Virus record (IMG/VR): IMGVR_UViG_2936072512_000001
Coordinates: 15,611 to 79,610 of that record
Direction: 5' to 3' (one strand)
Source of the DNA: a virus
Lineage: Duplodnaviria; Caudoviricetes
Length of the DNA stretch: 64,000 nt
The notes under the pieces are model-generated. The model worked only from the letters and a program-made list of their open reading frames with translations. It did no database searches and had not been told where the DNA came from. This document shows positions 1 to 64,000 of this stretch, one piece after another; position 1 is the first letter of the stretch; each line of letters begins with the position of its first letter. The translations under genes were made by a program, and so were the position numbers.

Positions 1-108
1 TCCCGCATCACCGTGCTGCGGGCGATCTCCGAGCTGAAGGACGGCGGCTGGATCGTGTCCTCGCCGCCGCTGGGCCTGTTCGTCGCCGACGAGCCGCCGA
101 TCGGCTAG
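1..108 (+). CDS. 3' end of a GntR-family winged-HTH protein (partial)
   Basis: Frame 1 reads SRITVLRAISELKDGGWIVSSPPLGLFVADEPPIG*, matching the GntR recognition helix and wing pattern SRxTVxxAxxxLxxxG...GxFV. Confidence 0.65.
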   Translation, partial: SRITVLRAISELKDGGWIVSSPPLGLFVADEPPIG

Positions 109-386
109 GAGCGCTCTTCGTCCCGGGCGTCGCGGTAGGCGGCCTGGTACTGCTCCGACCACCCCTTACGGCGCGGACGGTGACGCAGAAGAGCCGCGAC
201 GCCGGCGACGCTGAGTCCCCCGAGCACCGCCACGGCGACGACGGGCGCCGGGTGCTGGTCGCGAAGCGTAGCGACGGCGATTGCGATGACGAGCGCGACC
301 GCGCCGACGAACGCTGCTGCCGCGATCACCTGGGACCGGCGTCGGTTTCCTGTCACTGCTCTCCCCCTTGGATTTCGGCCCGACAA
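105..386 (-). CDS. Small two-TM membrane protein
   Basis: Two hydrophobic stretches and a basic tail; stop overlaps the GntR stop convergently. Confidence 0.6.
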   Translation of the reverse strand: MSGRNPRGRAVTGNRRRSQVIAAAAFVGAVALVIAIAVATLRDQHPAPVVAVAVLGGLSVAGVAALLRHRPRRKGWSEQYQAAYRDARDEERS

Positions 387-678
387 GGCGTCGTGGCCCG
401 GTCAAGAGTGCCAGTTACTTTCCGGTAGGTGGCAGGCCCGGATGCCCGATCGTTACGGGTGTTGAGAGGCCTGTGACAGCCTCGGCCGTCTTGACATTAC
501 CGGGATCGGTCATGACCGAATTCGGTAGCAAGCCGGTGCTTGCTTTTCCGGTTGGACCGGTTTACAAATTTCACTCACGGCCCATCTGCACCAATTATCG
601 CCCTTTCTTCCCCGCGATGATCTTTTCGTGCGCTTGTGGCCGTCGCGACTGGAACGCCCAGATAGAGAGTTACTCACT

Positions 679-1176
679 GTGACCATCAAGCAACGCTTGT
701 TCGTGCCCGCCCTGGTGGCGGCGCTTCTTCTCGCCTGCGGCGGCGCAGCTTTCGCCGATCCCGCAGAGCCAACGCTGTCCCCGACCCCGACGAGCTCGGA
801 GACGGAACCGGCCTCCACCGAAACCCCTGACCCCACGCCGAGTGAGACTCCCAGCGCGACGGCCAGCCCGAGCCTGAGCGCCACGCCCAGTGCCGCGTCG
901 ACCGCCAACCCGGCGACCACCGTCGTGACCACGAAGTCGGAGACCACCGTCACCAACCCGGACGGCTCAACCTCCACCGTGCGCACCGTGACCGTGGTCG
1001 AGACCGTTACCAACCCGGACGGCACCAAGAGCGTCAAAGAGACCGTGACCAAGACCGTCACCAACCCCAACGGGACCAGGACGATCACCACCACGGTCAC
1101 GCAGTCCACGGTCAAGGTGACCGTCACCACCGCGCCGCCCCCGGCGAGCACTAACGACAACACCGGCGGCTGGTAA
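679..1176 (+). CDS. Secreted Thr/Ser/Pro-rich protein with TVTNP(D/N)G repeats
   Basis: GTG at 679 after GAGAG; signal peptide ending AFA-DP; three TVTNP(D/N)G units. Confidence 0.75.
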   Translation: MTIKQRLFVPALVAALLLACGGAAFADPAEPTLSPTPTSSETEPASTETPDPTPSETPSATASPSLSATPSAASTANPATTVVTTKSETTVTNPDGSTSTVRTVTVVETVTNPDGTKSVKETVTKTVTNPNGTRTITTTVTQSTVKVTVTTAPPPASTNDNTGGW

Positions 1177-1213
1177 CCGCCCGCACCAGCCACCAAGCAA
1201 GGGGAAGAACCAC

Positions 1214-1480
1214 ATGACTCACCTTCTGCTCGCTGCGGCGACGGCGTCGGCTACGGGAGCGCTGACGACCTACCTCCTCATCCAGATGGAAACGCCGCTC
1301 ACACTGGTCACGGCCTGGCTCCTGCTTCCAGCCGCTGGCATCGCGCGCCTGGTCGAGGAGCTGCACGCCAAGCACCAGGAGCACAAGTCGGCCGCCCGCC
1401 GTGCGCAACGGCTCGCCGACCTGATCGCGGTTGTGGAGCGTGCCAGCGTCCAAGCGATGCTGAACCACTCGGCGCGGTGA
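1214..1480 (+). CDS. Small membrane protein
   Basis: RBS, hydrophobic N-terminal half, GTGA overlap with the next gene. Confidence 0.65.
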   Translation: MTHLLLAAATASATGALTTYLLIQMETPLTLVTAWLLLPAAGIARLVEELHAKHQEHKSAARRAQRLADLIAVVERASVQAMLNHSAR

Positions 1481-2469
1481 CCAGGGAGACGCTGGAAGCT
1501 GTGCGATTCGAGGACCTGGGCATCAGCCCGCCCGCCGAAAACGTCTACCGATATCTGAACGACCGCGGCCCGACCCCCTTGGCGATCCTCGCCGAGGAGT
1601 TCGGGCCTGTGGCCATTAATGCTGTTGAAGAGCTGCGCTCGATCGGTCTGACCATCGGCGATCCCCCTGACGCGCGGCGGCCCGACCATGCCTTTGCAAG
1701 GCTCCTGGCAGAGCGGGCGCACCAGCTGAACGTGGCGCAGCTGGCTGTGGCCGAGATGCAGGAGCGCTACATCGCTTCCCACCGCGAGACCTCACCACCG
1801 GTGATCGCGATCTCCAGCCGGGAGCAGGCCACCGCTTGCCGGGATGAGCTCACGTTGAGCGCCCGCACCGAGATCCTGCAGTTCATCACCTGGCCGTTCC
1901 ACCCGAGCCATGCTCATCCGGCCGACGACGAGCGGCGCATGGAAGCCGACGGTCAGGTACGCGCTCCGCACCAGCGGCTGATCTACGAGCGGCGCGTGCT
2001 GGCAGAGAGCGCCGCCGCTCTGGACGGCATGCGCAAAGCGTTAAACCTTCCCGGGGGAGCGTCCGTTCGCGTCATCGACTTCCTGCCGTACAAGCTCGTG
2101 ATCCGCGACGGCGTGGCAGCGCTGTCATCTCGCTATCCGCGGGGGCATGAGGATCAAGTGTCGGCGCTTCACATCGCCGAGCACAACGTGCTCGTCACGG
2201 CCCACATGATGACGTTCGAGTACTACTGGGAGCGCTCCACTCCGCTGGGTGGCCACCGCAGCAGACACGTCCAACTCAGCGACGAGGAGCTCAAGCTGCT
2301 CGGCATGCTGGTCAACGGGGAGACGCAGGACTTCATGGCTCGGGCTCTCGGCGTGCAGGCCAAGACGGTCTATAACCGGATCACGAAGCTGTGCAAGCTG
2401 GCAGGCATCAAGGGGAACAACCCGATCAAGCTGGCTGTCCACGTCACCAAGAACGGCTGGCTCGACTGA
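1477..2469 (+). CDS. TrmB-like N-terminal / LuxR-type C-terminal HTH transcriptional regulator
   Basis: N-terminal LGISPPAENVYRYL; C-terminal LSDEELKLLGMLVNG..MARALGVQAKTVYNRITKL. Confidence 0.8.
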   Translation: MTRETLEAVRFEDLGISPPAENVYRYLNDRGPTPLAILAEEFGPVAINAVEELRSIGLTIGDPPDARRPDHAFARLLAERAHQLNVAQLAVAEMQERYIASHRETSPPVIAISSREQATACRDELTLSARTEILQFITWPFHPSHAHPADDERRMEADGQVRAPHQRLIYERRVLAESAAALDGMRKALNLPGGASVRVIDFLPYKLVIRDGVAALSSRYPRGHEDQVSALHIAEHNVLVTAHMMTFEYYWERSTPLGGHRSRHVQLSDEELKLLGMLVNGETQDFMARALGVQAKTVYNRITKLCKLAGIKGNNPIKLAVHVTKNGWLD

Positions 2470-2522
2470 CACCCGATGGGGCGCTCCGGCCTGACCCCGG
2501 GGCTGGGGTGTCTCACCAGGAC

Positions 2523-3101
2523 TCAGCGGGACTTGAGCAGGTTCACCGTGTTGTGGCTCTGCTGGATCGCCAGCCGTACCTGGGCAAGCAGGAACTGGAT
2601 GGCCTTCTCGCGCTCCTCCTCGGGGATGCCTCGCAGGTTGCGGATCTGGCGGATCTCGCGCTCCAGCTCGGCGCGTACGGACTCGTGCGTCAGGCCGGAC
2701 AGCGCCTCGTAGAGCGCGTCCCGCGCCGGCTGGTCGGGGTCGACCTGCTCCGGGTCCGGCCGCGGATACTTCTGAAGGAGGCCGGCGAGCAGTTCGGCGG
2801 CTGCGCCCTGGTCGACGGCGGCGAGCTGCTCGGGCTCGATGCCCACCGTGTAGGCCATCATGGCGAGCTCGTCGTCGGGGATGGCGCGTCGTCCCTGTTC
2901 GCTCCGGGCCCACTTCATGTCGGTCATCTCGGCGCGGTCGCCGAAGAGGTCGCTCATGAGCCGGGCGGCGCCTCGGAGGGAGAGTTTCTGGCCTCCAGGC
3001 GGGTTCTCCCGGTGTTGGGCGATCAGGTCTGCGGCGGCGCTGTGGTGGGGGCCGCGTGGGGGCCCGGTGGGTTCGTTGGGTATGGCTGATGCGGTGGGCA
3101 T
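2523..3101 (-). CDS. Putative immunity repressor (XRE-like HTH)
   Basis: LSLRGAARLM...WARSEQGRR HTH-like pattern; divergent from the early operon. Confidence 0.6.
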   Translation of the reverse strand: MPTASAIPNEPTGPPRGPHHSAAADLIAQHRENPPGGQKLSLRGAARLMSDLFGDRAEMTDMKWARSEQGRRAIPDDELAMMAYTVGIEPEQLAAVDQGAAAELLAGLLQKYPRPDPEQVDPDQPARDALYEALSGLTHESVRAELEREIRQIRNLRGIPEEEREKAIQFLLAQVRLAIQQSHNTVNLLKSR

Positions 3102-3417
3102 GGTGGGTTGCTCCGGGTGTGGCGCAGTGTGGCGTGTGTCGCAACAGTACCAAGTCGAAGCGGTGAAACGCTGTCTGAGGCTGCGATCTCTCTGTTAGGT
3201 CACAGGTTTCGGACCTCTGTTGTTGATCTTGTTTGCGTGCATCTCAGAGGCTTTCAGCCTGGTGAAAGCTGGTGTTGCAGTGTTGTGGACCAAATGCAAC
3301 AGAGGGTGTAGTGTCGTCTGTGTCGCGACATGCGCACGAAGACAAACGATCTTGAAGTGTGAGCGTCCGACCAGCAACTCCCGACCCGCGCCAACTCCAG
3401 GTTCCGCCAGCAATACC

Positions 3418-3431
3418 TAGCGGCACCGCTA
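3418..3431. promoter_or_regulatory. Palindromic operator-like site TAGCGGCACCGCTA
   Basis: Perfect 6-2-6 palindrome just upstream of the RBS of the first early gene; motif recurs across the prophage. Confidence 0.65.
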
Positions 3432-3446
3432 CATGTAGGAGCGCCC

Positions 3447-3875
3447 GTGACCCCCACCAGCACGGTCAACCCCTGCCTCGCCGACGACGGCGAGGACCAC
3501 CGCGACAAGGTCGCCGACTACCTGGCCCTGCGCGTCGCCGAATGCCGCGACTGCGAGCACGGCCCCCACCTGCGCGGCGCCCTCATCGCCCTGCTCGACG
3601 ATGACGACTACACCGCCGACAGCATGATCAACGCCGCCGTCATGGCCGCCACCGACCTGCCCGCCTACTCCGTGATGAGCGACCTGTTCGACAACCCGCT
3701 CGTCTTCACCGGCACCGGCGCCGACCACCTCGGCCACCAGATCGCCGCCTACGCCGAGCGCTTCCTCTCCCTGCCCGGCGAGGTCGTCATCGACGAGACG
3801 ATGACCAGCGGCACCTTGCGCCCGCACGGCGGCGTCACCCACCCGCTCGCCGTCGCCGCGGTGGTGACCCAGTGA
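3447..3875 (+). CDS. Phage hypothetical protein (first early gene)
   Basis: AGGAG RBS, high GC3, CxxC. Confidence 0.7.
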   Translation: MTPTSTVNPCLADDGEDHRDKVADYLALRVAECRDCEHGPHLRGALIALLDDDDYTADSMINAAVMAATDLPAYSVMSDLFDNPLVFTGTGADHLGHQIAAYAERFLSLPGEVVIDETMTSGTLRPHGGVTHPLAVAAVVTQ

Positions 3876-4021
3876 TCGCCGTCGCGCTGGCGTTCGCGGC
3901 CCTGACCGCGGCGGTGCTCCTGCTGGCCCGCGTCCGTCTGGACGGGTTCGCCATCACGCTCGTGGCCGTGGTCACCGCGCTCCTCGCCGCCGTCGACCTG
4001 CCCGAAGGTGAGGACCAGTGA
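3872..4021 (+). CDS. Small membrane protein (49 aa, below ORF-track cutoff)
   Basis: GTGA-coupled at both ends; MIAVALAFAALTAAVLLLARVRLDGFAITLVAVV... Confidence 0.6.
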   Translation: MIAVALAFAALTAAVLLLARVRLDGFAITLVAVVTALLAAVDLPEGEDQ

Positions 4022-4188
4022 AGTACCGGAAGCTGTTCGGCGAGGTCGCCGAGACCGACATCGAGACGATGATCACCTACCTGAAGGCTCGCGACCCGTA
4101 CGGCGAGGAACGCCTCATCCCGTGGCGCGGCGGCCCCGCCCTCGGCTACTACGCCGAGCTCGACGCCTACATGGAGCGCAGCCAGTGA
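4018..4188 (+). CDS. Small hypothetical protein (56 aa)
   Basis: GTGA-coupled; MKYRKLFGEVAETDIETMITYLKARDP... Confidence 0.6.
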   Translation: MKYRKLFGEVAETDIETMITYLKARDPYGEERLIPWRGGPALGYYAELDAYMERSQ

Positions 4189-4240
4189 CCGCGACACCGA
4201 CACCCCATCAGCACAACCCCGGTACGGAGATCCCCAGCTC

Positions 4241-4777
4241 ATGAACATCACCATCAGCGTCGACGAGATCAGCCTCGCGACCGTCGTCGCCGACACGATC
4301 GCCTACGACGAAGAAGGCGACGCCATCATCTCGGGCGAGAAGACCGTCGCCGACCTCGTCGCCGCCCAGATCGTCGAGCGCCTCACCCGAGATGACCACT
4401 GGCCCCGGATGCGCGAGCAGGTCATGGAGATCCGCAAGGAGCAGATCCGGGAGGCCTTGCGCCCCACCATCGACACCGCGCTCAACCGCCCGATCTTCAA
4501 GACGAACGGGTACGGCGAGCGCATCGGCCAGGAGACCACCCTCTCCGAGCTGATCTCGGACGAGGCCCGCGCCTGGCTGACCGCGCCAGCCAACCAGTAC
4601 CGCAGGGAGGACGGCACCCTCCTGGAGCAGGCCATCCGCGCCGAGGTGAAGCACGTCGTCCAGAAGCTGGTCGCCGACGCCGTACAGAAGGCCGTCGCCG
4701 CGATGGAGGACAAGATCGCCGCACAGGCCGAGCAGCTCATCGCCGACACCGCGAAGAAGACGCGAGGCGGCAAGTGA
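4241..4777 (+). CDS. Phage hypothetical protein
   Basis: Good codon bias; coupled to the next gene. Confidence 0.75.
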   Translation: MNITISVDEISLATVVADTIAYDEEGDAIISGEKTVADLVAAQIVERLTRDDHWPRMREQVMEIRKEQIREALRPTIDTALNRPIFKTNGYGERIGQETTLSELISDEARAWLTAPANQYRREDGTLLEQAIRAEVKHVVQKLVADAVQKAVAAMEDKIAAQAEQLIADTAKKTRGGK

Positions 4778-5187
4778 GCACACAACAGTTCCGCGTGGGC
4801 GACCACGTCAGGGCCGTCATCATCGGCACCATCGCCTCACACGATGACATCGAGCGGCCCGGACACCTGTGCATCCGAAACGGCACCGGCGACTACAGGA
4901 GCCCAGAGCGGGCTGGCAGGTTCTCCTGCGTGCTGCTGGACGACCCGCATGTCACCGTCGAGCTGCTCGCGCCCGCCGAGTGGCCGCCCCGGCCCGGCGA
5001 CACCTGGGAGCACGACGGCGAGCCGTGGTTCGCCGTCGACCGCCCGCTCTACGACCACCCGTGCACCCGGATGATCAACCACCGGGGCATGGAGTGGCCC
5101 GGTGAACTCGACGACCTCCTCCAGAGCAAGCCCGGCGACTGGACCCTCATCCACCGCGCCGCCAGCCTCACCGAGGACGGCGAATGA
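4774..5187 (+). CDS. Phage hypothetical protein
   Basis: GTGA/ATGA coupling; WPPRPGDTW motif. Confidence 0.7.
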   Translation: MSTQQFRVGDHVRAVIIGTIASHDDIERPGHLCIRNGTGDYRSPERAGRFSCVLLDDPHVTVELLAPAEWPPRPGDTWEHDGEPWFAVDRPLYDHPCTRMINHRGMEWPGELDDLLQSKPGDWTLIHRAASLTEDGE

Positions 5188-6128
5188 GCACCCTCGCCGA
5201 ACTCGCCGGCCTGACGGCCGACCAGGTGCCCACGGTCGAGCCGGGCTCGCCGGAGTGGCTGCGCTACATGTCCGCGTCCAAGATCGCGGCTGTGGTCGGG
5301 CTGAACCCGTGGGAGTCGAAGTACTCGATGTGGTGCGTCATGTCGGGCCTGCTCGACCCGGCGCCGGAGACCGACCAGCAGCGGCGCGGCCACTACCTCG
5401 AACCGGCCGTGGCCGCGTGGCTGGCCGACCAGCACCCCGAGTATGAGATGCGGCCGGGCGGCTCCTGGGTCAGCCGCGAACACCCCTGGTATCTCGCCTC
5501 GCCCGACCGGCTGTTCTGCGTCGACGGGCGCGTGGCCGAGCTGGTCGAGGTGAAGAGCGACGCCAACGGCGAGGAATGGGGCGAGCCCGGCACCGACGAG
5601 ATCCCGATCTACTACCGGGTGCAGGTGCAGGTCCAGATGGACGTGCTGGGCGTGCACAGGACCCGGCTCGGGCTCATCACCGGCCGCCTGGAGTTCCGCG
5701 AGTACATCGTCGACTACGACGTCGACGACGCCGAATACCTTCGCGCCGAAGCCGAGGAGTTCCTGCTGTCGATCGCCTGGGGCGAGATGCCGCCCATCGA
5801 CGGCCACCGGGCCACGGTCACCTCGATCCGCAGGCGGCACCCGCTCATCGACCCCAAGACGTTCTTCGACGTGCCCGACGACCTGGCCACCCGGGTGATC
5901 CCCGTGCTGGAGGCAGAGAAGGGCGCCGAGCAGGACCTCAAGCAGGCCAAAGAGCGGGCGGCCAAGGCCCGCGCCGAACTGCTCGACGCCATGGGCACCC
6001 GGGCGACCGCCCGCTACGCCGACACGAACTTCGCCAGGCGGCAGGCCAAGAAGGGCGGCCTGCCGTACCTCGTCGTCGACTCCGCCCTTCCTCCCGCCCC
6101 CGAACCGCAAGGAGCCGCAGCAGCATGA
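5184..6128 (+). CDS. YqaJ-like (lambda-exonuclease family) recombination exonuclease
   Basis: SPEWL..MSASKIAAVVG, GHYLEP, YLASPDRL, LVEVKS, YYRVQVQVQM motifs. Confidence 0.9.
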   Translation: MSTLAELAGLTADQVPTVEPGSPEWLRYMSASKIAAVVGLNPWESKYSMWCVMSGLLDPAPETDQQRRGHYLEPAVAAWLADQHPEYEMRPGGSWVSREHPWYLASPDRLFCVDGRVAELVEVKSDANGEEWGEPGTDEIPIYYRVQVQVQMDVLGVHRTRLGLITGRLEFREYIVDYDVDDAEYLRAEAEEFLLSIAWGEMPPIDGHRATVTSIRRRHPLIDPKTFFDVPDDLATRVIPVLEAEKGAEQDLKQAKERAAKARAELLDAMGTRATARYADTNFARRQAKKGGLPYLVVDSALPPAPEPQGAAAA

Positions 6129-7462
6129 CGACTGCTACCGACAACCTGCCCGCCGTCCAGGCGAACGGCGCGCTGGCCATCCAGGCCGACCAGACGATGT
6201 GGACCGCCGAGCAGCGACACGTCCTGGCCCAGCTCGGCGTCGCCGAGGACTGCCCCAACGCCGTCCTGGCCGGATACCTGCACCTGTGCCAGCGGCGCGG
6301 CCTGGACCCGTTCCTCAAGCAGGTGTACCTGATCGGCCGCCGCCAGCGGCAGCAGGACAACAGCTACCGGACCGTCTACACGCCGCAGACCGGCATCGAC
6401 GGCTACCGCGTACTCGCCCAGCGCGCCGCCCACCGCGCGGGCGTGAAGTACGGCTACGAGGACACCATCTGGTTCGCCCCGGACGGCTCCAAGCACGAGG
6501 TGTGGCTGTGGAACGACCGGCCGCCCGCAGCCGCGAAGATCACCGTCGTAGTGAACGGGCAGCGCTTCTCCGGCGTCGCCAACTTCGCCTCCTACGCCGA
6601 CACCGACCGCGACGGCAAGCCGAAGAACCGGTGGAAGACCGACCCGGCCGGCATGACCGCCAAGTGCGCCGAAGCCCAGGCGCTGCGCAAGGCGTTCCCG
6701 GAGGACCTCGGCGACCTGTACACCCACGAGGAGATGGAGCACCTGGTCGACGACGAGGAGGTCTCACAGGCTCCCCCGCAGACCGTCCGGGAAGCGGCCC
6801 AGGCCAAGGCCGGGGCTTCGGCGACCGTGATGGTCTCCAAGGAGAAGCGGCACCTGCTCGCCCGCAAAATGGACGAACTCGGCGTCACCGACAAGCTCGG
6901 CTACCTCCACCTGGTGCACCCCGACCACACCTTCGAGTCCAGCGGCGACCTCACCGCCGCCCAGGCCGAGCAGGTGCTCGCCGCCCTCCACCGGGGCGAC
7001 CACCTGCAGCCGGTCGACGGCGGGGGCGAACCCGACGAGGCCCAGGCAGCGGCAGGGCAGCCGGAAGCCGCGAAGCTGTCCAAGTCGAAGGCGGCCGAGG
7101 TCAACACCTGGCTCACCGAGGCCGGAATCGACAAGGACGCCCGCTTCGCCTGGCTCGCCGAGCAGGGCATCGCTCAGGTGTCCTCCACCAGCGACCTCAC
7201 CCCGGAGCAGGCCACCGAGGCCATCATCCGCCTGACTCCGCTCACCGCTCAGCGGCGCGAGGACCTGCGCCAGCGCATCATCAACGTCTGGACCGACATG
7301 GACGGCACGCCGGAGCAGCTGTCGGCAGTGTTCTGCCGCGAGATGAAGGTTCCCGACGTGGCCAGCGCGTCCAACAGCAAGTACGCCACGTTCCTGAAGA
7401 AGCTCGCCGACGACAAGGTCAAGCCCGGCGAGCGCCTGCACCAGGACGAGCCCGAGTTCTAG
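6125..7462 (+). CDS. RecT/Bet-family single-strand annealing protein with long C-terminal extension
   Basis: ATG at 6125; GLDPFLKQVY, GIDGYRVLAQR, W..DPAGMTAKCAEAQALRKAFP; adjacent to YqaJ. Confidence 0.9.
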   Translation: MTTATDNLPAVQANGALAIQADQTMWTAEQRHVLAQLGVAEDCPNAVLAGYLHLCQRRGLDPFLKQVYLIGRRQRQQDNSYRTVYTPQTGIDGYRVLAQRAAHRAGVKYGYEDTIWFAPDGSKHEVWLWNDRPPAAAKITVVVNGQRFSGVANFASYADTDRDGKPKNRWKTDPAGMTAKCAEAQALRKAFPEDLGDLYTHEEMEHLVDDEEVSQAPPQTVREAAQAKAGASATVMVSKEKRHLLARKMDELGVTDKLGYLHLVHPDHTFESSGDLTAAQAEQVLAALHRGDHLQPVDGGGEPDEAQAAAGQPEAAKLSKSKAAEVNTWLTEAGIDKDARFAWLAEQGIAQVSSTSDLTPEQATEAIIRLTPLTAQRREDLRQRIINVWTDMDGTPEQLSAVFCREMKVPDVASASNSKYATFLKKLADDKVKPGERLHQDEPEF

Positions 7463-7464
7463 AA

Positions 7465-7482
7465 CGTAGCGGCACCGCTACG
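7465..7482. promoter_or_regulatory. Palindromic operator-like site CGTAGCGGCACCGCTACG
   Basis: 8-2-8 palindrome just after the RecT stop; core identical to the 3418 copy. Confidence 0.65.
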
Positions 7483-7581
7483 AACCATGATCGCCGTCCG
7501 GGCACCTGCGCGCACCCACCCGGTGCAACTCGAGGCCGGGTGCCCGGACGGACCCAACCTCATCCCTCTGAGAGGCCCCGC

Positions 7582-7893
7582 ATGACCACCAACTACCAGC
7601 CCACGCCTCAGCCCCAGCCCTCGCACGAGGTGCCGTACACCGAGGAGGTCATCGGCGAGCTGCGCCGCATCATCGACCGGATCGAGGTCGCGCGGAAGGA
7701 GCAGCACGGCGTCATCGCGCAGTCCCACGCAGCGACTAGGCACGCCCAGACGCTTCTGGACTCCTACGACAACTACGAGCAGCAGGTCCGGCAGCTCATC
7801 GACAAGGCCGAGTCCAACCGTGCCCCCGCGCCTCCATCCAGCGACCAGCCCCCGGTCTCCACCACCCCCACCGAGTTCCAGAACGGAGCATGA
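7582..7893 (+). CDS. Coiled-coil hypothetical protein
   Basis: GAGAGG RBS, ATG at 7582, coupled to the next gene. Confidence 0.65.
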   Translation: MTTNYQPTPQPQPSHEVPYTEEVIGELRRIIDRIEVARKEQHGVIAQSHAATRHAQTLLDSYDNYEQQVRQLIDKAESNRAPAPPSSDQPPVSTTPTEFQNGA

Positions 7894-8150
7894 CCATGCC
7901 CATCGCCACCCCCGCCATCGACCTCATCACCCCGGAGATCGCCGGGCACCTGCTGTGGAGCGAAGGCATCGACGACGGCGTCCCGCCGTCGTCGCCGTTC
8001 GTGCCGCTGCTGCTGCTCGCCATCGACGCCGCCAGCGCCAGCGACCGGCTGAAGCTGGCCGCCGAGTACGGCGGCTACGTCGCCGCGCACCAGGTGCTGA
8101 AGGACGGCGGCGAGAAGGCGCTCCGCGAGCGCGCCAGGGGCGCGTGCTGA
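7890..8150 (+). CDS. Phage hypothetical protein
   Basis: ATGA-coupled, high GC3. Confidence 0.65.
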   Translation: MTMPIATPAIDLITPEIAGHLLWSEGIDDGVPPSSPFVPLLLLAIDAASASDRLKLAAEYGGYVAAHQVLKDGGEKALRERARGAC

Positions 8151-8428
8151 TGGCTGGTCTCGCCGTCGTGATCACGGTCCTGCTGATCTGCGCGACACCC
8201 TTCCTGGTCGTCTGGGTCGGCGACCGCCGCGACAGCAGGCTCGCCCACCTGCGCACCGCTCTGCGCGACACCACCGGCGAGCTCGACGAGCACCGACAGC
8301 TCGTCCGCTCCATCACCGAGCTCGCCGGACAGGGCGAGCGGGTCGGTGACACCTCCGCGGCCCTCGTCATGGAGGCCGTCCGCACCTTCGAGGCCCGGCC
8401 TCGCACCCCTCAGAGAGGCAAGAATTGA
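8150..8428 (+). CDS. Membrane-anchored coiled-coil protein
   Basis: ATG at 8150 overlaps TGA; N-terminal TM helix. Confidence 0.65.
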   Translation: MAGLAVVITVLLICATPFLVVWVGDRRDSRLAHLRTALRDTTGELDEHRQLVRSITELAGQGERVGDTSAALVMEAVRTFEARPRTPQRGKN

Positions 8429-9333
8429 ACCGCAAGACCCTCGCCGCCGCGTTCCTCGGCGCTGTCGTCCTGACCGGCTGCTCGGTGGAGACCGAGACCA
8501 ACGAGCAGGCCATCGACTACGACTACGACATGTTCTCCGGCACCACGGAGAAGGAGTCGTGCGTCGCCCCCGGCCAGCGCTCATGGCTCGACGTCAACGA
8601 CTACGGCGTGGTCCTGCCCGCCGACACCCGCACCTTCGAGTTCGCGGGCACCCCCGACGCCGGCCGCCCGGGCGGCTTCCTCGTCAAGGAGGGCGCCGAA
8701 GCCGGACCCATCACCGTGTCGGCCGCGGGCAACATCACGATGTTGGTCAGCGGCGTCGCCGCGTTCGACCTCACCACCAACTGCGACACCCTGGACGCCT
8801 TCTGGCGCAAGGTCGGCCGCAAGTACGCCGCCGACACCCCCGAAGGGTGGCGGCGCATGCTCGGCGTCGTCGTCCAGCAGCCGCTCGACCGGGCGATGGA
8901 CGCCGCCGCCAAGCCGTACACGTGGGAGCAGCTGTCCGGCGACAACAACATCAAGCAGGCGTGGGAGAAGGAAGTCGCCAGGCTCGCGCAGGAGTTCGTC
9001 AAGGAGCAGACCGGCGCGGAGTACTTCACGAACTTCAAGCTGACGCTGCAGATGCCGGTGCCTCCGGCCAGTCTGCAGGACGCCAAGACGGCCAAGGAGG
9101 TCGCCGCCCAGCGCAACGAGGCGCAGATCGCCGAGAACACCCGCGCCGCCACCGAGAGCGAGCAGATCAAGAAGCTCGTCGAGATCCTCGGCCGCGACGG
9201 AGCGGTCGCGTGGAAGGCCGCGCAGCTGCAGGCCGAGGTGCTGATGAAGGCCGTCGAGCGCGGCCAGCTGCAGGTGTACGTCGCTGGCAACGGCGCCCTG
9301 AACGTGGCGCCCAAGGGCGGCTCTCTCCAGTGA
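8425..9333 (+). CDS. SPFH/band-7-like lipoprotein
   Basis: Lipobox VLTG-C; SPFH-like core followed by an Ala/Glu-rich coiled coil. Confidence 0.7.
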   Translation: MNRKTLAAAFLGAVVLTGCSVETETNEQAIDYDYDMFSGTTEKESCVAPGQRSWLDVNDYGVVLPADTRTFEFAGTPDAGRPGGFLVKEGAEAGPITVSAAGNITMLVSGVAAFDLTTNCDTLDAFWRKVGRKYAADTPEGWRRMLGVVVQQPLDRAMDAAAKPYTWEQLSGDNNIKQAWEKEVARLAQEFVKEQTGAEYFTNFKLTLQMPVPPASLQDAKTAKEVAAQRNEAQIAENTRAATESEQIKKLVEILGRDGAVAWKAAQLQAEVLMKAVERGQLQVYVAGNGALNVAPKGGSLQ

Positions 9334-9431
9334 CCGACTGGACCCCGCTCGTGCAGATCCTCGTCCTGGTCCTCGTGGCCTGGGCGGGGTTCTGCATCGT
9401 CTGGCACTTCCTCACCAAAGACAAGGACTGA
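9330..9431 (+). CDS. 33-aa single-TM peptide
   Basis: GTGA-coupled; MTDWTPLVQILVLVLVAWAGFCIVWHFLTKDKD. Confidence 0.55.
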   Translation: MTDWTPLVQILVLVLVAWAGFCIVWHFLTKDKD

Positions 9432-9437
9432 CCCCTC

Positions 9438-10238
9438 ATGACGTTGCAACTGTCCCATCTGGCCAGCGGCGACATGCTGCGCAAGCTCGACTCGGCAACG
9501 AAGTACCCGTCCATCCCGACCTACCACACGATCGACGAGCACCCGCGCGGCAAGGGCCGTCTCCTCGAGGACAACCCGATCTCCTTCACCGGCACCGCCT
9601 ACGCCTACGAGAAGGTCGACGGCTCCAACGCCCGCATCATCGTCCTGCCGCACTCGGCTGGCTGGCTGATCGGCTCACGCGACGAGCTCCTCGCCGTGCA
9701 GGGCGACCTGCTGCACAACCCGTCGCTGCGGATCGTCGAGGCCCTGGAGAGCCTGGCCAAGGAGCTGACGAACCCGCTGGGCTACGCGATCATGACTGCC
9801 TACCTGGAGGTGTACGGCGACCGCCGCACCCCGGCCTGGCAGAGCTACGGCGACGGCAAGCAGGTGTCGGCCCGCCTGTTCGACGTCAGCCTCGTCCCGG
9901 TCAGGGTGCTCGACCGGGACCTGGACCGGATCGCCTCCTGGCGCGACCACGGCGGCCAGGAATGGCTCAACGTGGACGACCTGGCTTCCTACGCCCTCCA
10001 GCACAGCGTGTCGCAGGTGCCGTACCTGTTCGAGACGCCCGGCGCGTCCCTGCCGCGCAGCATCGACGACGCCCTGGCGCTGCTGCAGCCGTACGCCACC
10101 ACGCAGGCGGGCATCGCCGGCGAGCCGGGCGCGGCCGAGGGCATCGTGCTGTCGTCGGCGGACCGCCGTACCAAGGCGAAGCTGCGGTTCAAGGACTACA
10201 ACCGCACCCTGCGGCTGCGTGCGGAGGCCCAGGCGTGA
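9438..10238 (+). CDS. RNA ligase (Rnl2-like nucleotidyltransferase)
   Basis: Motif I YEKVDGSN, III YLEVYG, IIIa RLFDV, IV EGIVL, V KAKLR. Confidence 0.8.
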   Translation: MTLQLSHLASGDMLRKLDSATKYPSIPTYHTIDEHPRGKGRLLEDNPISFTGTAYAYEKVDGSNARIIVLPHSAGWLIGSRDELLAVQGDLLHNPSLRIVEALESLAKELTNPLGYAIMTAYLEVYGDRRTPAWQSYGDGKQVSARLFDVSLVPVRVLDRDLDRIASWRDHGGQEWLNVDDLASYALQHSVSQVPYLFETPGASLPRSIDDALALLQPYATTQAGIAGEPGAAEGIVLSSADRRTKAKLRFKDYNRTLRLRAEAQA

Positions 10239-10636
10239 CCGACGACAGCGCGCCCACCTGGGCCGTCCGCGCCAACGCCGTGGCGCACCTGGGCCGCGTC
10301 GGCTGGATCCAGCGCCGCTACGCCGCCACCCGCAACGACGGCGGGGCCTGCTGCCTGGTCGAGTCGATCGGCCGGGGCGCCGGCCTGCCGCCGCTCGCCC
10401 TGACCGGCGACCGGCCCAAGCAGCACATCCGCGACACCTACCCCGAGCAGCTGCGCGCCGCCGAAGCCACCATCGGCGTGGTGGCCGCGGAGCTGGGGCG
10501 GCCGAAGAGCACGTCGATCTCGGCGCAGGACTGGCTGGCGAACTGGAACGACCACAAGGAGCGCACGTTCCCGCAGGTGGTCGAAGCGCTCATGGGTGAC
10601 CACATCCTCGAAATCCTCGCCGGAGCACACGCGTGA
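10235..10636 (+). CDS. Phage hypothetical protein (GWxQ...C / WND pattern)
   Basis: GTG at 10235; GWIQRRY..CCLVESI..WLANWNDHKERT. Confidence 0.65.
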   Translation: MTDDSAPTWAVRANAVAHLGRVGWIQRRYAATRNDGGACCLVESIGRGAGLPPLALTGDRPKQHIRDTYPEQLRAAEATIGVVAAELGRPKSTSISAQDWLANWNDHKERTFPQVVEALMGDHILEILAGAHA

Positions 10637-10905
10637 TCGCGGCGGCGTGGGCGGCCATCGGGTCGGTGATCGCGATCATCGCGAGCATCCTCGGATGGCT
10701 GACGCTGGCCTGGCTGGTGATCGGCTTCACCTACGCCTGGTGGCGGCAGCACCGCTCCAGGCGGGTCGCCCGCGCCGCCGCACGGCAGGCCGCCAAGGCC
10801 CGGCACCCCTCCTCCCTCGCCCAGCAGCCTCGACAGCCAGACCCGGTGTTCGACGCGCTGCTCGACGACCACCCCGAACTCCACGACCTGAAGGACAGAA
10901 AGTGA
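10633..10905 (+). CDS. Small membrane protein
   Basis: Hydrophobic N-terminus; coupled. Confidence 0.6.
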   Translation: MIAAAWAAIGSVIAIIASILGWLTLAWLVIGFTYAWWRQHRSRRVARAAARQAAKARHPSSLAQQPRQPDPVFDALLDDHPELHDLKDRK

Positions 10906-11414
10906 CAGAGCCGGAGATCACCATCACGGTGTACGGCAAGCCAGCGCCGCAGGGGTCGAAGCGGCACGTCGGCAATGGCCGCATGATCGAGCAGGTCAAG
11001 GGCGTCAAGCCGTGGCGTGCCAGCGTGGTCCGCGACGCCACCGCGCAGCTGCGGGCGCTCAGCGTCCAGCGCTACGGCGGCGTCGGCCAGGTGTCGATGC
11101 TGCGCCTGGACGGCCAGCTGGAGGCGTCGATGGCGTTCACCATGCGCGCCAAGCCGACGTCGAAGCCGTCCTGGTGGCCGCCGTCCGAGCCGTGGTCGAG
11201 GCACCTGTGGTGGTACCCGGCCAGCCGCCCCGACCTGTCCAAGCTGGTGCGCTCCACAGAGGACGCACTGACCGACGCCGGAGTTTGGGCCGACGACGGG
11301 CGCGTGGTCCGCTACCGCGACGTGGTCGAGATGTACGTCGGCGACCCGCGCGAACCCCACGCGCTCGACCAGCCCGGCGCCGTCATCCGCATCTGGAAGG
11401 TGGCAGCGCCGTGA
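10902..11414 (+). CDS. rusA: RusA-family Holliday junction resolvase
   Basis: GKPAPQGSK and RPDLSKLVRSTEDALTDAGVWADDGRV catalytic Asp pattern. Confidence 0.88.
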   Translation: MTEPEITITVYGKPAPQGSKRHVGNGRMIEQVKGVKPWRASVVRDATAQLRALSVQRYGGVGQVSMLRLDGQLEASMAFTMRAKPTSKPSWWPPSEPWSRHLWWYPASRPDLSKLVRSTEDALTDAGVWADDGRVVRYRDVVEMYVGDPREPHALDQPGAVIRIWKVAAP

Positions 11415-11587
11415 CCGGCCCGCGGCTGGTCGGCGCTGCCCTGATCGCGCTGGTGTTCCTCGTCCTGTTCGGGCTGTCGGTGTGGACCATCGGATGGAAG
11501 CACTCGGCGGGCATCTTCGGCGCGGCCCTGGCGCTCATCGTCGTCCTCATGGCCGGGGCGTTCCTCCTGTCCGGAGGTGCCGGATGA
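11411..11587 (+). CDS. Small two-TM protein
   Basis: GTGA/ATGA coupling; hydrophobic. Confidence 0.6.
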   Translation: MTGPRLVGAALIALVFLVLFGLSVWTIGWKHSAGIFGAALALIVVLMAGAFLLSGGAG

Positions 11588-11997
11588 CGCCCGTCGAAGC
11601 CTCGTGGGTGCGTAAGCACGCGTGGACGCAGGCGATGCGCAGGTGCTGGAAGGACACCCCGGCCTACTACTCCAGCTGCTCCTGCCAGTACGGCGAGTGC
11701 GTCAGCTGCCGCGACGGAAAACACCGGCACTGCAGCCGCGGCTACGCGCTGCGCCGCACCGAAACCATGATCACCGACAGGCGGGGGCGTGCCCTCTACC
11801 TGCCGGACTACTACACGCACCCGAGCAACGTGTCCGCGACCGGCCCGGCCCGCACCAACGTGGCGCAGGTGTGGCTCGCCGACCGCACCTGCCGGTGGCT
11901 GTGCCCCTGCCCCTGCCGCAGCATCGGCGAACCCGTCTACACCCCGAGCGGCTCCCTGCAGGGCCACCAAGCATCCCTGTTCGCCGCACCCGCCTGA
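11584..11997 (+). CDS. Cys-rich phage protein
   Basis: CSCQYGECVSC..H..C and CRWLCPCPC clusters. Confidence 0.7.
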   Translation: MTPVEASWVRKHAWTQAMRRCWKDTPAYYSSCSCQYGECVSCRDGKHRHCSRGYALRRTETMITDRRGRALYLPDYYTHPSNVSATGPARTNVAQVWLADRTCRWLCPCPCRSIGEPVYTPSGSLQGHQASLFAAPA

Positions 11998-12009
11998 CCG
12001 ACTGACCTT

Positions 12010-12228
12010 TTGGAAGGAACCCCTCTGTTGATCACTCCCGATGATGTTCGCACCGTTGCACGCAAGCGCAAGGTCGGCCGCCCGAAGTACGGCAAGCGGA
12101 CCGTGATCTGGTCCGAAGACGGAACCCGGGTGATCGCCGTCGTCGAAGGAGACCACCACGACGACCCGGACACCATCGCCGCGGCCCGCGCCCTCGCCTA
12201 CGGCGGCACGCCGGCGAGCGGGCAGTGA
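12010..12228 (+). CDS. Hypothetical protein (start uncertain)
   Basis: RBS-like GGAAGG; coupled to the next gene. Confidence 0.5.
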   Translation: MEGTPLLITPDDVRTVARKRKVGRPKYGKRTVIWSEDGTRVIAVVEGDHHDDPDTIAAARALAYGGTPASGQ

Positions 12229-12746
12229 TGGTCTCGAACCTGGCGGGCCCGTGCGCCTCCTGCGGATGGGAGCGCAAGCTGTACCAGCGGAACCTGTGCT
12301 CACCCTGCCGCGCCTACCACCGGGCCAACGCGTCGCTGCACCACTACCCGCCGCGGGTCGCCGCCCGGCACGTGTCGGCGCACGTCGCCGTCCAGGCGCG
12401 CACGTCGGACCCTGCGCTGACCGCGCTCCAGGTCGTGTCCTCGGAGCTGGCCACCGCCCGCCACACCCCGGCCAGCGTGCTGGCCGCCCTGCACGAGGCC
12501 GGCTTCACCTTGACGGCGCCCGCGACCGACTACACCGGATGGCTGCCCCGCACCCCGGAAGGGCATCGGGCCGTCAACGCCTACGTGGAGCTTGTCCGCA
12601 AGGACGTGCCGCTGGACGCGATCGAGGCGTGCACCGGCAAGGGCGTGCGCACCCTGCAGCGCTACCACAGCGCCGCGCTCGTCCTCGGCCTCCTGCCGCC
12701 CACCCAGCAGCTGCAGCACAGCATGAGCGGGGCGAGCCCGTCATGA
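12225..12746 (+). CDS. Zn-finger + HTH-like hypothetical protein
   Basis: CxxC...CxxC at the N-terminus; GKGVRTLQRY HTH-like end. Confidence 0.6.
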   Translation: MMVSNLAGPCASCGWERKLYQRNLCSPCRAYHRANASLHHYPPRVAARHVSAHVAVQARTSDPALTALQVVSSELATARHTPASVLAALHEAGFTLTAPATDYTGWLPRTPEGHRAVNAYVELVRKDVPLDAIEACTGKGVRTLQRYHSAALVLGLLPPTQQLQHSMSGASPS

Positions 12747-13063
12747 GGATCGCCTCGTGGCGGCTGCGCGCCGCCTGCCGTGGCCAGCCGCTGGAGCTGT
12801 TCTACGGCCCGCCCCGCGACGACGACGACACCGGCCGAGGGCCGCGCGAGACCCCCAGCCAGAAGGCGAAGCGTGAGGCCCGCGCCAAACGGTTCTGCGA
12901 CCAGTGCGAGGTCCTCGACGAGTGCTTGACCGCACAGCTGGCGCTCGGGCGCGGCCAGCAGTACGGCTACGCCGCCGGAATGAACGAGGACGAGCGCGTC
13001 GCCTACCGCCGCCGCATGATGCGCACCGCCAAGCGGCGCGCCGAGGCGCGGGAGGGGGCGTGA
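12743..13063 (+). CDS. WhiB-family Fe-S transcription factor
   Basis: W..RAACRG..ELFY, AKRFCDQCEVLDEC, GYAAGMNEDER. Confidence 0.88.
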   Translation: MRIASWRLRAACRGQPLELFYGPPRDDDDTGRGPRETPSQKAKREARAKRFCDQCEVLDECLTAQLALGRGQQYGYAAGMNEDERVAYRRRMMRTAKRRAEAREGA

Positions 13064-13362
13064 GCTACCTCGACGAGCAGCAGCGGCCCCACTTCGACGA
13101 CGCGGTGCGGGCGCTGGCGCACCGCGTCCACGAGCGCGACAAGCAGCCGCCCGAGGACCGCGCCGACCCGAACGCGTGGGCGATCGAGTTCATGACGTCG
13201 CTCCTCGGCCACCACTGGCGCCGGACCGTCCCCGACAAGCCGGCCCCGGCCCGCCGAACGGCTCCGCCCGACTACAGCCGGGCCCAGCAGCTCCGCCAGG
13301 AGGCGGAGCAGATCCGCGACCGCAACAAGCAGCGATGGGAGCAAGAGCATGGCTCGACCTGA
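13060..13362 (+). CDS. Hypothetical protein
   Basis: GTG at 13060 with RBS, coupled. Confidence 0.6.
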   Translation: MSYLDEQQRPHFDDAVRALAHRVHERDKQPPEDRADPNAWAIEFMTSLLGHHWRRTVPDKPAPARRTAPPDYSRAQQLRQEAEQIRDRNKQRWEQEHGST

Positions 13363-13762
13363 CGTGCAGATCCCCTGGGTGGAGGGCAGCATCCCGCGCG
13401 ACGTGCGGCTGCTGCCCGATGAGGTGAAGCCGCTCGTCCGCTACGAGAAGGCCGAACCGTTCGAGCGGCGGCTACGCCTGGGCGACCCGACCAAGGGCCG
13501 CGTCGAGCCGGTGCACGTCCTCTACGACGGCGACGGCAACACCTTCCACATGGGGGTGTCGGAGCTGGTCTACACCGTCCAACGCCAGCCGCTCATCGAG
13601 CTCGGCTGGATGGACGGCCCCTGGATCGGCGTGTCCAGCCCGGTCGTCACCAAGCACGAGAAGCACGAGTTGTACGGCATCCAGTACTACGACCGCAAGC
13701 GGGCCCTGCAGTACACGCAGATGGACCTGCGCCTGTTCCAGCGGATGGGGCAGCTGTCGTGA
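13349..13762 (+). CDS. Hypothetical protein
   Basis: Codon bias, operon position. Confidence 0.65.
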   Translation: MARPDVQIPWVEGSIPRDVRLLPDEVKPLVRYEKAEPFERRLRLGDPTKGRVEPVHVLYDGDGNTFHMGVSELVYTVQRQPLIELGWMDGPWIGVSSPVVTKHEKHELYGIQYYDRKRALQYTQMDLRLFQRMGQLS

Positions 13763-14280
13763 CCAGCGGCATCGACGGCCCCGAGCTCAGGGACGACATG
13801 GCTCCGGCGCAGCTGCGCGCCCTGCACGACGGCACCCTCGCCCGGCTGCGCGACCTGGCCCCCAGCCTGGCCGCCGAGATCGACAGCCTGCACACCGAGC
13901 TGCGGGCGCTGCGTCGCGTCTTCGACTTCTACGAGAACTCCGGCCACATCGAGACCCGCGTGCTCGGCGCGGACGGCACGCCTGGCGAGCCGTCGCACCC
14001 GGACTTCTGCCCCGGCTGCATGGCCGAGCGGCTCGAGGTCGCCGAGGCCGAGGTGACCGCCGTCGCCGCGCAGCTGACCGGCCGGTGGGCGGAGTGGCTG
14101 CAGCAGGTCGGCTTCCCTCTCGATCACGCCTACGGCGCGGGCGCGCTTCCGCCGTACGACCTGGCCGCGCTCGCCAAGGCGTGGCACACCAACGACGACG
14201 CGGCCCTGTCGGAGCAGGAATGGGCCGAGCTGCTCCGCGTCGAGATCCACGGCCCCGGGCGGGAGGAGCGCGATGTCTAA
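13759..14280 (+). CDS. Hypothetical protein
   Basis: GTGA-coupled. Confidence 0.65.
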   Translation: MTSGIDGPELRDDMAPAQLRALHDGTLARLRDLAPSLAAEIDSLHTELRALRRVFDFYENSGHIETRVLGADGTPGEPSHPDFCPGCMAERLEVAEAEVTAVAAQLTGRWAEWLQQVGFPLDHAYGAGALPPYDLAALAKAWHTNDDAALSEQEWAELLRVEIHGPGREERDV

Positions 14281-14488
14281 ATCGCTGCGCCTGCTCGGCG
14301 AGCTCGACTCCGGCCTGGTGCTGCTGGCCGGGCTCGTGTTCTTCCAGATCTCCCAGGTCGCCGACTCGTTCGTCGACCCCGAGACGCCGTTCGCGTGGAA
14401 CGCGCTGTTCGTCGGCGTGCTCGCGTTCGGCTGGCTGCTGACCCTCCTCACCCTCAACGCAGAACGCAAGGAGCACCCCGATGCCTGA
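14273..14488 (+). CDS. Small membrane protein
   Basis: GGAGG RBS; two TM segments. Confidence 0.6.
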   Translation: MSKSLRLLGELDSGLVLLAGLVFFQISQVADSFVDPETPFAWNALFVGVLAFGWLLTLLTLNAERKEHPDA

Positions 14489-14828
14489 CTACGAGGCGCC
14501 GTTCGACGCTGGCGGCAACCTGATGCACTACGCGAGGAAGCCCTACCACGGCCAGGCCGCCTACTACCAGGCGCACGAGTGGCGGCCCAACGAGCCGTTC
14601 GTGGCCACCCTCACGATGGCCTCGACCAGGCGGGGACGCTCGGCCGCCTACTTCATCTGGGCGGACGCCGAAGGGCGCACCTACCCGATGTTCATGACCG
14701 ACGTCGCCGACCTGGTCCGCGACGCCGTCATCAACCAGGGCACCGTCACCGGCCAGTGGACGGTCCGCAAGCGCGGCGAAAACTTCGGGATCCGCTTCCA
14801 CGGGCCCGCCGAGGCGGTGACCGCGTGA
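14481..14828 (+). CDS. Phage hypothetical protein
   Basis: RGRSAAYFIW..YPMFMTD..KRGENFGI; resembles 13349-13762 in part. Confidence 0.7.
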   Translation: MPDYEAPFDAGGNLMHYARKPYHGQAAYYQAHEWRPNEPFVATLTMASTRRGRSAAYFIWADAEGRTYPMFMTDVADLVRDAVINQGTVTGQWTVRKRGENFGIRFHGPAEAVTA

Positions 14829-15226
14829 GCGAGCAGATGACCCTCACCGACTGGCGCGGCAACCCGTACACGGTCGGCACCACGGTGCTCTACCCGCGCA
14901 TGTCCGGCCGCAGCTGCGAGATCTGCGAGGGCGTCGTCGTCGACATCTGGGAAGCCGTCTACGACCGCAAGCTCTACAAGTGGGTCCGCGCCAATCCCGA
15001 CAAGCTCGCGCACCAGGCCGTCACCGGCCGGGACCGCGAGATGCGAGTGAAGATCCAGCCCAACGGGCGCGGCAGCCGCGACTTCTACCGCAGCGACTCC
15101 CGCGCCGCCCGTGACGAGAACGGCGACTACGTCTACGACGACGACGGCCACATGGTCTTCGAGAAGGTCGACCTCAAGCCCGTCACCCTCACGATCATCG
15201 AGAACGTCACGGTGCTGACGTCATGA
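14825..15226 (+). CDS. Phage hypothetical protein
   Basis: GTG at 14825, coupled. Confidence 0.7.
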   Translation: MSEQMTLTDWRGNPYTVGTTVLYPRMSGRSCEICEGVVVDIWEAVYDRKLYKWVRANPDKLAHQAVTGRDREMRVKIQPNGRGSRDFYRSDSRAARDENGDYVYDDDGHMVFEKVDLKPVTLTIIENVTVLTS

Positions 15227-15414
15227 ACGCCTCAGCCAACTGCCAGCTGGGCGAACCGTCCGACCTGCCCAACCCGGCCGGTGGCGGCGTCGCCGGGATC
15301 GCGTGCGCGTGCGGCTGGTCGATGGTCGCCCCTTATGTCCGCGAGACCGGCCGGCCCGTGGCCGCCCGCCTCGTCCGCGCCCACGGCGAGCGCCACCTGC
15401 GAGGAGAAGAATGA
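15223..15414 (+). CDS. Small CxC..H protein
   Basis: ATGA-coupled at both ends. Confidence 0.5.
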   Translation: MNASANCQLGEPSDLPNPAGGGVAGIACACGWSMVAPYVRETGRPVAARLVRAHGERHLRGEE

Positions 15415-16193
15415 CCACCCCGCACGCCCGAGCCCTGCAGCTCCTCACCGAAACCGGGCTCGTCTTCCCCGTCCGCGACCTCGTGCGCGGCCCAGAGTCA
15501 CGCTCGCGCACGAACGCCGAAGCCGCGCAGCGCGCCCTCGACGTGCTCGACGAGCACGACCTGCTCGTGGTCCCCGCAGCCGAGCACTGCATCACCTCGA
15601 AGGCGTGCCGACAGGCCAGCGTCGACCGCGACCGCGCCGACACCGAGCTGACCGCTGTACGGCGACAGCTGACCGCCGCCCGGATGGAACGCGACGCGCT
15701 GATCGCGGAAGCCAGGCTGACGCGCGGCCAGGCTGCGCAGGAACAGCTGGAGAAGACCGCCCGGGATCTGCGCCTGGCGGAGATGCGCGCCACCAACTGG
15801 GAGGCGTACGCGGGCGACGTGGCGCGGCAACTCAACCACAAGGTTCAGGAGGTCACGGCCGAGCGAGACGAGCTGCAGAAGAGGGTGGCCGGCTACGAGA
15901 ACGGCATCTGCTGGGACACCACATGTCTCGGGTGCGCCAAGCTCCTGGACCGCTGCTACGCGGCTGACGCCCGCCGCGACGCGGCCGACAAGAAGATCGC
16001 AGCGGTGCTCGGGTTGCACCGGCAGGGCGAGGTCGAAAAGTGGGTGCCGTGTGAGGAGCACCTCACGTACTTCGCGAAGCAGTCGTACTGCGGCATGTGC
16101 GCCGAGCGGCCGGTGCAGGTCTGCGAGGAGTGCAAGCAGCCGTGGCCGTGCCGTACCGCCCAAGCCCTGCAGGGAGGCTCCGATGGCGTTTAA
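15411..16193 (+). CDS. Coiled-coil / Cys-rich phage protein
   Basis: ATG at 15411; C-terminal CEEC..WPC.TA motif. Confidence 0.7.
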   Translation: MTTPHARALQLLTETGLVFPVRDLVRGPESRSRTNAEAAQRALDVLDEHDLLVVPAAEHCITSKACRQASVDRDRADTELTAVRRQLTAARMERDALIAEARLTRGQAAQEQLEKTARDLRLAEMRATNWEAYAGDVARQLNHKVQEVTAERDELQKRVAGYENGICWDTTCLGCAKLLDRCYAADARRDAADKKIAAVLGLHRQGEVEKWVPCEEHLTYFAKQSYCGMCAERPVQVCEECKQPWPCRTAQALQGGSDGV

Positions 16194-16620
16194 GTCGCCG
16201 TGGCAGCCCGAGCCGAAGGTGCCGGACGGGTTCGTCCTGTTCTACCGCGGCGTCGGCAGGCAGATATTCGTGCGCCGCTGGGCGCCCGGCGACGCCGACC
16301 ACTGCTCGAACGCCGGCCGGAAGGGCGTCATCCCGTGCCTTCCGCCCGCCGTGGTGTCGCTCACGATCCTCTGGCTGGGGTCCCGCGAGCGCGAGCGGCG
16401 CACCGGCACGCTCTGCCTCCTGCACGTTCCTGGCAGCGCAGGCACGACCGTCATCGCCCGCCACGGGATCAAGCACGCCACGGAGCGGCTGATCCGCGAG
16501 CACCGCGCCCGCTTCGACCAGCTGGTGGAGCTGGAGACGCGGGCAATGATCGACCAGGCGATCGGGGCCGCCACCGGCATGCTCGACCAGCTCTTCGCCG
16601 AGGAGGCCGACCGTGTCTGA
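16183..16620 (+). CDS. Hypothetical protein
   Basis: GGAGG RBS, ATG at 16183. Confidence 0.6.
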   Translation: MAFKSPWQPEPKVPDGFVLFYRGVGRQIFVRRWAPGDADHCSNAGRKGVIPCLPPAVVSLTILWLGSRERERRTGTLCLLHVPGSAGTTVIARHGIKHATERLIREHRARFDQLVELETRAMIDQAIGAATGMLDQLFAEEADRV

Positions 16621-16745
16621 CCAGCCAACCGACGAGCAGGAGTGGCCAGACACGGGCGGCTGCACCGAGTGGTCGTGCCTCTACCACGGCGAGATCAACC
16701 GGGCCCGCGCCCAGGCCGAGCGGGCACGCAGGCGGGAGACGTCAG

Positions 16746-17165
16746 GTGAGTGAGCTGCCCACGATCGCCTACACCGGCTCCCGCGACGCCGACCGCGACC
16801 GCGTCCGCGCCGACCTGGCGCTGCTGCACAAGCGGAACGGCGACTTCCACCTCATCGTCGGCTACGACCCCGAGCGCCGACAGCCGCGCGGCGGCGACCG
16901 GCACGCCCACGAGTACGCCGTCGAGCACGGCCTGACCGTCGAGTGCTGGCCAGCCCTGTGGCAGGTGCCCGAGCTGGCCAAGACCGCGGGCCTCTACCGC
17001 AACGGGCTCATGCTCGGCCTGGCCATGGCACGCCAGATCGACGGCGGACGCGTCGGCGTGCTCGCCCACCTGAAGGACGGCTCGACAGGCTCGGCCGGGA
17101 CCGCCGCCTACGCCGCGGCGCTCGGCCTGCCCGTGTGGCGCAGACCAGCAGGCAGGCCCGAGTGA
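16746..17165 (+). CDS. SLOG-superfamily (DUF2493/YspA-like) protein
   Basis: TGSRD...RGGDRHAHEYA...PALW...AGLYRNGLML...GSAGTA pattern. Confidence 0.75.
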   Translation: MSELPTIAYTGSRDADRDRVRADLALLHKRNGDFHLIVGYDPERRQPRGGDRHAHEYAVEHGLTVECWPALWQVPELAKTAGLYRNGLMLGLAMARQIDGGRVGVLAHLKDGSTGSAGTAAYAAALGLPVWRRPAGRPE

Positions 17166-17521
17166 GGCGCAAATCCAGCAGAAGCATCGTCCTGGGCGCC
17201 GCCTTCACCGTCACCGCGGCCGCCATCCTGATCGCCGTGGTCACCTACCCGGACGATCCGGAGGTGGTCGCCGACTGCGTCGAGGCCACACCCCAACCGG
17301 ACGGCAGCCATCTGGTGGTGCCGGACAGCTACTGCGGTTCGAGCTCGACCGTGGTGGTGGTCAACGGCTCCTCCTACCAGTACGTGTACGGCGCAACCAG
17401 CTCAGGCCGTTACGCGCGCGGCGGCACCCTCGTGCGGCCCACAGGCGTGACGATCACCACCAGGTCAGGCACAACCGTTGTCCGAGGCGGCTTCGGAGGA
17501 CGAGGAGGAAGCGGTTCATGA
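17162..17521 (+). CDS. Membrane-anchored protein with Gly-rich tail
   Basis: N-terminal TM, Cys pair, ends RGGFGGRGGSGS. Confidence 0.65.
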   Translation: MRRKSSRSIVLGAAFTVTAAAILIAVVTYPDDPEVVADCVEATPQPDGSHLVVPDSYCGSSSTVVVVNGSSYQYVYGATSSGRYARGGTLVRPTGVTITTRSGTTVVRGGFGGRGGSGS

Positions 17522-18606
17522 GCAAGACCCGAGACGTGACGAAGATGGTCCACGAAGAAGCCAACCGGCTCGCGTTGCGGGTCGAGCGCGTCGACAGCGG
17601 TTGGGCGGTCACCTCCGTCCACCACCCGACCGGCCGCGTCCACGTCGTGCCGTACCGGCTGGGCGGCAGCGAGTTCTACAACCAGCGCGCCCAGATGCGC
17701 CGCCTGGCCAGGGAAGCCGACCAGCACGTGCTGAGCAAGCTGGTGCCGGTGATGGCCGCCGCTGCGGCTGGCCGCGATTCGGTGGAGACGCTCGTCGAGG
17801 GCGCCCGCGCTGACGGCATCCAGGTGTACGTCGCCGGCGGCATGCTCAACGTGGCCGGCCCGCTCGACGTGCTGCCCGGCTGGCGCGACCTGCTGATGGC
17901 GCGCGAGCAGGAGGTCATCAACCACCTCGCCCCGCCCCGGGGCGCAGAGCCCGCCGACCAGTCCGCCGACCAGCCCGACCCCCAGCCTGACCCTGCCCCC
18001 GAGCCAGAAGCCGATCCATCGATAGGAGACGACATCCACGTGCGCGACATCACCGAAGACGCCGAGCTGCTGTACCGCAGGCTCCTGGACGAAGCCAAGA
18101 AGCAGGGCCTCGCACCGCAGAAGCAGTTCGGCGTGCTCGGGCTGGTCTGGAAGGGTGCGCTGAAGCATTTCGTGGCCACCGAAGCCCCCTCCTGGGCCAA
18201 CGATTACATGCGGGAGGTGGCCGAGTACCTGAAGAACACGCGGCACATCCGCAACCTCAGCCATGGCCACCACACCAAGTGGTGGATCGCCCCGGCCTGG
18301 AGCAGCGACCTGATCGTGGTCCGCCCGAAGCCGCCTGCCGATGGGCAGGACACGCAGGAGCAGCTGCCCATCGCGTCGGCGGTCGCCCTCGACAGGGTGA
18401 AGGGGCTCGCCGACCGTCTGGCAACGGCCGAGAAGTCTGCGGCCCGCGCCGAGCGTCTGTCCGCGGCGCTCGTCGCCGAGCGGAAGAAGTCGGCCGAGCT
18501 GGCTGCCGAGCTGCGGGAGACGCGCGGCCTGCTCGATGGGGCGCGGGCTGAGCTCGCCGAGTGGAAGGTCGTCGAGGACGGTCTGAAGAAGCTGGGGCTG
18601 GCGTGA
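17518..18606 (+). CDS. Phage hypothetical protein with C-terminal coiled coil
   Basis: 362-aa ORF, strong RBS, coupled. Confidence 0.75.
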   Translation: MSKTRDVTKMVHEEANRLALRVERVDSGWAVTSVHHPTGRVHVVPYRLGGSEFYNQRAQMRRLAREADQHVLSKLVPVMAAAAAGRDSVETLVEGARADGIQVYVAGGMLNVAGPLDVLPGWRDLLMAREQEVINHLAPPRGAEPADQSADQPDPQPDPAPEPEADPSIGDDIHVRDITEDAELLYRRLLDEAKKQGLAPQKQFGVLGLVWKGALKHFVATEAPSWANDYMREVAEYLKNTRHIRNLSHGHHTKWWIAPAWSSDLIVVRPKPPADGQDTQEQLPIASAVALDRVKGLADRLATAEKSAARAERLSAALVAERKKSAELAAELRETRGLLDGARAELAEWKVVEDGLKKLGLA

Positions 18607-18887
18607 GCGAGGTCCTTGTGCTGCCGCCCGCGAAGGAGCTGGCGCTGTGCCACGTCGACTCCACCGAGGAGTTCGTGCCCGACGTCGAGCCGTGCGGTCG
18701 GGAGTCGGTGATCGTGCTGCTGATGGGGTGTCTGCACGAGCACATCGGCCTCACCCCGGTCTGCCAGTTCCACGTCCAGGCCGCAGCGCTCGGCGAGATG
18801 GTGTGCCCGAACTGCACGTGCCACGTCTGCCCGCTGGTCGCGGTCGCCGAGGTGACCGCGTCGGGGGAGCAGGTGCCGATCAGGTGA
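18603..18887 (+). CDS. Cys-rich small protein
   Basis: GTG at 18603; multiple C/H pairs. Confidence 0.6.
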   Translation: MSEVLVLPPAKELALCHVDSTEEFVPDVEPCGRESVIVLLMGCLHEHIGLTPVCQFHVQAAALGEMVCPNCTCHVCPLVAVAEVTASGEQVPIR

Positions 18888-18919
18888 CCGGCCTGGTACG
18901 GCACCGTTGGCCGATGCGT

Positions 18920-18960
18920 GCCGCCCGTCGCCCTCCGCGTGGTCGGGGGCGGCGGGCGGC
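18920..18960 (+). terminator. GC-rich hairpin after the early operon
   Basis: GCCGCCCGTCGCCC...GGGCGGCGGGCGGC inverted repeat. Confidence 0.5.
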
Positions 18961-19026
18961 GCCGTCTACGGTTTGTGCTGACGCCCTTCCCTCAAGGGCC
19001 GCCAGGAGGATCTTGAGGGGAGTGGT

Positions 19027-19428
19027 GTGGCTGCAGAACTCGTCGGGGAGGTCGCCGCGTGGCTCGGAACCCCAGCAGCGAGAGGGATGACGCAGGCTGA
19101 GCGGGTCGTGCTGTTCATCATCGCCGAGCGGTCGAAGAAGGAGACACGCCGCATGCTGTGGCACCGCGGCGACCGCGACGACGACGGCAAGAAGATCACC
19201 CTCACCGAAACCATCTGCCTGCGGGCCGGCCTCGGCCCCCGCGGACTCAACGAAGTCCTGCAGCGGCTCGCCGCCCGCGGGCTCGAGGTGCGGATCGCGA
19301 TCGGCACCGACGCGTCGGGGCGAGTGGTGTTCGCCCGGCGCGGGCACGCGGTCGACTACCGGCTGCCGGAGCTGCCCGCCTCGGTCCAGATGCCGCCGAG
19401 GACAGGCCACGCTCCGGCCGTACCCTAA
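19027..19428 (+). CDS. Winged-HTH protein resembling the N-terminus of phage replication initiators
   Basis: MTQAERVVLFIIAE...ICLRAGLGPRGLNEVLQRLAARG pattern. Confidence 0.5.
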   Translation: MAAELVGEVAAWLGTPAARGMTQAERVVLFIIAERSKKETRRMLWHRGDRDDDGKKITLTETICLRAGLGPRGLNEVLQRLAARGLEVRIAIGTDASGRVVFARRGHAVDYRLPELPASVQMPPRTGHAPAVP

Positions 19429-19721
19429 GCGGCCAGCTTCGGAGGCTCCTCGCCATCCTGATCAGGGTCTTCGTGGCGCTCCTCGACGGCCTGGTCGTCG
19501 CGCTCGTCAACCTCGGCCGCGCCCTTCGAGTTGCCCCTGCCGGGGAACAGCAGCTCGATGATGACCGCGACGACCGCGACGACCGCCGCGGCGGAGGCGA
19601 CGCGGTCGTTCGGCACCAGCACACCCAGCACGGCGGCGGCCACGAGGGCCAGGATGATCCGACGCTGCCGCGTCGCGACCAGCCATGAGGCACACTGGAT
19701 GATGAACCGGAAGAAACGCAT
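19425..19721 (-). CDS. Small two-TM moron protein
   Basis: Two TM segments, acidic tail, convergent stop overlap. Confidence 0.55.
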   Translation of the reverse strand: MRFFRFIIQCASWLVATRQRRIILALVAAAVLGVLVPNDRVASAAAVVAVVAVIIELLFPGRGNSKGAAEVDERDDQAVEERHEDPDQDGEEPPKLAA

Positions 19722-19952
19722 GTGACGTGCTCACTTTCGGTCGGCATCTGTCCGAGGCTGCTGCCTGAAGGTCGCGAGCCAGAGCGGCAGCAGTCCGGAC
19801 AGTGTCCGGATTCTCCGGACACTGAATCCATTAAAAACCCCTGATGACGCTGGGATGCGGCGCGCACCGGACAACGACCCACTAGGGTGACAAGTGGGAG
19901 ATATCTGGAGTACGCCGGGATTCCGCCCGGGTCAAATAGGAAGCATTCACAC

Positions 19953-20705
19953 ATGCCCAAGAAGCCCCTCGGCCGGCCCAAGGCCCCGCCCGGACCCCAG
20001 TACGACTTCTTCGACTTGCTGCAGCGCACCGTCCGGCGGCACGACGATCCATCTCTGGACCAGCTCGCCCTGGCGACGCATCGCAGCAAGGCCGTGCTTC
20101 ACCGGCACCTCGTCGGACCAAGGCTCCCGAGTGTTGATCTCCTGGATCGCCTGCTTAGGGCTCTGAAGTGCTCACAGGAGGAGCGGGAGGCGATCGGAGC
20201 GGCGTACACCGCAGCTCACGAGGACCAGATCGAGCGCACCCGCAATGCACAACAGCAGCAACCTGCGGAGTCTCGCCCTGTCACGGACCTTGCCTATGAC
20301 CTTTCCTTCCTTCGTCAGCAAGGGCTGCTCGCCATGTATGAATGGGCGTCGGAGCTGCGGCGTCTGCGAGCTGATGCCGGGAACCCGAGCCTGCGCGCGA
20401 TCATGGACGAAGCTGACAGGCAGGGAATCCAGCGAATCTCCAGGGGCGGGCTGGCTGAATGGCTCACTGGCCGCGGAATGCCGCGCAAGTTCGAGGCCGT
20501 CGAGCCTGTGATGGAGATGCTGGAGCGGGTCGGGACCGGGGTCGGTGTGGACAGTGAGGTAGACCCACTGCGCCGCGACCACTGGCGGAAGCTGTACAAC
20601 CGGGCGCAGAGTGAGCGGAACCTGCTCTCCCACAGCGCGGCCCTGATTGGCGACACGGGGGTCGACCGAGGGCAAGACCTGTGGATACCTCCTAGACGAT
20701 CATGA
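19953..20705 (+). CDS. Tandem XRE-like HTH protein (lower GC3)
   Basis: Two PSLxxL/I HTH units (DDPSLDQLA..RLPS; GNPSLRAI..GRGMP). Confidence 0.7.
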   Translation: MPKKPLGRPKAPPGPQYDFFDLLQRTVRRHDDPSLDQLALATHRSKAVLHRHLVGPRLPSVDLLDRLLRALKCSQEEREAIGAAYTAAHEDQIERTRNAQQQQPAESRPVTDLAYDLSFLRQQGLLAMYEWASELRRLRADAGNPSLRAIMDEADRQGIQRISRGGLAEWLTGRGMPRKFEAVEPVMEMLERVGTGVGVDSEVDPLRRDHWRKLYNRAQSERNLLSHSAALIGDTGVDRGQDLWIPPRRS

Positions 20706-20898
20706 GTTAGGTCACGGTGAGAGCGTGGCCCGTACTCCACGCTGCGACCGTACCCTAACCCCCTGTTAGGCCACGCCCAGACCGTAGCCCCTGTCCGTAA
20801 CAACCTCCCTTCACTGATATCCAGAGAAAGATCCCGCCGACCACCTACAGCTGTAAGGGGGAGATGATCACGCCTCGAACCTGTGGAGAACCGGACAG

Positions 20899-21114
20899 AT
20901 GACCATGGGACGCGTCACCGCCTACGCCATCACCTGCGACACCGAAGGCTGCCCCCTCGGCGCCGCCAACTTCGACAACAACCTCGACGACCTCCGCGCC
21001 TACGCCGCCGCCCAAGGCTGGACCCGCTGCGCAGACGACCGCGACCACTGCCCCGACCACTCGCCCCGGGTCCAGCGCACCTTCCTCGACGTCCTCCTCG
21101 GCCGAACCCGATGA
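20899..21114 (+). CDS. Small Cys/His protein
   Basis: ITCDTEGC..GW..DHCPDH. Confidence 0.6.
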   Translation: MTMGRVTAYAITCDTEGCPLGAANFDNNLDDLRAYAAAQGWTRCADDRDHCPDHSPRVQRTFLDVLLGRTR

Positions 21115-21296
21115 CGCACCCGCTCTTCCACCGCGGCCAGTTCTACTCCTGGGCCTACGAACAGACCATGACCCGCCTCGGCCGCCGCGAACTCCACGGC
21201 CTCCATCACGCCTGGGTCCGCAACCGCGCCGACGCCGTACGCGACCAGCCCCGCCTCGCCGCCATCAAGACCGCATACCGCCGCAAGCGCAGGTAG
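21111..21296 (+). CDS. Small basic protein
   Basis: ATGA-coupled. Confidence 0.55.
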   Translation: MTHPLFHRGQFYSWAYEQTMTRLGRRELHGLHHAWVRNRADAVRDQPRLAAIKTAYRRKRR

Positions 21297-21780
21297 TTGG
21301 CGTACCCCACCACCAGCCACAGGGCCGCTGACCAGCACAAACGCGGGAAGCGCAGAAGCGGGCACCCCCCGACACCCCACGCAGGCCCCCGCCGTACCCC
21401 TCGTCGCTGCTGCCTTTCACCACAGACACCGTTGCAGGCGGACGCAACAGTGCCACAGCAGTGCCCCTAGAAGGAGCTGCAAGGGGTCACAGGCGGACGA
21501 ACAGGGCAAGGTCGGTACAGTGAGACCAGAACGCACCCAAGGCGGTCACAGAGGCACTACAGGGACGCACAGAAGATCCGAGCAAAGTAGACCGTAGTCC
21601 GGTTAGGGGATTTGGGGGAGGGGTGAGGCTGTGCCGTCGCCGGCGCGCGTCCCCGCCGGCGCCCTGCCGAACGATCTTGGAACGGGCGGCGACATAGCCT
21701 CTGGCCAGGCTTTATAACGATCAGCTAACTTTCACTATCGCGTATACCTATATCCCCTTGACGTGCGTCATGATCGCTCC

Positions 21781-22581
21781 ATGTCCATCACACAGAACAC
21801 GCGAGGCGCACTCGCCGCACTGGCCCTAGCGGTCAGCACGGCAGGCGCTTTCGCTCTCACCGTGGACCCCACGTGTGAGACACCGGGGATCGTGTGCATC
21901 CCCGGTCCCCCCGGTCCTGCCGGAGCCACCGGCCCCGCTGGAGCCCCTGGCCTGTCGGCCTACGACCTGGCCGTGCAGCAGGGCTACACCGGCAACCTGT
22001 CGGAATGGCTGGAGTCCCTTCGCGGCCCCGCTGGACCCACCGGCACCCCCGGTCCCACCGGTCCGCAGGGAAGCACCGGCCCCACCGGCCCCGCTGGCCC
22101 TATCGGGTCGCCTGGCCCCAAGGGGGAGAGGGGCGAACGCGGGGAGACCGGTCCCACCGGCCCCGCAGGCAAGCCGGGTACGCCCGGTCCCAGCGGTTCC
22201 CCCGGTCCGAAGGGCGACCGTGGCGACGTGGGGCCTACCGGCCCCGCTGGCGCTGTCGGCCCCGCTGGCTCCCCCGGTCCGAAGGGCGACCCAGGGCGCG
22301 CCGGTACCGACTCGGCCAGCACCCGACGCGACCCCGCCAACACCCCCACGAACACCCCCACCGACACCGGCATGGGCGACACCCGCAACACGTCGTCGGG
22401 CTTCCCCGTCGCGCCCGTGGCAGGCGGGGGCATCGGCCTGGTCCTGCTGGCCATCGCCACCGCTGTCGCGCTGAAGCACCGGCGCGCGAACCATGCCCGT
22501 CAGGCGACGATTCCTAGCGGTTCCGCTACCAACCCTGCTGACGGCACCCCCGCCGTTGGCGACGACACCAAGGAGATCTGA
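21781..22581 (+). CDS. Collagen-like cell-surface protein
   Basis: Signal peptide, about 6 + 32 Gly-X-Y triplets split by [20 protein letters not shown]-terminal TM and KHRR. Confidence 0.85.
22515..22528. promoter_or_regulatory. Palindromic operator-like site TAGCGGTTCCGCTA
   Basis: Motif copy about 55 bp upstream of the 22583 start. Confidence 0.55.
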
Positions 22582-22582
22582 C

Positions 22583-23320
22583 ATGCCCCCCAAGAGCAAG
22601 CCCACCACCAGCAAGCCCGCCCCCGTGGAGCCGACCCCCGCCGTGCCCGCGCGGCTCACCGTGGCGGAGATCAAGGCCGTGTTCATCGGCTTCCTGTCGT
22701 GGCTCTGCACCATGGCCGACGGCACCGTGAAGTCTCCCGTCATGCTCCCTTCCGGGCTCACGGCGGACGGCAGCAAGAACAGCCCACAGCGACTCGCCTA
22801 CCGGTGCGACGGTGCCCGCGTGTCCATCGCGGGCATGGTCGGCGCGCAGCGTCACGGCTGGACCATGGCCGCGAAGTCGTGGCCGGTCATCGGTCGTCTC
22901 TCCGCTGGTGAGGTCGAGGCCGCAGGGCTGTTGGCCCTGGTCTACGGCACCGAAGTGGAGCCGTTCACGCTCGACATCCTGACCAGCACCGGCCACACCG
23001 ATGGGGCGCTGATCGGTGCGCTCTGGCAGGCGAGCCGCGATGACGTGGCCAACCCTGTCGCGACCCTGGTTGCCGCCCTGGCACCCAAGGTCAAGGCCGA
23101 GTCCGGTCCCAAGGTGACCCTGTCGGACGCAGAACAGCAGACCATCAAGGCCCTGCTCGGACTGCCCGTCGACCACCCGATGCACGCTTCGGGACTCGAC
23201 TCGCTGACCGCCGAAGCGCAAGAGGTCTACAAGGCGCGACGTGCCTCGAAGGACGCTAAGGCCGCGATCAGGGCCGCCGCTGAAGCCGCGCAGGCCGACC
23301 AGCAGAACGACCAGGCGTAA
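22583..23320 (+). CDS. Hypothetical protein
   Basis: AAGGAG RBS, ATG at 22583. Confidence 0.7.
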   Translation: MPPKSKPTTSKPAPVEPTPAVPARLTVAEIKAVFIGFLSWLCTMADGTVKSPVMLPSGLTADGSKNSPQRLAYRCDGARVSIAGMVGAQRHGWTMAAKSWPVIGRLSAGEVEAAGLLALVYGTEVEPFTLDILTSTGHTDGALIGALWQASRDDVANPVATLVAALAPKVKAESGPKVTLSDAEQQTIKALLGLPVDHPMHASGLDSLTAEAQEVYKARRASKDAKAAIRAAAEAAQADQQNDQA

Positions 23321-23327
23321 CGCCTGA

Positions 23328-23366
23328 GGCCGGTACCCGCCCGACCGAAACAGGCGGGTACCGGCC
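23328..23366 (+). terminator. 14-bp perfect stem-loop
   Basis: GGCCGGTACCCGCC / GGCGGGTACCGGCC after the stop. Confidence 0.6.
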
Positions 23367-23401
23367 CCACTTCCCCCGATCGTACCTAGCAGGGAGCAAC
23401 C

Positions 23402-24088
23402 ATGCTGATCACTGCCAAGCATCCGCAGGCAATCCAGGCAGCCAAGGACGCAGCCAACGCGCGGGAGACCCGAAACGCGCACCACGACGCGTGCCCCAAG
23501 TGCGCGCACCGGGCCAACCGTTCTCAGGCGTGCCCTCTGGGAAAGATCATTCTGGACACCGTGTCGAGGCTGGAGAGCCAAGCGCGTGACACGCTCACGG
23601 CCTACCTGCCTCCGGGCACGCCCGTCTACTACCGGCTGGGCAAGTGGACCGTTCGGGGCCTGTCGAGTAGGGCACCTTCGGAGGGCTACCGGCTCGAAGC
23701 GCTGGAGGGCGGGTTCGCGCGGCTTGCCCTGGTCGAGGACGTCACGCCGCGCGACGGAGTAGGCGAGCATGAGCGCATCTCGGCCGTGCGCTCGACGGCG
23801 TTCGCCCTACAGTCGGCGCTCCGGAAGTGCGGCGTACGCGCCACCCTGACCGCGCGGTGGCTCCCTGACGGGGTCGGCGTTGACGTGCAGGTGATGATCG
23901 GAGAGCTGTCGCAGGACGCGCCGGAGTGGGCGCGCCAGTACTGGGCATCGCTCCACAGCATGGCCACGCGCCTGCCCGCCCTGGCGCGCGTGTCCACATC
24001 ACCGGCCACGTTCGCCAAAATCGCGGGCGCGGCTCAACGGCTGAGAATCCAGGCCGACAAGATGGACCGCCTGTCACGCGCTGAGTGA
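23402..24088 (+). CDS. Hypothetical protein with HxxxCxxC..C
   Basis: GGGAG RBS, ATG. Confidence 0.65.
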   Translation: MLITAKHPQAIQAAKDAANARETRNAHHDACPKCAHRANRSQACPLGKIILDTVSRLESQARDTLTAYLPPGTPVYYRLGKWTVRGLSSRAPSEGYRLEALEGGFARLALVEDVTPRDGVGEHERISAVRSTAFALQSALRKCGVRATLTARWLPDGVGVDVQVMIGELSQDAPEWARQYWASLHSMATRLPALARVSTSPATFAKIAGAAQRLRIQADKMDRLSRAE

Positions 24089-24095
24089 CCGCCCC

Positions 24096-24130
24096 GAAGC
24101 CGCGCGACCGAACCCCGGTCGCGCGGCTTC
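24096..24130 (+). terminator. 15-bp perfect stem-loop
   Basis: GAAGCCGCGCGACCG-AACCC-CGGTCGCGCGGCTTC. Confidence 0.6.
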
Positions 24131-24234
24131 CGCATGCCGGGGGTACCCCCCTGCCTGGCGGCCGGCAGGGGCCGCCCCGCTCTTCTTTGTCCGCGAAAGT
24201 TTTTGATCTTGTTAGGGTGTGCGGGGGAGGTGTT

Positions 24235-24957
24235 GTGTCTGGTTGTGTGTGTGTTGGCCCGTGTAACAGGGTGTCGCGTGAGGCGTGGGCGGTGTTTTTG
24301 GGGGCTCGCGAGGTGCATGCGGGGGCTGTTGATCGGTGGGTGGGTGGGGGTTGTCGGGGTTCGATTCCTGCTGAGCCGGTGGAGCCTGCTGTGGAGTGGC
24401 GGGTGGGTGAGCCGCTGGTGTGTGGGCGGTGTCGGGGGTCGGTGCGGCGGGCGCTGCTTGAGGTGGATGTGTTGGCGGCGCGGTTGCGTGCGGAGTCGGA
24501 GGGTCTGGGGGCTCAGACGAGGCAGTCGCGGGTGTCGGGGTCGAGGCCTAAGCCTGTGGTGTCGCCGGTGGGGGATCTGCTGGATGAGCTGACGGGCGAG
24601 CTGTTGTGGTTGGAGGACGAGGCTCGCGCCGGGCTGGGCGTGGCGGGTCGTGCTCCTGGTGCTCGTGGTGCGCTGGCCAGGTCGAGGGCGATCTCGTGGC
24701 TGGTGGAGGAGGGCCGCCTGGAGGTGGTGCTCGCGGTGGAGGCGGTCGCGGAGCCGCTGGTGGTGGCGGCGCTCGGCTGGGAGTCGAAGTTGCGGCGGGC
24801 GCTGGGGGAGACGCCGGGGTGGTCGCCGGCGCGGTGCGTGTGCGGGGCGCGGCATCTCGCCTGGGACGCGAAGGTGGGGTTCTTCGTGTGCGGCGAGTGC
24901 GGTCGGCACGTGTCGGAGGTGGAGGAGCGCGGCCTGGTCGTTGAGGAGGCCGGGTAG
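24235..24957 (+). CDS. Zn-ribbon phage regulator-like protein
   Basis: GGAGG RBS, GTG at 24235; CVGPCN, CGRC, C-terminal CVCG..CGECG. Confidence 0.65.
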   Translation: MSGCVCVGPCNRVSREAWAVFLGAREVHAGAVDRWVGGGCRGSIPAEPVEPAVEWRVGEPLVCGRCRGSVRRALLEVDVLAARLRAESEGLGAQTRQSRVSGSRPKPVVSPVGDLLDELTGELLWLEDEARAGLGVAGRAPGARGALARSRAISWLVEEGRLEVVLAVEAVAEPLVVAALGWESKLRRALGETPGWSPARCVCGARHLAWDAKVGFFVCGECGRHVSEVEERGLVVEEAG

Positions 24958-24958
24958 G

Positions 24959-25720
24959 TCACACGCACTCGGCGACCTTCCGGCTCTCAGTTTCCTGGGA
25001 GAACCAAACTCCGTAGTCGAGCACCTCAGCCCCCCATTCGTTGAATGACACACGGCGGGCAGGCTCGCCTCCTCTCTCAATGCTCCAGAGTTGATCGTCG
25101 AGAGGATGGCTGTGCCGCAGCTCGAGGCTGAAGTCCGGGGGGTTGTCTTCGAAGGCGATGAGCTCTACCCGGAATTCACCTTCCGAGCAGGGGGGGAGTT
25201 CTAACCAATAGCTCACGTGCATGATCCTTCCTGCACCCTCGCTCGGAATGCTGGTGAATTGGGCGACGGCCATGGTGGAAAGTGTGTTCGCGTTTCTGAT
25301 GGTGAAGAGATACGGGCCGCGCCCTCTTGACCTCGGCGCGGACGATGTCACTCGGCGAGCGAACTGCACGAGGTGGTCCATGCGCTGTTGTTCGTCGATC
25401 TGGGCAGCTTTCTCCGAAGCGGAGTATGCCAATGTGGCGACGATCACTGCGGCGACGGTGGCGAGCGCGGTAATGATCGTGCCCCATCGGATCGCTCGCC
25501 CTTCACGAGGCCGACGATGCTCGTCTGCTCGACGACGTTTCCGATAGGCGCGTTCGGCCGCTAACCGCGTACTCTTCGGCGAAGATCTCGGCGGCTGCAG
25601 GCGAACTCGGGCGGGCCGTAGACGTGTCTCCGGTTTCTGCGCGGGTGGGGCGGGTTCGGAAACGGGGTCGAGCTGGTTGGCGAGGTGGCGGAAGATCCGA
25701 GCGAGGCGCGGATGTGGCAT
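24959..25720 (-). CDS. Single-TM moron protein (lower GC)
   Basis: Central TM; atypical codon use; opposite strand. Confidence 0.55.
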   Translation of the reverse strand: MPHPRLARIFRHLANQLDPVSEPAPPAQKPETRLRPARVRLQPPRSSPKSTRLAAERAYRKRRRADEHRRPREGRAIRWGTIITALATVAAVIVATLAYSASEKAAQIDEQQRMDHLVQFARRVTSSAPRSRGRGPYLFTIRNANTLSTMAVAQFTSIPSEGAGRIMHVSYWLELPPCSEGEFRVELIAFEDNPPDFSLELRHSHPLDDQLWSIERGGEPARRVSFNEWGAEVLDYGVWFSQETESRKVAECV

Positions 25721-26029
25721 ATGTCCATGATGCTCAAGCTGACTGACTGGCCGCAGGAAGATGATCGAGGAGACCCCGGCTAAGTTCGAGTTGGTGGTGA
25801 GGTCGGCGTTCCATCGCGCGTGCGGGCCGAGTCGCGTCGGTCGGTCGGTGACACGCTCGCTTTCCAGATTTTTGTTCTGTAAGTGCCTGATGACTTGCAG
25901 GAACTACTGATTCTCGCAAGTAACTTCTGTGATCTTGAAAAGGTAGGCCTGAGGGCCTTCTAACCCTTGATAACAGTCATTATCGCAGTCTAGGACATAG
26001 ATCATCTCCGAGACCGTTGAAGGAGAGAC

Positions 26030-26299
26030 ATGCTCCCTCGCGTGTACGTCAAGCGCTCCACGACGGTGCGCGCGGTACGGCTCGCCACCGACAACCACGA
26101 CGACGTCATCGCCTGGCTGGCCGAGCACAACGTCGCCGCCGAGCGGTCATGGACCGGACGGCCAGGCCTGGTGATCACCTACTGCAGCGGCGTCACCTGG
26201 TGGCTCGACGTGGGGGAGTGGGTCATGGTCGACGGCGACGGCCAGGCGGACGTGATGGTCGACGAGAAGTTCGTCGACGCCTATGAGGAGGTCGGATGA
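26030..26299 (+). CDS. Phage hypothetical protein
   Basis: AAGGAG RBS; YVKR..VRAV..GEWV..F...YE pattern. Confidence 0.7.
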   Translation: MLPRVYVKRSTTVRAVRLATDNHDDVIAWLAEHNVAAERSWTGRPGLVITYCSGVTWWLDVGEWVMVDGDGQADVMVDEKFVDAYEEVG

Positions 26300-26583
26300 A
26301 CCCGAACGACGACAGACCCGTGATCGCCGACGCGAGCTCGACGCCGGCGCGGCCGCGGTGGCGCATCCTGCTCGAAGCCGGGTCGCTCCATCTCGGCGGC
26401 ACGTGGCTGCACGAGTGCCGGAAGCCGGACTGCGACCGGGCGGTGCCGGTGAACGTGCTGTTCTGCTGCCCGGCGTGCAGCACGGCCGACGCCGGACGCT
26501 ACGAGCTTGACGCGCACTCGGGCGGGTGCGACGAGACGTGGGTGGAGCGACAGCGGCAAAGTCGCCTGCTGGGCCTGGAGTAG
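26296..26583 (+). CDS. Cys-rich small protein
   Basis: ATGA-coupled. Confidence 0.6.
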   Translation: MNPNDDRPVIADASSTPARPRWRILLEAGSLHLGGTWLHECRKPDCDRAVPVNVLFCCPACSTADAGRYELDAHSGGCDETWVERQRQSRLLGLE

Positions 26584-26593
26584 GAGGACCTCG

Positions 26594-26872
26594 GTGACCA
26601 TCACGCCGACGCGCCGCGTGCACACGCTGACCCGGCGCCGCTACCGCAAGGAAGGCAAGGACGCGCACCTGATGGCATGCGACCAGCTCCGGGCGACAGA
26701 GATGCAGATCAGCGACGGCTTCTGGGAGTGCGACTGCCCGTACGGCTGCGAGTACGTCCGGTTCGAGGCCGTGATGCGGTGCCGCCACGGCCACGAGGAC
26801 CTGTTCATGTGGGGCCAGTTCGGTACGAGCGACCTCGTGCTGGCGGAGATCGCGAAGGGCGGGAAGCGGTGA
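26594..26872 (+). CDS. Cys-rich small protein
   Basis: AGGAGG RBS, GTG at 26594. Confidence 0.6.
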   Translation: MTITPTRRVHTLTRRRYRKEGKDAHLMACDQLRATEMQISDGFWECDCPYGCEYVRFEAVMRCRHGHEDLFMWGQFGTSDLVLAEIAKGGKR

Positions 26873-27345
26873 ACGAGCTGGTGGAGTTCATGAAGGTCCG
26901 CCTCGACGAGGAGGAGCGGGCGGCGCTGGCGTGGCCGGAGGACCAGCGAACCTGGAAGGCGGTGGGCGGCAAGAGCACGATCCGCTACAGCAACGGCCGC
27001 TCGGAGAACTTCCGCGTCATCGATGTCGCCGGGGACGGCTTCCTCGGCTGGGATCGCATCATGGTCGCTCGCGACCTCGGCGGCCTGGTCGAGCACATCG
27101 CCGTCCACGACCCCGCGCGCGTGCTGCGTGAAGTGGCGGCGAAGCGGAAGCTGCTCGCCGACTACGAGCACACGGTGAGGCTGCGCGACGAGGCCGCGGC
27201 CCGGGTGGAGGACGTTGAAGAGGGTCCGATGACGAGGGACTTCATGGTGTGGGAGAACGCAGTGCGCGAGGTGGCGCTGTTGGAACGGTGGTTGGAGCAG
27301 CTGGCCGCGCCGTACCTGCAGGCCGAGGGCCAGCGCGGTGAGTGA
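26869..27345 (+). CDS. DUF6221-like actinophage protein
   Basis: LVEFMKVRLDEEE..HIAVHDPARVLREVAAKRKLL..LAAPY. Confidence 0.75.
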   Translation: MNELVEFMKVRLDEEERAALAWPEDQRTWKAVGGKSTIRYSNGRSENFRVIDVAGDGFLGWDRIMVARDLGGLVEHIAVHDPARVLREVAAKRKLLADYEHTVRLRDEAAARVEDVEEGPMTRDFMVWENAVREVALLERWLEQLAAPYLQAEGQRGE

Positions 27346-27724
27346 CCTCGTCGGCTTCCTGCGGGACCAGCTTGACGAGGAGGAGCGCGACGCGGGACTA
27401 GCCATGGCCGCTCTCCTGCCGGCGCGCATGCTGACCGGGGGCGAGCAGGTGACGGTGCCTGTCGAGCGGGTGCTGCGACAGCTCCCGAAGGAGCTGGCGC
27501 AGCACATCGCACGGCATGACCCGCCCGCGGTGCTGGCGGACGTCGCGTCGAGGCGGCAGATCCTCGCCGACCACCGTATGACGCAGGCCGAGGCCGTGAC
27601 CGAGGACGACTCCCTGTTCTGGGAGGAGTGCCGCGAGTGCGGGGGCGAGTGGCCGTGCCGTACGGTGCGCAGGCTGGCGGCCAGGTATGAGCGCCTGCCC
27701 GGGTTCAAGGACGAGTGGCGATGA
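27338..27724 (+). CDS. DUF6221-like actinophage protein (tandem paralog)
   Basis: LVGFLRDQLDEEE..HIARHDPPAVLADVASRRQIL..PGFKDEWR. Confidence 0.75.
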   Translation: MSDLVGFLRDQLDEEERDAGLAMAALLPARMLTGGEQVTVPVERVLRQLPKELAQHIARHDPPAVLADVASRRQILADHRMTQAEAVTEDDSLFWEECRECGGEWPCRTVRRLAARYERLPGFKDEWR

Positions 27725-27749
27725 GCGAGCCACTGCCCGCGATCAGACG

Positions 27750-27763
27750 TAGCGTTTCCGCTA
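27750..27763. promoter_or_regulatory. Operator-like site TAGCGTTTCCGCTA
   Basis: One-mismatch motif copy, intergenic. Confidence 0.5.
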
Positions 27764-28049
27764 GGTGTTGCGCCAGGTCAGCAGGTGTGTCACACTTCCT
27801 GCCAGCGGTCCCCGTGTGTCTTCCGGCAGGCCGCTGACCTGGGGTAAGGCGGGAGAGCCGTTCGCGCGAGGGCGGCTCCCCACCGCCTTCCAGCGAAGCG
27901 AAGCGCTGAGATCCATTCTGAGACGTCGATTCGCGCGCCTATCCGATCACCTTCACGCGGTTCTGATCGCGTCACAGCGTGGACTACAGCGCTCCGCTTC
28001 AAGGTCCTGTCAGGTCCGGAATCGCCTCATACGAGTGCTTTCGCACGGA

Positions 28050-28316
28050 ATGCGAGGTGAGGCGATCCCGCCGCACCCGACGCCCGTCACCGCCGCCCAG
28101 GCCGCCGAACGGCTCGAGCGGACGCCCGCCACGATCCGCCAGTGGGCGATCAGGTATGGCGCCCGCCAGCTCGGCCGCGCCGGCCGGGAGACCGTCTACG
28201 ACTACGCCGACCTGGCGTCGATCGAGGCGTGCATCTGGCGGGGCGAACCGGTCCCACCGACGCCCGCGGACCGCGACGACCTACGCGCCCAGCTTGTCTG
28301 GGAGGCAGCAGCATGA
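28050..28316 (+). CDS. Small MerR-like HTH protein
   Basis: VTAAQAAERLERTPATIRQWAIRY. Confidence 0.65.
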   Translation: MRGEAIPPHPTPVTAAQAAERLERTPATIRQWAIRYGARQLGRAGRETVYDYADLASIEACIWRGEPVPPTPADRDDLRAQLVWEAAA

Positions 28317-28520
28317 CCGAGCCGAGATCGTTCAGGGCTGCGTGAGGCAAGGGTTTCGGTTGCGGCTGACCACGCCAAGCATGGGACCGAATTAGGTATC
28401 GACCGCCACCCTTGCGCTGACCTGGGCAAACGTCTCGGCTCACACCAGACAGTCCCTGCATTCTGTCTGGTATAGCGCTGGGCTCGTCATGCCCATACAA
28501 CTGACTCGAAGGAACCCCTC

Positions 28521-28733
28521 ATGATCCACGTGAAGAGACAGGTCCGCATCGCCGGTGCCGAGCGCGTCGCTCTCGCCCAGGCCGTCCGCGAGCAGTACGA
28601 AGCCGGGCAGACGATCCGCGACATCGCCACGGCGATCGGCCGCTCGTACGGCTTCGTCCACCAGCTGCTGCGCGAGGCCGAGGCCGAGGTGCGCGGCCAC
28701 GGCGGCACGCGCAGTGCGGTGGCGAGCCAGTAA
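28521..28733 (+). CDS. Small HTH protein
   Basis: YEAGQTIRDIATAIGRSYGFVHQLLREA; AAGGA RBS. Confidence 0.8.
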   Translation: MIHVKRQVRIAGAERVALAQAVREQYEAGQTIRDIATAIGRSYGFVHQLLREAEAEVRGHGGTRSAVASQ

Positions 28734-28737
28734 AGCG

Positions 28738-28770
28738 GAAAGCCCCGAACCCGTGAGGGGCCGGGGCTTC
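28738..28770. terminator. Hairpin between convergent genes
   Basis: AAGCCCCG...CGGGGCTT. Confidence 0.5.
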
Positions 28771-28852
28771 GCTCGCACGAACTCTGAGCCAGTTACGTGA
28801 TGCCCGGACGCTACACGGGATGATCGCGAACGGCAACAAACCGGACAGACGA

Positions 28853-29437
28853 TCACGGCACGAGCAGGTTGATCGCCACGCCGATCGGGATGGACACCAG
28901 CACGCCGAAGGCGAAGAACGTCCACTGCTGGCGCTTCCCGGCCGCGACGTTGGCGTCGATGACCGTCTGGGCCGCCCCGGCCATGAGGGCTTGGATCTTC
29001 TCAGCCTGTTCTTGGTTCACTTCAAGCATGCGCTGCTGTTCGGCAGAACGTCGAGCCAGCTCCTCGTTGGCCACCTGCTGTGCGTGTAGTTCACGAGTCA
29101 GTTCGTCCATCAGCTCTGCAGTTTGCTGCAGAGACGTTGTGATCTTGGAGCTCAGGTCGCGCAGGCGCACTCCGGGAACACCCGCAAGGACCTTGACGGC
29201 ATCCTCGTATGCCGAGCGCTGCGACCGGTAGTTGTCGCGGATGATGAGTGTGAGACCTCCCACGACTATGGCAGCGAGGGTCGCCCACTCCACCCAATCC
29301 GGAGTCACCGTGATTAAGAGCCCCAAGGCAAAGAGGACTGGTATGGCGAGCAGCATGCCTGCGCCAATGCCAGCAAGCGAGCGAAGCGTGAACTTGAGCG
29401 GAGGAGGCGGGGGCTGGGGCGTCGGCATGCCCGCCAT
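28853..29437 (-). CDS. Membrane moron protein (2 TM - coiled coil - TM)
   Basis: Hydrophobic segments flank a Gln/Glu-rich coiled coil; lower GC3. Confidence 0.65.
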   Translation of the reverse strand: MAGMPTPQPPPPPLKFTLRSLAGIGAGMLLAIPVLFALGLLITVTPDWVEWATLAAIVVGGLTLIIRDNYRSQRSAYEDAVKVLAGVPGVRLRDLSSKITTSLQQTAELMDELTRELHAQQVANEELARRSAEQQRMLEVNQEQAEKIQALMAGAAQTVIDANVAAGKRQQWTFFAFGVLVSIPIGVAINLLVP

Positions 29438-29555
29438 CCTGCCGGATAAGCATGATCGTGAAGGGCGTTGATCTCTGGTCGTAATCGAGGCTAAGCCTAC
29501 GGATTGCGGTGGTACGGTCACGATCGAATGTCCCCTCGCGAATCGGACAAAGATC

Positions 29556-30008
29556 ATGAGCGACACCCTGATCGTCTCGCCCCCACGCCTGCCTGGCTAC
29601 CTCGCCGAGATCGAGGTCGCCGACTGGTCCCTCCACCTTCGACGCGTCGATGTGTCGAACCTGGCGGCGGTCCTCGACAACCTCGACACCGGGCACCCCG
29701 GCGGCTCGATCCTCCTCGATGGCGATGGCGACGAGGAACTGGTGCTCACCGTCGCTCTGCGTCCAGGCGAGGCCATCCTTCGTGTCGAGCGCGACGGCGA
29801 ATGGGACCCGAACCACGCCGTTCTCGACGCGGCAGCGTGCGAGAACGCTCGCACGGCCCTCCGCGCCGCCATCGCCGCCGACAGGGCCGCATCAGCCGGT
29901 GACCCGATTCCTCCGGGCGTACAGGTCGCCCTCGACGCCAGGGAAGTCATCATGGACACGATGCGCCGCGAGCTGGAGGAATACCGGAGGGGCGGGCACG
30001 GTGACTGA
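29556..30008 (+). CDS. Hypothetical protein
   Basis: Codon bias; overlaps the next start. Confidence 0.6.
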   Translation: MSDTLIVSPPRLPGYLAEIEVADWSLHLRRVDVSNLAAVLDNLDTGHPGGSILLDGDGDEELVLTVALRPGEAILRVERDGEWDPNHAVLDAAACENARTALRAAIAADRAASAGDPIPPGVQVALDAREVIMDTMRRELEEYRRGGHGD

Positions 30009-30249
30009 GCACGTGGTCTCCACGCTGCCCGCCCGCAAGATGGACGCCCATACCCCGTTCTTCCGCTGGGCCTGCTCGTGCGGCGACCGAGGCACCAGCA
30101 CCTTCGGCTACGTCGGCCAGGCCGAGCGGGCCGGCCGCGACCACGCCGCGGCGAAGGCCGAGCTGGAGCGTCTGCGTCAGGTGGAGAAGTCGAGCGGGTC
30201 AGGGACGGGACACCCGTCGCCGCAGGTCCGCATCGAGATCGGGTTGTAG
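30001..30249 (+). CDS. Small WxCxCG..H protein
   Basis: GGAGG RBS, GTG at 30001. Confidence 0.55.
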   Translation: MTEHVVSTLPARKMDAHTPFFRWACSCGDRGTSTFGYVGQAERAGRDHAAAKAELERLRQVEKSSGSGTGHPSPQVRIEIGL

Positions 30250-30492
30250 CGGAACCAGGACTGGTGGTTGTGCATCCAGTCGGGGAGTGCCACTCGATCA
30301 GGCACTCCCATTCGCCTCCTGGCGGCCGCCGCCACACCCGCAGGATCGCGTGCCTGACCTGGCCGTCTTCGTAGAGCACATCTACGACCTGGCGCGGGTT
30401 GACGGCCTTCTGCTCTCCGGTGCCGCCGCTGGCGTCCTCCAGCATCGGGCGGGCGAACCGGTGCCACCGCGAACACGCTGCCGAGTAACGCA
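30177..30492 (-). pseudogene. Small gene apparently split by a frameshift near 30280
   Basis: Protein-like VDVLYEDGQVRHAILRVWRR..WECLIEWHS continues in another frame as PDWMHNHQSWFRYNPISMR at a C4 run. Confidence 0.4.
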
Positions 30493-30503
30493 TCCGGCCA
30501 TTA

Positions 30504-30519
30504 TCGAACATGCTTTCGC
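30504..30519. promoter_or_regulatory. LexA (SOS) box-like site
   Basis: TCGAAC-ATGC-TTTCGC versus the actinobacterial consensus TCGAAC-N4-GTTCGA. Confidence 0.45.
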
Positions 30520-30526
30520 GCCTCTG

Positions 30527-31120
30527 CTACTCGGCCAAGGCCTTCTCTAGCCGAGACAGAAGCTGTTCTAGGTGGCTTGGGCAAGGCGCGAAAAGTGGAC
30601 CCATGGCTCGCCTCTTGTCCGGAGGCATGGTTCGCACCTCTCTCAGCATCCTGTGGAGCTCGTTGACTGTCACCTGGGTCTGCCATGTACGGAACACGTC
30701 GTGATCGGCGGTGAACTTATCCCGATCCAGAAGCAGGATCCTGTCGATCGAGACCCACTCGCGGGACGGTACGTGATGCCCGGTATCTGCGGGAGTTGGC
30801 TCAGGAACCGATTCTAGAGATCGGAACAGACGCAGCTTCTGCCTCATGGCCGCCCAGGTGTGGCGGGCCCGCCTGCCTGTCAGCACCGCGACCCCGCACA
30901 CGAGAAATCCGATGGCTGTGGCCAGCTTGAAGAGCTTGCCGGGCCGGTCGTTGATCAGCGCGATCCACTCTTCCGCGCGACCGGCAGCGTCGTCGGGATC
31001 GCAGGATTGCAGGTAGGCGGCGCGCCGTATCAGCTTGCGGGCCAACCAGGGCGAGATGTCGCAGCTCTCGTTGACGATCAGCCCGAGCACGACTCCGAGG
31101 ATGATCTCTCGGCTACTCAA
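30527..31120 (-). CDS. Membrane protein, partner of PadR
   Basis: TTG start overlaps the PadR stop; SPWLARKLIRRAA..RAEEW then TM. Confidence 0.65.
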   Translation of the reverse strand: MSSREIILGVVLGLIVNESCDISPWLARKLIRRAAYLQSCDPDDAAGRAEEWIALINDRPGKLFKLATAIGFLVCGVAVLTGRRARHTWAAMRQKLRLFRSLESVPEPTPADTGHHVPSREWVSIDRILLLDRDKFTADHDVFRTWQTQVTVNELHRMLREVRTMPPDKRRAMGPLFAPCPSHLEQLLSRLEKALAE

Positions 31121-31482
31121 CGGGTACCGCCAGCCAGGAGGCCGAGCAGCCACGTCAGTGGCGCAAATCCCAGGGTCGGCCTTGGCGTCAGCGCTGCGGG
31201 ACGGCGCTGCGTGAGCAGTGCACGAGCGGCGGGGATGCCTTCGCCGGTGAGCGAGTAGTAGCGGCGGCGGGGGCCGGGGTTGTCGGGTTCGAGCTCTTCC
31301 CAGCGTCGTTCGATCCATCCGGCTTCGTGGAGCCGGTCGAGGGCGCGGTAGACCGTGGGGCCGTTGCGCTTGGTGGCCTTGATGATGGCCCAGCCGTGCA
31401 GCTCTTCGTTCTGCTGGTGCGCTCGGAGGAGCGCTTCCAGGACGTCGAGGGTGGGTCCGGTGACCCGTTCGATCCCTGCCAT
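31117..31482 (-). CDS. PadR-family transcriptional regulator
   Basis: LHGWAIIKAT..GPTVYRALDRLHEAGWIE..PRRRYYSLTGEG. Confidence 0.88.
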   Translation of the reverse strand: MAGIERVTGPTLDVLEALLRAHQQNEELHGWAIIKATKRNGPTVYRALDRLHEAGWIERRWEELEPDNPGPRRRYYSLTGEGIPAARALLTQRRPAALTPRPTLGFAPLTWLLGLLAGGTR

Positions 31483-31511
31483 GCCTCTATCGTACCTAGG
31501 TACATTAAGGA

Positions 31512-32780
31512 GTGCGCGGGGATTTGCTGACCGCCATCTCCTTATTCGCCGGGGTCGGCGGCTTCGACCTCGCCCTGCAGCGCGCGGGCGTCCGGGTGAC
31601 GGCCGCCGTCGAGATCGACAAGGCCGCGCGTCGGGTGCTGGCCGCCCGCTTCCCCGACACCGTGCTGTTCTCCGATGTGCGGGAGGTGACCGGTGGCCGC
31701 CTCCTCGCAACCGGCTTTACCCCCGAGCAGGGGATCGTCACCGCAGGTTGGCCCTGCACCGGCAACAGCGTCGCCGGTCGCCGGCGAGGCCTCGACGACG
31801 ACGGCTCCGGCCTGTGGTCGGAGGTGCGGCGGCTGCTCGCCGAGCTGCGCCCGGCCTGGTTCATCGGGGAGAACGTCCGCGGGCTCCTCTCGGTCAACCA
31901 GGGCACGGACTTCGCGCAGATTGTCGACGACCTGGCCGAGCTCGGGATGGGGTTCGCCTGGAGGGTGTTCGACGCTCGATACTTCGGAGTGGCCCAGCGA
32001 CGCCGTCGTCTGCTCGTTGTCGGACATGCTGGAGGATCACCGGACGGTCCCCGCGAAGTACTTCTTGAGCCCGGCCGCCGCGGCGTCGATCCTGCGCCGG
32101 GCGGCCAGGCGGCGCAGGACGTTGCCGGAACCCTTGGCGGAGGCACTGGCAGTCGTGGCTGGTGCAACGACCTCGACCGGATGACGTTCCTGCCCGTGGT
32201 CGAGCCGATCACCGGGCCGATCGTGGCGTCGGCGCTCACCTCGAACATGGCCGGAGCCGGGGGTGGAGTCGATGACAACACCGCCCAGGCCTGGCACATC
32301 GTTCCTGCAGGGGTCGGGGTCAGGAGGCTGACCCCGACCGAGTGCGAGCGGCTGCAGGGCTTCCCGGACGGCTGGACCGACGTGCCCGGCTGCTCGGACG
32401 CCGCCCGCTACCGGCAGATGGGCAACGCCGTCCCGGTGCCGTTGGCCGAGTGGGTCACCCGCAGAATCAGGCGGGCGTCACGCAACCCGGATGGCGATAT
32501 CCCCTCAGCAGTGCCTCAGGATCGACACGACGCGGCCAGTGAGCGCGTGATGGAACTGCTTGCTGCTCTTCCCCGTGGGGACGCGCCAGCACTCGTTCCA
32601 GCCACCGACTGCGTCGGTGAGCGTCACCGTGAAGTATCTGACGGCACTGCAGTGGTTGTTGACGTAGATCCGGGTGTTGGTCAGTCCACGTTCCCACGAG
32701 AAGTTGATGCTTCCCGGCTCCCACTCACAGCTGAAGGAGCGAGTGGCAGCGGTTCCCGCCGTGTCGGCGAGCGCGGGTGA
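31512..32780 (+). CDS. DNA (cytosine-5) methyltransferase with read-through C-terminal tail
   Basis: I SLFAGVGG, IV GWPC, VI ENVRG, VIII QRRRR, IX RRLTPTECERLQGFP, X RQMGNAV. Confidence 0.92.
   Translation: MRGDLLTAISLFAGVGGFDLALQRAGVRVTAAVEIDKAARRVLAARFPDTVLFSDVREVTGGRLLATGFTPEQGIVTAGWPCTGNSVAGRRRGLDDDGSGLWSEVRRLLAELRPAWFIGENVRGLLSVNQGTDFAQIVDDLAELGMGFAWRVFDARYFGVAQRRRRLLVVGHAGGSPDGPREVLLEPGRRGVDPAPGGQAAQDVAGTLGGGTGSRGWCNDLDRMTFLPVVEPITGPIVASALTSNMAGAGGGVDDNTAQAWHIVPAGVGVRRLTPTECERLQGFPDGWTDVPGCSDAARYRQMGNAVPVPLAEWVTRRIRRASRNPDGDIPSAVPQDRHDAASERVMELLAALPRGDAPALVPATDCVGERHREVSDGTAVVVDVDPGVGQSTFPREVDASRLPLTAEGASGSGSRRVGERG
31693..32184 (+). CDS. Nested +1-frame ORF inside the C5 methyltransferase (beta-subunit-like)
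   Basis: Own SD GGAGGTGA at 31682-31689; CSLSDMLE..PAKYFLSPAAAASILRRAARR..LPEPLAEAL. Confidence 0.6.
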   Translation: MAASSQPALPPSRGSSPQVGPAPATASPVAGEASTTTAPACGRRCGGCSPSCARPGSSGRTSAGSSRSTRARTSRRLSTTWPSSGWGSPGGCSTLDTSEWPSDAVVCSLSDMLEDHRTVPAKYFLSPAAAASILRRAARRRRTLPEPLAEALAVVAGATTSTG

Positions 32781-32849
32781 TCCGGTTCCGATGAGCCCGG
32801 CCGCTCCCAGCGTTAGTGCGCTGAGCAGCGCGGTGACATGACGTCGCAT
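32505..32849 (-). CDS. Small secreted four-Cys protein (moron)
   Basis: AAGGGA RBS; signal peptide ending ALA-D; IYVNNHCS..C..C. Confidence 0.7.
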   Translation of the reverse strand: MRRHVTALLSALTLGAAGLIGTGSPALADTAGTAATRSFSCEWEPGSINFSWERGLTNTRIYVNNHCSAVRYFTVTLTDAVGGWNECWRVPTGKSSKQFHHALTGRVVSILRHC

Positions 32850-33174
32850 GGTGATTCCCTTCGCGGATATTGCTGTCAGCCATGAGAGGAATCCAGCAAC
32901 CGGACCGTGACGCGGGTCGCGGGAGTGTGAGCCGGATCACGCGGCCCATCGGCGTCATTCTGCCGAGCGTGGCCCCAGCCGCCGGGTAGCCCTTGACCAC
33001 TCAGAACCTGCGCTGTCCGGCACGCATGCCCCGTGACCTGCGGTGGTCCTCCACTTTGGGGCTGGGGCCACGCTCGGGAAAAGGACACCAAGAGCCTTAA
33101 GTTGCGCAATCGTCACCGCGTACTTGGGGTCCCCGTAAGAAACGTGTCATGGGCCCCAAACGAGCGGCTCTACT

Positions 33175-33423
33175 TCAGGCTGCTTTCCTGGCAAGCGCCT
33201 GGTCGGCTTCGGAGCCGAGCAGCTGCGCGGCGGCCGACAGCTCGGTGAGCAGCTCGGCGTCCATCGCGTCGAGCGTGGCCGTCAGGCCCTGCACGTCGCC
33301 CCGGTACGCCCACCCCATCGCGCCCTGCGCGGCGAAGGTGCGGCCCACCGTCACGAAGGCCTTCTGCATGTCCGCCATGGCCTTGGCGAACGCCTTGTAT
33401 TCGCTGGTCGGTTCGTCGTTCAC
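33175..33423 (-). CDS. Small helical moron protein
   Basis: GAGGAG RBS, GTG at 33423. Confidence 0.55.
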   Translation of the reverse strand: MNDEPTSEYKAFAKAMADMQKAFVTVGRTFAAQGAMGWAYRGDVQGLTATLDAMDAELLTELSAAAQLLGSEADQALARKAA

Positions 33424-33453
33424 ATCACTCCTCACGATCGATCGGGGACCGCC

Positions 33454-34239
33454 ATGGGGCTGCGCCCTCCGTTCCAGTACTACGGCGCGAAGGGCAAGCT
33501 GGCCCCGTTCCTGGCGAGCCTACTGCCGCCGCACGAGGTGTATGTCGAGCCGTTCGCCGGGTCCGCCGCGGTGTTCTTCGCGAAGAAGCCCGCCAAGATC
33601 GAGACGATCAACGACCTCAACGGCGACCTGATCGCGTTCATGCGCACCCTGCGCGACCAGCCCAAGGCGCTGATCCGGGCGGTGCAGTTCACGCCGTACG
33701 CCCGCGCCGAGCACCAACAGGCCAAGCTCGGCGACGCCACCGCGACCGACCTGGAGCGCGCCCGCCGCTGGTGGATCCAATGCACCCAGTCCCGCTCCGG
33801 CGAAGCCGGCGCGTCCTGGCGCCGGCCGACCTCGAGGACGCGGGTGAACAACCCGGCCGGGGCGAAGCGGGCGTCAACGTCGCTGCGCTGGCATGCGGCG
33901 CGGCTGCGGGAGGCGTTCATCGAGCAGTGCGACGCGCTGGAGCTGATCCAGCGTATGGACTCGCCGACGACGGCGTTCTACGTCGACCCGCCGTACCTGC
34001 GCTCCACCCGCAACGAGTTCGGGTCGGGCCACTACGTCAAGGAGATGGACAAGGAGCACCAGCACGTTCCGCTGCTGAAGATCCTCGCCGCGTGCGAGGG
34101 CGCGGTGGTGCTGTCCGGCTACCGGTCCGACCTGTACGACGACATGCTGCCCGGGTGGCGGCGCATCGACTTCCGGGTGCGGAACGCCGCCTCCGACGAG
34201 CGGCGGCATGCCGTCGAGTCGGTGTGGGTCAACCGCTGA
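33454..34239 (+). CDS. DNA adenine methyltransferase (Dam-like, D12 class)
   Basis: YYGAKGKL, YVEPFAGSAAV, INDLN, FYVDPPY. Confidence 0.92.
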   Translation: MGLRPPFQYYGAKGKLAPFLASLLPPHEVYVEPFAGSAAVFFAKKPAKIETINDLNGDLIAFMRTLRDQPKALIRAVQFTPYARAEHQQAKLGDATATDLERARRWWIQCTQSRSGEAGASWRRPTSRTRVNNPAGAKRASTSLRWHAARLREAFIEQCDALELIQRMDSPTTAFYVDPPYLRSTRNEFGSGHYVKEMDKEHQHVPLLKILAACEGAVVLSGYRSDLYDDMLPGWRRIDFRVRNAASDERRHAVESVWVNR

Positions 34240-34509
34240 ACCAGCGAGCCCGCTCCACCTGCTGCTGAAACTCGCAGCCGGGCGCGATGTAGCGAGGTGA
34301 AGCGATTCCGTGTCGTAGCAGCCCGACGAGCCGTTCGTGCCGCTCGTCGATCATCTCCTGGATCAGGCTCCGCTGCTTGCCGGTCTCCTGCTGCTCGTCA
34401 CGCTGACGGACGTGCTCGTCGCACTCGCACTGTCGCTCGCTCACGGCCTCATGCTCCCACCGCGCGCCCCTCGCGCGAGCGGGATTCCCCTCACCCTCTG
34501 GAGTTCGCC

Positions 34510-35523
34510 ATGTGGTGGCACTCGACCAACTACCTGAAGCAGGACGGCCCGACCAAGGGCATGCTGGCGCACCGCCGCTACTCCCTGTACGAGACACCGA
34601 GGCTGATGCTGCGCTGCCGCCTCTTCGGCCACAAGCCCGTCGTGGACGGGCACGGCCCGATCGGCGAGGCGCTCAGCGCGGCCCGATGGGTGGTGTGCGA
34701 CCGGTGCGGTGTCCGGCCTGACCCACAGGGCAGCCTCGACCCCGAGCGGTACGCGATCGGCGAGCCGTACACCGGGCGACTCGACAACGTGGTCTTCATC
34801 ACGGAGTTCCGCGAGTCCGGCGGCCACCGGCGCCCGCCGGGTCCGTGGCCGGTGAAGCCGACCGGCGACATGCACGCCGAAGTGGTCGTCGGCCAGACGT
34901 GGGGCGTCTTCTCGGCCGAGCTGAAGGTCGGCAACTGCGGCAGTGACAACAAGATCGGGGCGCACCTGCGGATGTGGCCGATCGGTGCCATCTACCTCGG
35001 CTTCGGCTCGCACGGCACCTGGCTGCAGCGCCGCCTGAACCCGGACGGATACGAGTCGCGCGTGATCAGCCTCAACGTCGGCGAGTGGCGGATCGGCTGG
35101 AAGCTGTGGGCCCGCCGCGACGCCTGGTCGGCCGGCGAGCCGCGCTGGATGCAGGGCTTCATCTCCCTCGACCTGGCGCAGAAGCTGTTCGGCCCGAAGC
35201 GCTACTCCTACAAGCCGGTCGAAGGTCCCACCTACCAGTGGGTGCGCCTCAATCACGGCGAGCTCCACCAGGTGCAGCTGAAGCTCCACAAGCAGCGGCT
35301 CGGCCGGCCCCGGCTGGAGTGGCGGGCGAAGTACAGCTGGACGGTGGAGTGGAAGGCCGACGCGCCCATCCCGGTCGGCGACGGCAAGACGCTCAGCAAC
35401 GGCTGGGTGGACGTGCCCGAGGTGTCGGTCGAGAACGGCATGTGGGACCTGACCGCCGCGGCGCGCGCCGCACACCAGATCAACGAGCGCCGCGACCGCA
35501 GCGACTACCGGAGGCAGGCGTGA
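34510..35523 (+). CDS. Trp-rich phage hypothetical protein
   Basis: GGAG RBS, ATG at 34510; CRLFGHK..CDRCG. Confidence 0.75.
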   Translation: MWWHSTNYLKQDGPTKGMLAHRRYSLYETPRLMLRCRLFGHKPVVDGHGPIGEALSAARWVVCDRCGVRPDPQGSLDPERYAIGEPYTGRLDNVVFITEFRESGGHRRPPGPWPVKPTGDMHAEVVVGQTWGVFSAELKVGNCGSDNKIGAHLRMWPIGAIYLGFGSHGTWLQRRLNPDGYESRVISLNVGEWRIGWKLWARRDAWSAGEPRWMQGFISLDLAQKLFGPKRYSYKPVEGPTYQWVRLNHGELHQVQLKLHKQRLGRPRLEWRAKYSWTVEWKADAPIPVGDGKTLSNGWVDVPEVSVENGMWDLTAAARAAHQINERRDRSDYRRQA

Positions 35524-35822
35524 ACATCCCTGCCTGGCTCCTCAACGCTGCGCACCGTCGCGGCGTCGTCCGCAGCCTGTCGAGCCGGTCCGGCAACATG
35601 GTGAACACGCCGATCGTGATGCGGTTCTCCGCGCGGACGTGGGCGCCGCACTGGCTGCTGAAGGCCTCCCTCCGCCACTCGTGGGCGATCATGAACCGCT
35701 CGAAGAGCGACGCGTACGCGCTCGCCCGGGTCCAGCGCTCCAACCAGGCGATGAGCGGGCTCGTCATCTGGGAGTTCACCTTCCGGCCGCTGGCCTACAC
35801 CGATCAGAAGCGGGGGTGGTGA
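35520..35822 (+). CDS. Hypothetical protein
   Basis: Coupled at both ends. Confidence 0.6.
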   Translation: MNIPAWLLNAAHRRGVVRSLSSRSGNMVNTPIVMRFSARTWAPHWLLKASLRHSWAIMNRSKSDAYALARVQRSNQAMSGLVIWEFTFRPLAYTDQKRGW

Positions 35823-36544
35823 TGGCGCGCATCAATGACCAGGAGTACGTGCTGCTGCCGGTGGATGCGGTCACCCCGCACCCGGACAACGCCAACCGGG
35901 GCAACGTCGACCTCATCGCCGAGTCGATCGAGACGAACGGCTTCTACGGCGTCGTCGTCGTGCAGAAGTCCCGCATGCGGGTCATCGCCGGCGAGCACCG
36001 GTGGCGCGGCGCCCGCGCCAAGGGCCTGGCCGAGTTTCCCGCCGTGGTGGTGGACGTCGACGACGAGACCGCCAAGCGGATCATGCTGGCCGACAACAGG
36101 ACCAGCGAGCACAGCGAGTACGACGAGGAGCAGCTGGTCGCGCTGCTGCAGTCGCTGCCTGGCCTGGACGGCACCGGCTGGACCGACGACGACCTGGCCG
36201 ACCTGCTCGACTCCCTCGACGACGAGATCGAGATCGTCGCCGACGAGCCGGGCACGGGCCGATCCTCCTCGCCTCCTCCTCGACCGGCTCACGCCGAGGA
36301 CGACGCCGAGTCCGAGGAGGACGACGATGACGATCTCGACGAGGCCCTGGACGACGGGGACGAGCCAGCCCCCGCCGAGCCGCCACGGCCCAGAAGCGGA
36401 CAGACCGCTGAGCTGATCGTGCCGCTCACCGCCGACGAGCACGCCGAAGCGTTCCAGCTCATGGCCGTCATCCGTGAGCGGGACGGCGACCTGTCGTTGC
36501 CTCAGCTGGTGCTCGCGGCGCTGCGCACGCACGCCAGAACGTAG
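35822..36544 (+). CDS. ParB/Srx N-terminal-domain protein with acidic linker
   Basis: PHPDNANRG..IAESIETNGF..VIAGEHRWRGA..MLADNRTSE. Confidence 0.85.
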   Translation: MARINDQEYVLLPVDAVTPHPDNANRGNVDLIAESIETNGFYGVVVVQKSRMRVIAGEHRWRGARAKGLAEFPAVVVDVDDETAKRIMLADNRTSEHSEYDEEQLVALLQSLPGLDGTGWTDDDLADLLDSLDDEIEIVADEPGTGRSSSPPPRPAHAEDDAESEEDDDDDLDEALDDGDEPAPAEPPRPRSGQTAELIVPLTADEHAEAFQLMAVIRERDGDLSLPQLVLAALRTHART

Positions 36545-36555
36545 CGGAATCGCTA
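36542..36555. promoter_or_regulatory. Operator-like site TAGCGGAATCGCTA
   Basis: One-mismatch copy over the ParB stop, directly before the TerS RBS. Confidence 0.55.
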
Positions 36556-36571
36556 GGAAGGACATCCCCTC

Positions 36572-37048
36572 ATGCCGAAGGTCAACAAGGCCCGCGAGGT
36601 GGAGCTCGCCCAGCGCCGCTACCAGGCGGTGCAGATGCGCATCGCCGGGGTGCCGCTCGCCATCATCTCCGAGCGTCTCGGCTACTCCGGGCCCGCGTCG
36701 GTGTCGAAGGACATCGATCGGTCTTTGCAGAGGGCCGCCGCGCAGGAGCACATGGCCTCCGAGCACCTGCTGAAGCTGGAGATCGACCGGCTCGACCGGG
36801 TCATGGCCGCGCTGTGGCCCAAGGCGCTCAAGGGCGACGTCCAGTCCTGCGAGACGATCTTGAAGACGATCAACCGGCGCAGCTCCCTGCTCGGCCTCGA
36901 CCTGATCAACCGCAACGGCGTCGGCGACACCGACATGGCCTCGCTGCTCGGCAACATGCTCGCCCAGCTGCAGGCCAAGCACCTGCCCGCGCAGCCGAAC
37001 GTGGACGCCATTATCGAGGCCGAGGTGATCGCGGAGATCGAGGCGTGA
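36572..37048 (+). CDS. Terminase small subunit (HTH)
   Basis: IISERLGYSG HTH; LEIDRLD..LWPKALKGD..RRSSLLGLD; immediately before TerL. Confidence 0.8.
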   Translation: MPKVNKAREVELAQRRYQAVQMRIAGVPLAIISERLGYSGPASVSKDIDRSLQRAAAQEHMASEHLLKLEIDRLDRVMAALWPKALKGDVQSCETILKTINRRSSLLGLDLINRNGVGDTDMASLLGNMLAQLQAKHLPAQPNVDAIIEAEVIAEIEA

Positions 37049-38331
37049 CAGCGGTCGTCGACGGGCCGCTGCTGTCGCCCAAGCAGGAGTTCGCCATCGC
37101 CGACTCCACCGCCCGCCTGAACTGCTTCCACGGCGCCATCCGCTCCGGCAAGACCGTCGCCTCGCTGATCAGGTGGGTCGCCTACATCGCCAACGCGCCG
37201 CGCGGCGGCTCCCTGGTGATCGTCGGCAAGACGGCGGACACGATCAGCCGCAACATCTTCGACGTGCTCATGGACCCGGCGATCATGGGGCCGATTTCGC
37301 GCCGCATCATCTACACGCGCGGGGCGCCGACCGCGAACATCATGGGCCGCCGCGTCGAGATCATCTCCTCCAACGACGCCCGCTCGGAGAACCGGCTGCG
37401 CGGCATGACGTGCGCCGGGGCGTACGTCGACGAGGCGACGCTGATCGAGCGGCCCTTCTGGGACATGCTGCTGTCGCGTCTGTCGGTGAAGGGCGCCCAG
37501 CTGTTCTGCACGACGAACCCGGACGCGCCCAACCACTGGTTCAAGAAGGACTTCCTGGACCGCTCTCACGAGCTGGACCTGAAGCACTGGCACTTCACCC
37601 TCGACGACAACCCGTTCCTCGACCCCGCCTACGTGAAGGCGCTGAAGGCCGAGTTCACCGGCCTTTGGTACAAGCGCTTCATCGAGGGCCTGTGGGTCAT
37701 GGCCGAGGGCGCCATCTACGACATGTGGGACCCCGACATCCACGTCGTCACCTCGCTGCCGCCCATGGAGAAGTGGCTGGGCCTGGGCATCGACTACGGC
37801 ACCACCAACCCGTTCAACGCCCTGCTGGCCGGGGTGTCGGTGCCGGACCGGATGGGGCAGCGCCGCATCTACTTCGCCGCCGAGTGGCGGTGGGACGCTC
37901 GCGCGCAGCGCCGCCAGCTGACGGACGGCGAGTACTCCAAGGCGCTGTCGGCGTGGCTGGCCAAGATCCCGGACACGTACGGGCCCGGCACCTACGGGGT
38001 GAAGCCGCAGTGGACGGTCGTCGACCCGTCCGCGGCCTCGTTCATCACGCAGCTGTACCGCGACGGCTGGTCGCCGGTCCCGGCCGACAACTCCGTCAAC
38101 GACGGCATCCGCACGGTCGCGAACCTCATCTCGGCCGACCAGCTGCGCGTCCACGCCTCCTGCAAGGGCTGGCTGGACGAGGTCGGCTCGTACGCGTGGG
38201 ACGACCGCAAGGCCGACAAGGGCGAAGACTCGCCGATCAAGCTTGACGACCACGCGCTCGACGCCGGCCGCTACCTGCTGCACACCACGCAGGCGGCGTG
38301 GCTGCCGCTGATGGAACGCCTCCCCGCCTGA
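37045..38331 (+). CDS. Terminase large subunit (PBSX-like)
   Basis: Walker A GAIRSGKT, Walker B YVDEA, TTNP, GIDYGTTNP, DDHALDAGRY. Confidence 0.95.
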   Translation: MTAVVDGPLLSPKQEFAIADSTARLNCFHGAIRSGKTVASLIRWVAYIANAPRGGSLVIVGKTADTISRNIFDVLMDPAIMGPISRRIIYTRGAPTANIMGRRVEIISSNDARSENRLRGMTCAGAYVDEATLIERPFWDMLLSRLSVKGAQLFCTTNPDAPNHWFKKDFLDRSHELDLKHWHFTLDDNPFLDPAYVKALKAEFTGLWYKRFIEGLWVMAEGAIYDMWDPDIHVVTSLPPMEKWLGLGIDYGTTNPFNALLAGVSVPDRMGQRRIYFAAEWRWDARAQRRQLTDGEYSKALSAWLAKIPDTYGPGTYGVKPQWTVVDPSAASFITQLYRDGWSPVPADNSVNDGIRTVANLISADQLRVHASCKGWLDEVGSYAWDDRKADKGEDSPIKLDDHALDAGRYLLHTTQAAWLPLMERLPA

Positions 38332-38488
38332 CCTCCCTGATCGTCCGCCCCGCCTACTCCGCGGGGCGGGCCCGCTCCGCGCCCCCGTCCCCGTGGGCGC
38401 GTCGAGCGCGGCTGTGGCCGCGCGCCGTTGAGGGGCGGCGCGCGGCCACAACGCAAGCCCCACCCATCGGAACAGCGTGAGGAGCCAC

Positions 38489-38956
38489 GTGGACTTCGTT
38501 TTCAACATCTCCAAGGGGCGCGGGGTGGAGCTCTACCACCGCGTCAAGTCATCCGACCCGGCCGGTACGGCGCTCGTGGTGGTGGCGCTGGCGCAGACCG
38601 GCCTCGCCACCGACGCCGACCTGCGGATCGCCGACACGCTGTCGGCCATCCTCGGCGGCTCCTCCAACGAGGTGACCAACGTCGGCTACGCCCGCAAGGT
38701 GCTCGTGGCGGCCGACCTGGCCGCCTGGGCTCCGGACGACACCAACCACCGCACCGACCTGGACATCCCCGACCAGACGTGGAACAGCGTCGCCACAGGC
38801 GACTCGTGGGGCAAGCTGCTCGTCTGCTACCGGCCCACGGCCGGCGCGGCCGACGCCGACATCGTGCCCGTCTCAGGCCACGACTTCGTCGTCTCGCCGG
38901 ACGGCACCAACGTGGTGGCGCAGATCGACGCCACCGGCTTCTACCGGGCGGCCTGA
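38489..38956 (+). CDS. Putative virion structural protein (TerL-portal insert gene 1)
   Basis: GAGGAG RBS, GTG at 38489; NEVTNVGYARKVL; beta-rich. Confidence 0.65.
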   Translation: MDFVFNISKGRGVELYHRVKSSDPAGTALVVVALAQTGLATDADLRIADTLSAILGGSSNEVTNVGYARKVLVAADLAAWAPDDTNHRTDLDIPDQTWNSVATGDSWGKLLVCYRPTAGAADADIVPVSGHDFVVSPDGTNVVAQIDATGFYRAA

Positions 38957-38957
38957 C

Positions 38958-39416
38958 ATGGCCAAGGCGGGTTACACGATCCAGGCGCCGTGGACGGCCG
39001 TCCCTGCCGGTGGCGCCGGTAAGACGCTGCTGCAGGTGACGCTCCCGTCCTCGTTCGGGCTGGAGATCAAGAAGATCCGGGTCGGGCTCAACGGCACCTC
39101 GGCCACGGCGGTGCCCGGCATCATCGACCTCATCGCCGCGACCGCGGCGGGGGCGAGCGTCACCAGCGCGACCGTGCAGCAGGTGTACGGCAGGACCATC
39201 GCGCACGGACTGACCGCCCAGCACACGCTGACGGGCGAGCCGACCGGCATCAGCGTGCTGGACCCGTGGCCGCTCTCGCCGAACGGCGGCCTGGTCCTGT
39301 ACGACTGGCCGCTCGGCGACAGCCCCGACTTCGCCCCGTCGTCGATCTTCGGTATCCGCGCGACGTTCCCGGCGGCGGTGTCGGCGATGGTCACTCTGTG
39401 GGTCGAGCGCATCTAG
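38958..39416 (+). CDS. Putative virion structural protein (insert gene 2)
   Basis: Small-residue, beta-rich; 1 bp after the previous stop. Confidence 0.65.
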   Translation: MAKAGYTIQAPWTAVPAGGAGKTLLQVTLPSSFGLEIKKIRVGLNGTSATAVPGIIDLIAATAAGASVTSATVQQVYGRTIAHGLTAQHTLTGEPTGISVLDPWPLSPNGGLVLYDWPLGDSPDFAPSSIFGIRATFPAAVSAMVTLWVERI

Positions 39417-40123
39417 GGCAGATAGCCCCAGTCGCGTGCGACCGGCCGCAGCAGCTCCGGCACAAGGTCAGGGGCCGGTAGCGGGCGAGGCGGCTGGACA
39501 GCGCCGGTGCGGATCTTGTCGCGCCAGTCTCCCAGGCCGCGCGGCCACTCGCTGTGGCGCGGCCCGTAGTGGAGCATGGCCGGCTCGAAGTCGACGCCGA
39601 GGAAGCCGCACACGTCCTGCAGCACCGCTTCCGGATCTGCGGTCAGCTGCTCGTACCGGACTGTCCAGCCTGGCAGGGCGGCGCGGGCGTCGGAGACGGC
39701 GTCCATGCAGCCGCGCAGGTATCGGGCAGAGGCGGCGGGGCCGTGCCGGGTGGCTTCCAGCCACGAGGTGAGCACGCTGCCCGGGTGCCGCAGCAGGAAG
39801 ATCCAGCGGGCATCGGGCCAGCAGGAGGCCAGCCGCCGCCAGTGCGGCACGTCCGTGGGGCTCTTGTGCACCAGCGTGGCCTTGCCCGACCGGGCGAGCA
39901 GCTGGTGCGCCAGCTGGTCCCACAGCAGGTAGTCCAGCTCGTCCTGTCCGCCGAGGTCGCCGAGCGCCAGCCGCGCGGGCGGGGACGCGGCGGCGGAAAT
40001 CTTGGCCAGCGGGATCTCGTGCGGGGCGTGCAGGCGGCTGTGGCCGCCGAGTACGGCACGCAGCAGCGTGGACCCTGACCGGGGGGCGCAGGCCACGATG
40101 ACCGGCTCCTTCACCAGACGCAC
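39413..40123 (-). CDS. PAPS-dependent sulfotransferase (Sulfotransfer_3-like)
   Basis: 5'-PSB loop VACAPRSGSTLL, HKSP, 3'-PB FLLRHPGSVLTSW, VRYEQLTADPE..CGFLGV; likely GTG start at 40123 (ORF open to 40162). Confidence 0.88.
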   Translation of the reverse strand: MRLVKEPVIVACAPRSGSTLLRAVLGGHSRLHAPHEIPLAKISAAASPPARLALGDLGGQDELDYLLWDQLAHQLLARSGKATLVHKSPTDVPHWRRLASCWPDARWIFLLRHPGSVLTSWLEATRHGPAASARYLRGCMDAVSDARAALPGWTVRYEQLTADPEAVLQDVCGFLGVDFEPAMLHYGPRHSEWPRGLGDWRDKIRTGAVQPPRPLPAPDLVPELLRPVARDWGYLP

Positions 40124-40176
40124 CGACGCCTTCTTCGACCAGCCCCGAGCCTCGCTGTTCATCTGAGGAGGTTACG

Positions 40177-40881
40177 GTGCCCGTCGAGGTTGATCCGTCG
40201 CTGCCGCTCGTGGCCACCGCGTACGACGCCCTGTCGGTCGGGCCGTTCAACACCCCCGCGGGGGCTCTCCTCGTCGTGGGGTTCGCCGGGTACGGGTCGT
40301 CGACCCCGCTGGCCGACGGCGTCACCTTCACCCTCCAGCAAGAGTCCCCGCTGTGGACGTACGCCCAGCTCTGGACGGCTCCGCTGACCGCAGCACGGAC
40401 CGGGCTCGAGATCGAGATGCCCGCAGCGGAGATGGTCGGCGGGATGAAGGTATGGGTCGTGACCGGCCAGGCCTCCCCGGTGGCCGTGGGCCAGGGCGGC
40501 AGCGGGTCGCTGACGACCAACAACGCGACCGTCACCGGCTACAACAGCAGCAGGGCCGGAACGCTCGGCCTGGCCGTTGGCTACGAGGACGACCAAGTCG
40601 CCGAGACCGCGACGCCAACCACCTCCACCGACATCTTCGACCGCTACTACAAATCTGACCTTCACGGCCCGGGTGTCCCCGGGTCGGCTCTGTTCCTGCA
40701 CAAGGCGGCGCCTGCGACGGCGGCCGGGCAGGCGGTCACGTTCAACCTGAACGCCCCCGGCACGGCCGCTGCCGACTGGCATTGGGCCGCGATCGAAATC
40801 CTCAACGCGCCCGACGCGCCCTCGCCGCCGCGCATCGTGCACGCGGCCCGCGCTGCAACGCACCGAGCATCGAGTTGGTAG
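40177..40881 (+). CDS. Beta-rich putative virion adhesin, paralog of 58313-59023
   Basis: GAGGAGG RBS; ends RAATHRASSW. Confidence 0.7.
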   Translation: MPVEVDPSLPLVATAYDALSVGPFNTPAGALLVVGFAGYGSSTPLADGVTFTLQQESPLWTYAQLWTAPLTAARTGLEIEMPAAEMVGGMKVWVVTGQASPVAVGQGGSGSLTTNNATVTGYNSSRAGTLGLAVGYEDDQVAETATPTTSTDIFDRYYKSDLHGPGVPGSALFLHKAAPATAAGQAVTFNLNAPGTAAADWHWAAIEILNAPDAPSPPRIVHAARAATHRASSW

Positions 40882-40893
40882 CGGAGGTGAGCG

Positions 40894-41913
40894 ATGGCCC
40901 GCCCAGGGCGTAGCTATCCCAACCGGCCCGTCATCGTCCGACCCCTCGCCGCACCGGTGGCGCGACAAGCCGTCGAGACCGACTCGGCCACCGCCTTCAC
41001 CTTCGCCCGCGGCCGGTACGCGCACCAGGTGGAAGAGCACGACACCGCTCACCCGATCGCGGCGGCCAAGGTCGTGCCGGTCGGCAAGGCGTTGGAGTCG
41101 ACGGAGCCCGGCCACGTCTCGCCCGTCAAGGCGGGCCTGGTCAAGCAGGCCAGCGAGACCGACACCGCCTCCACCACCGACGCCCGCAAGCGGGTTCTGG
41201 TCGGCCGCGCCGACGAGCACGACAGCGCCGGCATCATCCGGGCCAAGGCCCGCCTCTACACCGCGGTGCAGGCCGACATGGCGTTGCCGATCACCCCGGT
41301 CAAGGCGCAGACGATCGGCCGCGCCATCGACATGACGCTGCCGCGCCCCATCCGGGCCGCCAAGCAGCAGCTGGTCCGAACGGCGGCCGAGTCTGCGGCC
41401 AGCTGGCCGATCGAGGCGAACAAGTCCGCCTTCGTCGGCTTGGCCGTCGAGCACTCCTCCGGCGCCTCGATCTTCGTGGGCGCGTCCCTCGTTGTCGTCG
41501 TCGGCCGCGCCGACGAGATCACCCTTGCAGGCCGTATCGGGCGCGTCTGGCCGCTGCTGCGTGTCGGGCGGCCCAGGCGCTCGTGGGCGGCCCGCCTTCA
41601 TGCGAGAGGAGCCGGTGGCGTGCAGCCGATCAGCAGCCTGTCTCGGGAGTACGTGTGGCTGTACGTCGAGGGGGCCTCCGGCGCTGAGCCGGTCGAGGTC
41701 GCCTTCACCGTGCCCGGCGTCGAGCCGGCCGAAGGCCAGTGGCATGACGCCGAGTGGAGCGGCCGAACTCTGGAGGGCGCGCACGCCCGCGTCCGGGTCG
41801 GCCCAGGCCCTGACGCTGTCGCCTTGGCCGAAGGCACCTGGCAGGCGTGGGTGCGCGTCACCCGCCCCGACATCGAGCCCGTCCTGCCGTCCGGCCTCGT
41901 CCCCATCATCTGA
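40894..41913 (+). CDS. Fibre-like protein with about ten ~20-aa repeats and a C-terminal beta domain
   Basis: Repeats such as VGRADEHDSA / VKQASETDTA / VGKALESTEP; GGAGGTGA RBS. Confidence 0.65.
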   Translation: MARPGRSYPNRPVIVRPLAAPVARQAVETDSATAFTFARGRYAHQVEEHDTAHPIAAAKVVPVGKALESTEPGHVSPVKAGLVKQASETDTASTTDARKRVLVGRADEHDSAGIIRAKARLYTAVQADMALPITPVKAQTIGRAIDMTLPRPIRAAKQQLVRTAAESAASWPIEANKSAFVGLAVEHSSGASIFVGASLVVVVGRADEITLAGRIGRVWPLLRVGRPRRSWAARLHARGAGGVQPISSLSREYVWLYVEGASGAEPVEVAFTVPGVEPAEGQWHDAEWSGRTLEGAHARVRVGPGPDAVALAEGTWQAWVRVTRPDIEPVLPSGLVPII

Positions 41914-41973
41914 CCATCGAGAGGGCCGACGTGTCCGCCCAGTTCAACGCACTGCCCACGGGGGAGGGATGCC

Positions 41974-43539
41974 ATGCCGCTGCCTGAGCGTGACATGGAG
42001 TGGCCGCCTCCGAAGATCAAGCCCGAGATGCACCAGTACGAGATCCACGGCGCGTGGTACTCGGGAGACCCTGAACGGCTCGCGAAGGTGTACGGCGGAG
42101 CATTCGGCAGCCCGGCCTACGGCCTGGACGCCAAGGGCTGGGACCGTCCGCAGGTCAACCCGCTCGGCCTGTGGGGGCGGGTCACGTCGATGTTCTGGGC
42201 GCGCAAGCAGCTGCCCGGCCAGACGTTCACCCCGAAGCTGCACGTCCCGGTCGCCGGAGACATCGCCTCCACCAGCGCCGACCTGCTGTTCGCCGAGCCG
42301 CCGACGCTGCGCGTGCAGGGTGAGGACTCGCAGACCCGCCTGGAGAAGATCCTCGAAGAGGGCGGCGTGTACGGCGTCCTGCTCGAAGGGGCCGAGCTCG
42401 GCGCCGGGTACGGCGGCGTGTACGTGCGCGTCGGCTACAACACCGACGTCGCCGACTACCCGATCGTCGACCTCGTGCCCGCCGACGCCGGCGTGCCCGA
42501 GTTCGCCAACGGCCGGCTGAAGGCGGTCACGTTCTGGCGGGTGCTGGAAGACGACCACAAGACGGTCTGGCGGCACCTGGAGCGGCACGAGTCTGGTCGC
42601 GTCTTCCACGGCCTGTACAAGGGCACTGAGGACCGTCTCGGTGACGCGCAGCCGCTCGCCGACCATCCGGAGACCGCTGACTTCGCCAAGCTGGTCGACG
42701 CGGCGGGCGGGTTCGACACCGGATACAAGGGGCTGCTCGTCTCCTACGTGCCGAACATGCGTCCTCACCGGACGCTGCGCGGCACCAGTTTGGGCCGCTC
42801 CGACTACGCCGGGGTTGAGCAGCTCATGGACAGCCTCGACGAGGTCTACACGTCCTGGATGCGCGACATCCGGCTCGGCAAGGGCCGCGTCTTCCTGCCC
42901 GAGGTGTACCTGGAGAACCGGGGCCGCGGCCAGGGCGCGTCGTTCGACCCGGACCGCGAGTTCTTCTCCGGGTTGGGCATGCTGCCGTCGCCGAACAACG
43001 CGGGCAGCATGATCACGATCTCGCAGTTCGACATCCGCGTGGCCGAGCACAAGGAGTCGGCCAAGTCGCTGCTGGCGCAGATCCTGCGCGGCGCCGGGTA
43101 CTCGATGCAGTCGTTCGGCGAGGACGACAACGCCGGGCAGGCGGCGACCGCGACCGAGATGCACATGCGCCGCCACAAGTCGTACACGACCCGCGGCCGG
43201 AAGACCGGCTACTGGACGCCGACGCTGGCGTGGCTGACGGACTGCCTGCTGACGGTCGACCAGAAGGTGTTCAACTCGAAGGTCGTCGCCGCCCGCGCCC
43301 AGGTCGAATGGCCGGACGGCGTCATGCCGGACCCGGAGGCGATGGCCCGCACGCTCGACTTCCTGAACCGGGCACAGGTCGCCTCCCTGGAGACGAAGAT
43401 CCGCATGCTGCACCCCGAGTGGGACGACACGCAGGTGCGCGAGGAGACCAAGCGGCTGCGCGCCGAGCTCGGCGTGCTCGTCGAAGACCCGGCCAAGCTG
43501 CGCGAAACCTACATCCCCGACGCTCCCAAGGCAGCCTGA
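41974..43539 (+). CDS. Portal protein (SPP1 gp6/A118-like)
   Basis: LHVPVAGDIASTSADLLFAE, GRSDYAG..DSLDEVYTSWMRDIRLGK, TATE; 521 aa. Confidence 0.92.
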   Translation: MPLPERDMEWPPPKIKPEMHQYEIHGAWYSGDPERLAKVYGGAFGSPAYGLDAKGWDRPQVNPLGLWGRVTSMFWARKQLPGQTFTPKLHVPVAGDIASTSADLLFAEPPTLRVQGEDSQTRLEKILEEGGVYGVLLEGAELGAGYGGVYVRVGYNTDVADYPIVDLVPADAGVPEFANGRLKAVTFWRVLEDDHKTVWRHLERHESGRVFHGLYKGTEDRLGDAQPLADHPETADFAKLVDAAGGFDTGYKGLLVSYVPNMRPHRTLRGTSLGRSDYAGVEQLMDSLDEVYTSWMRDIRLGKGRVFLPEVYLENRGRGQGASFDPDREFFSGLGMLPSPNNAGSMITISQFDIRVAEHKESAKSLLAQILRGAGYSMQSFGEDDNAGQAATATEMHMRRHKSYTTRGRKTGYWTPTLAWLTDCLLTVDQKVFNSKVVAARAQVEWPDGVMPDPEAMARTLDFLNRAQVASLETKIRMLHPEWDDTQVREETKRLRAELGVLVEDPAKLRETYIPDAPKAA

Positions 43540-43570
43540 CCCGGCCGCCCCTCCACGAAGGGGGTAGCGG

Positions 43571-45748
43571 GTGGCCACCGTCACCGAGCAGGTCGCCGCA
43601 GCTCTGGCCCAGGCCGAGCAGGTCGCCCGCATCTACGAGCAGGCCGAGCTGGACCTGCTGGAGGCGATCGCCAAGCACGCCGCCAAGGACACCAGCAGCG
43701 ACGACGCCGACTTCTGGGCGTCCAAGCGGCTGGCCGACATCCAGCAGCTGCGCAAGGAGGCGGCGCGGATCGTCGCCCGGCTCGACAAGGCCGCCAAGGC
43801 CGCCGCGAAGGGCGCCGTCAACACCGCGTGGCAGGCCGGGGTCGACAAGGCGATCGTCGGCGCTGTCGAGCAGGTCCACGACGAGAAGCTGAAGAAGCGG
43901 CTGGCGCGCGTCATGCGCGACGCCCGCAAGCTCGGCTCCTCAGGCCTGGTCAACCAGGGGCAGGGCGTGCTGGAGCTGGCCGAGCACCTCACGGGGGACA
44001 TCGTCGGCAAGTTCGACGTGCTGCACCTGGCCGTGCTGCGCGTCACCGACGACATCTACCGCAAGGTGATCGGCCAGGTGGCCGGGCCGGTACTGGCCGG
44101 GTCGCGGACGCTGCGCGACGCCGTCCAGGACGCGCTGAACCAGTTCGCCGCGGGCGGCATCAAGGGCTTCGTCGACGCCGCAGGCCGCGCTTGGGGGATG
44201 CGCGAGTACGCCGAGATGGCCACCCGCACCGCGACCGCCCGCGCGGCCGTAGAGGGCGAGCTGGCCACGCTGGGCGACGCCGGCCTGGAGCTGGTGATCG
44301 TGTCGCGGGCTCCGTCGTCGTGCTCGGTGTGCGACCGCTGGGAGAACAAGGTCCTGGCGCACCGCGGGGCGGCCGGGCAGCGCCAGGTGGAGAGCGTCCT
44401 CGACCCCGACCAGATGGTGACCGTCGAGGTGGCGGCGACGGTGTCCGAGGCCCGCGCCGCAGGGCTGCTGCACCCGAACTGCCGACACTCGCTGACGGCG
44501 TACCTGCCCGGGGTGACCACGCCCGCGCCGGTCGTGGACGCGCCGTCGTACGAGGCGACGCAGAAACAGCGCGCCCTGGAGCGCAAGGTCCGCGAGTGGA
44601 AGAAGAAGCAGGCCGTCGCCGTCGACGACCACTCCAAGCAGGTCGCCAAGGCCAAGGTGGAGGCCTGGCAGCAGGCGTTGGCCGCGCACGTGGCCGACGA
44701 AGGGTTGAGGCGCAAGCGCGGCCGGGAACGGCTCATGGCCAACGAGACGATGCCCGCGCCGTACGAGAAGAAGCCGCCCAAGCCTCAGGCGGCAGAGCCG
44801 AAGAGTCCGGCCGCTGACCGCGCCGAGGCTGCGCCGCCCCCTGCAGCGCCGTCTCCTGCGACACCGTCTCCTGCAGCGCCGCCCGCGACGCCTCCTGCGC
44901 GAACCGAGCCTCCGTCTCAGCCAGAGCCGGCCCGCTCCGACACCCCCTCCGACGTGGCAGAGGCAGAGCCCACCCGCGAGGAAGGGCCCGACACACCCTG
45001 GCACCACCGGCTGGGCGAGGTGTCCGCAATCAAGACCAACGTGGATTCGGGCGAAGCGAGCCGCCGCAACATCGCCAAGGGCATCCAAGGCGTCAAGGCG
45101 AAGGTGCAGTTCGTCAACGGGACCGAAGGCTTCCACAAGCAGATGGCGACGGACGATCGAGGCAAGAAGACGAGTGGGCGCCGCGACACCGACGCTGAGC
45201 AGCTGTCCTCGCTGCTCGGGCGCGCCATCGGAGCTCCGGTCCCTCGCGTCTACCGAACAGGAGAGGCCGAGTACTACACCGACTGGGTGGAAGGCGACAC
45301 CGCGGCCGAGTACACCGGGCCTGACCCAGACGGAGTGAGCGAGCGGCTTATCGCCTCCCGCGAAGGGCTGCTCCTCGGCCTGCTGGACGTCCTGACCGCC
45401 AACACGGACCGGCATCTCAACAACTGGATGATCGGCAAGAACGGCGAGCTGGCGGGCATCGACCACGGCCTCGCCTGGGAAGGCGGCTTCGGCGACGATC
45501 CGCTGCCGCTGAGCCACCTCAACCCCAGCGGCCCGTTCGCGAGCCAGCTGTTCAGCTGGCGCACGTTCGAGCTGAAGAACACCAACCGATTCACGCCGGA
45601 GGACATCGCTGTGCTGCGAACACGGCTGGAAGCGTTGCGCCCCGACTTCGCCCTGCTCGGCCGGGAACAGTGGCTGGACTACAGCCTGCACTGGCTTAAC
45701 CAGGTGGGGCGGCGCGCCACCGGCACGACCTCTATCGTGGCCCCATGA
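43571..45748 (+). CDS. Minor capsid protein (Phage_min_cap2/MuF-type) fused to a C-terminal HipA/PI3-PI4-kinase-like domain
   Basis: YAEMATRT, CSVCDRWE, GLLHPNCRH, QRALERKVREWK; Pro/Ala linker; then EQLSSLLGRAIGAPVP, NTDRHLNN, IDHG. Confidence 0.88.
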   Translation: MATVTEQVAAALAQAEQVARIYEQAELDLLEAIAKHAAKDTSSDDADFWASKRLADIQQLRKEAARIVARLDKAAKAAAKGAVNTAWQAGVDKAIVGAVEQVHDEKLKKRLARVMRDARKLGSSGLVNQGQGVLELAEHLTGDIVGKFDVLHLAVLRVTDDIYRKVIGQVAGPVLAGSRTLRDAVQDALNQFAAGGIKGFVDAAGRAWGMREYAEMATRTATARAAVEGELATLGDAGLELVIVSRAPSSCSVCDRWENKVLAHRGAAGQRQVESVLDPDQMVTVEVAATVSEARAAGLLHPNCRHSLTAYLPGVTTPAPVVDAPSYEATQKQRALERKVREWKKKQAVAVDDHSKQVAKAKVEAWQQALAAHVADEGLRRKRGRERLMANETMPAPYEKKPPKPQAAEPKSPAADRAEAAPPPAAPSPATPSPAAPPATPPARTEPPSQPEPARSDTPSDVAEAEPTREEGPDTPWHHRLGEVSAIKTNVDSGEASRRNIAKGIQGVKAKVQFVNGTEGFHKQMATDDRGKKTSGRRDTDAEQLSSLLGRAIGAPVPRVYRTGEAEYYTDWVEGDTAAEYTGPDPDGVSERLIASREGLLLGLLDVLTANTDRHLNNWMIGKNGELAGIDHGLAWEGGFGDDPLPLSHLNPSGPFASQLFSWRTFELKNTNRFTPEDIAVLRTRLEALRPDFALLGREQWLDYSLHWLNQVGRRATGTTSIVAP

Positions 45749-45993
45749 GAGCGATGCGTCTCGTGGACATCGGCGAGGGCGACGACATCGGCGTCCTGTC
45801 CCTCAGCGACGACGGAGTCCTGTCGTCATCGTCGCCGCACGTCGACCGGCTGGTCCGCGGCAAGCAGCGGCTGTTCTCCTGGACCGACGCCGACACGTTC
45901 GCCTACTTCGCCGGCGAGCTGGGCGAGACCTGGCCCAGTAACAACGGCCCGTGGTCGGACGGTGTGCTGCGTTTCGAGGTCGCAGCCCCGTAG
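45745..45993 (+). CDS. Small protein, candidate immunity partner
   Basis: ATGA-coupled to the kinase fusion; 82 aa, acidic. Confidence 0.55.
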   Translation: MRAMRLVDIGEGDDIGVLSLSDDGVLSSSSPHVDRLVRGKQRLFSWTDADTFAYFAGELGETWPSNNGPWSDGVLRFEVAAP

Positions 45994-46011
45994 CCAGACC
46001 CTGATCACTCT

Positions 46012-46121
46012 TGAAAGGCCCGCCTGGCGCGGGCCTTTCGCATGTCCGGGCCAGTCACCCTGACTGTCCTCCCACAAACCCCTGAAGGCCCGTCCTGGCG
46101 GCGGGCCTTTCGCATGTCCGG
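46012..46121 (+). repeat. Two direct copies (~38 bp) of a hairpin element
   Basis: TGAAAGGCCCGCCTGGCGCGGGCCTTTCGCATGTCCGG (46012-46049) and TGAAGGCCCGTCCTGGCGGCGGGCCTTTCGCATGTCCGG (46083-46121). Confidence 0.8.
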
Positions 46122-46139
46122 CTCCAGGAGGGCCACACG

Positions 46140-46967
46140 ATGTCTGATCTGATGACGATGACGCCGGGCGCGATCATCGGATACCGCAAGAGCGGCGCTC
46201 CGATCCGCCTGATCGGCGGAGGTTCAGAAGGTGCGCCCGAGGGCGGCGCGGGCGGCGCAGGTGATCCTGCCGGTGCTGCCGGTGCTGGCGCTTCGTCCGC
46301 TGGTACGGCGGGCCCCGCCGTCGAGGATGATCCGCCTGCCAACCCCAACGCCAAGCGCGTCGACGAGCTGCCCACGTGGGCGCAGAAGCTCGTCAAGGAC
46401 CTGCGCACCGAGGCTGCGGACTTCCGCACCCAGCTGGCGGACGTGAAGCGGCAGGCCGAGACGCCGCCTGCTGGCCCCTCCGTGGAGGAGATCTCCAGCC
46501 AGGTCCGCAACGACGTCGCCAAGCAGATCGCCGACGCCCTGGGCATCACGACCAGCGAGGAAGCTCCGCCGCCCGACCCCGAGCAGGTCATCGCGCAGCT
46601 GACCGCCGACAAGCAGGCCTCCGACACGCAGGCCCGGCAGTCGGCCGAGCGGCACCGCATGGCGCTGGTCGAGCTGGCCGTGCACCGCATCTCCACGCGG
46701 ACCGGCGCCGACCCTGACGCTCTCCTGGACTCCCGGTCCTTCCTGAGCAACATCCACGGCCTCGACCCCGACGCCGCTGGCTTCAACGACACGTTGACCG
46801 CCGCGATCACGCAGGCCGTCAACGACAACCCCAAGTTCGCGGCCGCCCAGGCGCCGGCCGCTCAGCGATCCGGAGGCGAGTTCGGCGGCGGGCCCGGCGG
46901 ACGCAGCGAATCGGACGAACCGTCCGTCGATGACTTCCGCGCCAAGCGGCGCGCCAAGAAGGAGTAG
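46140..46967 (+). CDS. Capsid scaffolding protein
   Basis: Between minor capsid and MCP; LPTWAQKLVKDLRTEAA, DPDALLDSRSF, RSGGEF. Confidence 0.8.
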   Translation: MSDLMTMTPGAIIGYRKSGAPIRLIGGGSEGAPEGGAGGAGDPAGAAGAGASSAGTAGPAVEDDPPANPNAKRVDELPTWAQKLVKDLRTEAADFRTQLADVKRQAETPPAGPSVEEISSQVRNDVAKQIADALGITTSEEAPPPDPEQVIAQLTADKQASDTQARQSAERHRMALVELAVHRISTRTGADPDALLDSRSFLSNIHGLDPDAAGFNDTLTAAITQAVNDNPKFAAAQAPAAQRSGGEFGGGPGGRSESDEPSVDDFRAKRRAKKE

Positions 46968-46972
46968 CCGAC

Positions 46973-47887
46973 ATGGCTAACACGTTCCTCACCCCGCAGA
47001 AGATCGCCAGCGCCGCGCTGGCGACGCTGTACGAGACCTGCGTCATGGCGCAGCTCGTGCACCGCGACCTCGACCAGGACTTCGCGGGCAAGCAGGGCGA
47101 CACCGTGAACGTCCGCAAGCCCGCGACGTTCGACGCCTACGAGTACGACCGCAGCCAGGGCATCCAGATCCAGAACGCGACCGAGACGGCGATCCCGGTC
47201 ACGCTGAACCACTTCGCCGACGTCTCCTTCGCCGTCACCACGGAGGAGCTGACGCTGGAGATCGAGGACTTCGCGACCCAGCTGCTCACCCCGGCGATGG
47301 AGGCCATCGCGCAGAAGATCGACCGCGACCTGCTCGCGCTGCGCGACGACATCACCCAGGAGGTCGGCGTCGTCCTGGACCCGAACATCCACACCTGGGA
47401 CAAGCCGCAGGTCCTCATCGACGCCGACCGCGTCCTGAACGAGCGCAACGTCGCCCCGACGCAGCGCTCGGCGGTGATCGGCCCGCAGATCAAGGCGAAC
47501 TGGCTGTCCGACCCGCTGTTCCACCAGGTGGACACCTCGGGCACCACGGACGGCCTGCGCGAGGCCTCGCTCGGCCGCCGCGTCTTCGGGTTCGACCCGT
47601 ACTCGACGCAGAACATCAAGCGGCCCGCGCAGGTCTCCGGCAACTCCAAGTCCGAGGTCGGCGTCGCCTTCCACCGGACGGCGTTCTGCCTCGTCACTCG
47701 GCCGCTGGTGCTGCCGCAGGGCGCGGCCCGCGCGACCGTCGCCAACTACAAGGGCTTCTCGCTGCGCGTCGTGATCGACTACGACATCGACCTCAAGCAG
47801 GACGTGTGCTCGATCGACACGCTGTACGGCACCAAGACGCTCGACCCCAACCGCGCGGTCCTGGTGAAGGACGCCGACGTCGCCTAG
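46973..47887 (+). CDS. Major capsid protein (HK97 fold, P22-coat-like)
   Basis: MANTFLTPQ..KQGDTVNVRKP..SIDTLYGTKTLDP; AAGGAG RBS. Confidence 0.92.
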   Translation: MANTFLTPQKIASAALATLYETCVMAQLVHRDLDQDFAGKQGDTVNVRKPATFDAYEYDRSQGIQIQNATETAIPVTLNHFADVSFAVTTEELTLEIEDFATQLLTPAMEAIAQKIDRDLLALRDDITQEVGVVLDPNIHTWDKPQVLIDADRVLNERNVAPTQRSAVIGPQIKANWLSDPLFHQVDTSGTTDGLREASLGRRVFGFDPYSTQNIKRPAQVSGNSKSEVGVAFHRTAFCLVTRPLVLPQGAARATVANYKGFSLRVVIDYDIDLKQDVCSIDTLYGTKTLDPNRAVLVKDADVA

Positions 47888-47895
47888 TCGATTCC

Positions 47896-47925
47896 TAGCG
47901 GAACCGCTGTGAAGCGGTTCCGCTC
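47896..47925. promoter_or_regulatory. Double operator-like site that also forms a hairpin after MCP
   Basis: TAGCGGAACCGCTG and AAGCGGTTCCGCTC; AGCGGAACCGCT-GTGA-AGCGGTTCCGCT is a 12-bp stem. Confidence 0.6.
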
Positions 47926-47946
47926 CTTTCCTGCAAGGAGACCTTG

Positions 47947-48309
47947 ATGGGCTACAAGCCCCGCATCACTGAGAAGACCATCACGCTCAAGGGCGCCGAC
48001 GTCGCCGCGGGCACCCACGTCCTGTGGCGGGCCCCGGTCCCGTGCCGTGTCGTCGCCGTCCGCGCCTACCGCATCGGCGGCTCCGGCGCCGCCCCCACCG
48101 TCAACGCCCACAAGAACGGCGTGACCATGCTCACCGGCGACCTGTCGGTGGCCACCGCCACGACCTGGACCGCCGCCTCGCTCGCCGCCGTGGCCGCCCG
48201 CCGCTTCGTCGAGGGCGACACCCTGGCGGTGCAGGTCGTCACGGCGGGCGGCACCGCGCCTACCGACCTGATCATCCAGGTCGACATCCAGAAGGACGCC
48301 AACTTCTGA
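47947..48309 (+). CDS. Putative capsid decoration protein
   Basis: Beta-sandwich-like composition; directly after MCP; AAGGAG RBS. Confidence 0.6.
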   Translation: MGYKPRITEKTITLKGADVAAGTHVLWRAPVPCRVVAVRAYRIGGSGAAPTVNAHKNGVTMLTGDLSVATATTWTAASLAAVAARRFVEGDTLAVQVVTAGGTAPTDLIIQVDIQKDANF

Positions 48310-48716
48310 TGCCCGGCCCGCGCACCCCTGTGGATCACATGGGCGCGATGACCGCAGCCGAGAACGTCAACGCGATGGGCGCGACCGGCGCGGTCAAGAC
48401 CATCGCGTCCGACGTGGCAGGCACGTACTCCTACTACAACCGGAACACCGGCCAGGTGGTGGAGTACGCGCAGCGGTCCTCTCGTCTCGACGCGCTCGAC
48501 AACTGGGAGCTCGTCGCCTCGCCGCCTCCGCCGAAGGGCAAGGCGGCCGAGGCCGACGACCCGGTCGTCCCCGTGGCGGTGCCGGTCACCCGACCGGCCG
48601 ACCACGAGCCCAAGAAGGAGTGGACGGACTACGCCATCTCCCGCGGCATGCCTGAGGCGCAGGCACGAGCCCTGTCCAAGCAGGCCCTCATCGACACCTT
48701 CGGGAAGGGGGCCTGA
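48309..48716 (+). CDS. Head-region protein with a C-terminal helical hairpin
   Basis: PKKEWTDYAISRG..LSKQALID. Confidence 0.6.
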   Translation: MPGPRTPVDHMGAMTAAENVNAMGATGAVKTIASDVAGTYSYYNRNTGQVVEYAQRSSRLDALDNWELVASPPPPKGKAAEADDPVVPVAVPVTRPADHEPKKEWTDYAISRGMPEAQARALSKQALIDTFGKGA

Positions 48717-49051
48717 TGGCCCGCACTGACCTGGTCCCTGCGGCCACGTCTCGCGCCGGCCTCGCCTGGACGGGCACTCCCGCCATCGCGGACGGCCACA
48801 TGTTCGCCGACAACGGCAAGCGGCTGGTGCGCATCAAGAACGCGCACACCTCGGCGGCGACGGTGACGATCCCGACGACCGGCACCGTCGACGGCCTGCC
48901 CGTCGACGATCGCGAGGTCGTCATCCCGGCCAACACCGGCGATGTCACCATCGGCCCGTTCACGTCGGTGTACCGGCAGCCCAACGGCAAGGTCCACCTC
49001 GACTACAGCGCGCCGACCGGCCTGACCGTGCAGCTCATCGAGCACCCGTAA
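48716..49051 (+). CDS. Putative structural protein
   Basis: MARTDL..GHMFADNGK..IGPF..YRQ. Confidence 0.7.
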   Translation: MARTDLVPAATSRAGLAWTGTPAIADGHMFADNGKRLVRIKNAHTSAATVTIPTTGTVDGLPVDDREVVIPANTGDVTIGPFTSVYRQPNGKVHLDYSAPTGLTVQLIEHP

Positions 49052-49067
49052 CAGGAGGAGGTGAGTC

Positions 49068-49466
49068 GTGCTCGTCTACGCATCCGCAGCCGACTACACC
49101 GACTACACCGGGCAGGCCGACCTGCCCGCCGACATCGACAGGCGGCTGGAGCGGGCGTCCGAGCGGATCGACGAGCTGCTGCTGACCGCCTACTACCGCA
49201 CCGACGACACGGGCATGCCGACCGAACCCGCCGTGCGCGAGGCGGTACGGCGGGCCACGTGCGCTCAGGCGGCGTGGACGTCGGCGCACGGCGACGAGTA
49301 CGGCGTCGCGTCGGCGTTCAAGGACGTCGCCATCGGGTCGGTGAAGCTGTCGCGCGGCGGCTCCAACGAAGGCGGCACCTCCCGGCATGCGCCGGACGCG
49401 CACTCGATCCTGCGCTCGGCCGGGCTGCTGCCGGGCTTCGTCATGGACACGGGCGGGTGGTGGTGA
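49068..49466 (+). CDS. Head-tail adaptor
   Basis: YASAADY..RLERASERID..VRRATCAQA..IGSVKLS..LRSAGLL. Confidence 0.8.
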   Translation: MLVYASAADYTDYTGQADLPADIDRRLERASERIDELLLTAYYRTDDTGMPTEPAVREAVRRATCAQAAWTSAHGDEYGVASAFKDVAIGSVKLSRGGSNEGGTSRHAPDAHSILRSAGLLPGFVMDTGGWW

Positions 49467-49777
49467 TGCTGCTGCCTGACTGGCTGCTGCGTCACACCGC
49501 CGTCATCCGCCCCCACCTCGGGGCGGGCGCCTATGGGCCGGTCTTCGGCGACGCGTCGACGGAGCCGTGCCTGGCCGACGACGAGCGGCGCATGGTCCGC
49601 GACGAGAAGGGCGCCGAGGTCGTCTCGGAGATCACGCTCTACATGCGGCCCGGCGTGGTGTGCCCGGCAGGGTCGGAGGTGACCGTGAACGGGCGCACCA
49701 CCACGGTCATCGCCTCCTACGTGCGCGACGGCGGCGGCCTGCCCACCCCGGACCATCTGGAGGTGGTGTGCCAGTGA
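49466..49777 (+). CDS. Head closure/stopper protein
   Basis: GAGAYGP..RRMVRDEKGAEVVS..PDHLEV. Confidence 0.78.
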   Translation: MLLPDWLLRHTAVIRPHLGAGAYGPVFGDASTEPCLADDERRMVRDEKGAEVVSEITLYMRPGVVCPAGSEVTVNGRTTTVIASYVRDGGGLPTPDHLEVVCQ

Positions 49778-49784
49778 TGCCCGC

Positions 49785-50183
49785 ATGGTGAAGCGCACCT
49801 TCAAGGAGGGCGTCCCGGCCGCGCAGATCAACGCCGCGGTGAAGGCGGCGGCGGTGCGCGGGCTGCGCCTGGCAGGCAAGCACCTGGTGAAGGCGGCCCG
49901 TGACCGGGTGCCGCTCGACCAAGGCACCCTGGAGCGCTCGATCAAGGAGTCGGTGGACGAGACCCGGCTGATCGGCGCGGTGTCGGCCGACACGCCGTAC
50001 GCGCTGATCCAGCACGAGGTGCCGCCACCTCCGGACACCGACGAGAAGGGCCGCAGCTACACCCACGACCCCGGCCGCACCTGGAAGTACCTGGAGGAGC
50101 CGCACCGCGAGCAGGCGACGGTGATGCGCGACATCATCGCCGCCCAGCTCAAGAAGGTGCTGTTCGGAAAGGGGGGCCTGTGA
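49785..50183 (+). CDS. HK97 gp10-like neck/tail-completion protein
   Basis: VPLDQGTLERS..DTPYALIQHE..KYLE. Confidence 0.8.
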   Translation: MVKRTFKEGVPAAQINAAVKAAAVRGLRLAGKHLVKAARDRVPLDQGTLERSIKESVDETRLIGAVSADTPYALIQHEVPPPPDTDEKGRSYTHDPGRTWKYLEEPHREQATVMRDIIAAQLKKVLFGKGGL

Positions 50184-50626
50184 GCTTCTCCCTGGACCTG
50201 CTCACCGGCCTGCACGAGGTGCTGGCCGACGCAGGCGTCGGCCACTGGAACCCGTCCGGGATCTACACCGCCAACCAGGTCGGTCTCACGATCGGCGGCC
50301 TGCCGCCCAGCCCGGACCGGGCGATCTCAGCGGCGGTGTACGGCACGGGCCGGGCCGGTGACGACATCGCCGAACCCGACTCCAGCATGCAGGTGCAGTT
50401 CCGCATCCGCGGCACCGGCGACCCACGCACCGTCGACGACCTGGCGGACGGGCTGTTCGACACGCTGCACGGCGCATCCGACGTGGTCCTGCCCACGGGC
50501 GTGCTGCTGCTGCTCGCCTCCCGCAAGATCGTCGCCCCGCTCGACAAGGACTCCAACGGCCGCCACCTGCGCGCCGACTCCTACGAGCTGCTGGTGCACC
50601 GGCCCAGCCCGCACCGGCCCGCCTGA
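50180..50626 (+). CDS. Tail terminator (minor capsid 3-like)
   Basis: LPPSPDRAI..VQFRIRG..DKDSNGRH. Confidence 0.78.
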   Translation: MSFSLDLLTGLHEVLADAGVGHWNPSGIYTANQVGLTIGGLPPSPDRAISAAVYGTGRAGDDIAEPDSSMQVQFRIRGTGDPRTVDDLADGLFDTLHGASDVVLPTGVLLLLASRKIVAPLDKDSNGRHLRADSYELLVHRPSPHRPA

Positions 50627-50639
50627 CCCCACACCAATC

Positions 50640-50667
50640 CAGTTCGTAGCGGTCCCGCTGCGAACTG
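50640..50667. promoter_or_regulatory. Operator-like site TAGCGGTCCCGCTG inside a longer inverted repeat
   Basis: CAGTTCG-TAGCGG-TC-CCGCTG-CGAACTG upstream of the tail tube RBS. Confidence 0.6.
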
Positions 50668-50692
50668 ATCCCGCATGCCACAGGAGGCACGT

Positions 50693-51160
50693 ATGGCGCT
50701 GCGCAGCATGCTCGCCAAGGACTGGACCCTGGAGATCAACACCGGCACCACGGCGTCGCCGACGTGGACCACCGTCAAGGGCCTCACCAAGATGGGCTTC
50801 GAGATCGAGTCGGAGACCGAGGACGACTCCGACTTCGACAGCGACGGCTGGGGCTCCGACGTCGTCACCCAGCGCAAGTACAAGCTGACCGTCGAAGGCC
50901 GCCGCAAGCGCGACGCCGCCAGCGCCGGGTTCGTCCCCGACGCCGGCCAGGAGGCGCTGCGGACCGCGGGACTCGTGGTCGGCCTGGAGGCCTCCGCCGA
51001 GGTGCGCTGGTACCGCAAGGACGGCTCCCCGGACGCCTTCACCGGCACCGTCGCCGTCCAGTACAAGGGCGGCGGCGGCGAGACGACCGACCTCGAGCCG
51101 TTCGAGGCCGAGCTGTCCGGCCAGGGCAAGCCCGTCGCGATCACGAACCCGGCGGCCTGA
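50693..51160 (+). CDS. Major tail (tube) protein
   Basis: AGGAGG RBS; DDSDFDSDGW..VTQRK..GQEALR..VRWY..LSGQGKP. Confidence 0.85.
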   Translation: MALRSMLAKDWTLEINTGTTASPTWTTVKGLTKMGFEIESETEDDSDFDSDGWGSDVVTQRKYKLTVEGRRKRDAASAGFVPDAGQEALRTAGLVVGLEASAEVRWYRKDGSPDAFTGTVAVQYKGGGGETTDLEPFEAELSGQGKPVAITNPAA

Positions 51161-51164
51161 CCTG

Positions 51165-51563
51165 ATGGTGAAGCTGAAGGAACTCGACGACTTCCTTGAC
51201 GACGGCCTTGAGCTGCCGATCAAGGGCAAGACGTACCTGGTGCCGCCCGCCTCCGCCGAGGTGGGCCTGTACTGCCAGCGGCTGGCCGAGGTCGGCATGG
51301 CCGCCGCCAAGGGCCAGCAGGACGAAGGCGCGGCCGAGCTCGACGACGCCCGCGAGTCGGAGCTGTACCGCAAGTGCCTGGGCCCGGTCCTGGACGAGAT
51401 GGTCGCGGACGGCGTCTCGTGGCCGCGCATCAAGCACGCCGCGATCACCGCGTTCTTCTGGATCGCCGGTAACGACGAGGCCGCCGCGACCTTCTGGGAG
51501 CGAGGCCCGGAAGCAGCAGCCCCGGAAGCGACGAAGGGTCGGGCGGCGAGCTCGACGAGCTGA
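51165..51563 (+). CDS. Tail assembly chaperone (gpG-like)
   Basis: Between tube and tape measure; LELPIKGKTY..LGPVLDEMVADGV. Confidence 0.8.
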   Translation: MVKLKELDDFLDDGLELPIKGKTYLVPPASAEVGLYCQRLAEVGMAAAKGQQDEGAAELDDARESELYRKCLGPVLDEMVADGVSWPRIKHAAITAFFWIAGNDEAAATFWERGPEAAAPEATKGRAASSTS

Positions 51564-51835
51564 CGGGGCTCCGCGACTGGTACGACCCCGACGACGGCTT
51601 GACCGTCGACGGGACCGCCGTCACCTGGGGTGCGCTGCTGGAGCGCTGGTCGCTGATCGAGTGCGACCTGCACGCCGAGTACGGCATCGACCTGGACGAG
51701 CCCGGCCTGCTGCAGCAGCGCCGCTGGCGGTGGCTGCGCACCCGCATCCTCGGCCTGCTCGCCCGCGATTCGAGCATCTCCCGCGCGCTCACTCCCGACG
51801 ACCGCAAGCACTCCGGAGGTGAGCCGTGGCGCTGA
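51506..51835 (+). CDS. Tail assembly chaperone -1 frame extension (gpT-like)
   Basis: -1 frame open from 51473; WSLIECDLHAEYGIDL..WRWLRTRILGLL; C-CCG-GAA at 51506 and 51521. Confidence 0.7.
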   Translation, partial: PGSSSPGSDEGSGGELDELTGLRDWYDPDDGLTVDGTAVTWGALLERWSLIECDLHAEYGIDLDEPGLLQQRRWRWLRTRILGLLARDSSISRALTPDDRKHSGGEPWR

Positions 51836-54381
51836 AGATCGGCGAGCTGTACGCGACGCTGGAGCTGCGCAACCAGCTGACCACCCCGCTGGGCAAGGCC
51901 GTCGCAGGCGTCAAGGTGCAGGCGACCGGCATCCACGCCGCCATGGCCATGGTCGGCATCACCGCCGTGAAGGCGCTGGGCAGCCTGGCCTCCGGCGCCG
52001 TCCGCGCGGGCGGGGCGATGGTGTCCGCAGGCGCGAAGATCGCCTCTGCGGGCGCGAAGTCCGGCGCGCTCCTGGCCGGGATCGGCGCGGCCGGTGTGGC
52101 CGCGGGCGGCCTGCTGTCGATGGCGTTCGCCGGTGCGGTCGCCGGAATCGCCATGATCGGCATCAAGGCCGCCGCCCAGTCGGCGCAGGTGAAGGCGGCC
52201 TTCGCCGACATGAAGGCCTCCATCCAGGCCGACCTGGCGAACGCGGCGTCGGTGCTGGAGCAGCCGCTCGCGCAGGCGGCCGGGTCGGTGAAGGGCCTGT
52301 TCTCCTCGCAGATCGCGCCCGCCCTGCAGGGCATGTTCACCTCGATCGCTCCGCTGATCGGCGAGTTCACGGCCGGTCTCGGCGACTTCCTGGGGCCGAT
52401 GCTGCCCGCCATCCAGGGCATCGTCGGCGCGGTCGTGCCGATGTTCTCCCAGCTGGCGGGAAGCATGGGCGTCTTCGGTGGCCAGCTGGCCGCCTTCCTG
52501 GCTCCGCTGTCGGCCGCGATGGCGTCCAACAGCGGCCTCATCGCCACCTTGATCACCGGCATCGGCGGACTCCTCGCCGCGCTCGGACCGCTGCTGGCCG
52601 CGTTCCTGCAGCTGGCCGGGCAGGTCGCCGGGCCGCTGTTCGCCGGGCTGCAGCAGATCGCCGCGGCGTTGTCGACGCACCTGGCGCCGGTGCTGGTCCA
52701 GCTCGGTCCGCTGATCGGTCAGCTGATCGGCCAGTTCGCGCAGATCGCCGTCGCCTTGATCCCGCTGCTGCCGCCCTTCCTGCAGTTGGCCGCCACCCTG
52801 GCCAGCGCGCTCATGCCGGTCCTGACGTTGATCGTCCAGGCGCTGGCTACCGCCCTGCAGCCCATCCTGGTGGCGCTGCAGCCGGTCCTGGCCGCCCTCG
52901 GCGAAGTGTTTTCGCAGGTCGTCATGGCTTTGATGCCGATCCTGCCGCCGATCTCGCAGCTGATCACGTCGCTGCTGCCGGTCGTGGTCACCCTGGTCAA
53001 GTCGCTGACCCCGATCCTGACCATGCTCGCGAACGTCTTCGCCAAGGTCGTCGGCGCGGTGACGCCGTTCCTGCCGCCGCTGGTCAAGCTCGGCACGAGC
53101 GTCCTGCCGCTGATCATGGGCGTCCTCGACGCTTTCGTGAAGCTGCTGTCCGGCGACGTGTCCGGAGCCTTCGAGACGATCAAGAAGGCTGTCTCCACCT
53201 TCGTGACCGGCATCAAGGAGAACTTCAACAAGCTCCTCGACCTCGGCTCCGAGCTGGTCAACGGGATCAAGAACGGCATCGCCAAGCTGTGGAACGGCTT
53301 TATGGCGTGGGTGAAGGAGAAGTTCGGCCAGCTGCCCCAGTGGGTCAAGGACATCTTCGGCATCGCGTCGCCGTCGAAGGTGATGGCCGACATCGGCGGC
53401 AACGTCATCAAGGGCCTCATCGTTGGCATGACCGGCGAAGAGTCCACGATCCGCGACACCACGAAGAGGCTCGCCGACACCGTCCTGGCCGCGTTCAAGG
53501 ACGGCAAGATCAGCAAGGGCGTCAAGGACGGCCTGGTCGAGATGATCCGGGCAGGCAACCGTGACCTGCTCGCGCTGGCCGCCGAGCGGGAGAAGTTCGT
53601 CGAGCGGATGAAGTCCGTCGCCGACGCGATGAAGTCGTTCGCGAACCTGACCAGCCTCGACTTCGGCACCAACGAGCAGGGGCAGAAGAACGCGCCCACG
53701 GCGGGCGGCATCCAGGCCGGGCTGCAGGCCAAGCTCGCCCAGGTCCGCGCCTTCGCCTCCGTCATCAAGAAGCTCGCCAAGCGCGGCCTCAACAAGGCGC
53801 TGCTCGCCCAGATCATCGAGGCCGGGCCCGAGGCCGGCACGGAGCTCGGCCGGGCGCTGCTGGAGGCCGACGCCTCCACCTTCAAGTCGATCAACAACAC
53901 GCAGGCCTCCATCGACAAGGCCGCCAAGCAGGCCGGGAAGAACGCCGCCGCCGCCCTGTTCGAGGCGGGCAAGAACGGCGGCGCGGGCTTTTTGAAGGGT
54001 CTGCTGAACAACAAGAAGGACATCGAGAAGGCGATGCTCGACATCGCCAAGTCGATGGTCGCGGCCATCAAGAAGGGCCTGAAGATCAAGTCGCCGTCGC
54101 AGGTGATGGCCGGGCTGGGCGTGCAGGCGATGGCCGGACTCCAGCGCGGACTCATCGCCGGGACGGCGCCGGTTCTGGCCGCCGCCCGCTCGGTGGCCAC
54201 CGCGCTTCCCGGGGCGATGGCCTCCGACCTCGGCGTCGGCAGCACCGGTTACCGGGTGACGCCGAAGGGCGGGTCCGCGCCGGTCACGGTGAACGTCACC
54301 AACCACTACCCGCAGGCCGAGCCGACCAGCAAGACGGTGAACAAGGGCCTGCAGTACGCGGCGATCCTCGGCCTGACCTGA
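51826..54381 (+). CDS. Tape measure protein 1
   Basis: 851 aa; MALKIGELYATL; amphipathic L/P repeats; GIASPSKVM and KIKSPSQVM. Confidence 0.9.
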   Translation: MALKIGELYATLELRNQLTTPLGKAVAGVKVQATGIHAAMAMVGITAVKALGSLASGAVRAGGAMVSAGAKIASAGAKSGALLAGIGAAGVAAGGLLSMAFAGAVAGIAMIGIKAAAQSAQVKAAFADMKASIQADLANAASVLEQPLAQAAGSVKGLFSSQIAPALQGMFTSIAPLIGEFTAGLGDFLGPMLPAIQGIVGAVVPMFSQLAGSMGVFGGQLAAFLAPLSAAMASNSGLIATLITGIGGLLAALGPLLAAFLQLAGQVAGPLFAGLQQIAAALSTHLAPVLVQLGPLIGQLIGQFAQIAVALIPLLPPFLQLAATLASALMPVLTLIVQALATALQPILVALQPVLAALGEVFSQVVMALMPILPPISQLITSLLPVVVTLVKSLTPILTMLANVFAKVVGAVTPFLPPLVKLGTSVLPLIMGVLDAFVKLLSGDVSGAFETIKKAVSTFVTGIKENFNKLLDLGSELVNGIKNGIAKLWNGFMAWVKEKFGQLPQWVKDIFGIASPSKVMADIGGNVIKGLIVGMTGEESTIRDTTKRLADTVLAAFKDGKISKGVKDGLVEMIRAGNRDLLALAAEREKFVERMKSVADAMKSFANLTSLDFGTNEQGQKNAPTAGGIQAGLQAKLAQVRAFASVIKKLAKRGLNKALLAQIIEAGPEAGTELGRALLEADASTFKSINNTQASIDKAAKQAGKNAAAALFEAGKNGGAGFLKGLLNNKKDIEKAMLDIAKSMVAAIKKGLKIKSPSQVMAGLGVQAMAGLQRGLIAGTAPVLAAARSVATALPGAMASDLGVGSTGYRVTPKGGSAPVTVNVTNHYPQAEPTSKTVNKGLQYAAILGLT

Positions 54382-54389
54382 CCGCCCGC

Positions 54390-54653
54390 TCACCGCTTCC
54401 CACCGCGGGGGGCGGGCGGCTCCGGCCGATTCGCGATCCAGCGCAACAGCCGGAAGATCCGCTCGACAGTCTCGTCGGAGCCGAACAGCAGGCACCCGAT
54501 GATCACGATCACCAGGGCGAGTTCGACGCACACGACAACTACGCCGATCGGGTGCAGGAGGGCCAGCCCCGTCGGCGCGAGAGTGGCAGCCCCAACCGTG
54601 ACCGGCTTGGCGACTGCCGCGATGTTGAGTTTTCCCTGCTGCTTGGGTCCCAT
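54390..54653 (-). CDS. Small membrane moron protein
   Basis: TM segments; ERIFRLLRWIANRPEPP; lower GC3. Confidence 0.6.
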   Translation of the reverse strand: MGPKQQGKLNIAAVAKPVTVGAATLAPTGLALLHPIGVVVVCVELALVIVIIGCLLFGSDETVERIFRLLRWIANRPEPPAPRGGKR

Positions 54654-54798
54654 CCTCGGACACCCCGAAGGGCGACCTCAGCCGCCGAAGCCATGAGAGT
54701 GCAGCTACTCCCAACAGCGTGCTGTACGTGGTGATTTGCCCCCGAGCAGCCATACCAAACCCTCTCGACCCGTCCCGTGCTGAAGGGGAGGTCGAGGC

Positions 54799-57006
54799 GT
54801 GGCGATCAACGTGGGCCAGCTGTTCGCCACCATCGAGCTGCGCGACCAGCTCACGCTGCGGCTCGCGGCCACCCTGCTGGGCCTGCGCCGCGCCGAGTCC
54901 ACGATCGGGCGGCGCACCAGCCGCATCGACAACCAGTTCGTGCGCCTGGCCGCCTCAGTCACCGCCTCGGGCGCGGCCATGGCGGTCGGCATCACCGCCT
55001 CGGCCGCGCGGATCGGGGTGGGGCTGGCCAGCTCGGCCGCGAAGGTGTCGCTGTTCGGAGCGGCGGCGGCCGGGGCGACGCACGCGGTGCTCGCGCTCGG
55101 CGCCGGGCTGGCTCCGCTCGCGGGCGGCCTGGCGGCGGTGCCGGGCGCGGTCGCGCTCAGCGTCGCCGGGTTCGGGGCGCTCGGCCTGGCCCTGTACGGC
55201 ATCGCGGATGCGACCTCGGCCGCGTTCGGTGACGACCAGGACAAGCTCGACAAGGCGCTGGCGAAGCTGTCGCAGTCCGCCCGGGCGGCCATCCTGGAGG
55301 TGCGCGAGCTGCGGCCCGCGCTCGACGGCGTACGGCTCGCCTCGCAGGAGGCGTTCTTCGGCCAGCTCGCCGGCGCGGTGACCGCGCTCGCCGCCGCGCT
55401 GCTGGGGCCGCTGCATGCCGGGCTGTCGGGGGTCGCCTCCGACCTGGGGGCGGCGGCGCGCTCGGTGGTCGACTTCGTCCGCTCCTCCGACTCGGTGCGC
55501 GCGGTCGAGCAGGTTTTCGCCTCGACCAGGCACACGATCATCGCCCTGTCTCAGGCGCTGTGGCCGCTTCTGGGCGGTTTTCGCGACCTGACCGTGGTAG
55601 GCGCACAGTTCACCGCGTCGCTCGCCCCAGAGATCGCTCAGGCGCTTGCCCGCGTCGGGGTGTTCCTGTCGCAGGCTTCGGCTGACGGCCGGGCGTGGGC
55701 GTGGATGGTCGCCGCGGTGGAGACGCTGCGGCAGCTCGGCCGTATCGCGCTCGACGTGTGGCAGATCCTGTCGGGGCTGTTTGAGGCGATGCGTACGGCA
55801 GGCGGTGACGCCCTCGGCGTGCTCGGGGCGCTGGTGTCGTCGGTGGCCGACTTCGTCACCTCCGACGCCGGGCAGCAGGCGCTCGTCGCCGTGTTCGTCG
55901 CCCTGGCCCAGGCCGGTCAGGCGCTCGGGCCGGTGCTGGCCGCGCTCGTGGTCGGGGTCGGCCAGCTCGCGCCCGCCCTGGGCGGCCTTGCCTTGATTGT
56001 CGGCCCGATCCTGACCTCGGCGATTCAGGCTGTGGTGCCTGCGCTGGCGTCGCTGGAGCCCGGCATCGTCGCGATCTTGTCGGCGGTCGGGCGCGCGGTG
56101 GAGGTCCTCGGCCCGTCGCTGACGCTGCTCGGTGAGGCCGTCGCCGCGGCGATGGTGGCCGCGTCGCCGTTCGTCGACGAGCTGGCCGCCGCGATCGTCG
56201 CGCTGATGCCCGGCCTGATCGCGGTCGTCGTCAACGTCGGCCAGGTGTTCGCGGCGCTTGCGCCCGCCCTGGAGCCGGTCGGCACCGCCTTGGCGCAGAT
56301 CATGGTGGAGCTGGCTCCGCTGCTGCCCACGCTGGCCGACCTCGCGGCCCTGATCGTCACCCAGCTCGCCCCGTACGTGGTCGACCTGGCCAGCGTGCTG
56401 GCGGATCTGCTGCTGTCGGTCGCTCCGCTCCTGCCGCCGCTGCTGGACCTGGTGACCATGGTGTTGCCGCCGATGCTGGACCTGCTGCGCTCGATCGCGA
56501 CGCTGCTGCGCGGCGACTTCGCCTCAGCGCTCGGCTTCGCCGACCAGGCCGTGCTCGGCTTCCTGCGCGTCGTCGACAATCTCGGCTGGGCGCTGCTGAC
56601 CGGCCTGTGGAACGGGCTGGTCGCAGGCTATGACTGGATCAAGTCGCAGATCATCGGCTTCTTCTCCTCGATCCTGCCGGACTGGGTCCGGCAGGCGCTC
56701 GGCATCCAGTCGCCGAGCCGCGTGTTCGCCCAGATCGGCCGGTACACGATGCTCGGCCTGCGTGACGGCATGCTGGCCGGGCAGCGCCCGGTCCTGCAGG
56801 CGGCGCAGCGCATCTCCGACCGGCTGTCGGGCTCGTTCTCGCCCGACCTGTCGGGATCGGTCGCCTCCACGGGCGCACGGCTGTCGGCGCCGGGCCGCGG
56901 CCCGACGATGATCTTTCACGTGACGGCGGTCAACCCGCTGCCGGAGACCACGTCCGAGACGGTCAATCGAGGCCTGCAGATGGCCGGGGCTCTCGGCGTC
57001 GCCTAA
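54799..57006 (+). CDS. Tape measure-like protein 2
   Basis: 735 aa; GGAGG RBS; MAINVGQLFATIELRDQLT; ALGIQSPSRVF; C-terminus matches TMP1. Confidence 0.85.
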   Translation: MAINVGQLFATIELRDQLTLRLAATLLGLRRAESTIGRRTSRIDNQFVRLAASVTASGAAMAVGITASAARIGVGLASSAAKVSLFGAAAAGATHAVLALGAGLAPLAGGLAAVPGAVALSVAGFGALGLALYGIADATSAAFGDDQDKLDKALAKLSQSARAAILEVRELRPALDGVRLASQEAFFGQLAGAVTALAAALLGPLHAGLSGVASDLGAAARSVVDFVRSSDSVRAVEQVFASTRHTIIALSQALWPLLGGFRDLTVVGAQFTASLAPEIAQALARVGVFLSQASADGRAWAWMVAAVETLRQLGRIALDVWQILSGLFEAMRTAGGDALGVLGALVSSVADFVTSDAGQQALVAVFVALAQAGQALGPVLAALVVGVGQLAPALGGLALIVGPILTSAIQAVVPALASLEPGIVAILSAVGRAVEVLGPSLTLLGEAVAAAMVAASPFVDELAAAIVALMPGLIAVVVNVGQVFAALAPALEPVGTALAQIMVELAPLLPTLADLAALIVTQLAPYVVDLASVLADLLLSVAPLLPPLLDLVTMVLPPMLDLLRSIATLLRGDFASALGFADQAVLGFLRVVDNLGWALLTGLWNGLVAGYDWIKSQIIGFFSSILPDWVRQALGIQSPSRVFAQIGRYTMLGLRDGMLAGQRPVLQAAQRISDRLSGSFSPDLSGSVASTGARLSAPGRGPTMIFHVTAVNPLPETTSETVNRGLQMAGALGVA

Positions 57007-57337
57007 CCGGGCGGGCGCCGTCAGCCGGCCCGAGCCACCGGTAGATGAGGTCGCGCGACAACCCGGAGTTGGCGATGATCGCCTCCTTCGACACCGTGGG
57101 CCCCTTGCCGCGGCCCGCCGTGCCGGGCGTGCGGTGAGCGGCTTCGGCGGCGGCCTTCAGCCAGCGCATGACCTCCTGCTCCTGGCGGCGGGCGGCCTCG
57201 AGGTCGTCGCCGAGCAGCCGGAGGACCTCCAGCGCGGCGGCCTCGTCGGGGAAGTCGAAGATCGGTTCTTCGACCCAGCTCACCGAGTCGCTGTCGCCGT
57301 ACAGGTCGTCGGGGCCGGTGATGTGCCGGGGTTGCAT
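56963..57337 (-). CDS. Small HTH-like moron protein
   Basis: GGAGG RBS; SKEAIIANSGLSRDLIYRWL; upstream TAGACA-N18-TAACGT promoter-like sequence. Confidence 0.65.
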   Translation of the reverse strand: MQPRHITGPDDLYGDSDSVSWVEEPIFDFPDEAAALEVLRLLGDDLEAARRQEQEVMRWLKAAAEAAHRTPGTAGRGKGPTVSKEAIIANSGLSRDLIYRWLGPADGARPVRRRREPRPSAGLD

Positions 57338-57430
57338 GCCCGCCTCCACGAAGGTGTCTGACGGCGTACACGTTAGATGCCCGGGGCCATACCTGTCTAC
57401 TCGCAGACATCTTTCACCCTGGGGGTGGTT

Positions 57431-58300
57431 GTGCCGACGTACATCCTCGACGGCGTCGAGCTCGACCACCCGTCAGGCTGCTGGAAGCTCGCCCCCGGCA
57501 CCCGGCGTCGCCCGCTGCCGGGCGTGCGCTCAGTCGAGCTCACCCTGCCCGGCAGGGCGGGCGAGGTGCCCATCATGGGCCTGGACCACGAGACCACCCA
57601 GTTCGCCCTGGAGTTCAAGATCACGTCGCGGACCCCGTCCGGGGGCGACGGCGGGTTCGAGCAGCTGGAGGCCAACCTGGAGGCGCTGTCGGCGCTGCTC
57701 GGGGTCCGCCACCGGCTGATGACCCTGGAGTACGTGGCGGGCACCCTCACCCGGGTCGCCCAGGTGACCGTCACCGCCACCTCCGAGCCCGACCTGAAGA
57801 TCGGAGCGCTGCGCGCCCGCCTGACCGCCGTCGTCCGCGTCCCCGGCGTCTACTGGCGCGACGAGATCGAATCCACCTGGACCGGCAGCGCGAACACCGC
57901 CGACCAGCCGGTGACAACTCTCGCCGGCAGTACGGCGCCGGTCACGGACGCGCTGATCCGCTACACCGGCCCGGCCGTGACGCCCACGCTGGTCGACGTG
58001 GCCACCGGCGACACCATCAGCCGCGCCTCGGGCCTGCTCGCCTCCGAACGGCTCATCATCGACTGCGCCGCGATGCGCGCCAGCAAGGTCACCACCGACA
58101 CCTGGGACATCAACGCCGGTACGGACGTGACCGGCTCCATCATCGCCACCGGCCCCGGCTCGGCGTTCCGCTGGCTGAACCTCACCCCGGCGATGGCCGT
58201 GGGCGACCCGCACTCGCGCGCCGTCCTGCTGACGACGTCGGCCACTTCGACCACGGGCGCATCCAAGGTCGAGGTCCGCGCGCGCCGCGCCTACCTGTGA
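57431..58300 (+). CDS. Distal tail (Dit-like) protein
   Basis: After tape measure; LPGRAG, PGVYWRD, GSTAPVTDA, ends RRAYL. Confidence 0.8.
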   Translation: MPTYILDGVELDHPSGCWKLAPGTRRRPLPGVRSVELTLPGRAGEVPIMGLDHETTQFALEFKITSRTPSGGDGGFEQLEANLEALSALLGVRHRLMTLEYVAGTLTRVAQVTVTATSEPDLKIGALRARLTAVVRVPGVYWRDEIESTWTGSANTADQPVTTLAGSTAPVTDALIRYTGPAVTPTLVDVATGDTISRASGLLASERLIIDCAAMRASKVTTDTWDINAGTDVTGSIIATGPGSAFRWLNLTPAMAVGDPHSRAVLLTTSATSTTGASKVEVRARRAYL

Positions 58301-58312
58301 TCTGGAGCGCGA

Positions 58313-59023
58313 ATGATCACGATGCTGACGTCGCCGTCCCTGGTCTCCGCCATGACCACCACCGGCGTGAGCACGGCCTCCTTCGCTCCTCCCGAAGGGG
58401 CGTTCCTGGTGGCGTGCGTGATGAGCAAGTACGACGCGTCGGTGGCGCTGACCAACACCGGGTCGGCGCTTTCGTGGACCATGCGAGCCCAGTCGATCAA
58501 CTCCAATGGCATCGCAGCCATCTACACCGCGCCCGCCATCGCCCAGTCCATGACCGTCACCGGCACCATGGACTTCATCGGCAGTCCCGGCAACTCGCAA
58601 GGCATCGCGCTCAAGGTCAACGTGCTGGGCGGCGTCGACATCAGCAACCCCATCGGCGCGACCGGCGACGTGACCAGCTTGGGCGTGCAGAACTGGACGT
58701 TCAACGCCTACACCTCCACCAAGGCCGATTCGTGGGGGTTCTGCGCCGCAGCCGACGACTACCAGACCGCCACCCCGACCTCCACCGACGTCAACGAGCC
58801 GTTCAACCAGTCGGGCGCCGGCTACCTGTCCGGCATGGCGATGCGCAAGGCCTCCGCGACCGCCTCAGCGGGCACGGCGGTGAGCTTCAACATCCAGACG
58901 GGCGGCGTGTCGACGAGCACCCGCTGGGCGACCTGCGCGGTGGAGGTCCTCGCCGCCGTCGACGGCCTTGGGCACCGCGCCACCTTGTCCAGGGCGGCCG
59001 TCCATCGCGCGGCAGCGTGGTGA
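58313..59023 (+). CDS. Beta-rich putative virion adhesin, paralog of 40177-40881
   Basis: Collinear similarity; ends RAAVHRAAAW. Confidence 0.7.
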   Translation: MITMLTSPSLVSAMTTTGVSTASFAPPEGAFLVACVMSKYDASVALTNTGSALSWTMRAQSINSNGIAAIYTAPAIAQSMTVTGTMDFIGSPGNSQGIALKVNVLGGVDISNPIGATGDVTSLGVQNWTFNAYTSTKADSWGFCAAADDYQTATPTSTDVNEPFNQSGAGYLSGMAMRKASATASAGTAVSFNIQTGGVSTSTRWATCAVEVLAAVDGLGHRATLSRAAVHRAAAW

Positions 59024-59071
59024 ACGCCGCCTCCACTGCAGGCCCCCGCATTCAGAATTGACGACAGGAGC

Positions 59072-59608
59072 ATGATGACCAGCACCAACGAGCTCCCGCC
59101 CTTCGGCCAGCGCGGCATCTGCCAGACCTTCCCCACCTGGCTCATCAACCTCGAAACAATCACCCCGCCCGGCGACACCTACTCGGCGTACGCCGTCGAG
59201 ATGACGATCCCGGCGGGCCGCGTGTGTTCGTCGATGGCGGTGGCGTTGCGGACGATGCCCAACAGCACCGGCTGGTGGCGCGGCGCCCTCTACGAGAAGA
59301 TCGAGGGTCGGCTGACGCCGGTGGCCGTCACCGGCCGCGCCCCGGTCGGAAACGGTCAGACCTGGGCCACCGCCGCGCTGGTGCGGCCTCTCGAACCCGC
59401 CGAGGAGCCGCGCAGGGTGTACGCGGTGGTGGTCGTCGCCAACGTGGAGTACGCGGCGGTGAAGATGTACAAGCCCAGCAACGAGTACGAGTTCATGTAC
59501 TCCTGGGTCAACGTCGGGATGAAGGATGCCCCGGCCCTGCTGGAGCTCGGCTCCGAGGCCGGATGGCTGGGTAGCAACGCACTGCTCCCGCTCATCGCCC
59601 TCGACTGA
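59072..59608 (+). CDS. Hypothetical beta-rich protein
   Basis: AGGAG RBS; high GC3. Confidence 0.65.
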   Translation: MMTSTNELPPFGQRGICQTFPTWLINLETITPPGDTYSAYAVEMTIPAGRVCSSMAVALRTMPNSTGWWRGALYEKIEGRLTPVAVTGRAPVGNGQTWATAALVRPLEPAEEPRRVYAVVVVANVEYAAVKMYKPSNEYEFMYSWVNVGMKDAPALLELGSEAGWLGSNALLPLIALD

Positions 59609-59810
59609 GACACCTAGGCGACCGCCTAGTCACACGCCTAGGCGGCTAACTAGCTAACGAGAAAGACGCTTAGGAATCTAACTGGGATTGCTAACAGCAG
59701 GAACATAATCTAGAACGTTAGGTTCGTAAGAATGCAGACGGCGATATCCTAAGGAAGAAACCAGTCACGGTTAACTTCGTGGAATCCAGCAGTCTTGATA
59801 GACTGGACGG

Positions 59811-59910
59811 GAAATAGGAGAGACCCCCGCGTTTGCCGGTCAGCTTCACGCGGAGGTCTCTATGTTGGCGGTACCCTCACCTGGGCTTACGCTTAGGTGA
59901 GGGGCCCGTT
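59811..59910 (+). ncRNA. Candidate antisense RNA
   Basis: TTCGTG-N17-TAGACT promoter-like sequence (59776-59804); hairpins at 59819-59861 and 59874-59903. Confidence 0.3.
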
Positions 59911-60003
59911 CCTCATGATCCATTCAAGGACGAGCAGCAGCAGCTGGCAGAGCAGCAGACGGTCAGCTCCATCGTCACTGGGTAACTCCATCTTGGACCC
60001 CAT
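59893..60003 (-). CDS. 36-aa hydrophobic peptide, candidate type I toxin
   Basis: SD AAGGGGGGTGA; MGSKMELPSDDGADRLLLCQLLLLVLEWIMRNGPLT. Confidence 0.45.
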   Translation of the reverse strand: MGSKMELPSDDGADRLLLCQLLLLVLEWIMRNGPLT

Positions 60004-60229
60004 CTTCAATCACCCCCCTTCTCGACCGCTTGTTGATCACATGCGCGGCCGTAGCAAATAACCCTACCTTTCTTTTCATCGCCTGCAACCTGCCGGGCCT
60101 CTTCGGCCGAATTCGCTCGGACGCGGAGATCACTAATACGGGCAGTTCTGCGCAGGCGGCACGGGTCAATGGCGCTGACCTGACGTAGGCCCCTTGATCG
60201 CCCAGAGGCATGAAGGGGGTACTGTCTCG

Positions 60230-62962
60230 ATGCTTGTGTTGCGGTTGGCGATCTACGAGCCGAACGGCACCCGGACCGGCGTGCTGCCGTACCCGCTCGG
60301 GCTGCAGGTGGCGCAGCCGCTCAACGACGTGCCCGCGCTCCGCCTGACGTTCTCGGCGGCGGCCGGGACGCAGCTGGCGGGCGGGCCGTGCGAGGTCGGT
60401 GTCGAGTGGAGCGACGACGACGGCCAGACCTGGACCGAGGCCTACGACGGCCGGTTCGTGTCCATCAAGCGGCGCTCCGAGCTCGCCGACCGCGCCGCCG
60501 TGCAGGCGCTGGAGTTGCCCGGCTACGTGTGGCTGCTGCGCAAGATGCTGCTCTACCTGGGCAGCGCCGACCTCGTCGATGGCAAGCGTCCGTTCCTGTC
60601 GGCCACGCCTGGGTCGATCCTGCAGACGATGTTGCAGGAAGGGCAGGCGCGCGGCGTGCTGCCCGAGCTCGACTGGGACTTCTCGCCCACCCTCGACTCG
60701 GGCGGCCTGGCCTGGGCCAAGGTGCTCACCATCTACTACGAGCCCGGCATCGATGCCCTCACCATGCTCATCAACCTCGCCGAGCAGGGCGTCCTCGACT
60801 TCCGCATGACCGGCCGCACCCTGCAGGTGTTCAACGCCGACAGCATGCTCAACCGCAACCTGACCACGCTCGACCCGGCCGTCGACCTGCGCCTGGGCCG
60901 CGAGGTCGTCGAAGCGCCGGACGAAGGCACGTGGGAGGACACCGCCAACGCCGTGCTGGTGACCGGCGACCAGGGCATCGCCCAGCAGTGGGTCGACGCT
61001 GGTAACCCGTCGCCGTGGGGCCGGTGGGAGATCCACGTCGGCCAGGGTGGCGTGTCCGACCCGGTCACCATGGGCGTGCTCGCCCAGGCGACGCTGGCCC
61101 GCTCCGCGCGGGAGAAGGTGCAGCGCACCCGCGGGCTCCTCCTCGGACCGCAGGCCCGGTTCGCGCCGTGGCGCGACTTCCGGCCCGGTGACACCCTGTC
61201 GGCGCCCGGCGAGGCCGGCCTGCAGCAGGCGCTGCGCGTCCGCCAGGTCACCGTGACCCGCGACGACAAGGGCGTGCTCGGCGGCTCCGTCGTCCTGCAC
61301 GACCGCTTTCTCGACCGCGCGGTACGGCTCGCCCGGCGCACGCAGGGCATCCTCGGCGGGTCGACCGCGTCCGGAGGAACCGGAGCGAGGCCTGCGCCGC
61401 CCGCGCCCGCGCCGCGCACCCCGGCCGCTCCGACCGGCCTGGTCGTCGACGCCGACGCCTACCTGGATGAGCACGGCTACGCCCGCGGCCTCGTGGTGGC
61501 GACGTGGGGCGCGGTCACGCAGGACATCGGCGGGGTGGCGCTGGACCCGGACGGCTACGAGCTGTTCGCCCGCCGCGACGTGCCCGGACAGCCGTGGTTT
61601 CTGCTGGCGGCCACGCAGGCAGGCGACACCGACGCCGCGCGCGGCCCGCTGCCGGTGGGGGAGTCGTGGGCGTTCAAGGTGCGCGCCGTCTACCTGGGCA
61701 AGAAGTCGGCGTTCTCGTCCGTGGTGACCGTGGCCATCCCCGACGACCCGGACGCGCCGCCCACGCCGTCGACGCCCGGCCTCGAGTCACGGCTCGGCGT
61801 CGTGCACGTCGCATGGGACGGGCTCGGCTCGCTCGGCGAGGGCATGCCGGCCGACTTCTCGCACGTGATCGTGGAGATGCAGGACCCACTCGCGCCCGGC
61901 TGGGCGCCGGTCGGGACGCTCCCGGCCGCGGGCGCGCTGGTGGTGCCCGGCCTGCCGTACGGCTCCGACCGCGACTTCCGACTGATCAGCGTGGACCACT
62001 CCGGCAACACCTCAGCGGCCTCGGCCGTCGCGACGATCGCCGCGGTGCAGCTGGTGTCCGGCGACGCGGCAGCCTCCTCGATCCAGACCGGGCACCTGGC
62101 GGCCAACGCCGTCACCGCCGACAAGATCGCCGCAGGGCAGGTGACCGCCGCCAAGCTCGAAGCCGTGATGACGCTCACCACGCGCCTGGTCGCCGGCGAC
62201 CCGGGCGCCGCGCGGGTCGAGCTGAACGCGGGCGGCCTGGAGGCCTTCGACGCGGGCGGCATGCAGACCGTCGACATCTCCTCCACCGGGCAGGTGTCGA
62301 TCGTCGGCAGCCTGGCCTCGGGCGTGGCCGGTGACCGTGTCCTGATCAACCCGCCCGGCTCGCCGTTCCCGGAGATCCGGTTCATCCCGTCATCGGCGAC
62401 GACCAACTACTCCAAGATCTACTCCAACGCGCTCACCTACCCCGGCGAGGCGACCATGGTCATGGAGTCCGGCGTGAACACCGGGGGCACGGCGGTCACG
62501 CAGGTCGTGCACGCCGCCTCGGAGTACCGGGTGTGGGTGCTGCGCCCGTCCGACCACGCCCAGCGCGGCGCATACCTGAGGCTCGATGAGGGCCAGGCGC
62601 TGCTGGGCTGGACGCACCCGACGAACGGCACCCAGCAGCTGCGCATCTCGGAGGCGTCGACCTCCCACCTGGGCAGGTGGACGCACGCCTCCAACAGCAA
62701 CGCCGGGCTGATCATGTTCGAGGCGACGGTGACGCGCGGCGCGACCTACTACGTGGTGTCGTGGCCCGCGACGATGGCGTCCACCCCGCACATGGTGTGG
62801 TCGGCGCGCGTCGGCGCGGCGGCTCCGTTCGCGCAGGCGCCCACGGACCTGCACCTGTACACGCGCAACACGGTCAACGCGCAGTTCTACTCGCCGACCG
62901 CCGCGGCGTCGGGCACTCCGCCGACGATCACGTTCACGATCTGGGCCTGGCGGCCCGCGTAG
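60230..62962 (+). CDS. Tail tip / Tal-hub protein 1 with FN3-like domains
   Basis: GAAGGGGG RBS, ATG at 60230; hub-like N-terminus, PAAPTGL / PPTPSTP FN3 starts, LAANAVTADKIAAG repeats. Confidence 0.85.
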   Translation: MLVLRLAIYEPNGTRTGVLPYPLGLQVAQPLNDVPALRLTFSAAAGTQLAGGPCEVGVEWSDDDGQTWTEAYDGRFVSIKRRSELADRAAVQALELPGYVWLLRKMLLYLGSADLVDGKRPFLSATPGSILQTMLQEGQARGVLPELDWDFSPTLDSGGLAWAKVLTIYYEPGIDALTMLINLAEQGVLDFRMTGRTLQVFNADSMLNRNLTTLDPAVDLRLGREVVEAPDEGTWEDTANAVLVTGDQGIAQQWVDAGNPSPWGRWEIHVGQGGVSDPVTMGVLAQATLARSAREKVQRTRGLLLGPQARFAPWRDFRPGDTLSAPGEAGLQQALRVRQVTVTRDDKGVLGGSVVLHDRFLDRAVRLARRTQGILGGSTASGGTGARPAPPAPAPRTPAAPTGLVVDADAYLDEHGYARGLVVATWGAVTQDIGGVALDPDGYELFARRDVPGQPWFLLAATQAGDTDAARGPLPVGESWAFKVRAVYLGKKSAFSSVVTVAIPDDPDAPPTPSTPGLESRLGVVHVAWDGLGSLGEGMPADFSHVIVEMQDPLAPGWAPVGTLPAAGALVVPGLPYGSDRDFRLISVDHSGNTSAASAVATIAAVQLVSGDAAASSIQTGHLAANAVTADKIAAGQVTAAKLEAVMTLTTRLVAGDPGAARVELNAGGLEAFDAGGMQTVDISSTGQVSIVGSLASGVAGDRVLINPPGSPFPEIRFIPSSATTNYSKIYSNALTYPGEATMVMESGVNTGGTAVTQVVHAASEYRVWVLRPSDHAQRGAYLRLDEGQALLGWTHPTNGTQQLRISEASTSHLGRWTHASNSNAGLIMFEATVTRGATYYVVSWPATMASTPHMVWSARVGAAAPFAQAPTDLHLYTRNTVNAQFYSPTAAASGTPPTITFTIWAWRPA

Positions 62963-62971
62963 AGGGGGCCT

Positions 62972-63124
62972 GTGCGCGAGCTGCCGATTTCCAACGAGGC
63001 GATCATCGCGGCCCTGCGGCGCAGGATCGACCAGCTCATCTACGAGAACGCCATGCTGCAGGCCGCCGTCGACCAGATGCACGCGGGGGAGGAGGGCAGC
63101 CATGCAGGTGATCATCCCGCCTGA
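62972..63124 (+). CDS. 50-aa coiled-coil protein
   Basis: GAGGGGG RBS; IIAALRRRIDQLIYENAMLQAAV. Confidence 0.6.
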   Translation: MRELPISNEAIIAALRRRIDQLIYENAMLQAAVDQMHAGEEGSHAGDHPA

Positions 63125-64000
63125 CCGGCCCCGGTACGGGCTGCGCCTGGTCGCCTACGCCCCGAATGGCGCACGGCTCGGCCTGCTGCCCGGCCACCTC
63201 GGGTTCGACGCAGGCCTGCCGCTCAACGACGTGCCGTCGCTGCAGCTGTCCTACTCCGGCAACGCGCTCGGCGCTGACCGGCTGGCGCAGCACTGCGAGA
63301 TCGCGGTCGAGTACGCCGTCGACGGCACCTCGTGGACCGAGCCGCTGAACGGCCGGTTCCTGCGCATCAAGCGGTCCGGCGACTCCATCGACCGGGCCAA
63401 GTCGCGCTCCTACGACTGCCCCGGGTGGGCGTGGCAGCTGCGCAAGCTGCTGCTCTACCCCAACGCGTTCATGGTCGACGGCAGGCGCCGGTTCGAGACC
63501 GCGTCCCCGGGCGACATCCTGACCGCGTTCGTCGACGAAGCCCAAGGCCGCGGCACACTGCCCGGCCTCGCGGTCGACTTCACCGACTCCCACGACTCTT
63601 CCGGCCAGCCGTGGCAGGCCGAGCTGACCATCGGCGTCGAGCCCGGCACCGACCTGCTCGCCATGCTGATCAACCTGGCCGACCAGGGCGTGTGCGACTG
63701 GGCGATGCAGGGCCGCACCCTGCGCGTCTGGAACGAGGGCACCGCGCTGGCCCGCCAGCTGTCGGCCGGGGCCGCGCCGGTCGAGCTGCGGCTGGGCCGC
63801 GACATCGACCAGGCCCCCGACGACGCCACCCTGGAAGACGCCGCCTCCTCCATCTTGGTGATGGGGGAGGAGTCGCTGAACGTCGAGGTGACCAACCCGT
63901 CCGCCGTGATGCCGTGGGGCCGGTGGGAGGCCGCCCAGTCCCAGGGCGGCGTCGCCGACGAAGGCACCGCCCGCTTCCTGGCGCAGATCGCGCTGGAGCG
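63102..64000 (+). CDS. Tail tip / Tal-hub protein 2 (partial, paralog of 60230)
   Basis: GGAGGAGG RBS, ATG at 63102; open to the window end; LRLVAYAPNG, PLNDVP, MLINLADQGV, LRLGRD, PWGRWE. Confidence 0.85.
   Translation, partial: MQVIIPPDRPRYGLRLVAYAPNGARLGLLPGHLGFDAGLPLNDVPSLQLSYSGNALGADRLAQHCEIAVEYAVDGTSWTEPLNGRFLRIKRSGDSIDRAKSRSYDCPGWAWQLRKLLLYPNAFMVDGRRRFETASPGDILTAFVDEAQGRGTLPGLAVDFTDSHDSSGQPWQAELTIGVEPGTDLLAMLINLADQGVCDWAMQGRTLRVWNEGTALARQLSAGAAPVELRLGRDIDQAPDDATLEDAASSILVMGEESLNVEVTNPSAVMPWGRWEAAQSQGGVADEGTARFLAQIALE

Follow-up and report, generated by a model that had tools for sequence, protein, structure and literature searches.

The window considered here, that is, the whole stretch of 64,000 nucleotides that was analysed, belongs to a siphovirus-type prophage of a soil actinomycete, and in its tail module two long open reading frames follow one another on the forward strand: tape measure copy A (TMP1, 51826-54381, 851 aa) and tape measure copy B (TMP2, 54799-57006, 735 aa), both with a GTG start. 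Siphoviruses normally carry one tape measure protein (TMP), which sets the length of the tail, and in the textbook account this is a single protein ruler, with one gene, one trimer and one tail length. The first-pass annotation had claimed two intact, divergent tape-measure genes in tandem, each with its own ribosome binding site and with matching ends, and the analysis bears this out: both ORFs are confirmed at the coordinates given and contain the terminal strings quoted for either end as well as the two GIxSPSxV motifs, and the start of each is preceded by a site of Shine-Dalgarno type, GGAGG at 6 nt for TMP1 and GGGAGG at 7 nt for TMP2. Their GC3 values (0.96 for TMP1, 0.94 for TMP2) are like those of the neighbouring phage genes.

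Genes around the pair

Upstream, and on the same strand, come the major tail (tube) protein (50675..51160; phrog_3884, E 3.6e-48, with a sub-threshold Pfam match to Phage_tail_2), a G-like tail assembly chaperone of the DUF7426 type (51165..51563; PF24201, E 2.4e-45; phrog_3860, E 2.4e-30) and its T-like extension (51599..51835; phrog_13398, E 7.8e-25), in the -1 frame relative to the G-like ORF. Open from 51473 onwards, the T-like frame overlaps with the last part of the G-like ORF, and its own end overlaps the start of TMP1 by 10 nt; no canonical XXXYYYZ slip site was found. There is only one chaperone gene for both TMPs. Downstream, again on the forward strand, lies a distal tail protein (Dit-like, 57431..58300; phrog_33 Dit, E 5.4e-8), whose ORF is open from 57377 with alternative GTG starts at 57425 and 57431, the alignments of the relatives beginning at residues 15-21; it is 62-75% identical to the gene directly 3′ of the TMP in relatives. 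Further on, a large tail protein of 922 aa (60194..62962, forward strand; phrog_31834, E 1.5e-25, and phrog_38009, E 9.9e-24, both tail protein) has 51-57% identity in the relatives and is found downstream in single- and double-TMP relatives alike. An ORF of 236 aa gave no match in PADLOC, Pfam or PHROGs, and another of 178 aa gave only weak ones in the same three (phrog_27939, E 0.0042; DUF6132 below the cut-off).

Each TMP was also said to be followed by a reverse-strand moron, and of this claim the existence of both ORFs holds, while any part for them in a conserved design does not: both genes are real, but they are local insertions. The one between the two copies (54390..54653, reverse strand) would encode a small membrane protein of 87 aa with one strong transmembrane helix (hydropathy peak 3.2 at residues 38-56). 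No gene lies at this place in any of the 15 intact relatives from the genome collection, where the gaps measure 33-137 nt; the 87-aa gene stands between TMPs in this prophage only, and of 109 other genomes of the genus 15 have a homolog. The other (56963..57337, reverse strand) has 124 aa if the ATG at 57337 is taken as its start, the likelier choice and one preceded by a separate GGAGG, or 168 aa if read from 57469 (56963-57469); a homolog with 52% identity occupies the same junction between TMP-B and Dit in one relative, and a second homolog is found elsewhere. Neither gene was matched in Pfam, PHROGs or PADLOC, and a promoter and terminator scan of 54300-57600 returned 0 sites with a consensus of the E. 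coli (sigma-70) type, which is uninformative for actinomycetes. The 87-aa gene may be likened in type and position, though its orientation is reversed, to gp15 of HK97, described in PMC3594210 as a moron for a small membrane protein: in both cases the tail operon has acquired a gene of this kind beside that of the TMP. An exclusion function for the 87-aa protein would be pure conjecture.

Homology and architecture of the two copies

Compared directly by BLASTP, TMP1 and TMP2 are 31% identical across some 310 residues (E 9e-22) and 37% identical across their last 130 (E 4e-19), and when the profiles of the A and B families are aligned with hhalign the probability is 100% (E 6e-96) over 559 collinear columns with 24% identity; for the sub-type to which this locus belongs, the identity of A and B within a locus is 30-38%. 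On these alignments the two proteins are full-length collinear paralogs. Their assignment as tape measures comes from the PHROGs, where 15 of the 22 matches of TMP1 (a 16th being "tail protein"; best E 7.5e-38) and 14 of the 15 of TMP2 (best E 1.2e-58) are annotated as TMP, and from the PDB, where chains named tape measure protein were matched in 6v8i, 8zdo and 9j1k (FtbJ), residues 604-715 of TMP2 corresponding to 1005-1121 of the 1154 of 80alpha gp57. Each of the three TMP sequences matched is present as three chains per PDB entry. No Pfam TMP family, such as PhageMin_Tail (PF10145), was recovered for either copy at E up to 0.1, the only matches being unrelated and sub-threshold, as to Baculo_PEP_C (20.5 and 16 bits, where 38 is the cut-off).

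In TMP1 the N-terminal motif is followed by a hydrophobic segment (~79-117) and by a long helical region without charges (235-443). Two SPS modules come next, at ~515 and ~756, with an additional module, helical and charged, between them (~560-750), and the protein closes with a terminal helix. TMP2 shares the N-terminal motif; its hydrophobic segment lies at ~96-136, its uncharged helical region spans 361-557, and a single SPS module (~638) precedes the terminal helix. Segments with hydropathy of 1.6 or more occur in both. AlphaFold2 models read with DSSP are nearly all helix for both copies, at low confidence (mean pLDDT 42.8 and 50.3), and it is in these low-confidence models that the terminal helices are predicted, at 835-850 of TMP1 and 720-734 of TMP2. 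With the models almost all helix, and in the Pfam search, neither copy shows an enzymatic or globular domain. The C-terminal module is conserved in both copies, and both ends are invariant within each family, which has in addition a fixed terminal signature of its own (L842, Q843, Y844, A845, G849 and L850 in A; G725, L726, A729, G733 and V734 in B). The ends devoted to assembly are common to A and B, whereas the central hydrophobic region is strongly different.

The single-copy TMPs of known phages (lambda gpH, 80alpha gp57 in 6v8i, JBD30 gp46 and T5 pb2) occupy the same slot, from the G/GT chaperones to Dit, and resemble both copies in being long, helical and hydrophobic, with a C-terminal module and a helix for anchoring in the tip, a role that those of A and B would share; lambda, 80alpha, JBD30 and T5 nevertheless encode one TMP, whereas here two full-length paralogs have been retained together. 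According to PMC11445458, in the tails that have been solved a TMP trimer lies in the lumen with its C-terminal helix anchored in the core of the baseplate, and the C-terminal fold is conserved. TMPs are known to change by duplication, and Belcaid et al. (2011, PMC3271669) deal with the expansion of internal tandem repeats, with units of 11 to 44 residues, in one gene; the extra module of TMP1, with its second SPS motif, is a change of this kind, whereas in the pair a whole gene, with start, stop and both assembly ends, has been duplicated and kept as two. Among isolated phages the closest reach a TMP identity of at most ~32%: phiSAJS1 and Mischief19 have one annotated TMP each in the region compared (phiSAJS1 with two matching places), and Eklok and FireCastle, which have the DUF7426 chaperone in common with the window, one TMP each. 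Phrase searches covering the main text of mostly open literature gave, among the matches listed, no tandem TMP paralogs and no phage with two or more TMP genes, the matches consulted concerning chaperones, homologs or a draft frameshift. For phage G, too, the published account has a single TMP gene.

Descent and retention of the pair

With the chaperone as an unbiased anchor, 54 related loci were collected from the genome collection, of which 16 have two TMP ORFs (15 intact, 1 decayed), 37 have one, and one is truncated, the other 53 being informative; IMG/VR added four further intact pairs, so that at least 19 related prophages carry an intact pair. The order chaperone, T-frame, A, B, Dit is that of the window and of all 15 intact relatives from the genome collection, with A adjoining the end of the T-frame and B adjoining Dit; in most relatives B and Dit touch or overlap by a few bases, as the single TMP and Dit do in the sister prophages. 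These sisters (L062-L102, in Nonomuraea, Sphaerisporangium, Thermocatellispora and Streptomyces) have the tube protein, the DUF7426 chaperone and Dit as here, and in the loci from Streptosporangiaceae also the 900-aa tail protein and the same N- and C-terminal TMP motifs, but only a single TMP directly between chaperone and Dit, of 744-791 aa in Streptosporangiaceae and ~689-808 aa in Streptomyces. It is these single-TMP sister lineages that date the duplication.

In the TMP tree the 16 A proteins, the 16 B proteins and the TMP of L057 form one clade (SH-aLRT 95), with 19 single TMPs of the same bacterial family outside it, and the independent Dit tree separates 18 double loci and L057 from 21 singles by a branch (97), a pattern for which two changes suffice. 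Taken together, the trees indicate one origin of the pair and one later loss of copy B. Loss or decay of one copy among the relatives, which the first-pass annotation had listed as part of what would refute its reading, is found in only 2 of the 17 members of the lineage in the genome collection: L057 has lost copy B and has an A-type TMP of 858 aa alone, directly before Dit, and in L053 A lacks an internal part, with residue 35 followed directly by 438 (1-35 and 438-850 remain), and B is frameshifted. The check it had proposed, for a conserved double-TMP layout and for purifying selection on each copy, came out positive; omega in 21 close pairs was 0.15-0.31 for A and 0.10-0.43 for B, with Dit (0.10-0.33, 14 pairs) and the tube protein (0.09-0.35, 18 pairs) as yardsticks, all being simple NG86 estimates from DNA of extreme GC3 and from pairs that are non-independent. 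By these estimates purifying selection acts on both copies much as it does on Dit and the tube protein.

It is hardly credible that one copy is non-functional, or that the layout is spurious, whether through faulty assembly, through decay of a duplicate or because two different prophages meet here. The genome assembly is at draft level, with 53 contigs and an estimated contamination of 8.38%, and decay does occur, in L053; yet both ORFs are intact with their GC3 of 0.94-0.96, both copies are under purifying selection, and the same intact layout recurs in 19 other prophages. A contig of 22,295 nt from an independent assembler covers 51000-58400, that is 7.4 kb, with 0 differences and even depth, although it probably comes from the source sample and is therefore not independent data. 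A second prophage or mosaic junction is ruled out by synteny, the interval from chaperone to Dit having no other phage genes and the flanking tail genes being collinear with those of single-TMP relatives.

Two further candidates were rejected. A fusion of A and B in L118 (IMG/VR) is out, the 1250-aa protein aligning throughout with long A forms; and read-through of a stop codon joining A and B, for which three relatives of one sub-clade have A and B in frame with one TGA and 33 nt between them, is out as a general mechanism because the gaps of the other relatives, of 36-137 nt, are in varying frames.

The lineage with the pair inhabits Streptosporangiaceae (Nonomuraea, Spongiactinospora and Streptosporangium), the host strains including Nonomuraea endophytica, N. 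longicatena, N. cavernae, N. bangladeshensis and N. fuscirosea from type collections. Across it the length of A varies between 638 and 1148 aa and that of B between 675 and 808 aa. The A/B ratio is 0.85-1.51, and there are both near-equal pairs, with 653 and 675 aa in three relatives, and very unequal ones such as 1148/760 and 928/760, so that the tail-length ratio of 851:735 predicted earlier is that of this phage alone. Copy A gains and loses whole modules, among them N-terminal extensions and the extra module of ~240 aa with the second SPS motif. These differences bear on a division of labour, in which one copy would be the ruler and the other a TMP-derived protein with a different main role, as an extra ejected protein for penetrating the membrane or wall, or as an assembly factor: B has kept the ancestral length of a single TMP and its profile (600-665 bits for single TMPs of the same bacterial family, against 111-238 for the A profile), the length of A varies much more widely, and the C-terminal signatures, fixed in each paralog, differ between the two. 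However, the copy left alone in L057, immediately upstream of Dit, is A, the derived one, both copies have every recognisable TMP feature from end to end, and an enzymatic or globular domain was found in neither, and we regard such a division as improbable.

Possible uses of two tape measures

The reading that we favour, with a probability of roughly 0.6, is an old tandem duplication of the TMP gene, of one origin and retained, in which both copies are complete TMPs and both enter tails. A single whole-gene duplication took place in a temperate lineage of siphovirus-type prophages of Streptosporangiaceae and was followed by retention, each product keeping the N-terminal motif by its chaperone-binding start and the C-terminal SPS module with the terminal helix that would anchor it in the tail tip. 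One G/GT pair would then chaperone both A and B, both would join the tail-tip initiator, and both would end in the lumen of the virion tail, from which they would be ejected at infection. Since two old intact copies have been kept in at least 19 relatives, both are probably used, and with the N-terminal motif and the module for C-terminal anchoring preserved in each, it is probable that both are loaded into tails; the tight gaps of the relatives (33-137 nt) and the separate ribosome binding sites fit co-expression from one operon. Neither copy is obviously indispensable to the design of the tail, given L057 with A alone and the sisters with one B-like TMP (744-791 aa). What the comparisons show is that the copies are homologous, collinear and conserved, that they have a single origin and that purifying selection acts on them; from this we infer the presence of A and B in the virion, their stoichiometry and their effect on tail length.

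How two chains would share the lumen is a more tentative matter, and we would give somewhat less than even odds to a lumen built of two different chains, whether as a ruler and channel made of mixed trimers with a fixed A:B ratio, or as two kinds of virion with different routes of membrane entry and with escape from different defences directed at the TMP. Mixed trimers in one tail seem somewhat more likely than separate homotrimers, although the unmatched lengths of A and B (ratio 0.85-1.51) sit uneasily with a single ruler formed by such a trimer. Such lengths would be unproblematic for alternative rulers, with a homotrimer of either A or B in each tail, so that one genome would give two classes of virion as a form of bet-hedging. 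The classes would differ in tail length, here ~128 nm against 110 nm at 0.15 nm per residue (the rule used in PMC3556154), and may differ also in the route of membrane entry or in sensitivity to defences directed at the TMP. The common assembly ends and the strongly divergent central hydrophobic region (24% over 559 columns; 30-38% within a locus) speak for this, as do reports, in PMC13190303, PMC10884400 and PMC3594210, that the inner-membrane entry factor used correlates with the type of TMP and that SNIPE, Tab and exclusion proteins target TMPs directly. Three genomes, moreover, carry a double-TMP prophage together with a single-TMP relative, which makes competition between related phages plausible. 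On the other hand, in the three relatives with 653 and 675 aa the tails would differ by only ~3 nm, so that dimorphism in length cannot be the conserved benefit, nothing in the present data favours homotrimers over mixed trimers, and for phages of these hosts no known entry factor can be named; we hold alternative rulers to be unlikely.

For the favoured reading, that of an old duplication with both products in tails, what matters is that two complete and diverged rulers have been retained under selection across three host genera. This raises the questions of what sets the length of a tail with two rulers, of whether the trimer in the lumen can be heteromeric, and of whether the TMP has diversified as a device for membrane entry and a favoured target of the defences of hosts and prophages. 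We know of no phage for which a heteromeric ruler, or bet-hedging with two TMPs, has been shown. The prophages reside in cultured strains of non-pathogenic hosts and come with natural controls, namely the relative with A only, the single-TMP sisters, and near-equal and very unequal pairs, and the question is thus directly testable; if true, a lumen of two chains would be a new mode of tail construction or of bet-hedging in infection.

Two tape-measure paralogs in one tail module

The two tape-measure protein (TMP) genes are set in a standard siphovirus tail module, with the large terminase, portal, MuF-like protein and major capsid protein upstream of it, and the order is tail terminator (50180-50626), tube protein (50675-51160), DUF7426 chaperone (51165-51563), its T extension in the -1 frame (51599-51835), TMP1 or copy A (51826-54381, + strand), a reverse ORF of 87 aa, TMP2 or copy B (54799-57006, + strand), a reverse ORF of 124 or 168 aa, a Dit-like (distal tail) protein (57377/57431-58300), two small ORFs and a 922-aa tail protein. 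At 51473-51563 the G frame of the chaperone overlaps its T frame, as a -1 frameshift would need; a canonical XXXYYYZ slippery heptamer was sought in this overlap and none was found. The large terminase (36814-38331) and the portal (41974-43539) are parted by some 3.6 kb (38331-41974) with five ORFs, one of them reverse, an unusual break in the packaging module. The window is a single contig within a 10.5-Mb genome of 53 contigs, and 51000-58400 is spanned without difference by a 22,295-nt contig of a separate assembly, which probably comes from the source sample and is not independent data.

The first-pass annotation had described two intact TMP ORFs, each with its own ribosome-binding site, similar termini and a GIxSPSxV motif, and the sequences bear this out: both ORFs (851 and 735 aa) are intact, a Shine-Dalgarno-like site precedes each of the two GTG starts by 6-7 nt, and the N-terminal strings, the motif and the C-terminal strings are found in both. 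Their GC3 (0.96 in TMP1, 0.94 in TMP2) resembles that of the surrounding phage genes. BLASTP puts the identity of the two copies at 31% across ~310 residues (E 9e-22) and at 37% in the final 130 (E 4e-19); the A and B family profiles are collinear from residue 1 to the SPS module, the C-terminal module around that motif (profile-profile probability 100%, E 6e-96, 559 columns, 24% identity). Many PHROG tape-measure families and solved TMP chains are matched by both copies, residues 1005-1121 of 80alpha gp57 (1154 residues) matching TMP2 604-715, and no Pfam TMP family scored above threshold for either. By position, homology and architecture both proteins are TMPs, with a putative role in the virion.

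The layout common to A and B, drawn partly from predicted models, consists from N to C of a ~16-residue shared motif, a segment near residue 100 that is strongly hydrophobic in both copies, a long uncharged helical region, an amphipathic SPS region, a coil and a terminal helix, and the C-terminal signature is invariant and distinct for each paralog. In the long A forms (the window and the relatives L057, L060 and L061) there is an additional charged helical module of ~240 aa, ending in a second SPS motif, which the short A forms (638-684 aa) lack, and the forms of 1147-1250 aa have additional N-terminal sequence too; with some A copies having it and others not, the module is gained or lost as a unit. 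In TMP1 it lies at residues ~560-760 (~53500-54100) and is lysine-rich; GC dips to 0.659 at 53001-54000, against 0.70-0.75 in most windows nearby.

Spread of the pair among relatives

A genus-wide search with TMP1 found adjacent TMP-like frames in several genomes, and the order chaperone, A, B, Dit in 13/13 regions fetched; since this sample, picked by TMP similarity, is biased, the count was redone with a chaperone alignment as anchor, which gave 54 loci in a one-genome-per-species collection, all + strand ORFs of at least 150 aa being searched with one HMM for the A family and one for the B family. Two TMP ORFs were found in 16 of the 54 loci (15 intact, one decayed), a single one in 37, and none in one locus cut at the chaperone. 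The intact pairs belong to Nonomuraea (13, including the 13 regions of the earlier search), Spongiactinospora (1) and Streptosporangium (1). In the decayed pair (L053, the same as L114; 10614-14531), copy A has lost residues ~36-437 with both ends still in frame, copy B has a frameshift ahead of the C-terminal module, and the two are separated by an unrelated ORF of 186 aa. The same anchor gave 41 loci in IMG/VR, 15 of them exact duplicates of genome-collection loci; the others added four intact pairs (L117, L120, L121, L126) and a locus, L118, whose sole TMP is a 1250-aa A-type. The double layout, which the first-pass annotation had proposed to look for in related prophages, is therefore kept in 15 intact genome-collection loci and 4 from IMG/VR, or 20 distinct pairs with the window.

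By record titles, three genomes (L052/L067, L058/L063, L053/L072) hold two related prophages of this tail type each, a TMP-pair prophage and a single-TMP one; the title of the L052 contig describes it as an unlocalised plasmid sequence. In a single-TMP sub-lineage (L093, L127, L152) the chaperone T-frame is separated from the TMP by a 228-235-aa ORF of unknown function (~10640-11390).

The gap between A and B in relatives is 33-137 nt, and B mostly abuts or overlaps Dit; at this last junction L061 has a gap of 513 nt. In three relatives from one sub-clade (L055, L056, L059, equivalent to L043-L045) A and B are in the same frame, parted by one TGA and 33 nt, so that read-through would yield a fusion of ~1340 aa, a junction not common to other pairs.

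The reverse-strand morons reported after each TMP are both real genes, but lie outside the conserved design. The 87-aa ORF (54390-54653, - strand), with one strong transmembrane helix, occurs between A and B in this prophage only, being found there in no relative on the gene maps of the genome collection, and of 109 other genomes of the genus, 15 have homologs with 30-52% identity. As a small membrane protein inserted beside a TMP gene it recalls, as a lead only, HK97 gp15, an exclusion moron (PMC3594210). The second (- strand, 56963-57337, probably, for 124 aa, or to 57469 for 168 aa), with no function assigned, has one homolog elsewhere and another, 52% identical, at the same B/Dit junction of one relative (L044/L056), and thus this one site either received an insertion twice or was inherited.

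Origin, loss and selection

A TMP tree of 67 rows, rooted on the single TMPs of Streptomyces, unites every A copy, every B copy and L057 in one clade (SH-aLRT 95) and leaves the 19 single TMPs of Streptosporangiaceae outside. Within that clade the sister of window-type B (9 rows) is a group that joins the 732-aa B type (7 rows) with all the A copies (support 100), an arrangement consistent with the within-locus A/B identity, which is 43-48% in 732-aa B-type loci and 30-38% in window-type ones; this suggests that the copies later exchanged sequence or that the gene was duplicated a second time. An independent tree, built on 40 Dit rows, has a branch (97) that separates 18 double loci and L057 from 21 single loci, a pattern for which two changes, one gain and one loss, are enough. 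Because L057 groups inside the doubles, with a lone full-length A-type TMP (858 aa) immediately before Dit, its lack of B is a secondary loss.

Single TMPs of the same bacterial family reach 600-665 bits against the B profile versus 111-238 against the A profile, B being the copy that they resemble; those of the sister lineages measure 744-791 aa, while in the pairs A measures 638-1148 aa and B 675-808 aa, with an A/B ratio of 0.85-1.51. Under a division of labour, B would be the ancestral ruler and A an accessory derived from it by change of role; this would fit the variability of A, but the lone survivor in L057 is A. We regard such a division as quite improbable.

In 21 close pairs from three sub-clades, omega (NG86, a simple estimator applied at extreme GC3 to pairs with a common history) is 0.15-0.31 for A and 0.10-0.43 for B, near the values for Dit (0.10-0.33, 14 pairs) and the tube protein (0.09-0.35, 18 pairs), which answers the dN/dS comparison proposed for each copy.

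Possible loading of both copies

In siphoviruses, according to PMC11445458, the tail lumen contains a TMP trimer anchored in the baseplate core by its C-terminal helices; the TMP is the core around which the tube polymerises, and once ejected it becomes the DNA channel; tail length is ~0.15 nm per TMP residue, as applied in PMC3556154. Given that both assembly ends are kept under selection and that a single chaperone pair and a single Dit serve the module, A and B would both be loaded into tails by the same machinery, and this co-loading is, we infer, the most economical reading.

The two could meet in the same lumen: mixed A/B trimers may occur, which would fit the tight predicted co-expression and the paralog-specific termini, although they fit poorly with the unmatched lengths. 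Unequal lengths would pose no problem if homotrimers of A or of B alternated and gave two virion classes; this gains plausibility from the TMP type tracking the membrane entry factor and from SNIPE, Tab and exclusion proteins targeting TMPs (PMC13190303, PMC10884400 and PMC3594210). Length dimorphism is ruled out as the conserved benefit, because three pairs differ by just 22 residues. Such alternation of homotrimers seems rather unlikely.

The stable co-retention of two full-length TMP paralogs is itself a departure from every described system found. The isolated phages with this chaperone family, or with the best TMP matches, have one TMP each, and no description of paired TMP paralogs was found in phrase searches of the main text of mostly open-access papers, the related matches dealing with chaperones and homologs, with a draft frameshift and with internal repeats. 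The pair is of particular value in that its hosts are cultured and natural controls exist.

Follow-up and report, generated by a model that had tools for sequence, protein, structure and literature searches.

Siphophage tail tips have been described with one hub gene. The locus presented here resembles the siphophage hub (Tal) genes that carry a fibre extension (80alpha gp59, SPP1 gp21, T5 pb3, and those of Douge and Bxb1) in its gp27-like N-terminal region of about 370 aa, in the position of the gene after those of the tape measure protein (TMP) and the distal tail protein (Dit), and in the FN3 domains and fibre that follow the hub. It differs from them in having two diverged tandem copies that end in separate variable tips and that, in relatives, are each accompanied by a partner gene, in that no lysin domain was found, and in an identity to solved hubs of only 8–15%. 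A whole widespread lineage keeps these two diverged hub-fibre genes under selection. In the literature searched, neither two hub/Tal paralogues in one siphophage nor two alternative hubs were found, and the wording "two tape measure" in PMC8407745 refers to two chaperone products.

The same hub fold occurs in the VgrG proteins of the T6SS, and VgrG chains are among the structural matches reported below. VgrG sets comprise several paralogues with a shared core and a differing business end, each beside its own accessory gene, which is also how the Tal pair is built. In contrast to VgrG, the Tal genes belong to a complete siphophage with capsid genes and not to a secretion system, and the analogy is one of logic rather than of membership; neither a gp5-like needle nor a PAAR protein was found in the Tal context.

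The Streptomyces plasmid-phages pZL12 and pSLE1 (86–90 kb) are described in PMC4487206 as circular elements with ParAB and phage particle genes. Our element is similar in its size of about 107 kb, in its ParB and ParA-like ATPase, and in its contig ends, which appear to meet inside the second Tal gene. It differs from both in its host family, and no hub homology to them was detectable.

The element and its tail module

The window is the whole stretch of DNA that was analysed (64,000 nt). Its positions 1–63661 correspond to the minus strand of contig C26, and its last 339 nt are without an exact match in the assembly. The element, from a soil actinomycete of the Nonomuraea type, is a plasmid-like prophage, and C26 carries genes for ParB (PF02195, PF17762) and a ParA-like ATPase (PF13614, PF01656) together with TerL, portal, MCP and tail genes. 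Exact terminal overlaps of 38–63 nt were seen in four (of 85–95 kb) among eight related contigs; these overlaps, and the second Tal gene that spans both ends of C26, suggest that the C26 element is circular. In genome G263 the module lies within a single contig of 10 Mb, and so is integrated there. In their general appearance the host elements are large plasmid-prophages, which have received little study in Streptosporangiaceae.

The tail genes follow each other in the order tube (50675–51160), chaperone (51165–51563), TMP1 (51826–54381; 851 aa; plus strand, as are all those that follow), TMP2 (54799–57006; 735 aa), Dit (57377–58300), two small genes (58313–59608), Tal1 (60230–62962), a small ORF (62972–63124) and Tal2 (63102–64000). 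Both tape measures match PHROG tape-measure families (best E 6.9e-38 for TMP1 and 1.1e-58 for TMP2), and TMP2 is 31–37% identical to TMP1 over two stretches. Tube, chaperone and Dit each gave one match within positions 40001–64000 of the window, in agreement with the initial annotation, which had counted one tube, one chaperone pair and one Dit alongside two tape measures. Dit (phrog_33, E 5.4e-8) has orthologues, 46–69% identical and directly after TMP, in 13 related loci. The two genes inserted between Dit and Tal1 encode proteins of unknown function of 236 and 178 aa, for which no Pfam or PHROG family passed the cut-off, with a sub-threshold DUF6132 match for the 178-aa protein only. This interval varies among relatives, with anything from about 20 to about 1200 bp between Dit and Tal A. 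A 30%-identical paralogue of the 236-aa protein is encoded at 40177–40881.

The order of the tail module is common to eight related tandem-pair loci with a TMP-Dit module upstream; a further pair, in G041, has a TerL-like ORF there instead. Downstream of Tal B lie only a partner gene and lysis genes, so another fibre gene is absent, and the endolysin (CHAP and PG_binding_1) is a separate gene downstream of the Tal genes. An origin of the pair as two adjacent prophages was considered and rejected, given that tube, chaperone and Dit are all single, and that the pair recurs in relatives.

Tal1, the "A" paralogue (910 aa, encoded at 60230–62959), comprises a gp27-like hub (aa 1 to about 370), a Gly/Pro linker, an FN3 region, fibre repeats and a variable tip. 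The part of Tal2, the "B" paralogue, that lies in the window is an ORF open at the window edge (63102–63998), which encodes the N-terminal 299 aa of a hub. In BLASTP, the two are colinear from residue 4/14 to 289/298, with 139/290 identities (48%), 63% positives and an E-value of 4e-79, which establishes a second hub-type gene paralogous to the 60230 protein, as had been proposed. All eight shared blocks listed earlier (LRLxxYxPNGxRxGxLP, PLNDVP, W.E...GRF..IKR, LRK.LLY, MLINLA.QGV, GRTL.V.N, LRLGR and PWGRWE...QGGV) are present in this alignment. Both genes start with ATG, preceded by GGAGGAGG in Tal2 and by GAAGGGGG in Tal1, whose start is the same as that of its orthologues. Tal2 shares 61–67% identity with the second-of-pair genes of relatives. 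The small ORF between the Tal genes encodes a coiled-coil-like product of 50 aa (phrog_9321, unknown function, E 6.7e-6) and overlaps the start of Tal2; counterparts of 52–56 aa precede Tal B in G114, G013 and G041, and the ORF is also retained in a further copy of Tal2 on contig C25. No promoter-like or terminator-like site was found between the Tal genes, which would probably be co-transcribed.

Tal2 runs past the window, and the initial annotation had raised the prospect of a truncation or frameshift further downstream. This does not appear to be so. The last 494 aa of Tal2 are encoded at G000:C26:106290-104809 (minus strand), at the opposite end of the same contig and outside the window, and this C-terminal piece (P0003) overlaps the C25 copy at 96.5% nucleotide identity. 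With the C25 copy as a ruler, the unseen gap is 421 nt long and in frame. In total, 793 of about 934 aa are seen in one frame, and the other 141 codons are deduced from the paralogous C25 copy, in which they are open; the gene is thus apparently intact, at about 934 aa. The 339 nt at the end of the window continue the alignments to Tal1 and to the C25 copy (97.6% identical) gap-free and unbroken, and an assembly chimera was rejected on these grounds.

Hub fold and domain content

An AF2 model of Tal1 aa 1–400 (pLDDT 79.9, pTM 0.74) matched 73 PDB chains at E ≤ 0.001 in Foldseek, the best being CIS, VgrG, Mu gp44, 80alpha and T4 gp27 hubs with query-normalised TM-scores of 0.40–0.58. Matches with E-values from 2e-16 to 1e-8 included the 80alpha baseplate (6v8i_AE), Mu gp44 (1wru), T4 gp27 (1k28_D), Douge (8zdo_s) and Bxb1 (9d93_Oa). 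The N-terminal region of about 370 aa is therefore predicted to fold as a hub of the gp27/Mu gp44/80alpha-Tal type, with its four domains, and the gene lies where a hub gene is expected, downstream of tape measure and Dit. Tal2 is assigned as a hub through its 48% identity to Tal1 and its place in the shared alignment. Both match phrog_31834 ("tail protein"; E 1.4e-25 for Tal1 and 1.7e-5 for the Tal2 fragment). By sequence, a hub profile gave nothing useful against PDB chains, with one match at E 0.1, and it took the comparison of folds to reveal the likeness.

Pfam found no domain in Tal1, in the Tal2 fragment or in the sixth second-of-pair orthologue. Weak fn3 matches, all below the curated cut-off, were obtained for the other five of the six second-of-pair orthologues and for one single-Tal protein scanned, and one scanned Tal orthologue had a sub-threshold Gp58 match. 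A cell-wall hydrolase domain was not found by Pfam in the C-terminal extension of Tal1, the Tal2 fragment or the orthologues scanned, and in the strict sense these proteins are not tail-associated lysins. Because the extension is without a lysin domain and the endolysin is separate, "hub-fibre protein" is the better name.

The Tal pair and the tape measures among relatives

Among 301 Streptosporangiaceae genomes searched, 17 had a match and 10 of these carried tandem Tal pairs; this genome-wide search was far more sensitive than a strict one by two peptide patterns, which recovered two related loci only. Of 14 loci with a full-length hub, 10 have the pair. Intact loci that carry a B-clade hub number 11, and 10 of them have it, the exception being G007, in which a B-type hub stands alone. 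First-of-pair genes fall on one side of a branch with support of 94/97, while second-of-pair genes and one single gene form a clade (97/94), in which Tal2 of the window groups with that of G186 (80/79). The tree is unrooted and does not fix the order of duplication and losses. More widely, at least 850 proteins are hub homologues at E ≤ 1e-20, many of them paired on one contig. The nearest cultured phages are Kela, JustBecause, Satis and other Streptomyces phages, at 29–32% identity and with one match per genome. A tblastn search of 72,556 plasmids with Tal1 returned only partial matches to the FN3/fibre part in three records, two of which are Streptomyces plasmids of 90–93 kb.

The initial annotation had proposed that TMP1 and TMP2 are cognate to Tal1 and Tal2, each pair building its own kind of tail. 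It is consistent with this proposal that both double-TMP loci, the window and G186, also carry two Tal genes, and that TMP1, nearest to the TMP1-like gene of G186 (58% identity), belongs to the type that serves as the only tape measure in two single-Tal loci, G205 and G234 (38–39% identity). The wider distribution, however, largely refutes it. A single TMP is found in 7 of the 10 tandem-Tal loci (G114, G013, G045, G263, G159, G096 and G093/L012), two TMPs only in the window and G186, and none in the 11 kb upstream of the pair in G041; the sole TMP of the seven single-TMP loci is of the TMP2 type. The Tal duplication is common to all of these lineages, whereas TMP doubling is confined to the two loci that group together. 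Moreover, all 14 TMPs examined, including both copies of both double-TMP phages, end in one C-terminal motif that runs through the family, which gives no hint of two separate docking specificities. Since most pairs occur with one TMP and the motif is shared, the Tal pair is an old lineage trait and not a set of TMP partners. Double Tal and double TMP are thus distributed largely independently, and cognate pairs are highly improbable. What stands of the proposed two-tip system is a second, apparently intact hub gene, and two kinds of tip are still a live reading; the link to the two tape measures is not supported.

Selection, drift and the hub position

Both Tal copies are under purifying selection, as estimated from codon comparisons of three pairs of relatives (hub dN/dS 0.12–0.33 in both copies), and their tips are variable (dN/dS up to 0.25–0.91). 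Within each group, identity is about 0.6–0.8 over aa 1–700 and falls to 0.15–0.38 in the last 160–280 aa. In 7/7 relatives checked, A precedes B and both have a partner gene of their own, the partners being paralogous. The Tal2 partner was modelled with AF2 as a beta sheet with helices (pLDDT 79.7); the model had no PDB match at E ≤ 0.001, and the partner proteins have no Pfam or PHROG family above the cut-off, so that the label of chaperone is only a guess.

Of the two genes in this phage, Tal2 is well kept, whereas Tal1 has drifted and lost its partner. Among near-invariant hub columns, 18 of 74 deviate in Tal1 and 2 of 51 in Tal2. Tal1 also has the longest end branch among full-length A genes (0.57), and its partner gene, which all seven relatives checked possess, is missing both at the locus and from the rest of the assembled genome. 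Tal1 could accordingly be read as a redundant gene that drifts towards loss and is open by chance, with only Tal2 functional here. We regard this as quite unlikely. Its 910 codons are stop-free in DNA of 70% GC, its alignment with A orthologues (51–57% identity) covers the full length, and all 46 invariant hub residues are kept. True decay looks different: a second additional copy, on contig C33, is frameshifted and has lost about 70 nt. Elsewhere, Tal A of G093 (29/73; hub only, 379 aa) and Tal B of G159 (22/74) have drifted too, with 0–8 deviating columns in the others. Drift of one copy in different lineages, together with the B-only locus of G007, fits partial redundancy of the two genes.

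Our preferred reading, to which we tentatively give a probability of roughly 45%, is that Tal1 and Tal2 are interchangeable hub-fibre modules from an old duplication, giving two tip types independently of TMP number. The duplicated unit would have been a siphophage tail-tip module, with a hub fused to FN3 domains, fibre and variable tip, each copy originally with a small partner gene. The duplication itself characterises an entire lineage among the Streptosporangiaceae phages, of large (85–107 kb), plasmid-like and temperate members. Only three differences between A and B are fixed in a 450-column hub alignment, and there is therefore no sign of a new interface in either hub. As the same hub surfaces are kept in both, either protein could take the single hub place that the TMP-Dit initiator offers beneath the Dit ring. 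We infer that both Tals reach the virion and share this one position. Among the particles of one burst, some tails would then end in Tal1 fibres and some in Tal2 fibres, and mixed trimers might possibly occur as well, so that the phage would have two receptor specificities without a DNA switch. If so, the pair would be a form of host-range bet-hedging that uses neither an invertase, a DGR nor recombination.

Alternative copies predict frequent losses, and only G007 among the 11 loci is single, which could equally mean that both are needed in each particle. On that reading every tip would contain both Tals, in a mixed hub, in a stacked or second ring or by lateral attachment, and each virion would bear two fibres, matured by their respective partners and directed, for instance, at a primary and a secondary receptor. 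The retention of the pair, the purifying selection on both copies and the constant order with paralogous partners all agree with it, as does the 10–11-aa N-terminal extension found on B-type hubs and not on A-type hubs. A tips are more conserved (0.30–0.38) than B tips (0.15–0.26), as a division of labour predicts. VgrG paralogues of the T6SS are said to form mixed trimers, and three fixed hub differences are also what a heterotrimer would give. Against this, the hubs show no diagnostic divergence that marks a new position, one copy has drifted strongly in three lineages, and A is without its partner in this phage. The fibre and tip parts of A and B are only 14–32% identical, which makes it unlikely that they form a mixed fibre trimer. 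To our knowledge, no solved siphophage tip has a second gp27-like ring. The solved siphophage tips described in PMC13252515 have a homotrimeric hub within a conserved 6:6:3 tube-Dit-hub core, which counts against our preferred reading as well as against two hubs in one tip. We consider both Tals in each tip somewhat unlikely; if true, the supposedly universal homotrimeric 6:6:3 core would be broken, and the baseplate architecture would be new. With alternative tips or with both in one, the pair offers a natural system for how the hub position tolerates two occupants, and a template for actinomycete phages that have two receptor specificities. As a lead only, an Atlas look-up placed the tip of Tal2 in "tail fiber protein" clusters at 0.94.

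Tail module and the two hub-fibre genes

The window, with a G+C content of ~70%, contains a complete siphophage late region at 40-64 kb on the + strand, including the TerL, portal, and major capsid protein genes. On the same strand, the tail module comprises single tube (50675-51160) and chaperone (51165-51563) genes, two tape measure genes (TMP1, 851 aa, 51826-54381; TMP2, 735 aa, 54799-57006), a single distal tail protein gene (Dit, 57377-58300), two small genes with no assigned function, the first-of-pair hub gene Tal1 (910 aa, 60230-62962), a small ORF (50 aa, 62972-63124), and the second-of-pair gene Tal2, running from 63102 to the window edge. The two tape measures (51826-57006) are 31-37% identical and hence not a recent tandem duplicate. 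The 236-aa gene between Dit and Tal1 (58313-59023) is paralogous to a gene of this phage's head region (40177-40881; 30% identity, E 4.6e-10).

Tal1 and Tal2 are paralogues, as the initial annotation had proposed: they align colinearly over 290 residues, 48% of them identical (E 4e-79), and all the shared blocks that it listed fall within the alignment. Residues 1-400 of Tal1 were modelled with AF2 from an alignment of 24 hub domains (mean pLDDT 79.9), and the model matched central hub proteins in Foldseek (E 2e-16 to 1e-8). Matches included contractile-injection-system hubs, VgrG hubs, Mu gp44, T4 gp27, the 80alpha baseplate Tal chain, and the tips of mycobacteriophages Douge and Bxb1. By sequence alone, the hub had no match in the PDB. 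Beyond the hub, the chain continues with a linker rich in Gly/Pro, then an FN3 region and fibre-like repeats, and ends in a terminal domain. Because no lysin domain was detected in Tal1, the Tal2 fragment, or six Tal2 orthologues, "hub-fibre protein" is a better description than "tail-associated lysin".

In the account given by PMC13252515, the tube-Dit-hub core is conserved at 6:6:3 in mycobacteriophages and most solved siphophages, and its hub is a homotrimer. The nearest cultured relatives are Streptomyces phages of ~185 kb, which show 29-32% identity and one match per genome. The literature searches turned up no siphophage described as having two hub paralogues.

Completeness of Tal2 and the host element

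Window positions 1-63661 map to the minus strand of C26, a contig of the genome assembly G000. The last 339 nt (63662-64000) have no exact match in G000, yet continue Tal2 without a break; evidently, a longer version of this contig was the source of the window. Residues 442-930 of a full-length Tal2 orthologue match the opposite end of C26 (C26:106290-104812, minus strand), which opens straight into a 494-codon frame (P0003). Next along are a gene of 243 aa and an endolysin of the CHAP + PG_binding_1 type. A decayed copy on another G000 contig, C25, overlaps both Tal2 pieces: C25:668-1134 is 97.6% identical to window 63534-64000, and C25:1556-1978 is 96.5% identical to the C26 end, so that, with C25 as the ruler, 421 nt are unseen. 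Since the frame at the C26 end and this ruler join 299 + 141 + 494 codons in one frame, the middle 141 being sized from the C25 copy, in which the gap is open, the most likely product of Tal2 is an intact ~934-aa protein (orthologues, 925-1096 aa). Tal2 thus shows no apparent truncation, its C-terminal 494 codons lying at the other end of C26.

The decayed copy is part of a second Tal1-Tal2 region in G000 (C33:1214-3461, L010; C25:524-2368, L009), which is 96-98% identical in DNA sequence. Its Tal1 copy is frameshifted and has a deletion of ~70 nt. A 429-nt deletion removes codons 1-144 of its Tal2 copy and fuses it to the small ORF, and a 3.1-kb deletion joins this copy to the endolysin's PG-binding end. 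This near-repeat probably caused the assembly break inside Tal2.

With pieces of Tal2 at both of its ends, C26 would close on itself through this gene. It carries ParB (C26:70546-71577) and a ParA-like ATPase (C26:69761-70549) in addition to all virion genes, and the element (window 1-63661 plus C26:63662-106290) looks like a circular plasmid-prophage of ~107 kb. Of eight related contigs, four with lengths of 84.8-95.7 kb have exact terminal overlaps of 38-63 nt (G096:C23, 60 nt; G114:C31, 47 nt; G041:C20, 63 nt; G093:C75, 38 nt), and the 94-kb contig of one homologue is labelled a plasmid by its source. The element is reminiscent of pZL12 and pSLE1, the plasmid-phages of Streptomyces described in PMC4487206. 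No hub homology to plasmids was found in PLSDB.

Distribution and tape measures

A profile of the two hubs, run against 301 genomes of the host's family, Streptosporangiaceae, matched 17, including G000. Two full-length tandem hubs occur in ten of these (the G096 pair straddles contig ends with a 60-nt terminal overlap), a single full-length hub in four (G205, G234, G079, and G007), and hub fragments only in three (G146, G071, and G143). In a wider protein search, homologues at E<=1e-20 numbered at least 850; most were from Streptosporangiaceae, and many were paired on one contig. Their sources list them as hypothetical or under the names "phage tail protein" and "fibronectin type III domain-containing protein".

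Gene content at the loci was compared by mapping the window's proteins onto 20-kb stretches. The initial annotation had suggested that TMP1/TMP2 might be the cognate partners of Tal1/Tal2, giving two tail tips, and had named independent distribution of the two doublings among relatives as the result that would refute this; that is largely what the relatives show. Only the window and G186 have both genes doubled among the ten tandem-pair loci; seven have a single TMP (G114, G013, G045, G263, G159, G096, and G093/L012), and G041 has a TerL-like ORF in the expected place of the tail module. Moreover, all 14 TMPs end in one common VNVTNHYPQAEPTSxTVNRGLQYAGALG-like motif, including both copies of both double-TMP loci. 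The nearest match of TMP1 is the only TMP of G205 and G234, which have one Tal each; TMP2 is the type serving as sole TMP in double-Tal loci. G186 carries the same two TMP types as the window. G114 and G096 instead have a single TMP ORF, reaching 1019 aa, in which the TMP2-like region is repeated internally.

Divergence, partner genes, and the role of two hubs

In an unrooted maximum-likelihood tree of 25 hub domains, first-of-pair (A) genes lie on one side of a branch (support 94/97), and second-of-pair (B) genes form a clade with the single hub of G007 (97/94). The remaining single hubs join on the B side, and Tal2 falls in the group that contains sole hubs. Across three pairs of relatives, dN/dS in both copies was 0.12-0.33 for the hub and 0.16-0.40 for the middle part; tip values were 0.25-0.91, highest in B. 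Identity among members of a group is 0.56-0.82 as far as residue ~650-700, falling to 0.15-0.38 at the end. A conserved body with a variable end is, at the level of sequence, the pattern of receptor-binding proteins. Between A and B, hub identity is even (0.48-0.59 per 50 aa) and only three alignment columns hold fixed differences, which argues that both hubs keep one structural role.

The duplication covers a module rather than the Tal gene alone. In all seven relatives checked, the gene after Tal A encodes a protein of 150-173 aa, with a 52-56-aa coiled-coil ORF 3′ of this partner in three (G114, G013, and G041). The gene after Tal B encodes one of 184-243 aa, both in the window and in the three relatives for which the downstream region was fetched (G186, G013, and G263). 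A partners and B partners are themselves paralogues (25-31% identity, E down to 1e-12). The window has a 50-aa coiled-coil ORF 9 nt after the Tal1 stop as the sole remnant (62962-63124); no A-partner homologue was found anywhere in G000. The partner family conserves W, PK..E..AAEYGL, and DPL..R, and had no Pfam, PHROG, or PDB-fold match. Since only the partner gene and a lysis cassette lie 3′ of Tal B in relatives, no fibre candidates are left besides the two Tals. Between the two genes there is no site resembling a promoter or a terminator.

The reading that we favour, inferred from these comparisons at a probability of roughly 0.45, is that Tal1 and Tal2 are interchangeable hub-fibre modules that would compete for one hub position, and that this competition could yield two tip types. 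Ranked second, and unlikely, is an arrangement with both Tals in one tip, a reading supported chiefly by how rarely either copy is lost; a mixed trimeric fibre seems improbable, given that the fibre and tip parts of A and B are just 14-32% identical. That Tal1 is dying in the present element ranks third and is distinctly improbable. Because one copy has drifted strongly in different lineages, a B-type hub stands alone in G007, and the A partner has been lost here, the two copies may be partially redundant. The drift shows at near-invariant hub columns, with deviations at 18 of 74 in Tal A here, 29 of 73 in G093 Tal A, and 22 of 74 in G159 Tal B, against 0-8 in all others.

In G093, Tal A has shrunk to a 379-aa hub. 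Its locus (L012 8842-14589, a Nonomuraea maritima record) is a split module, in which this hub-only Tal A and a short Tal B of ~504-530 aa are followed by separate 492- and 531-aa proteins matching the FN3/fibre part of Tal1; hubs and fibres can therefore be separate chains.
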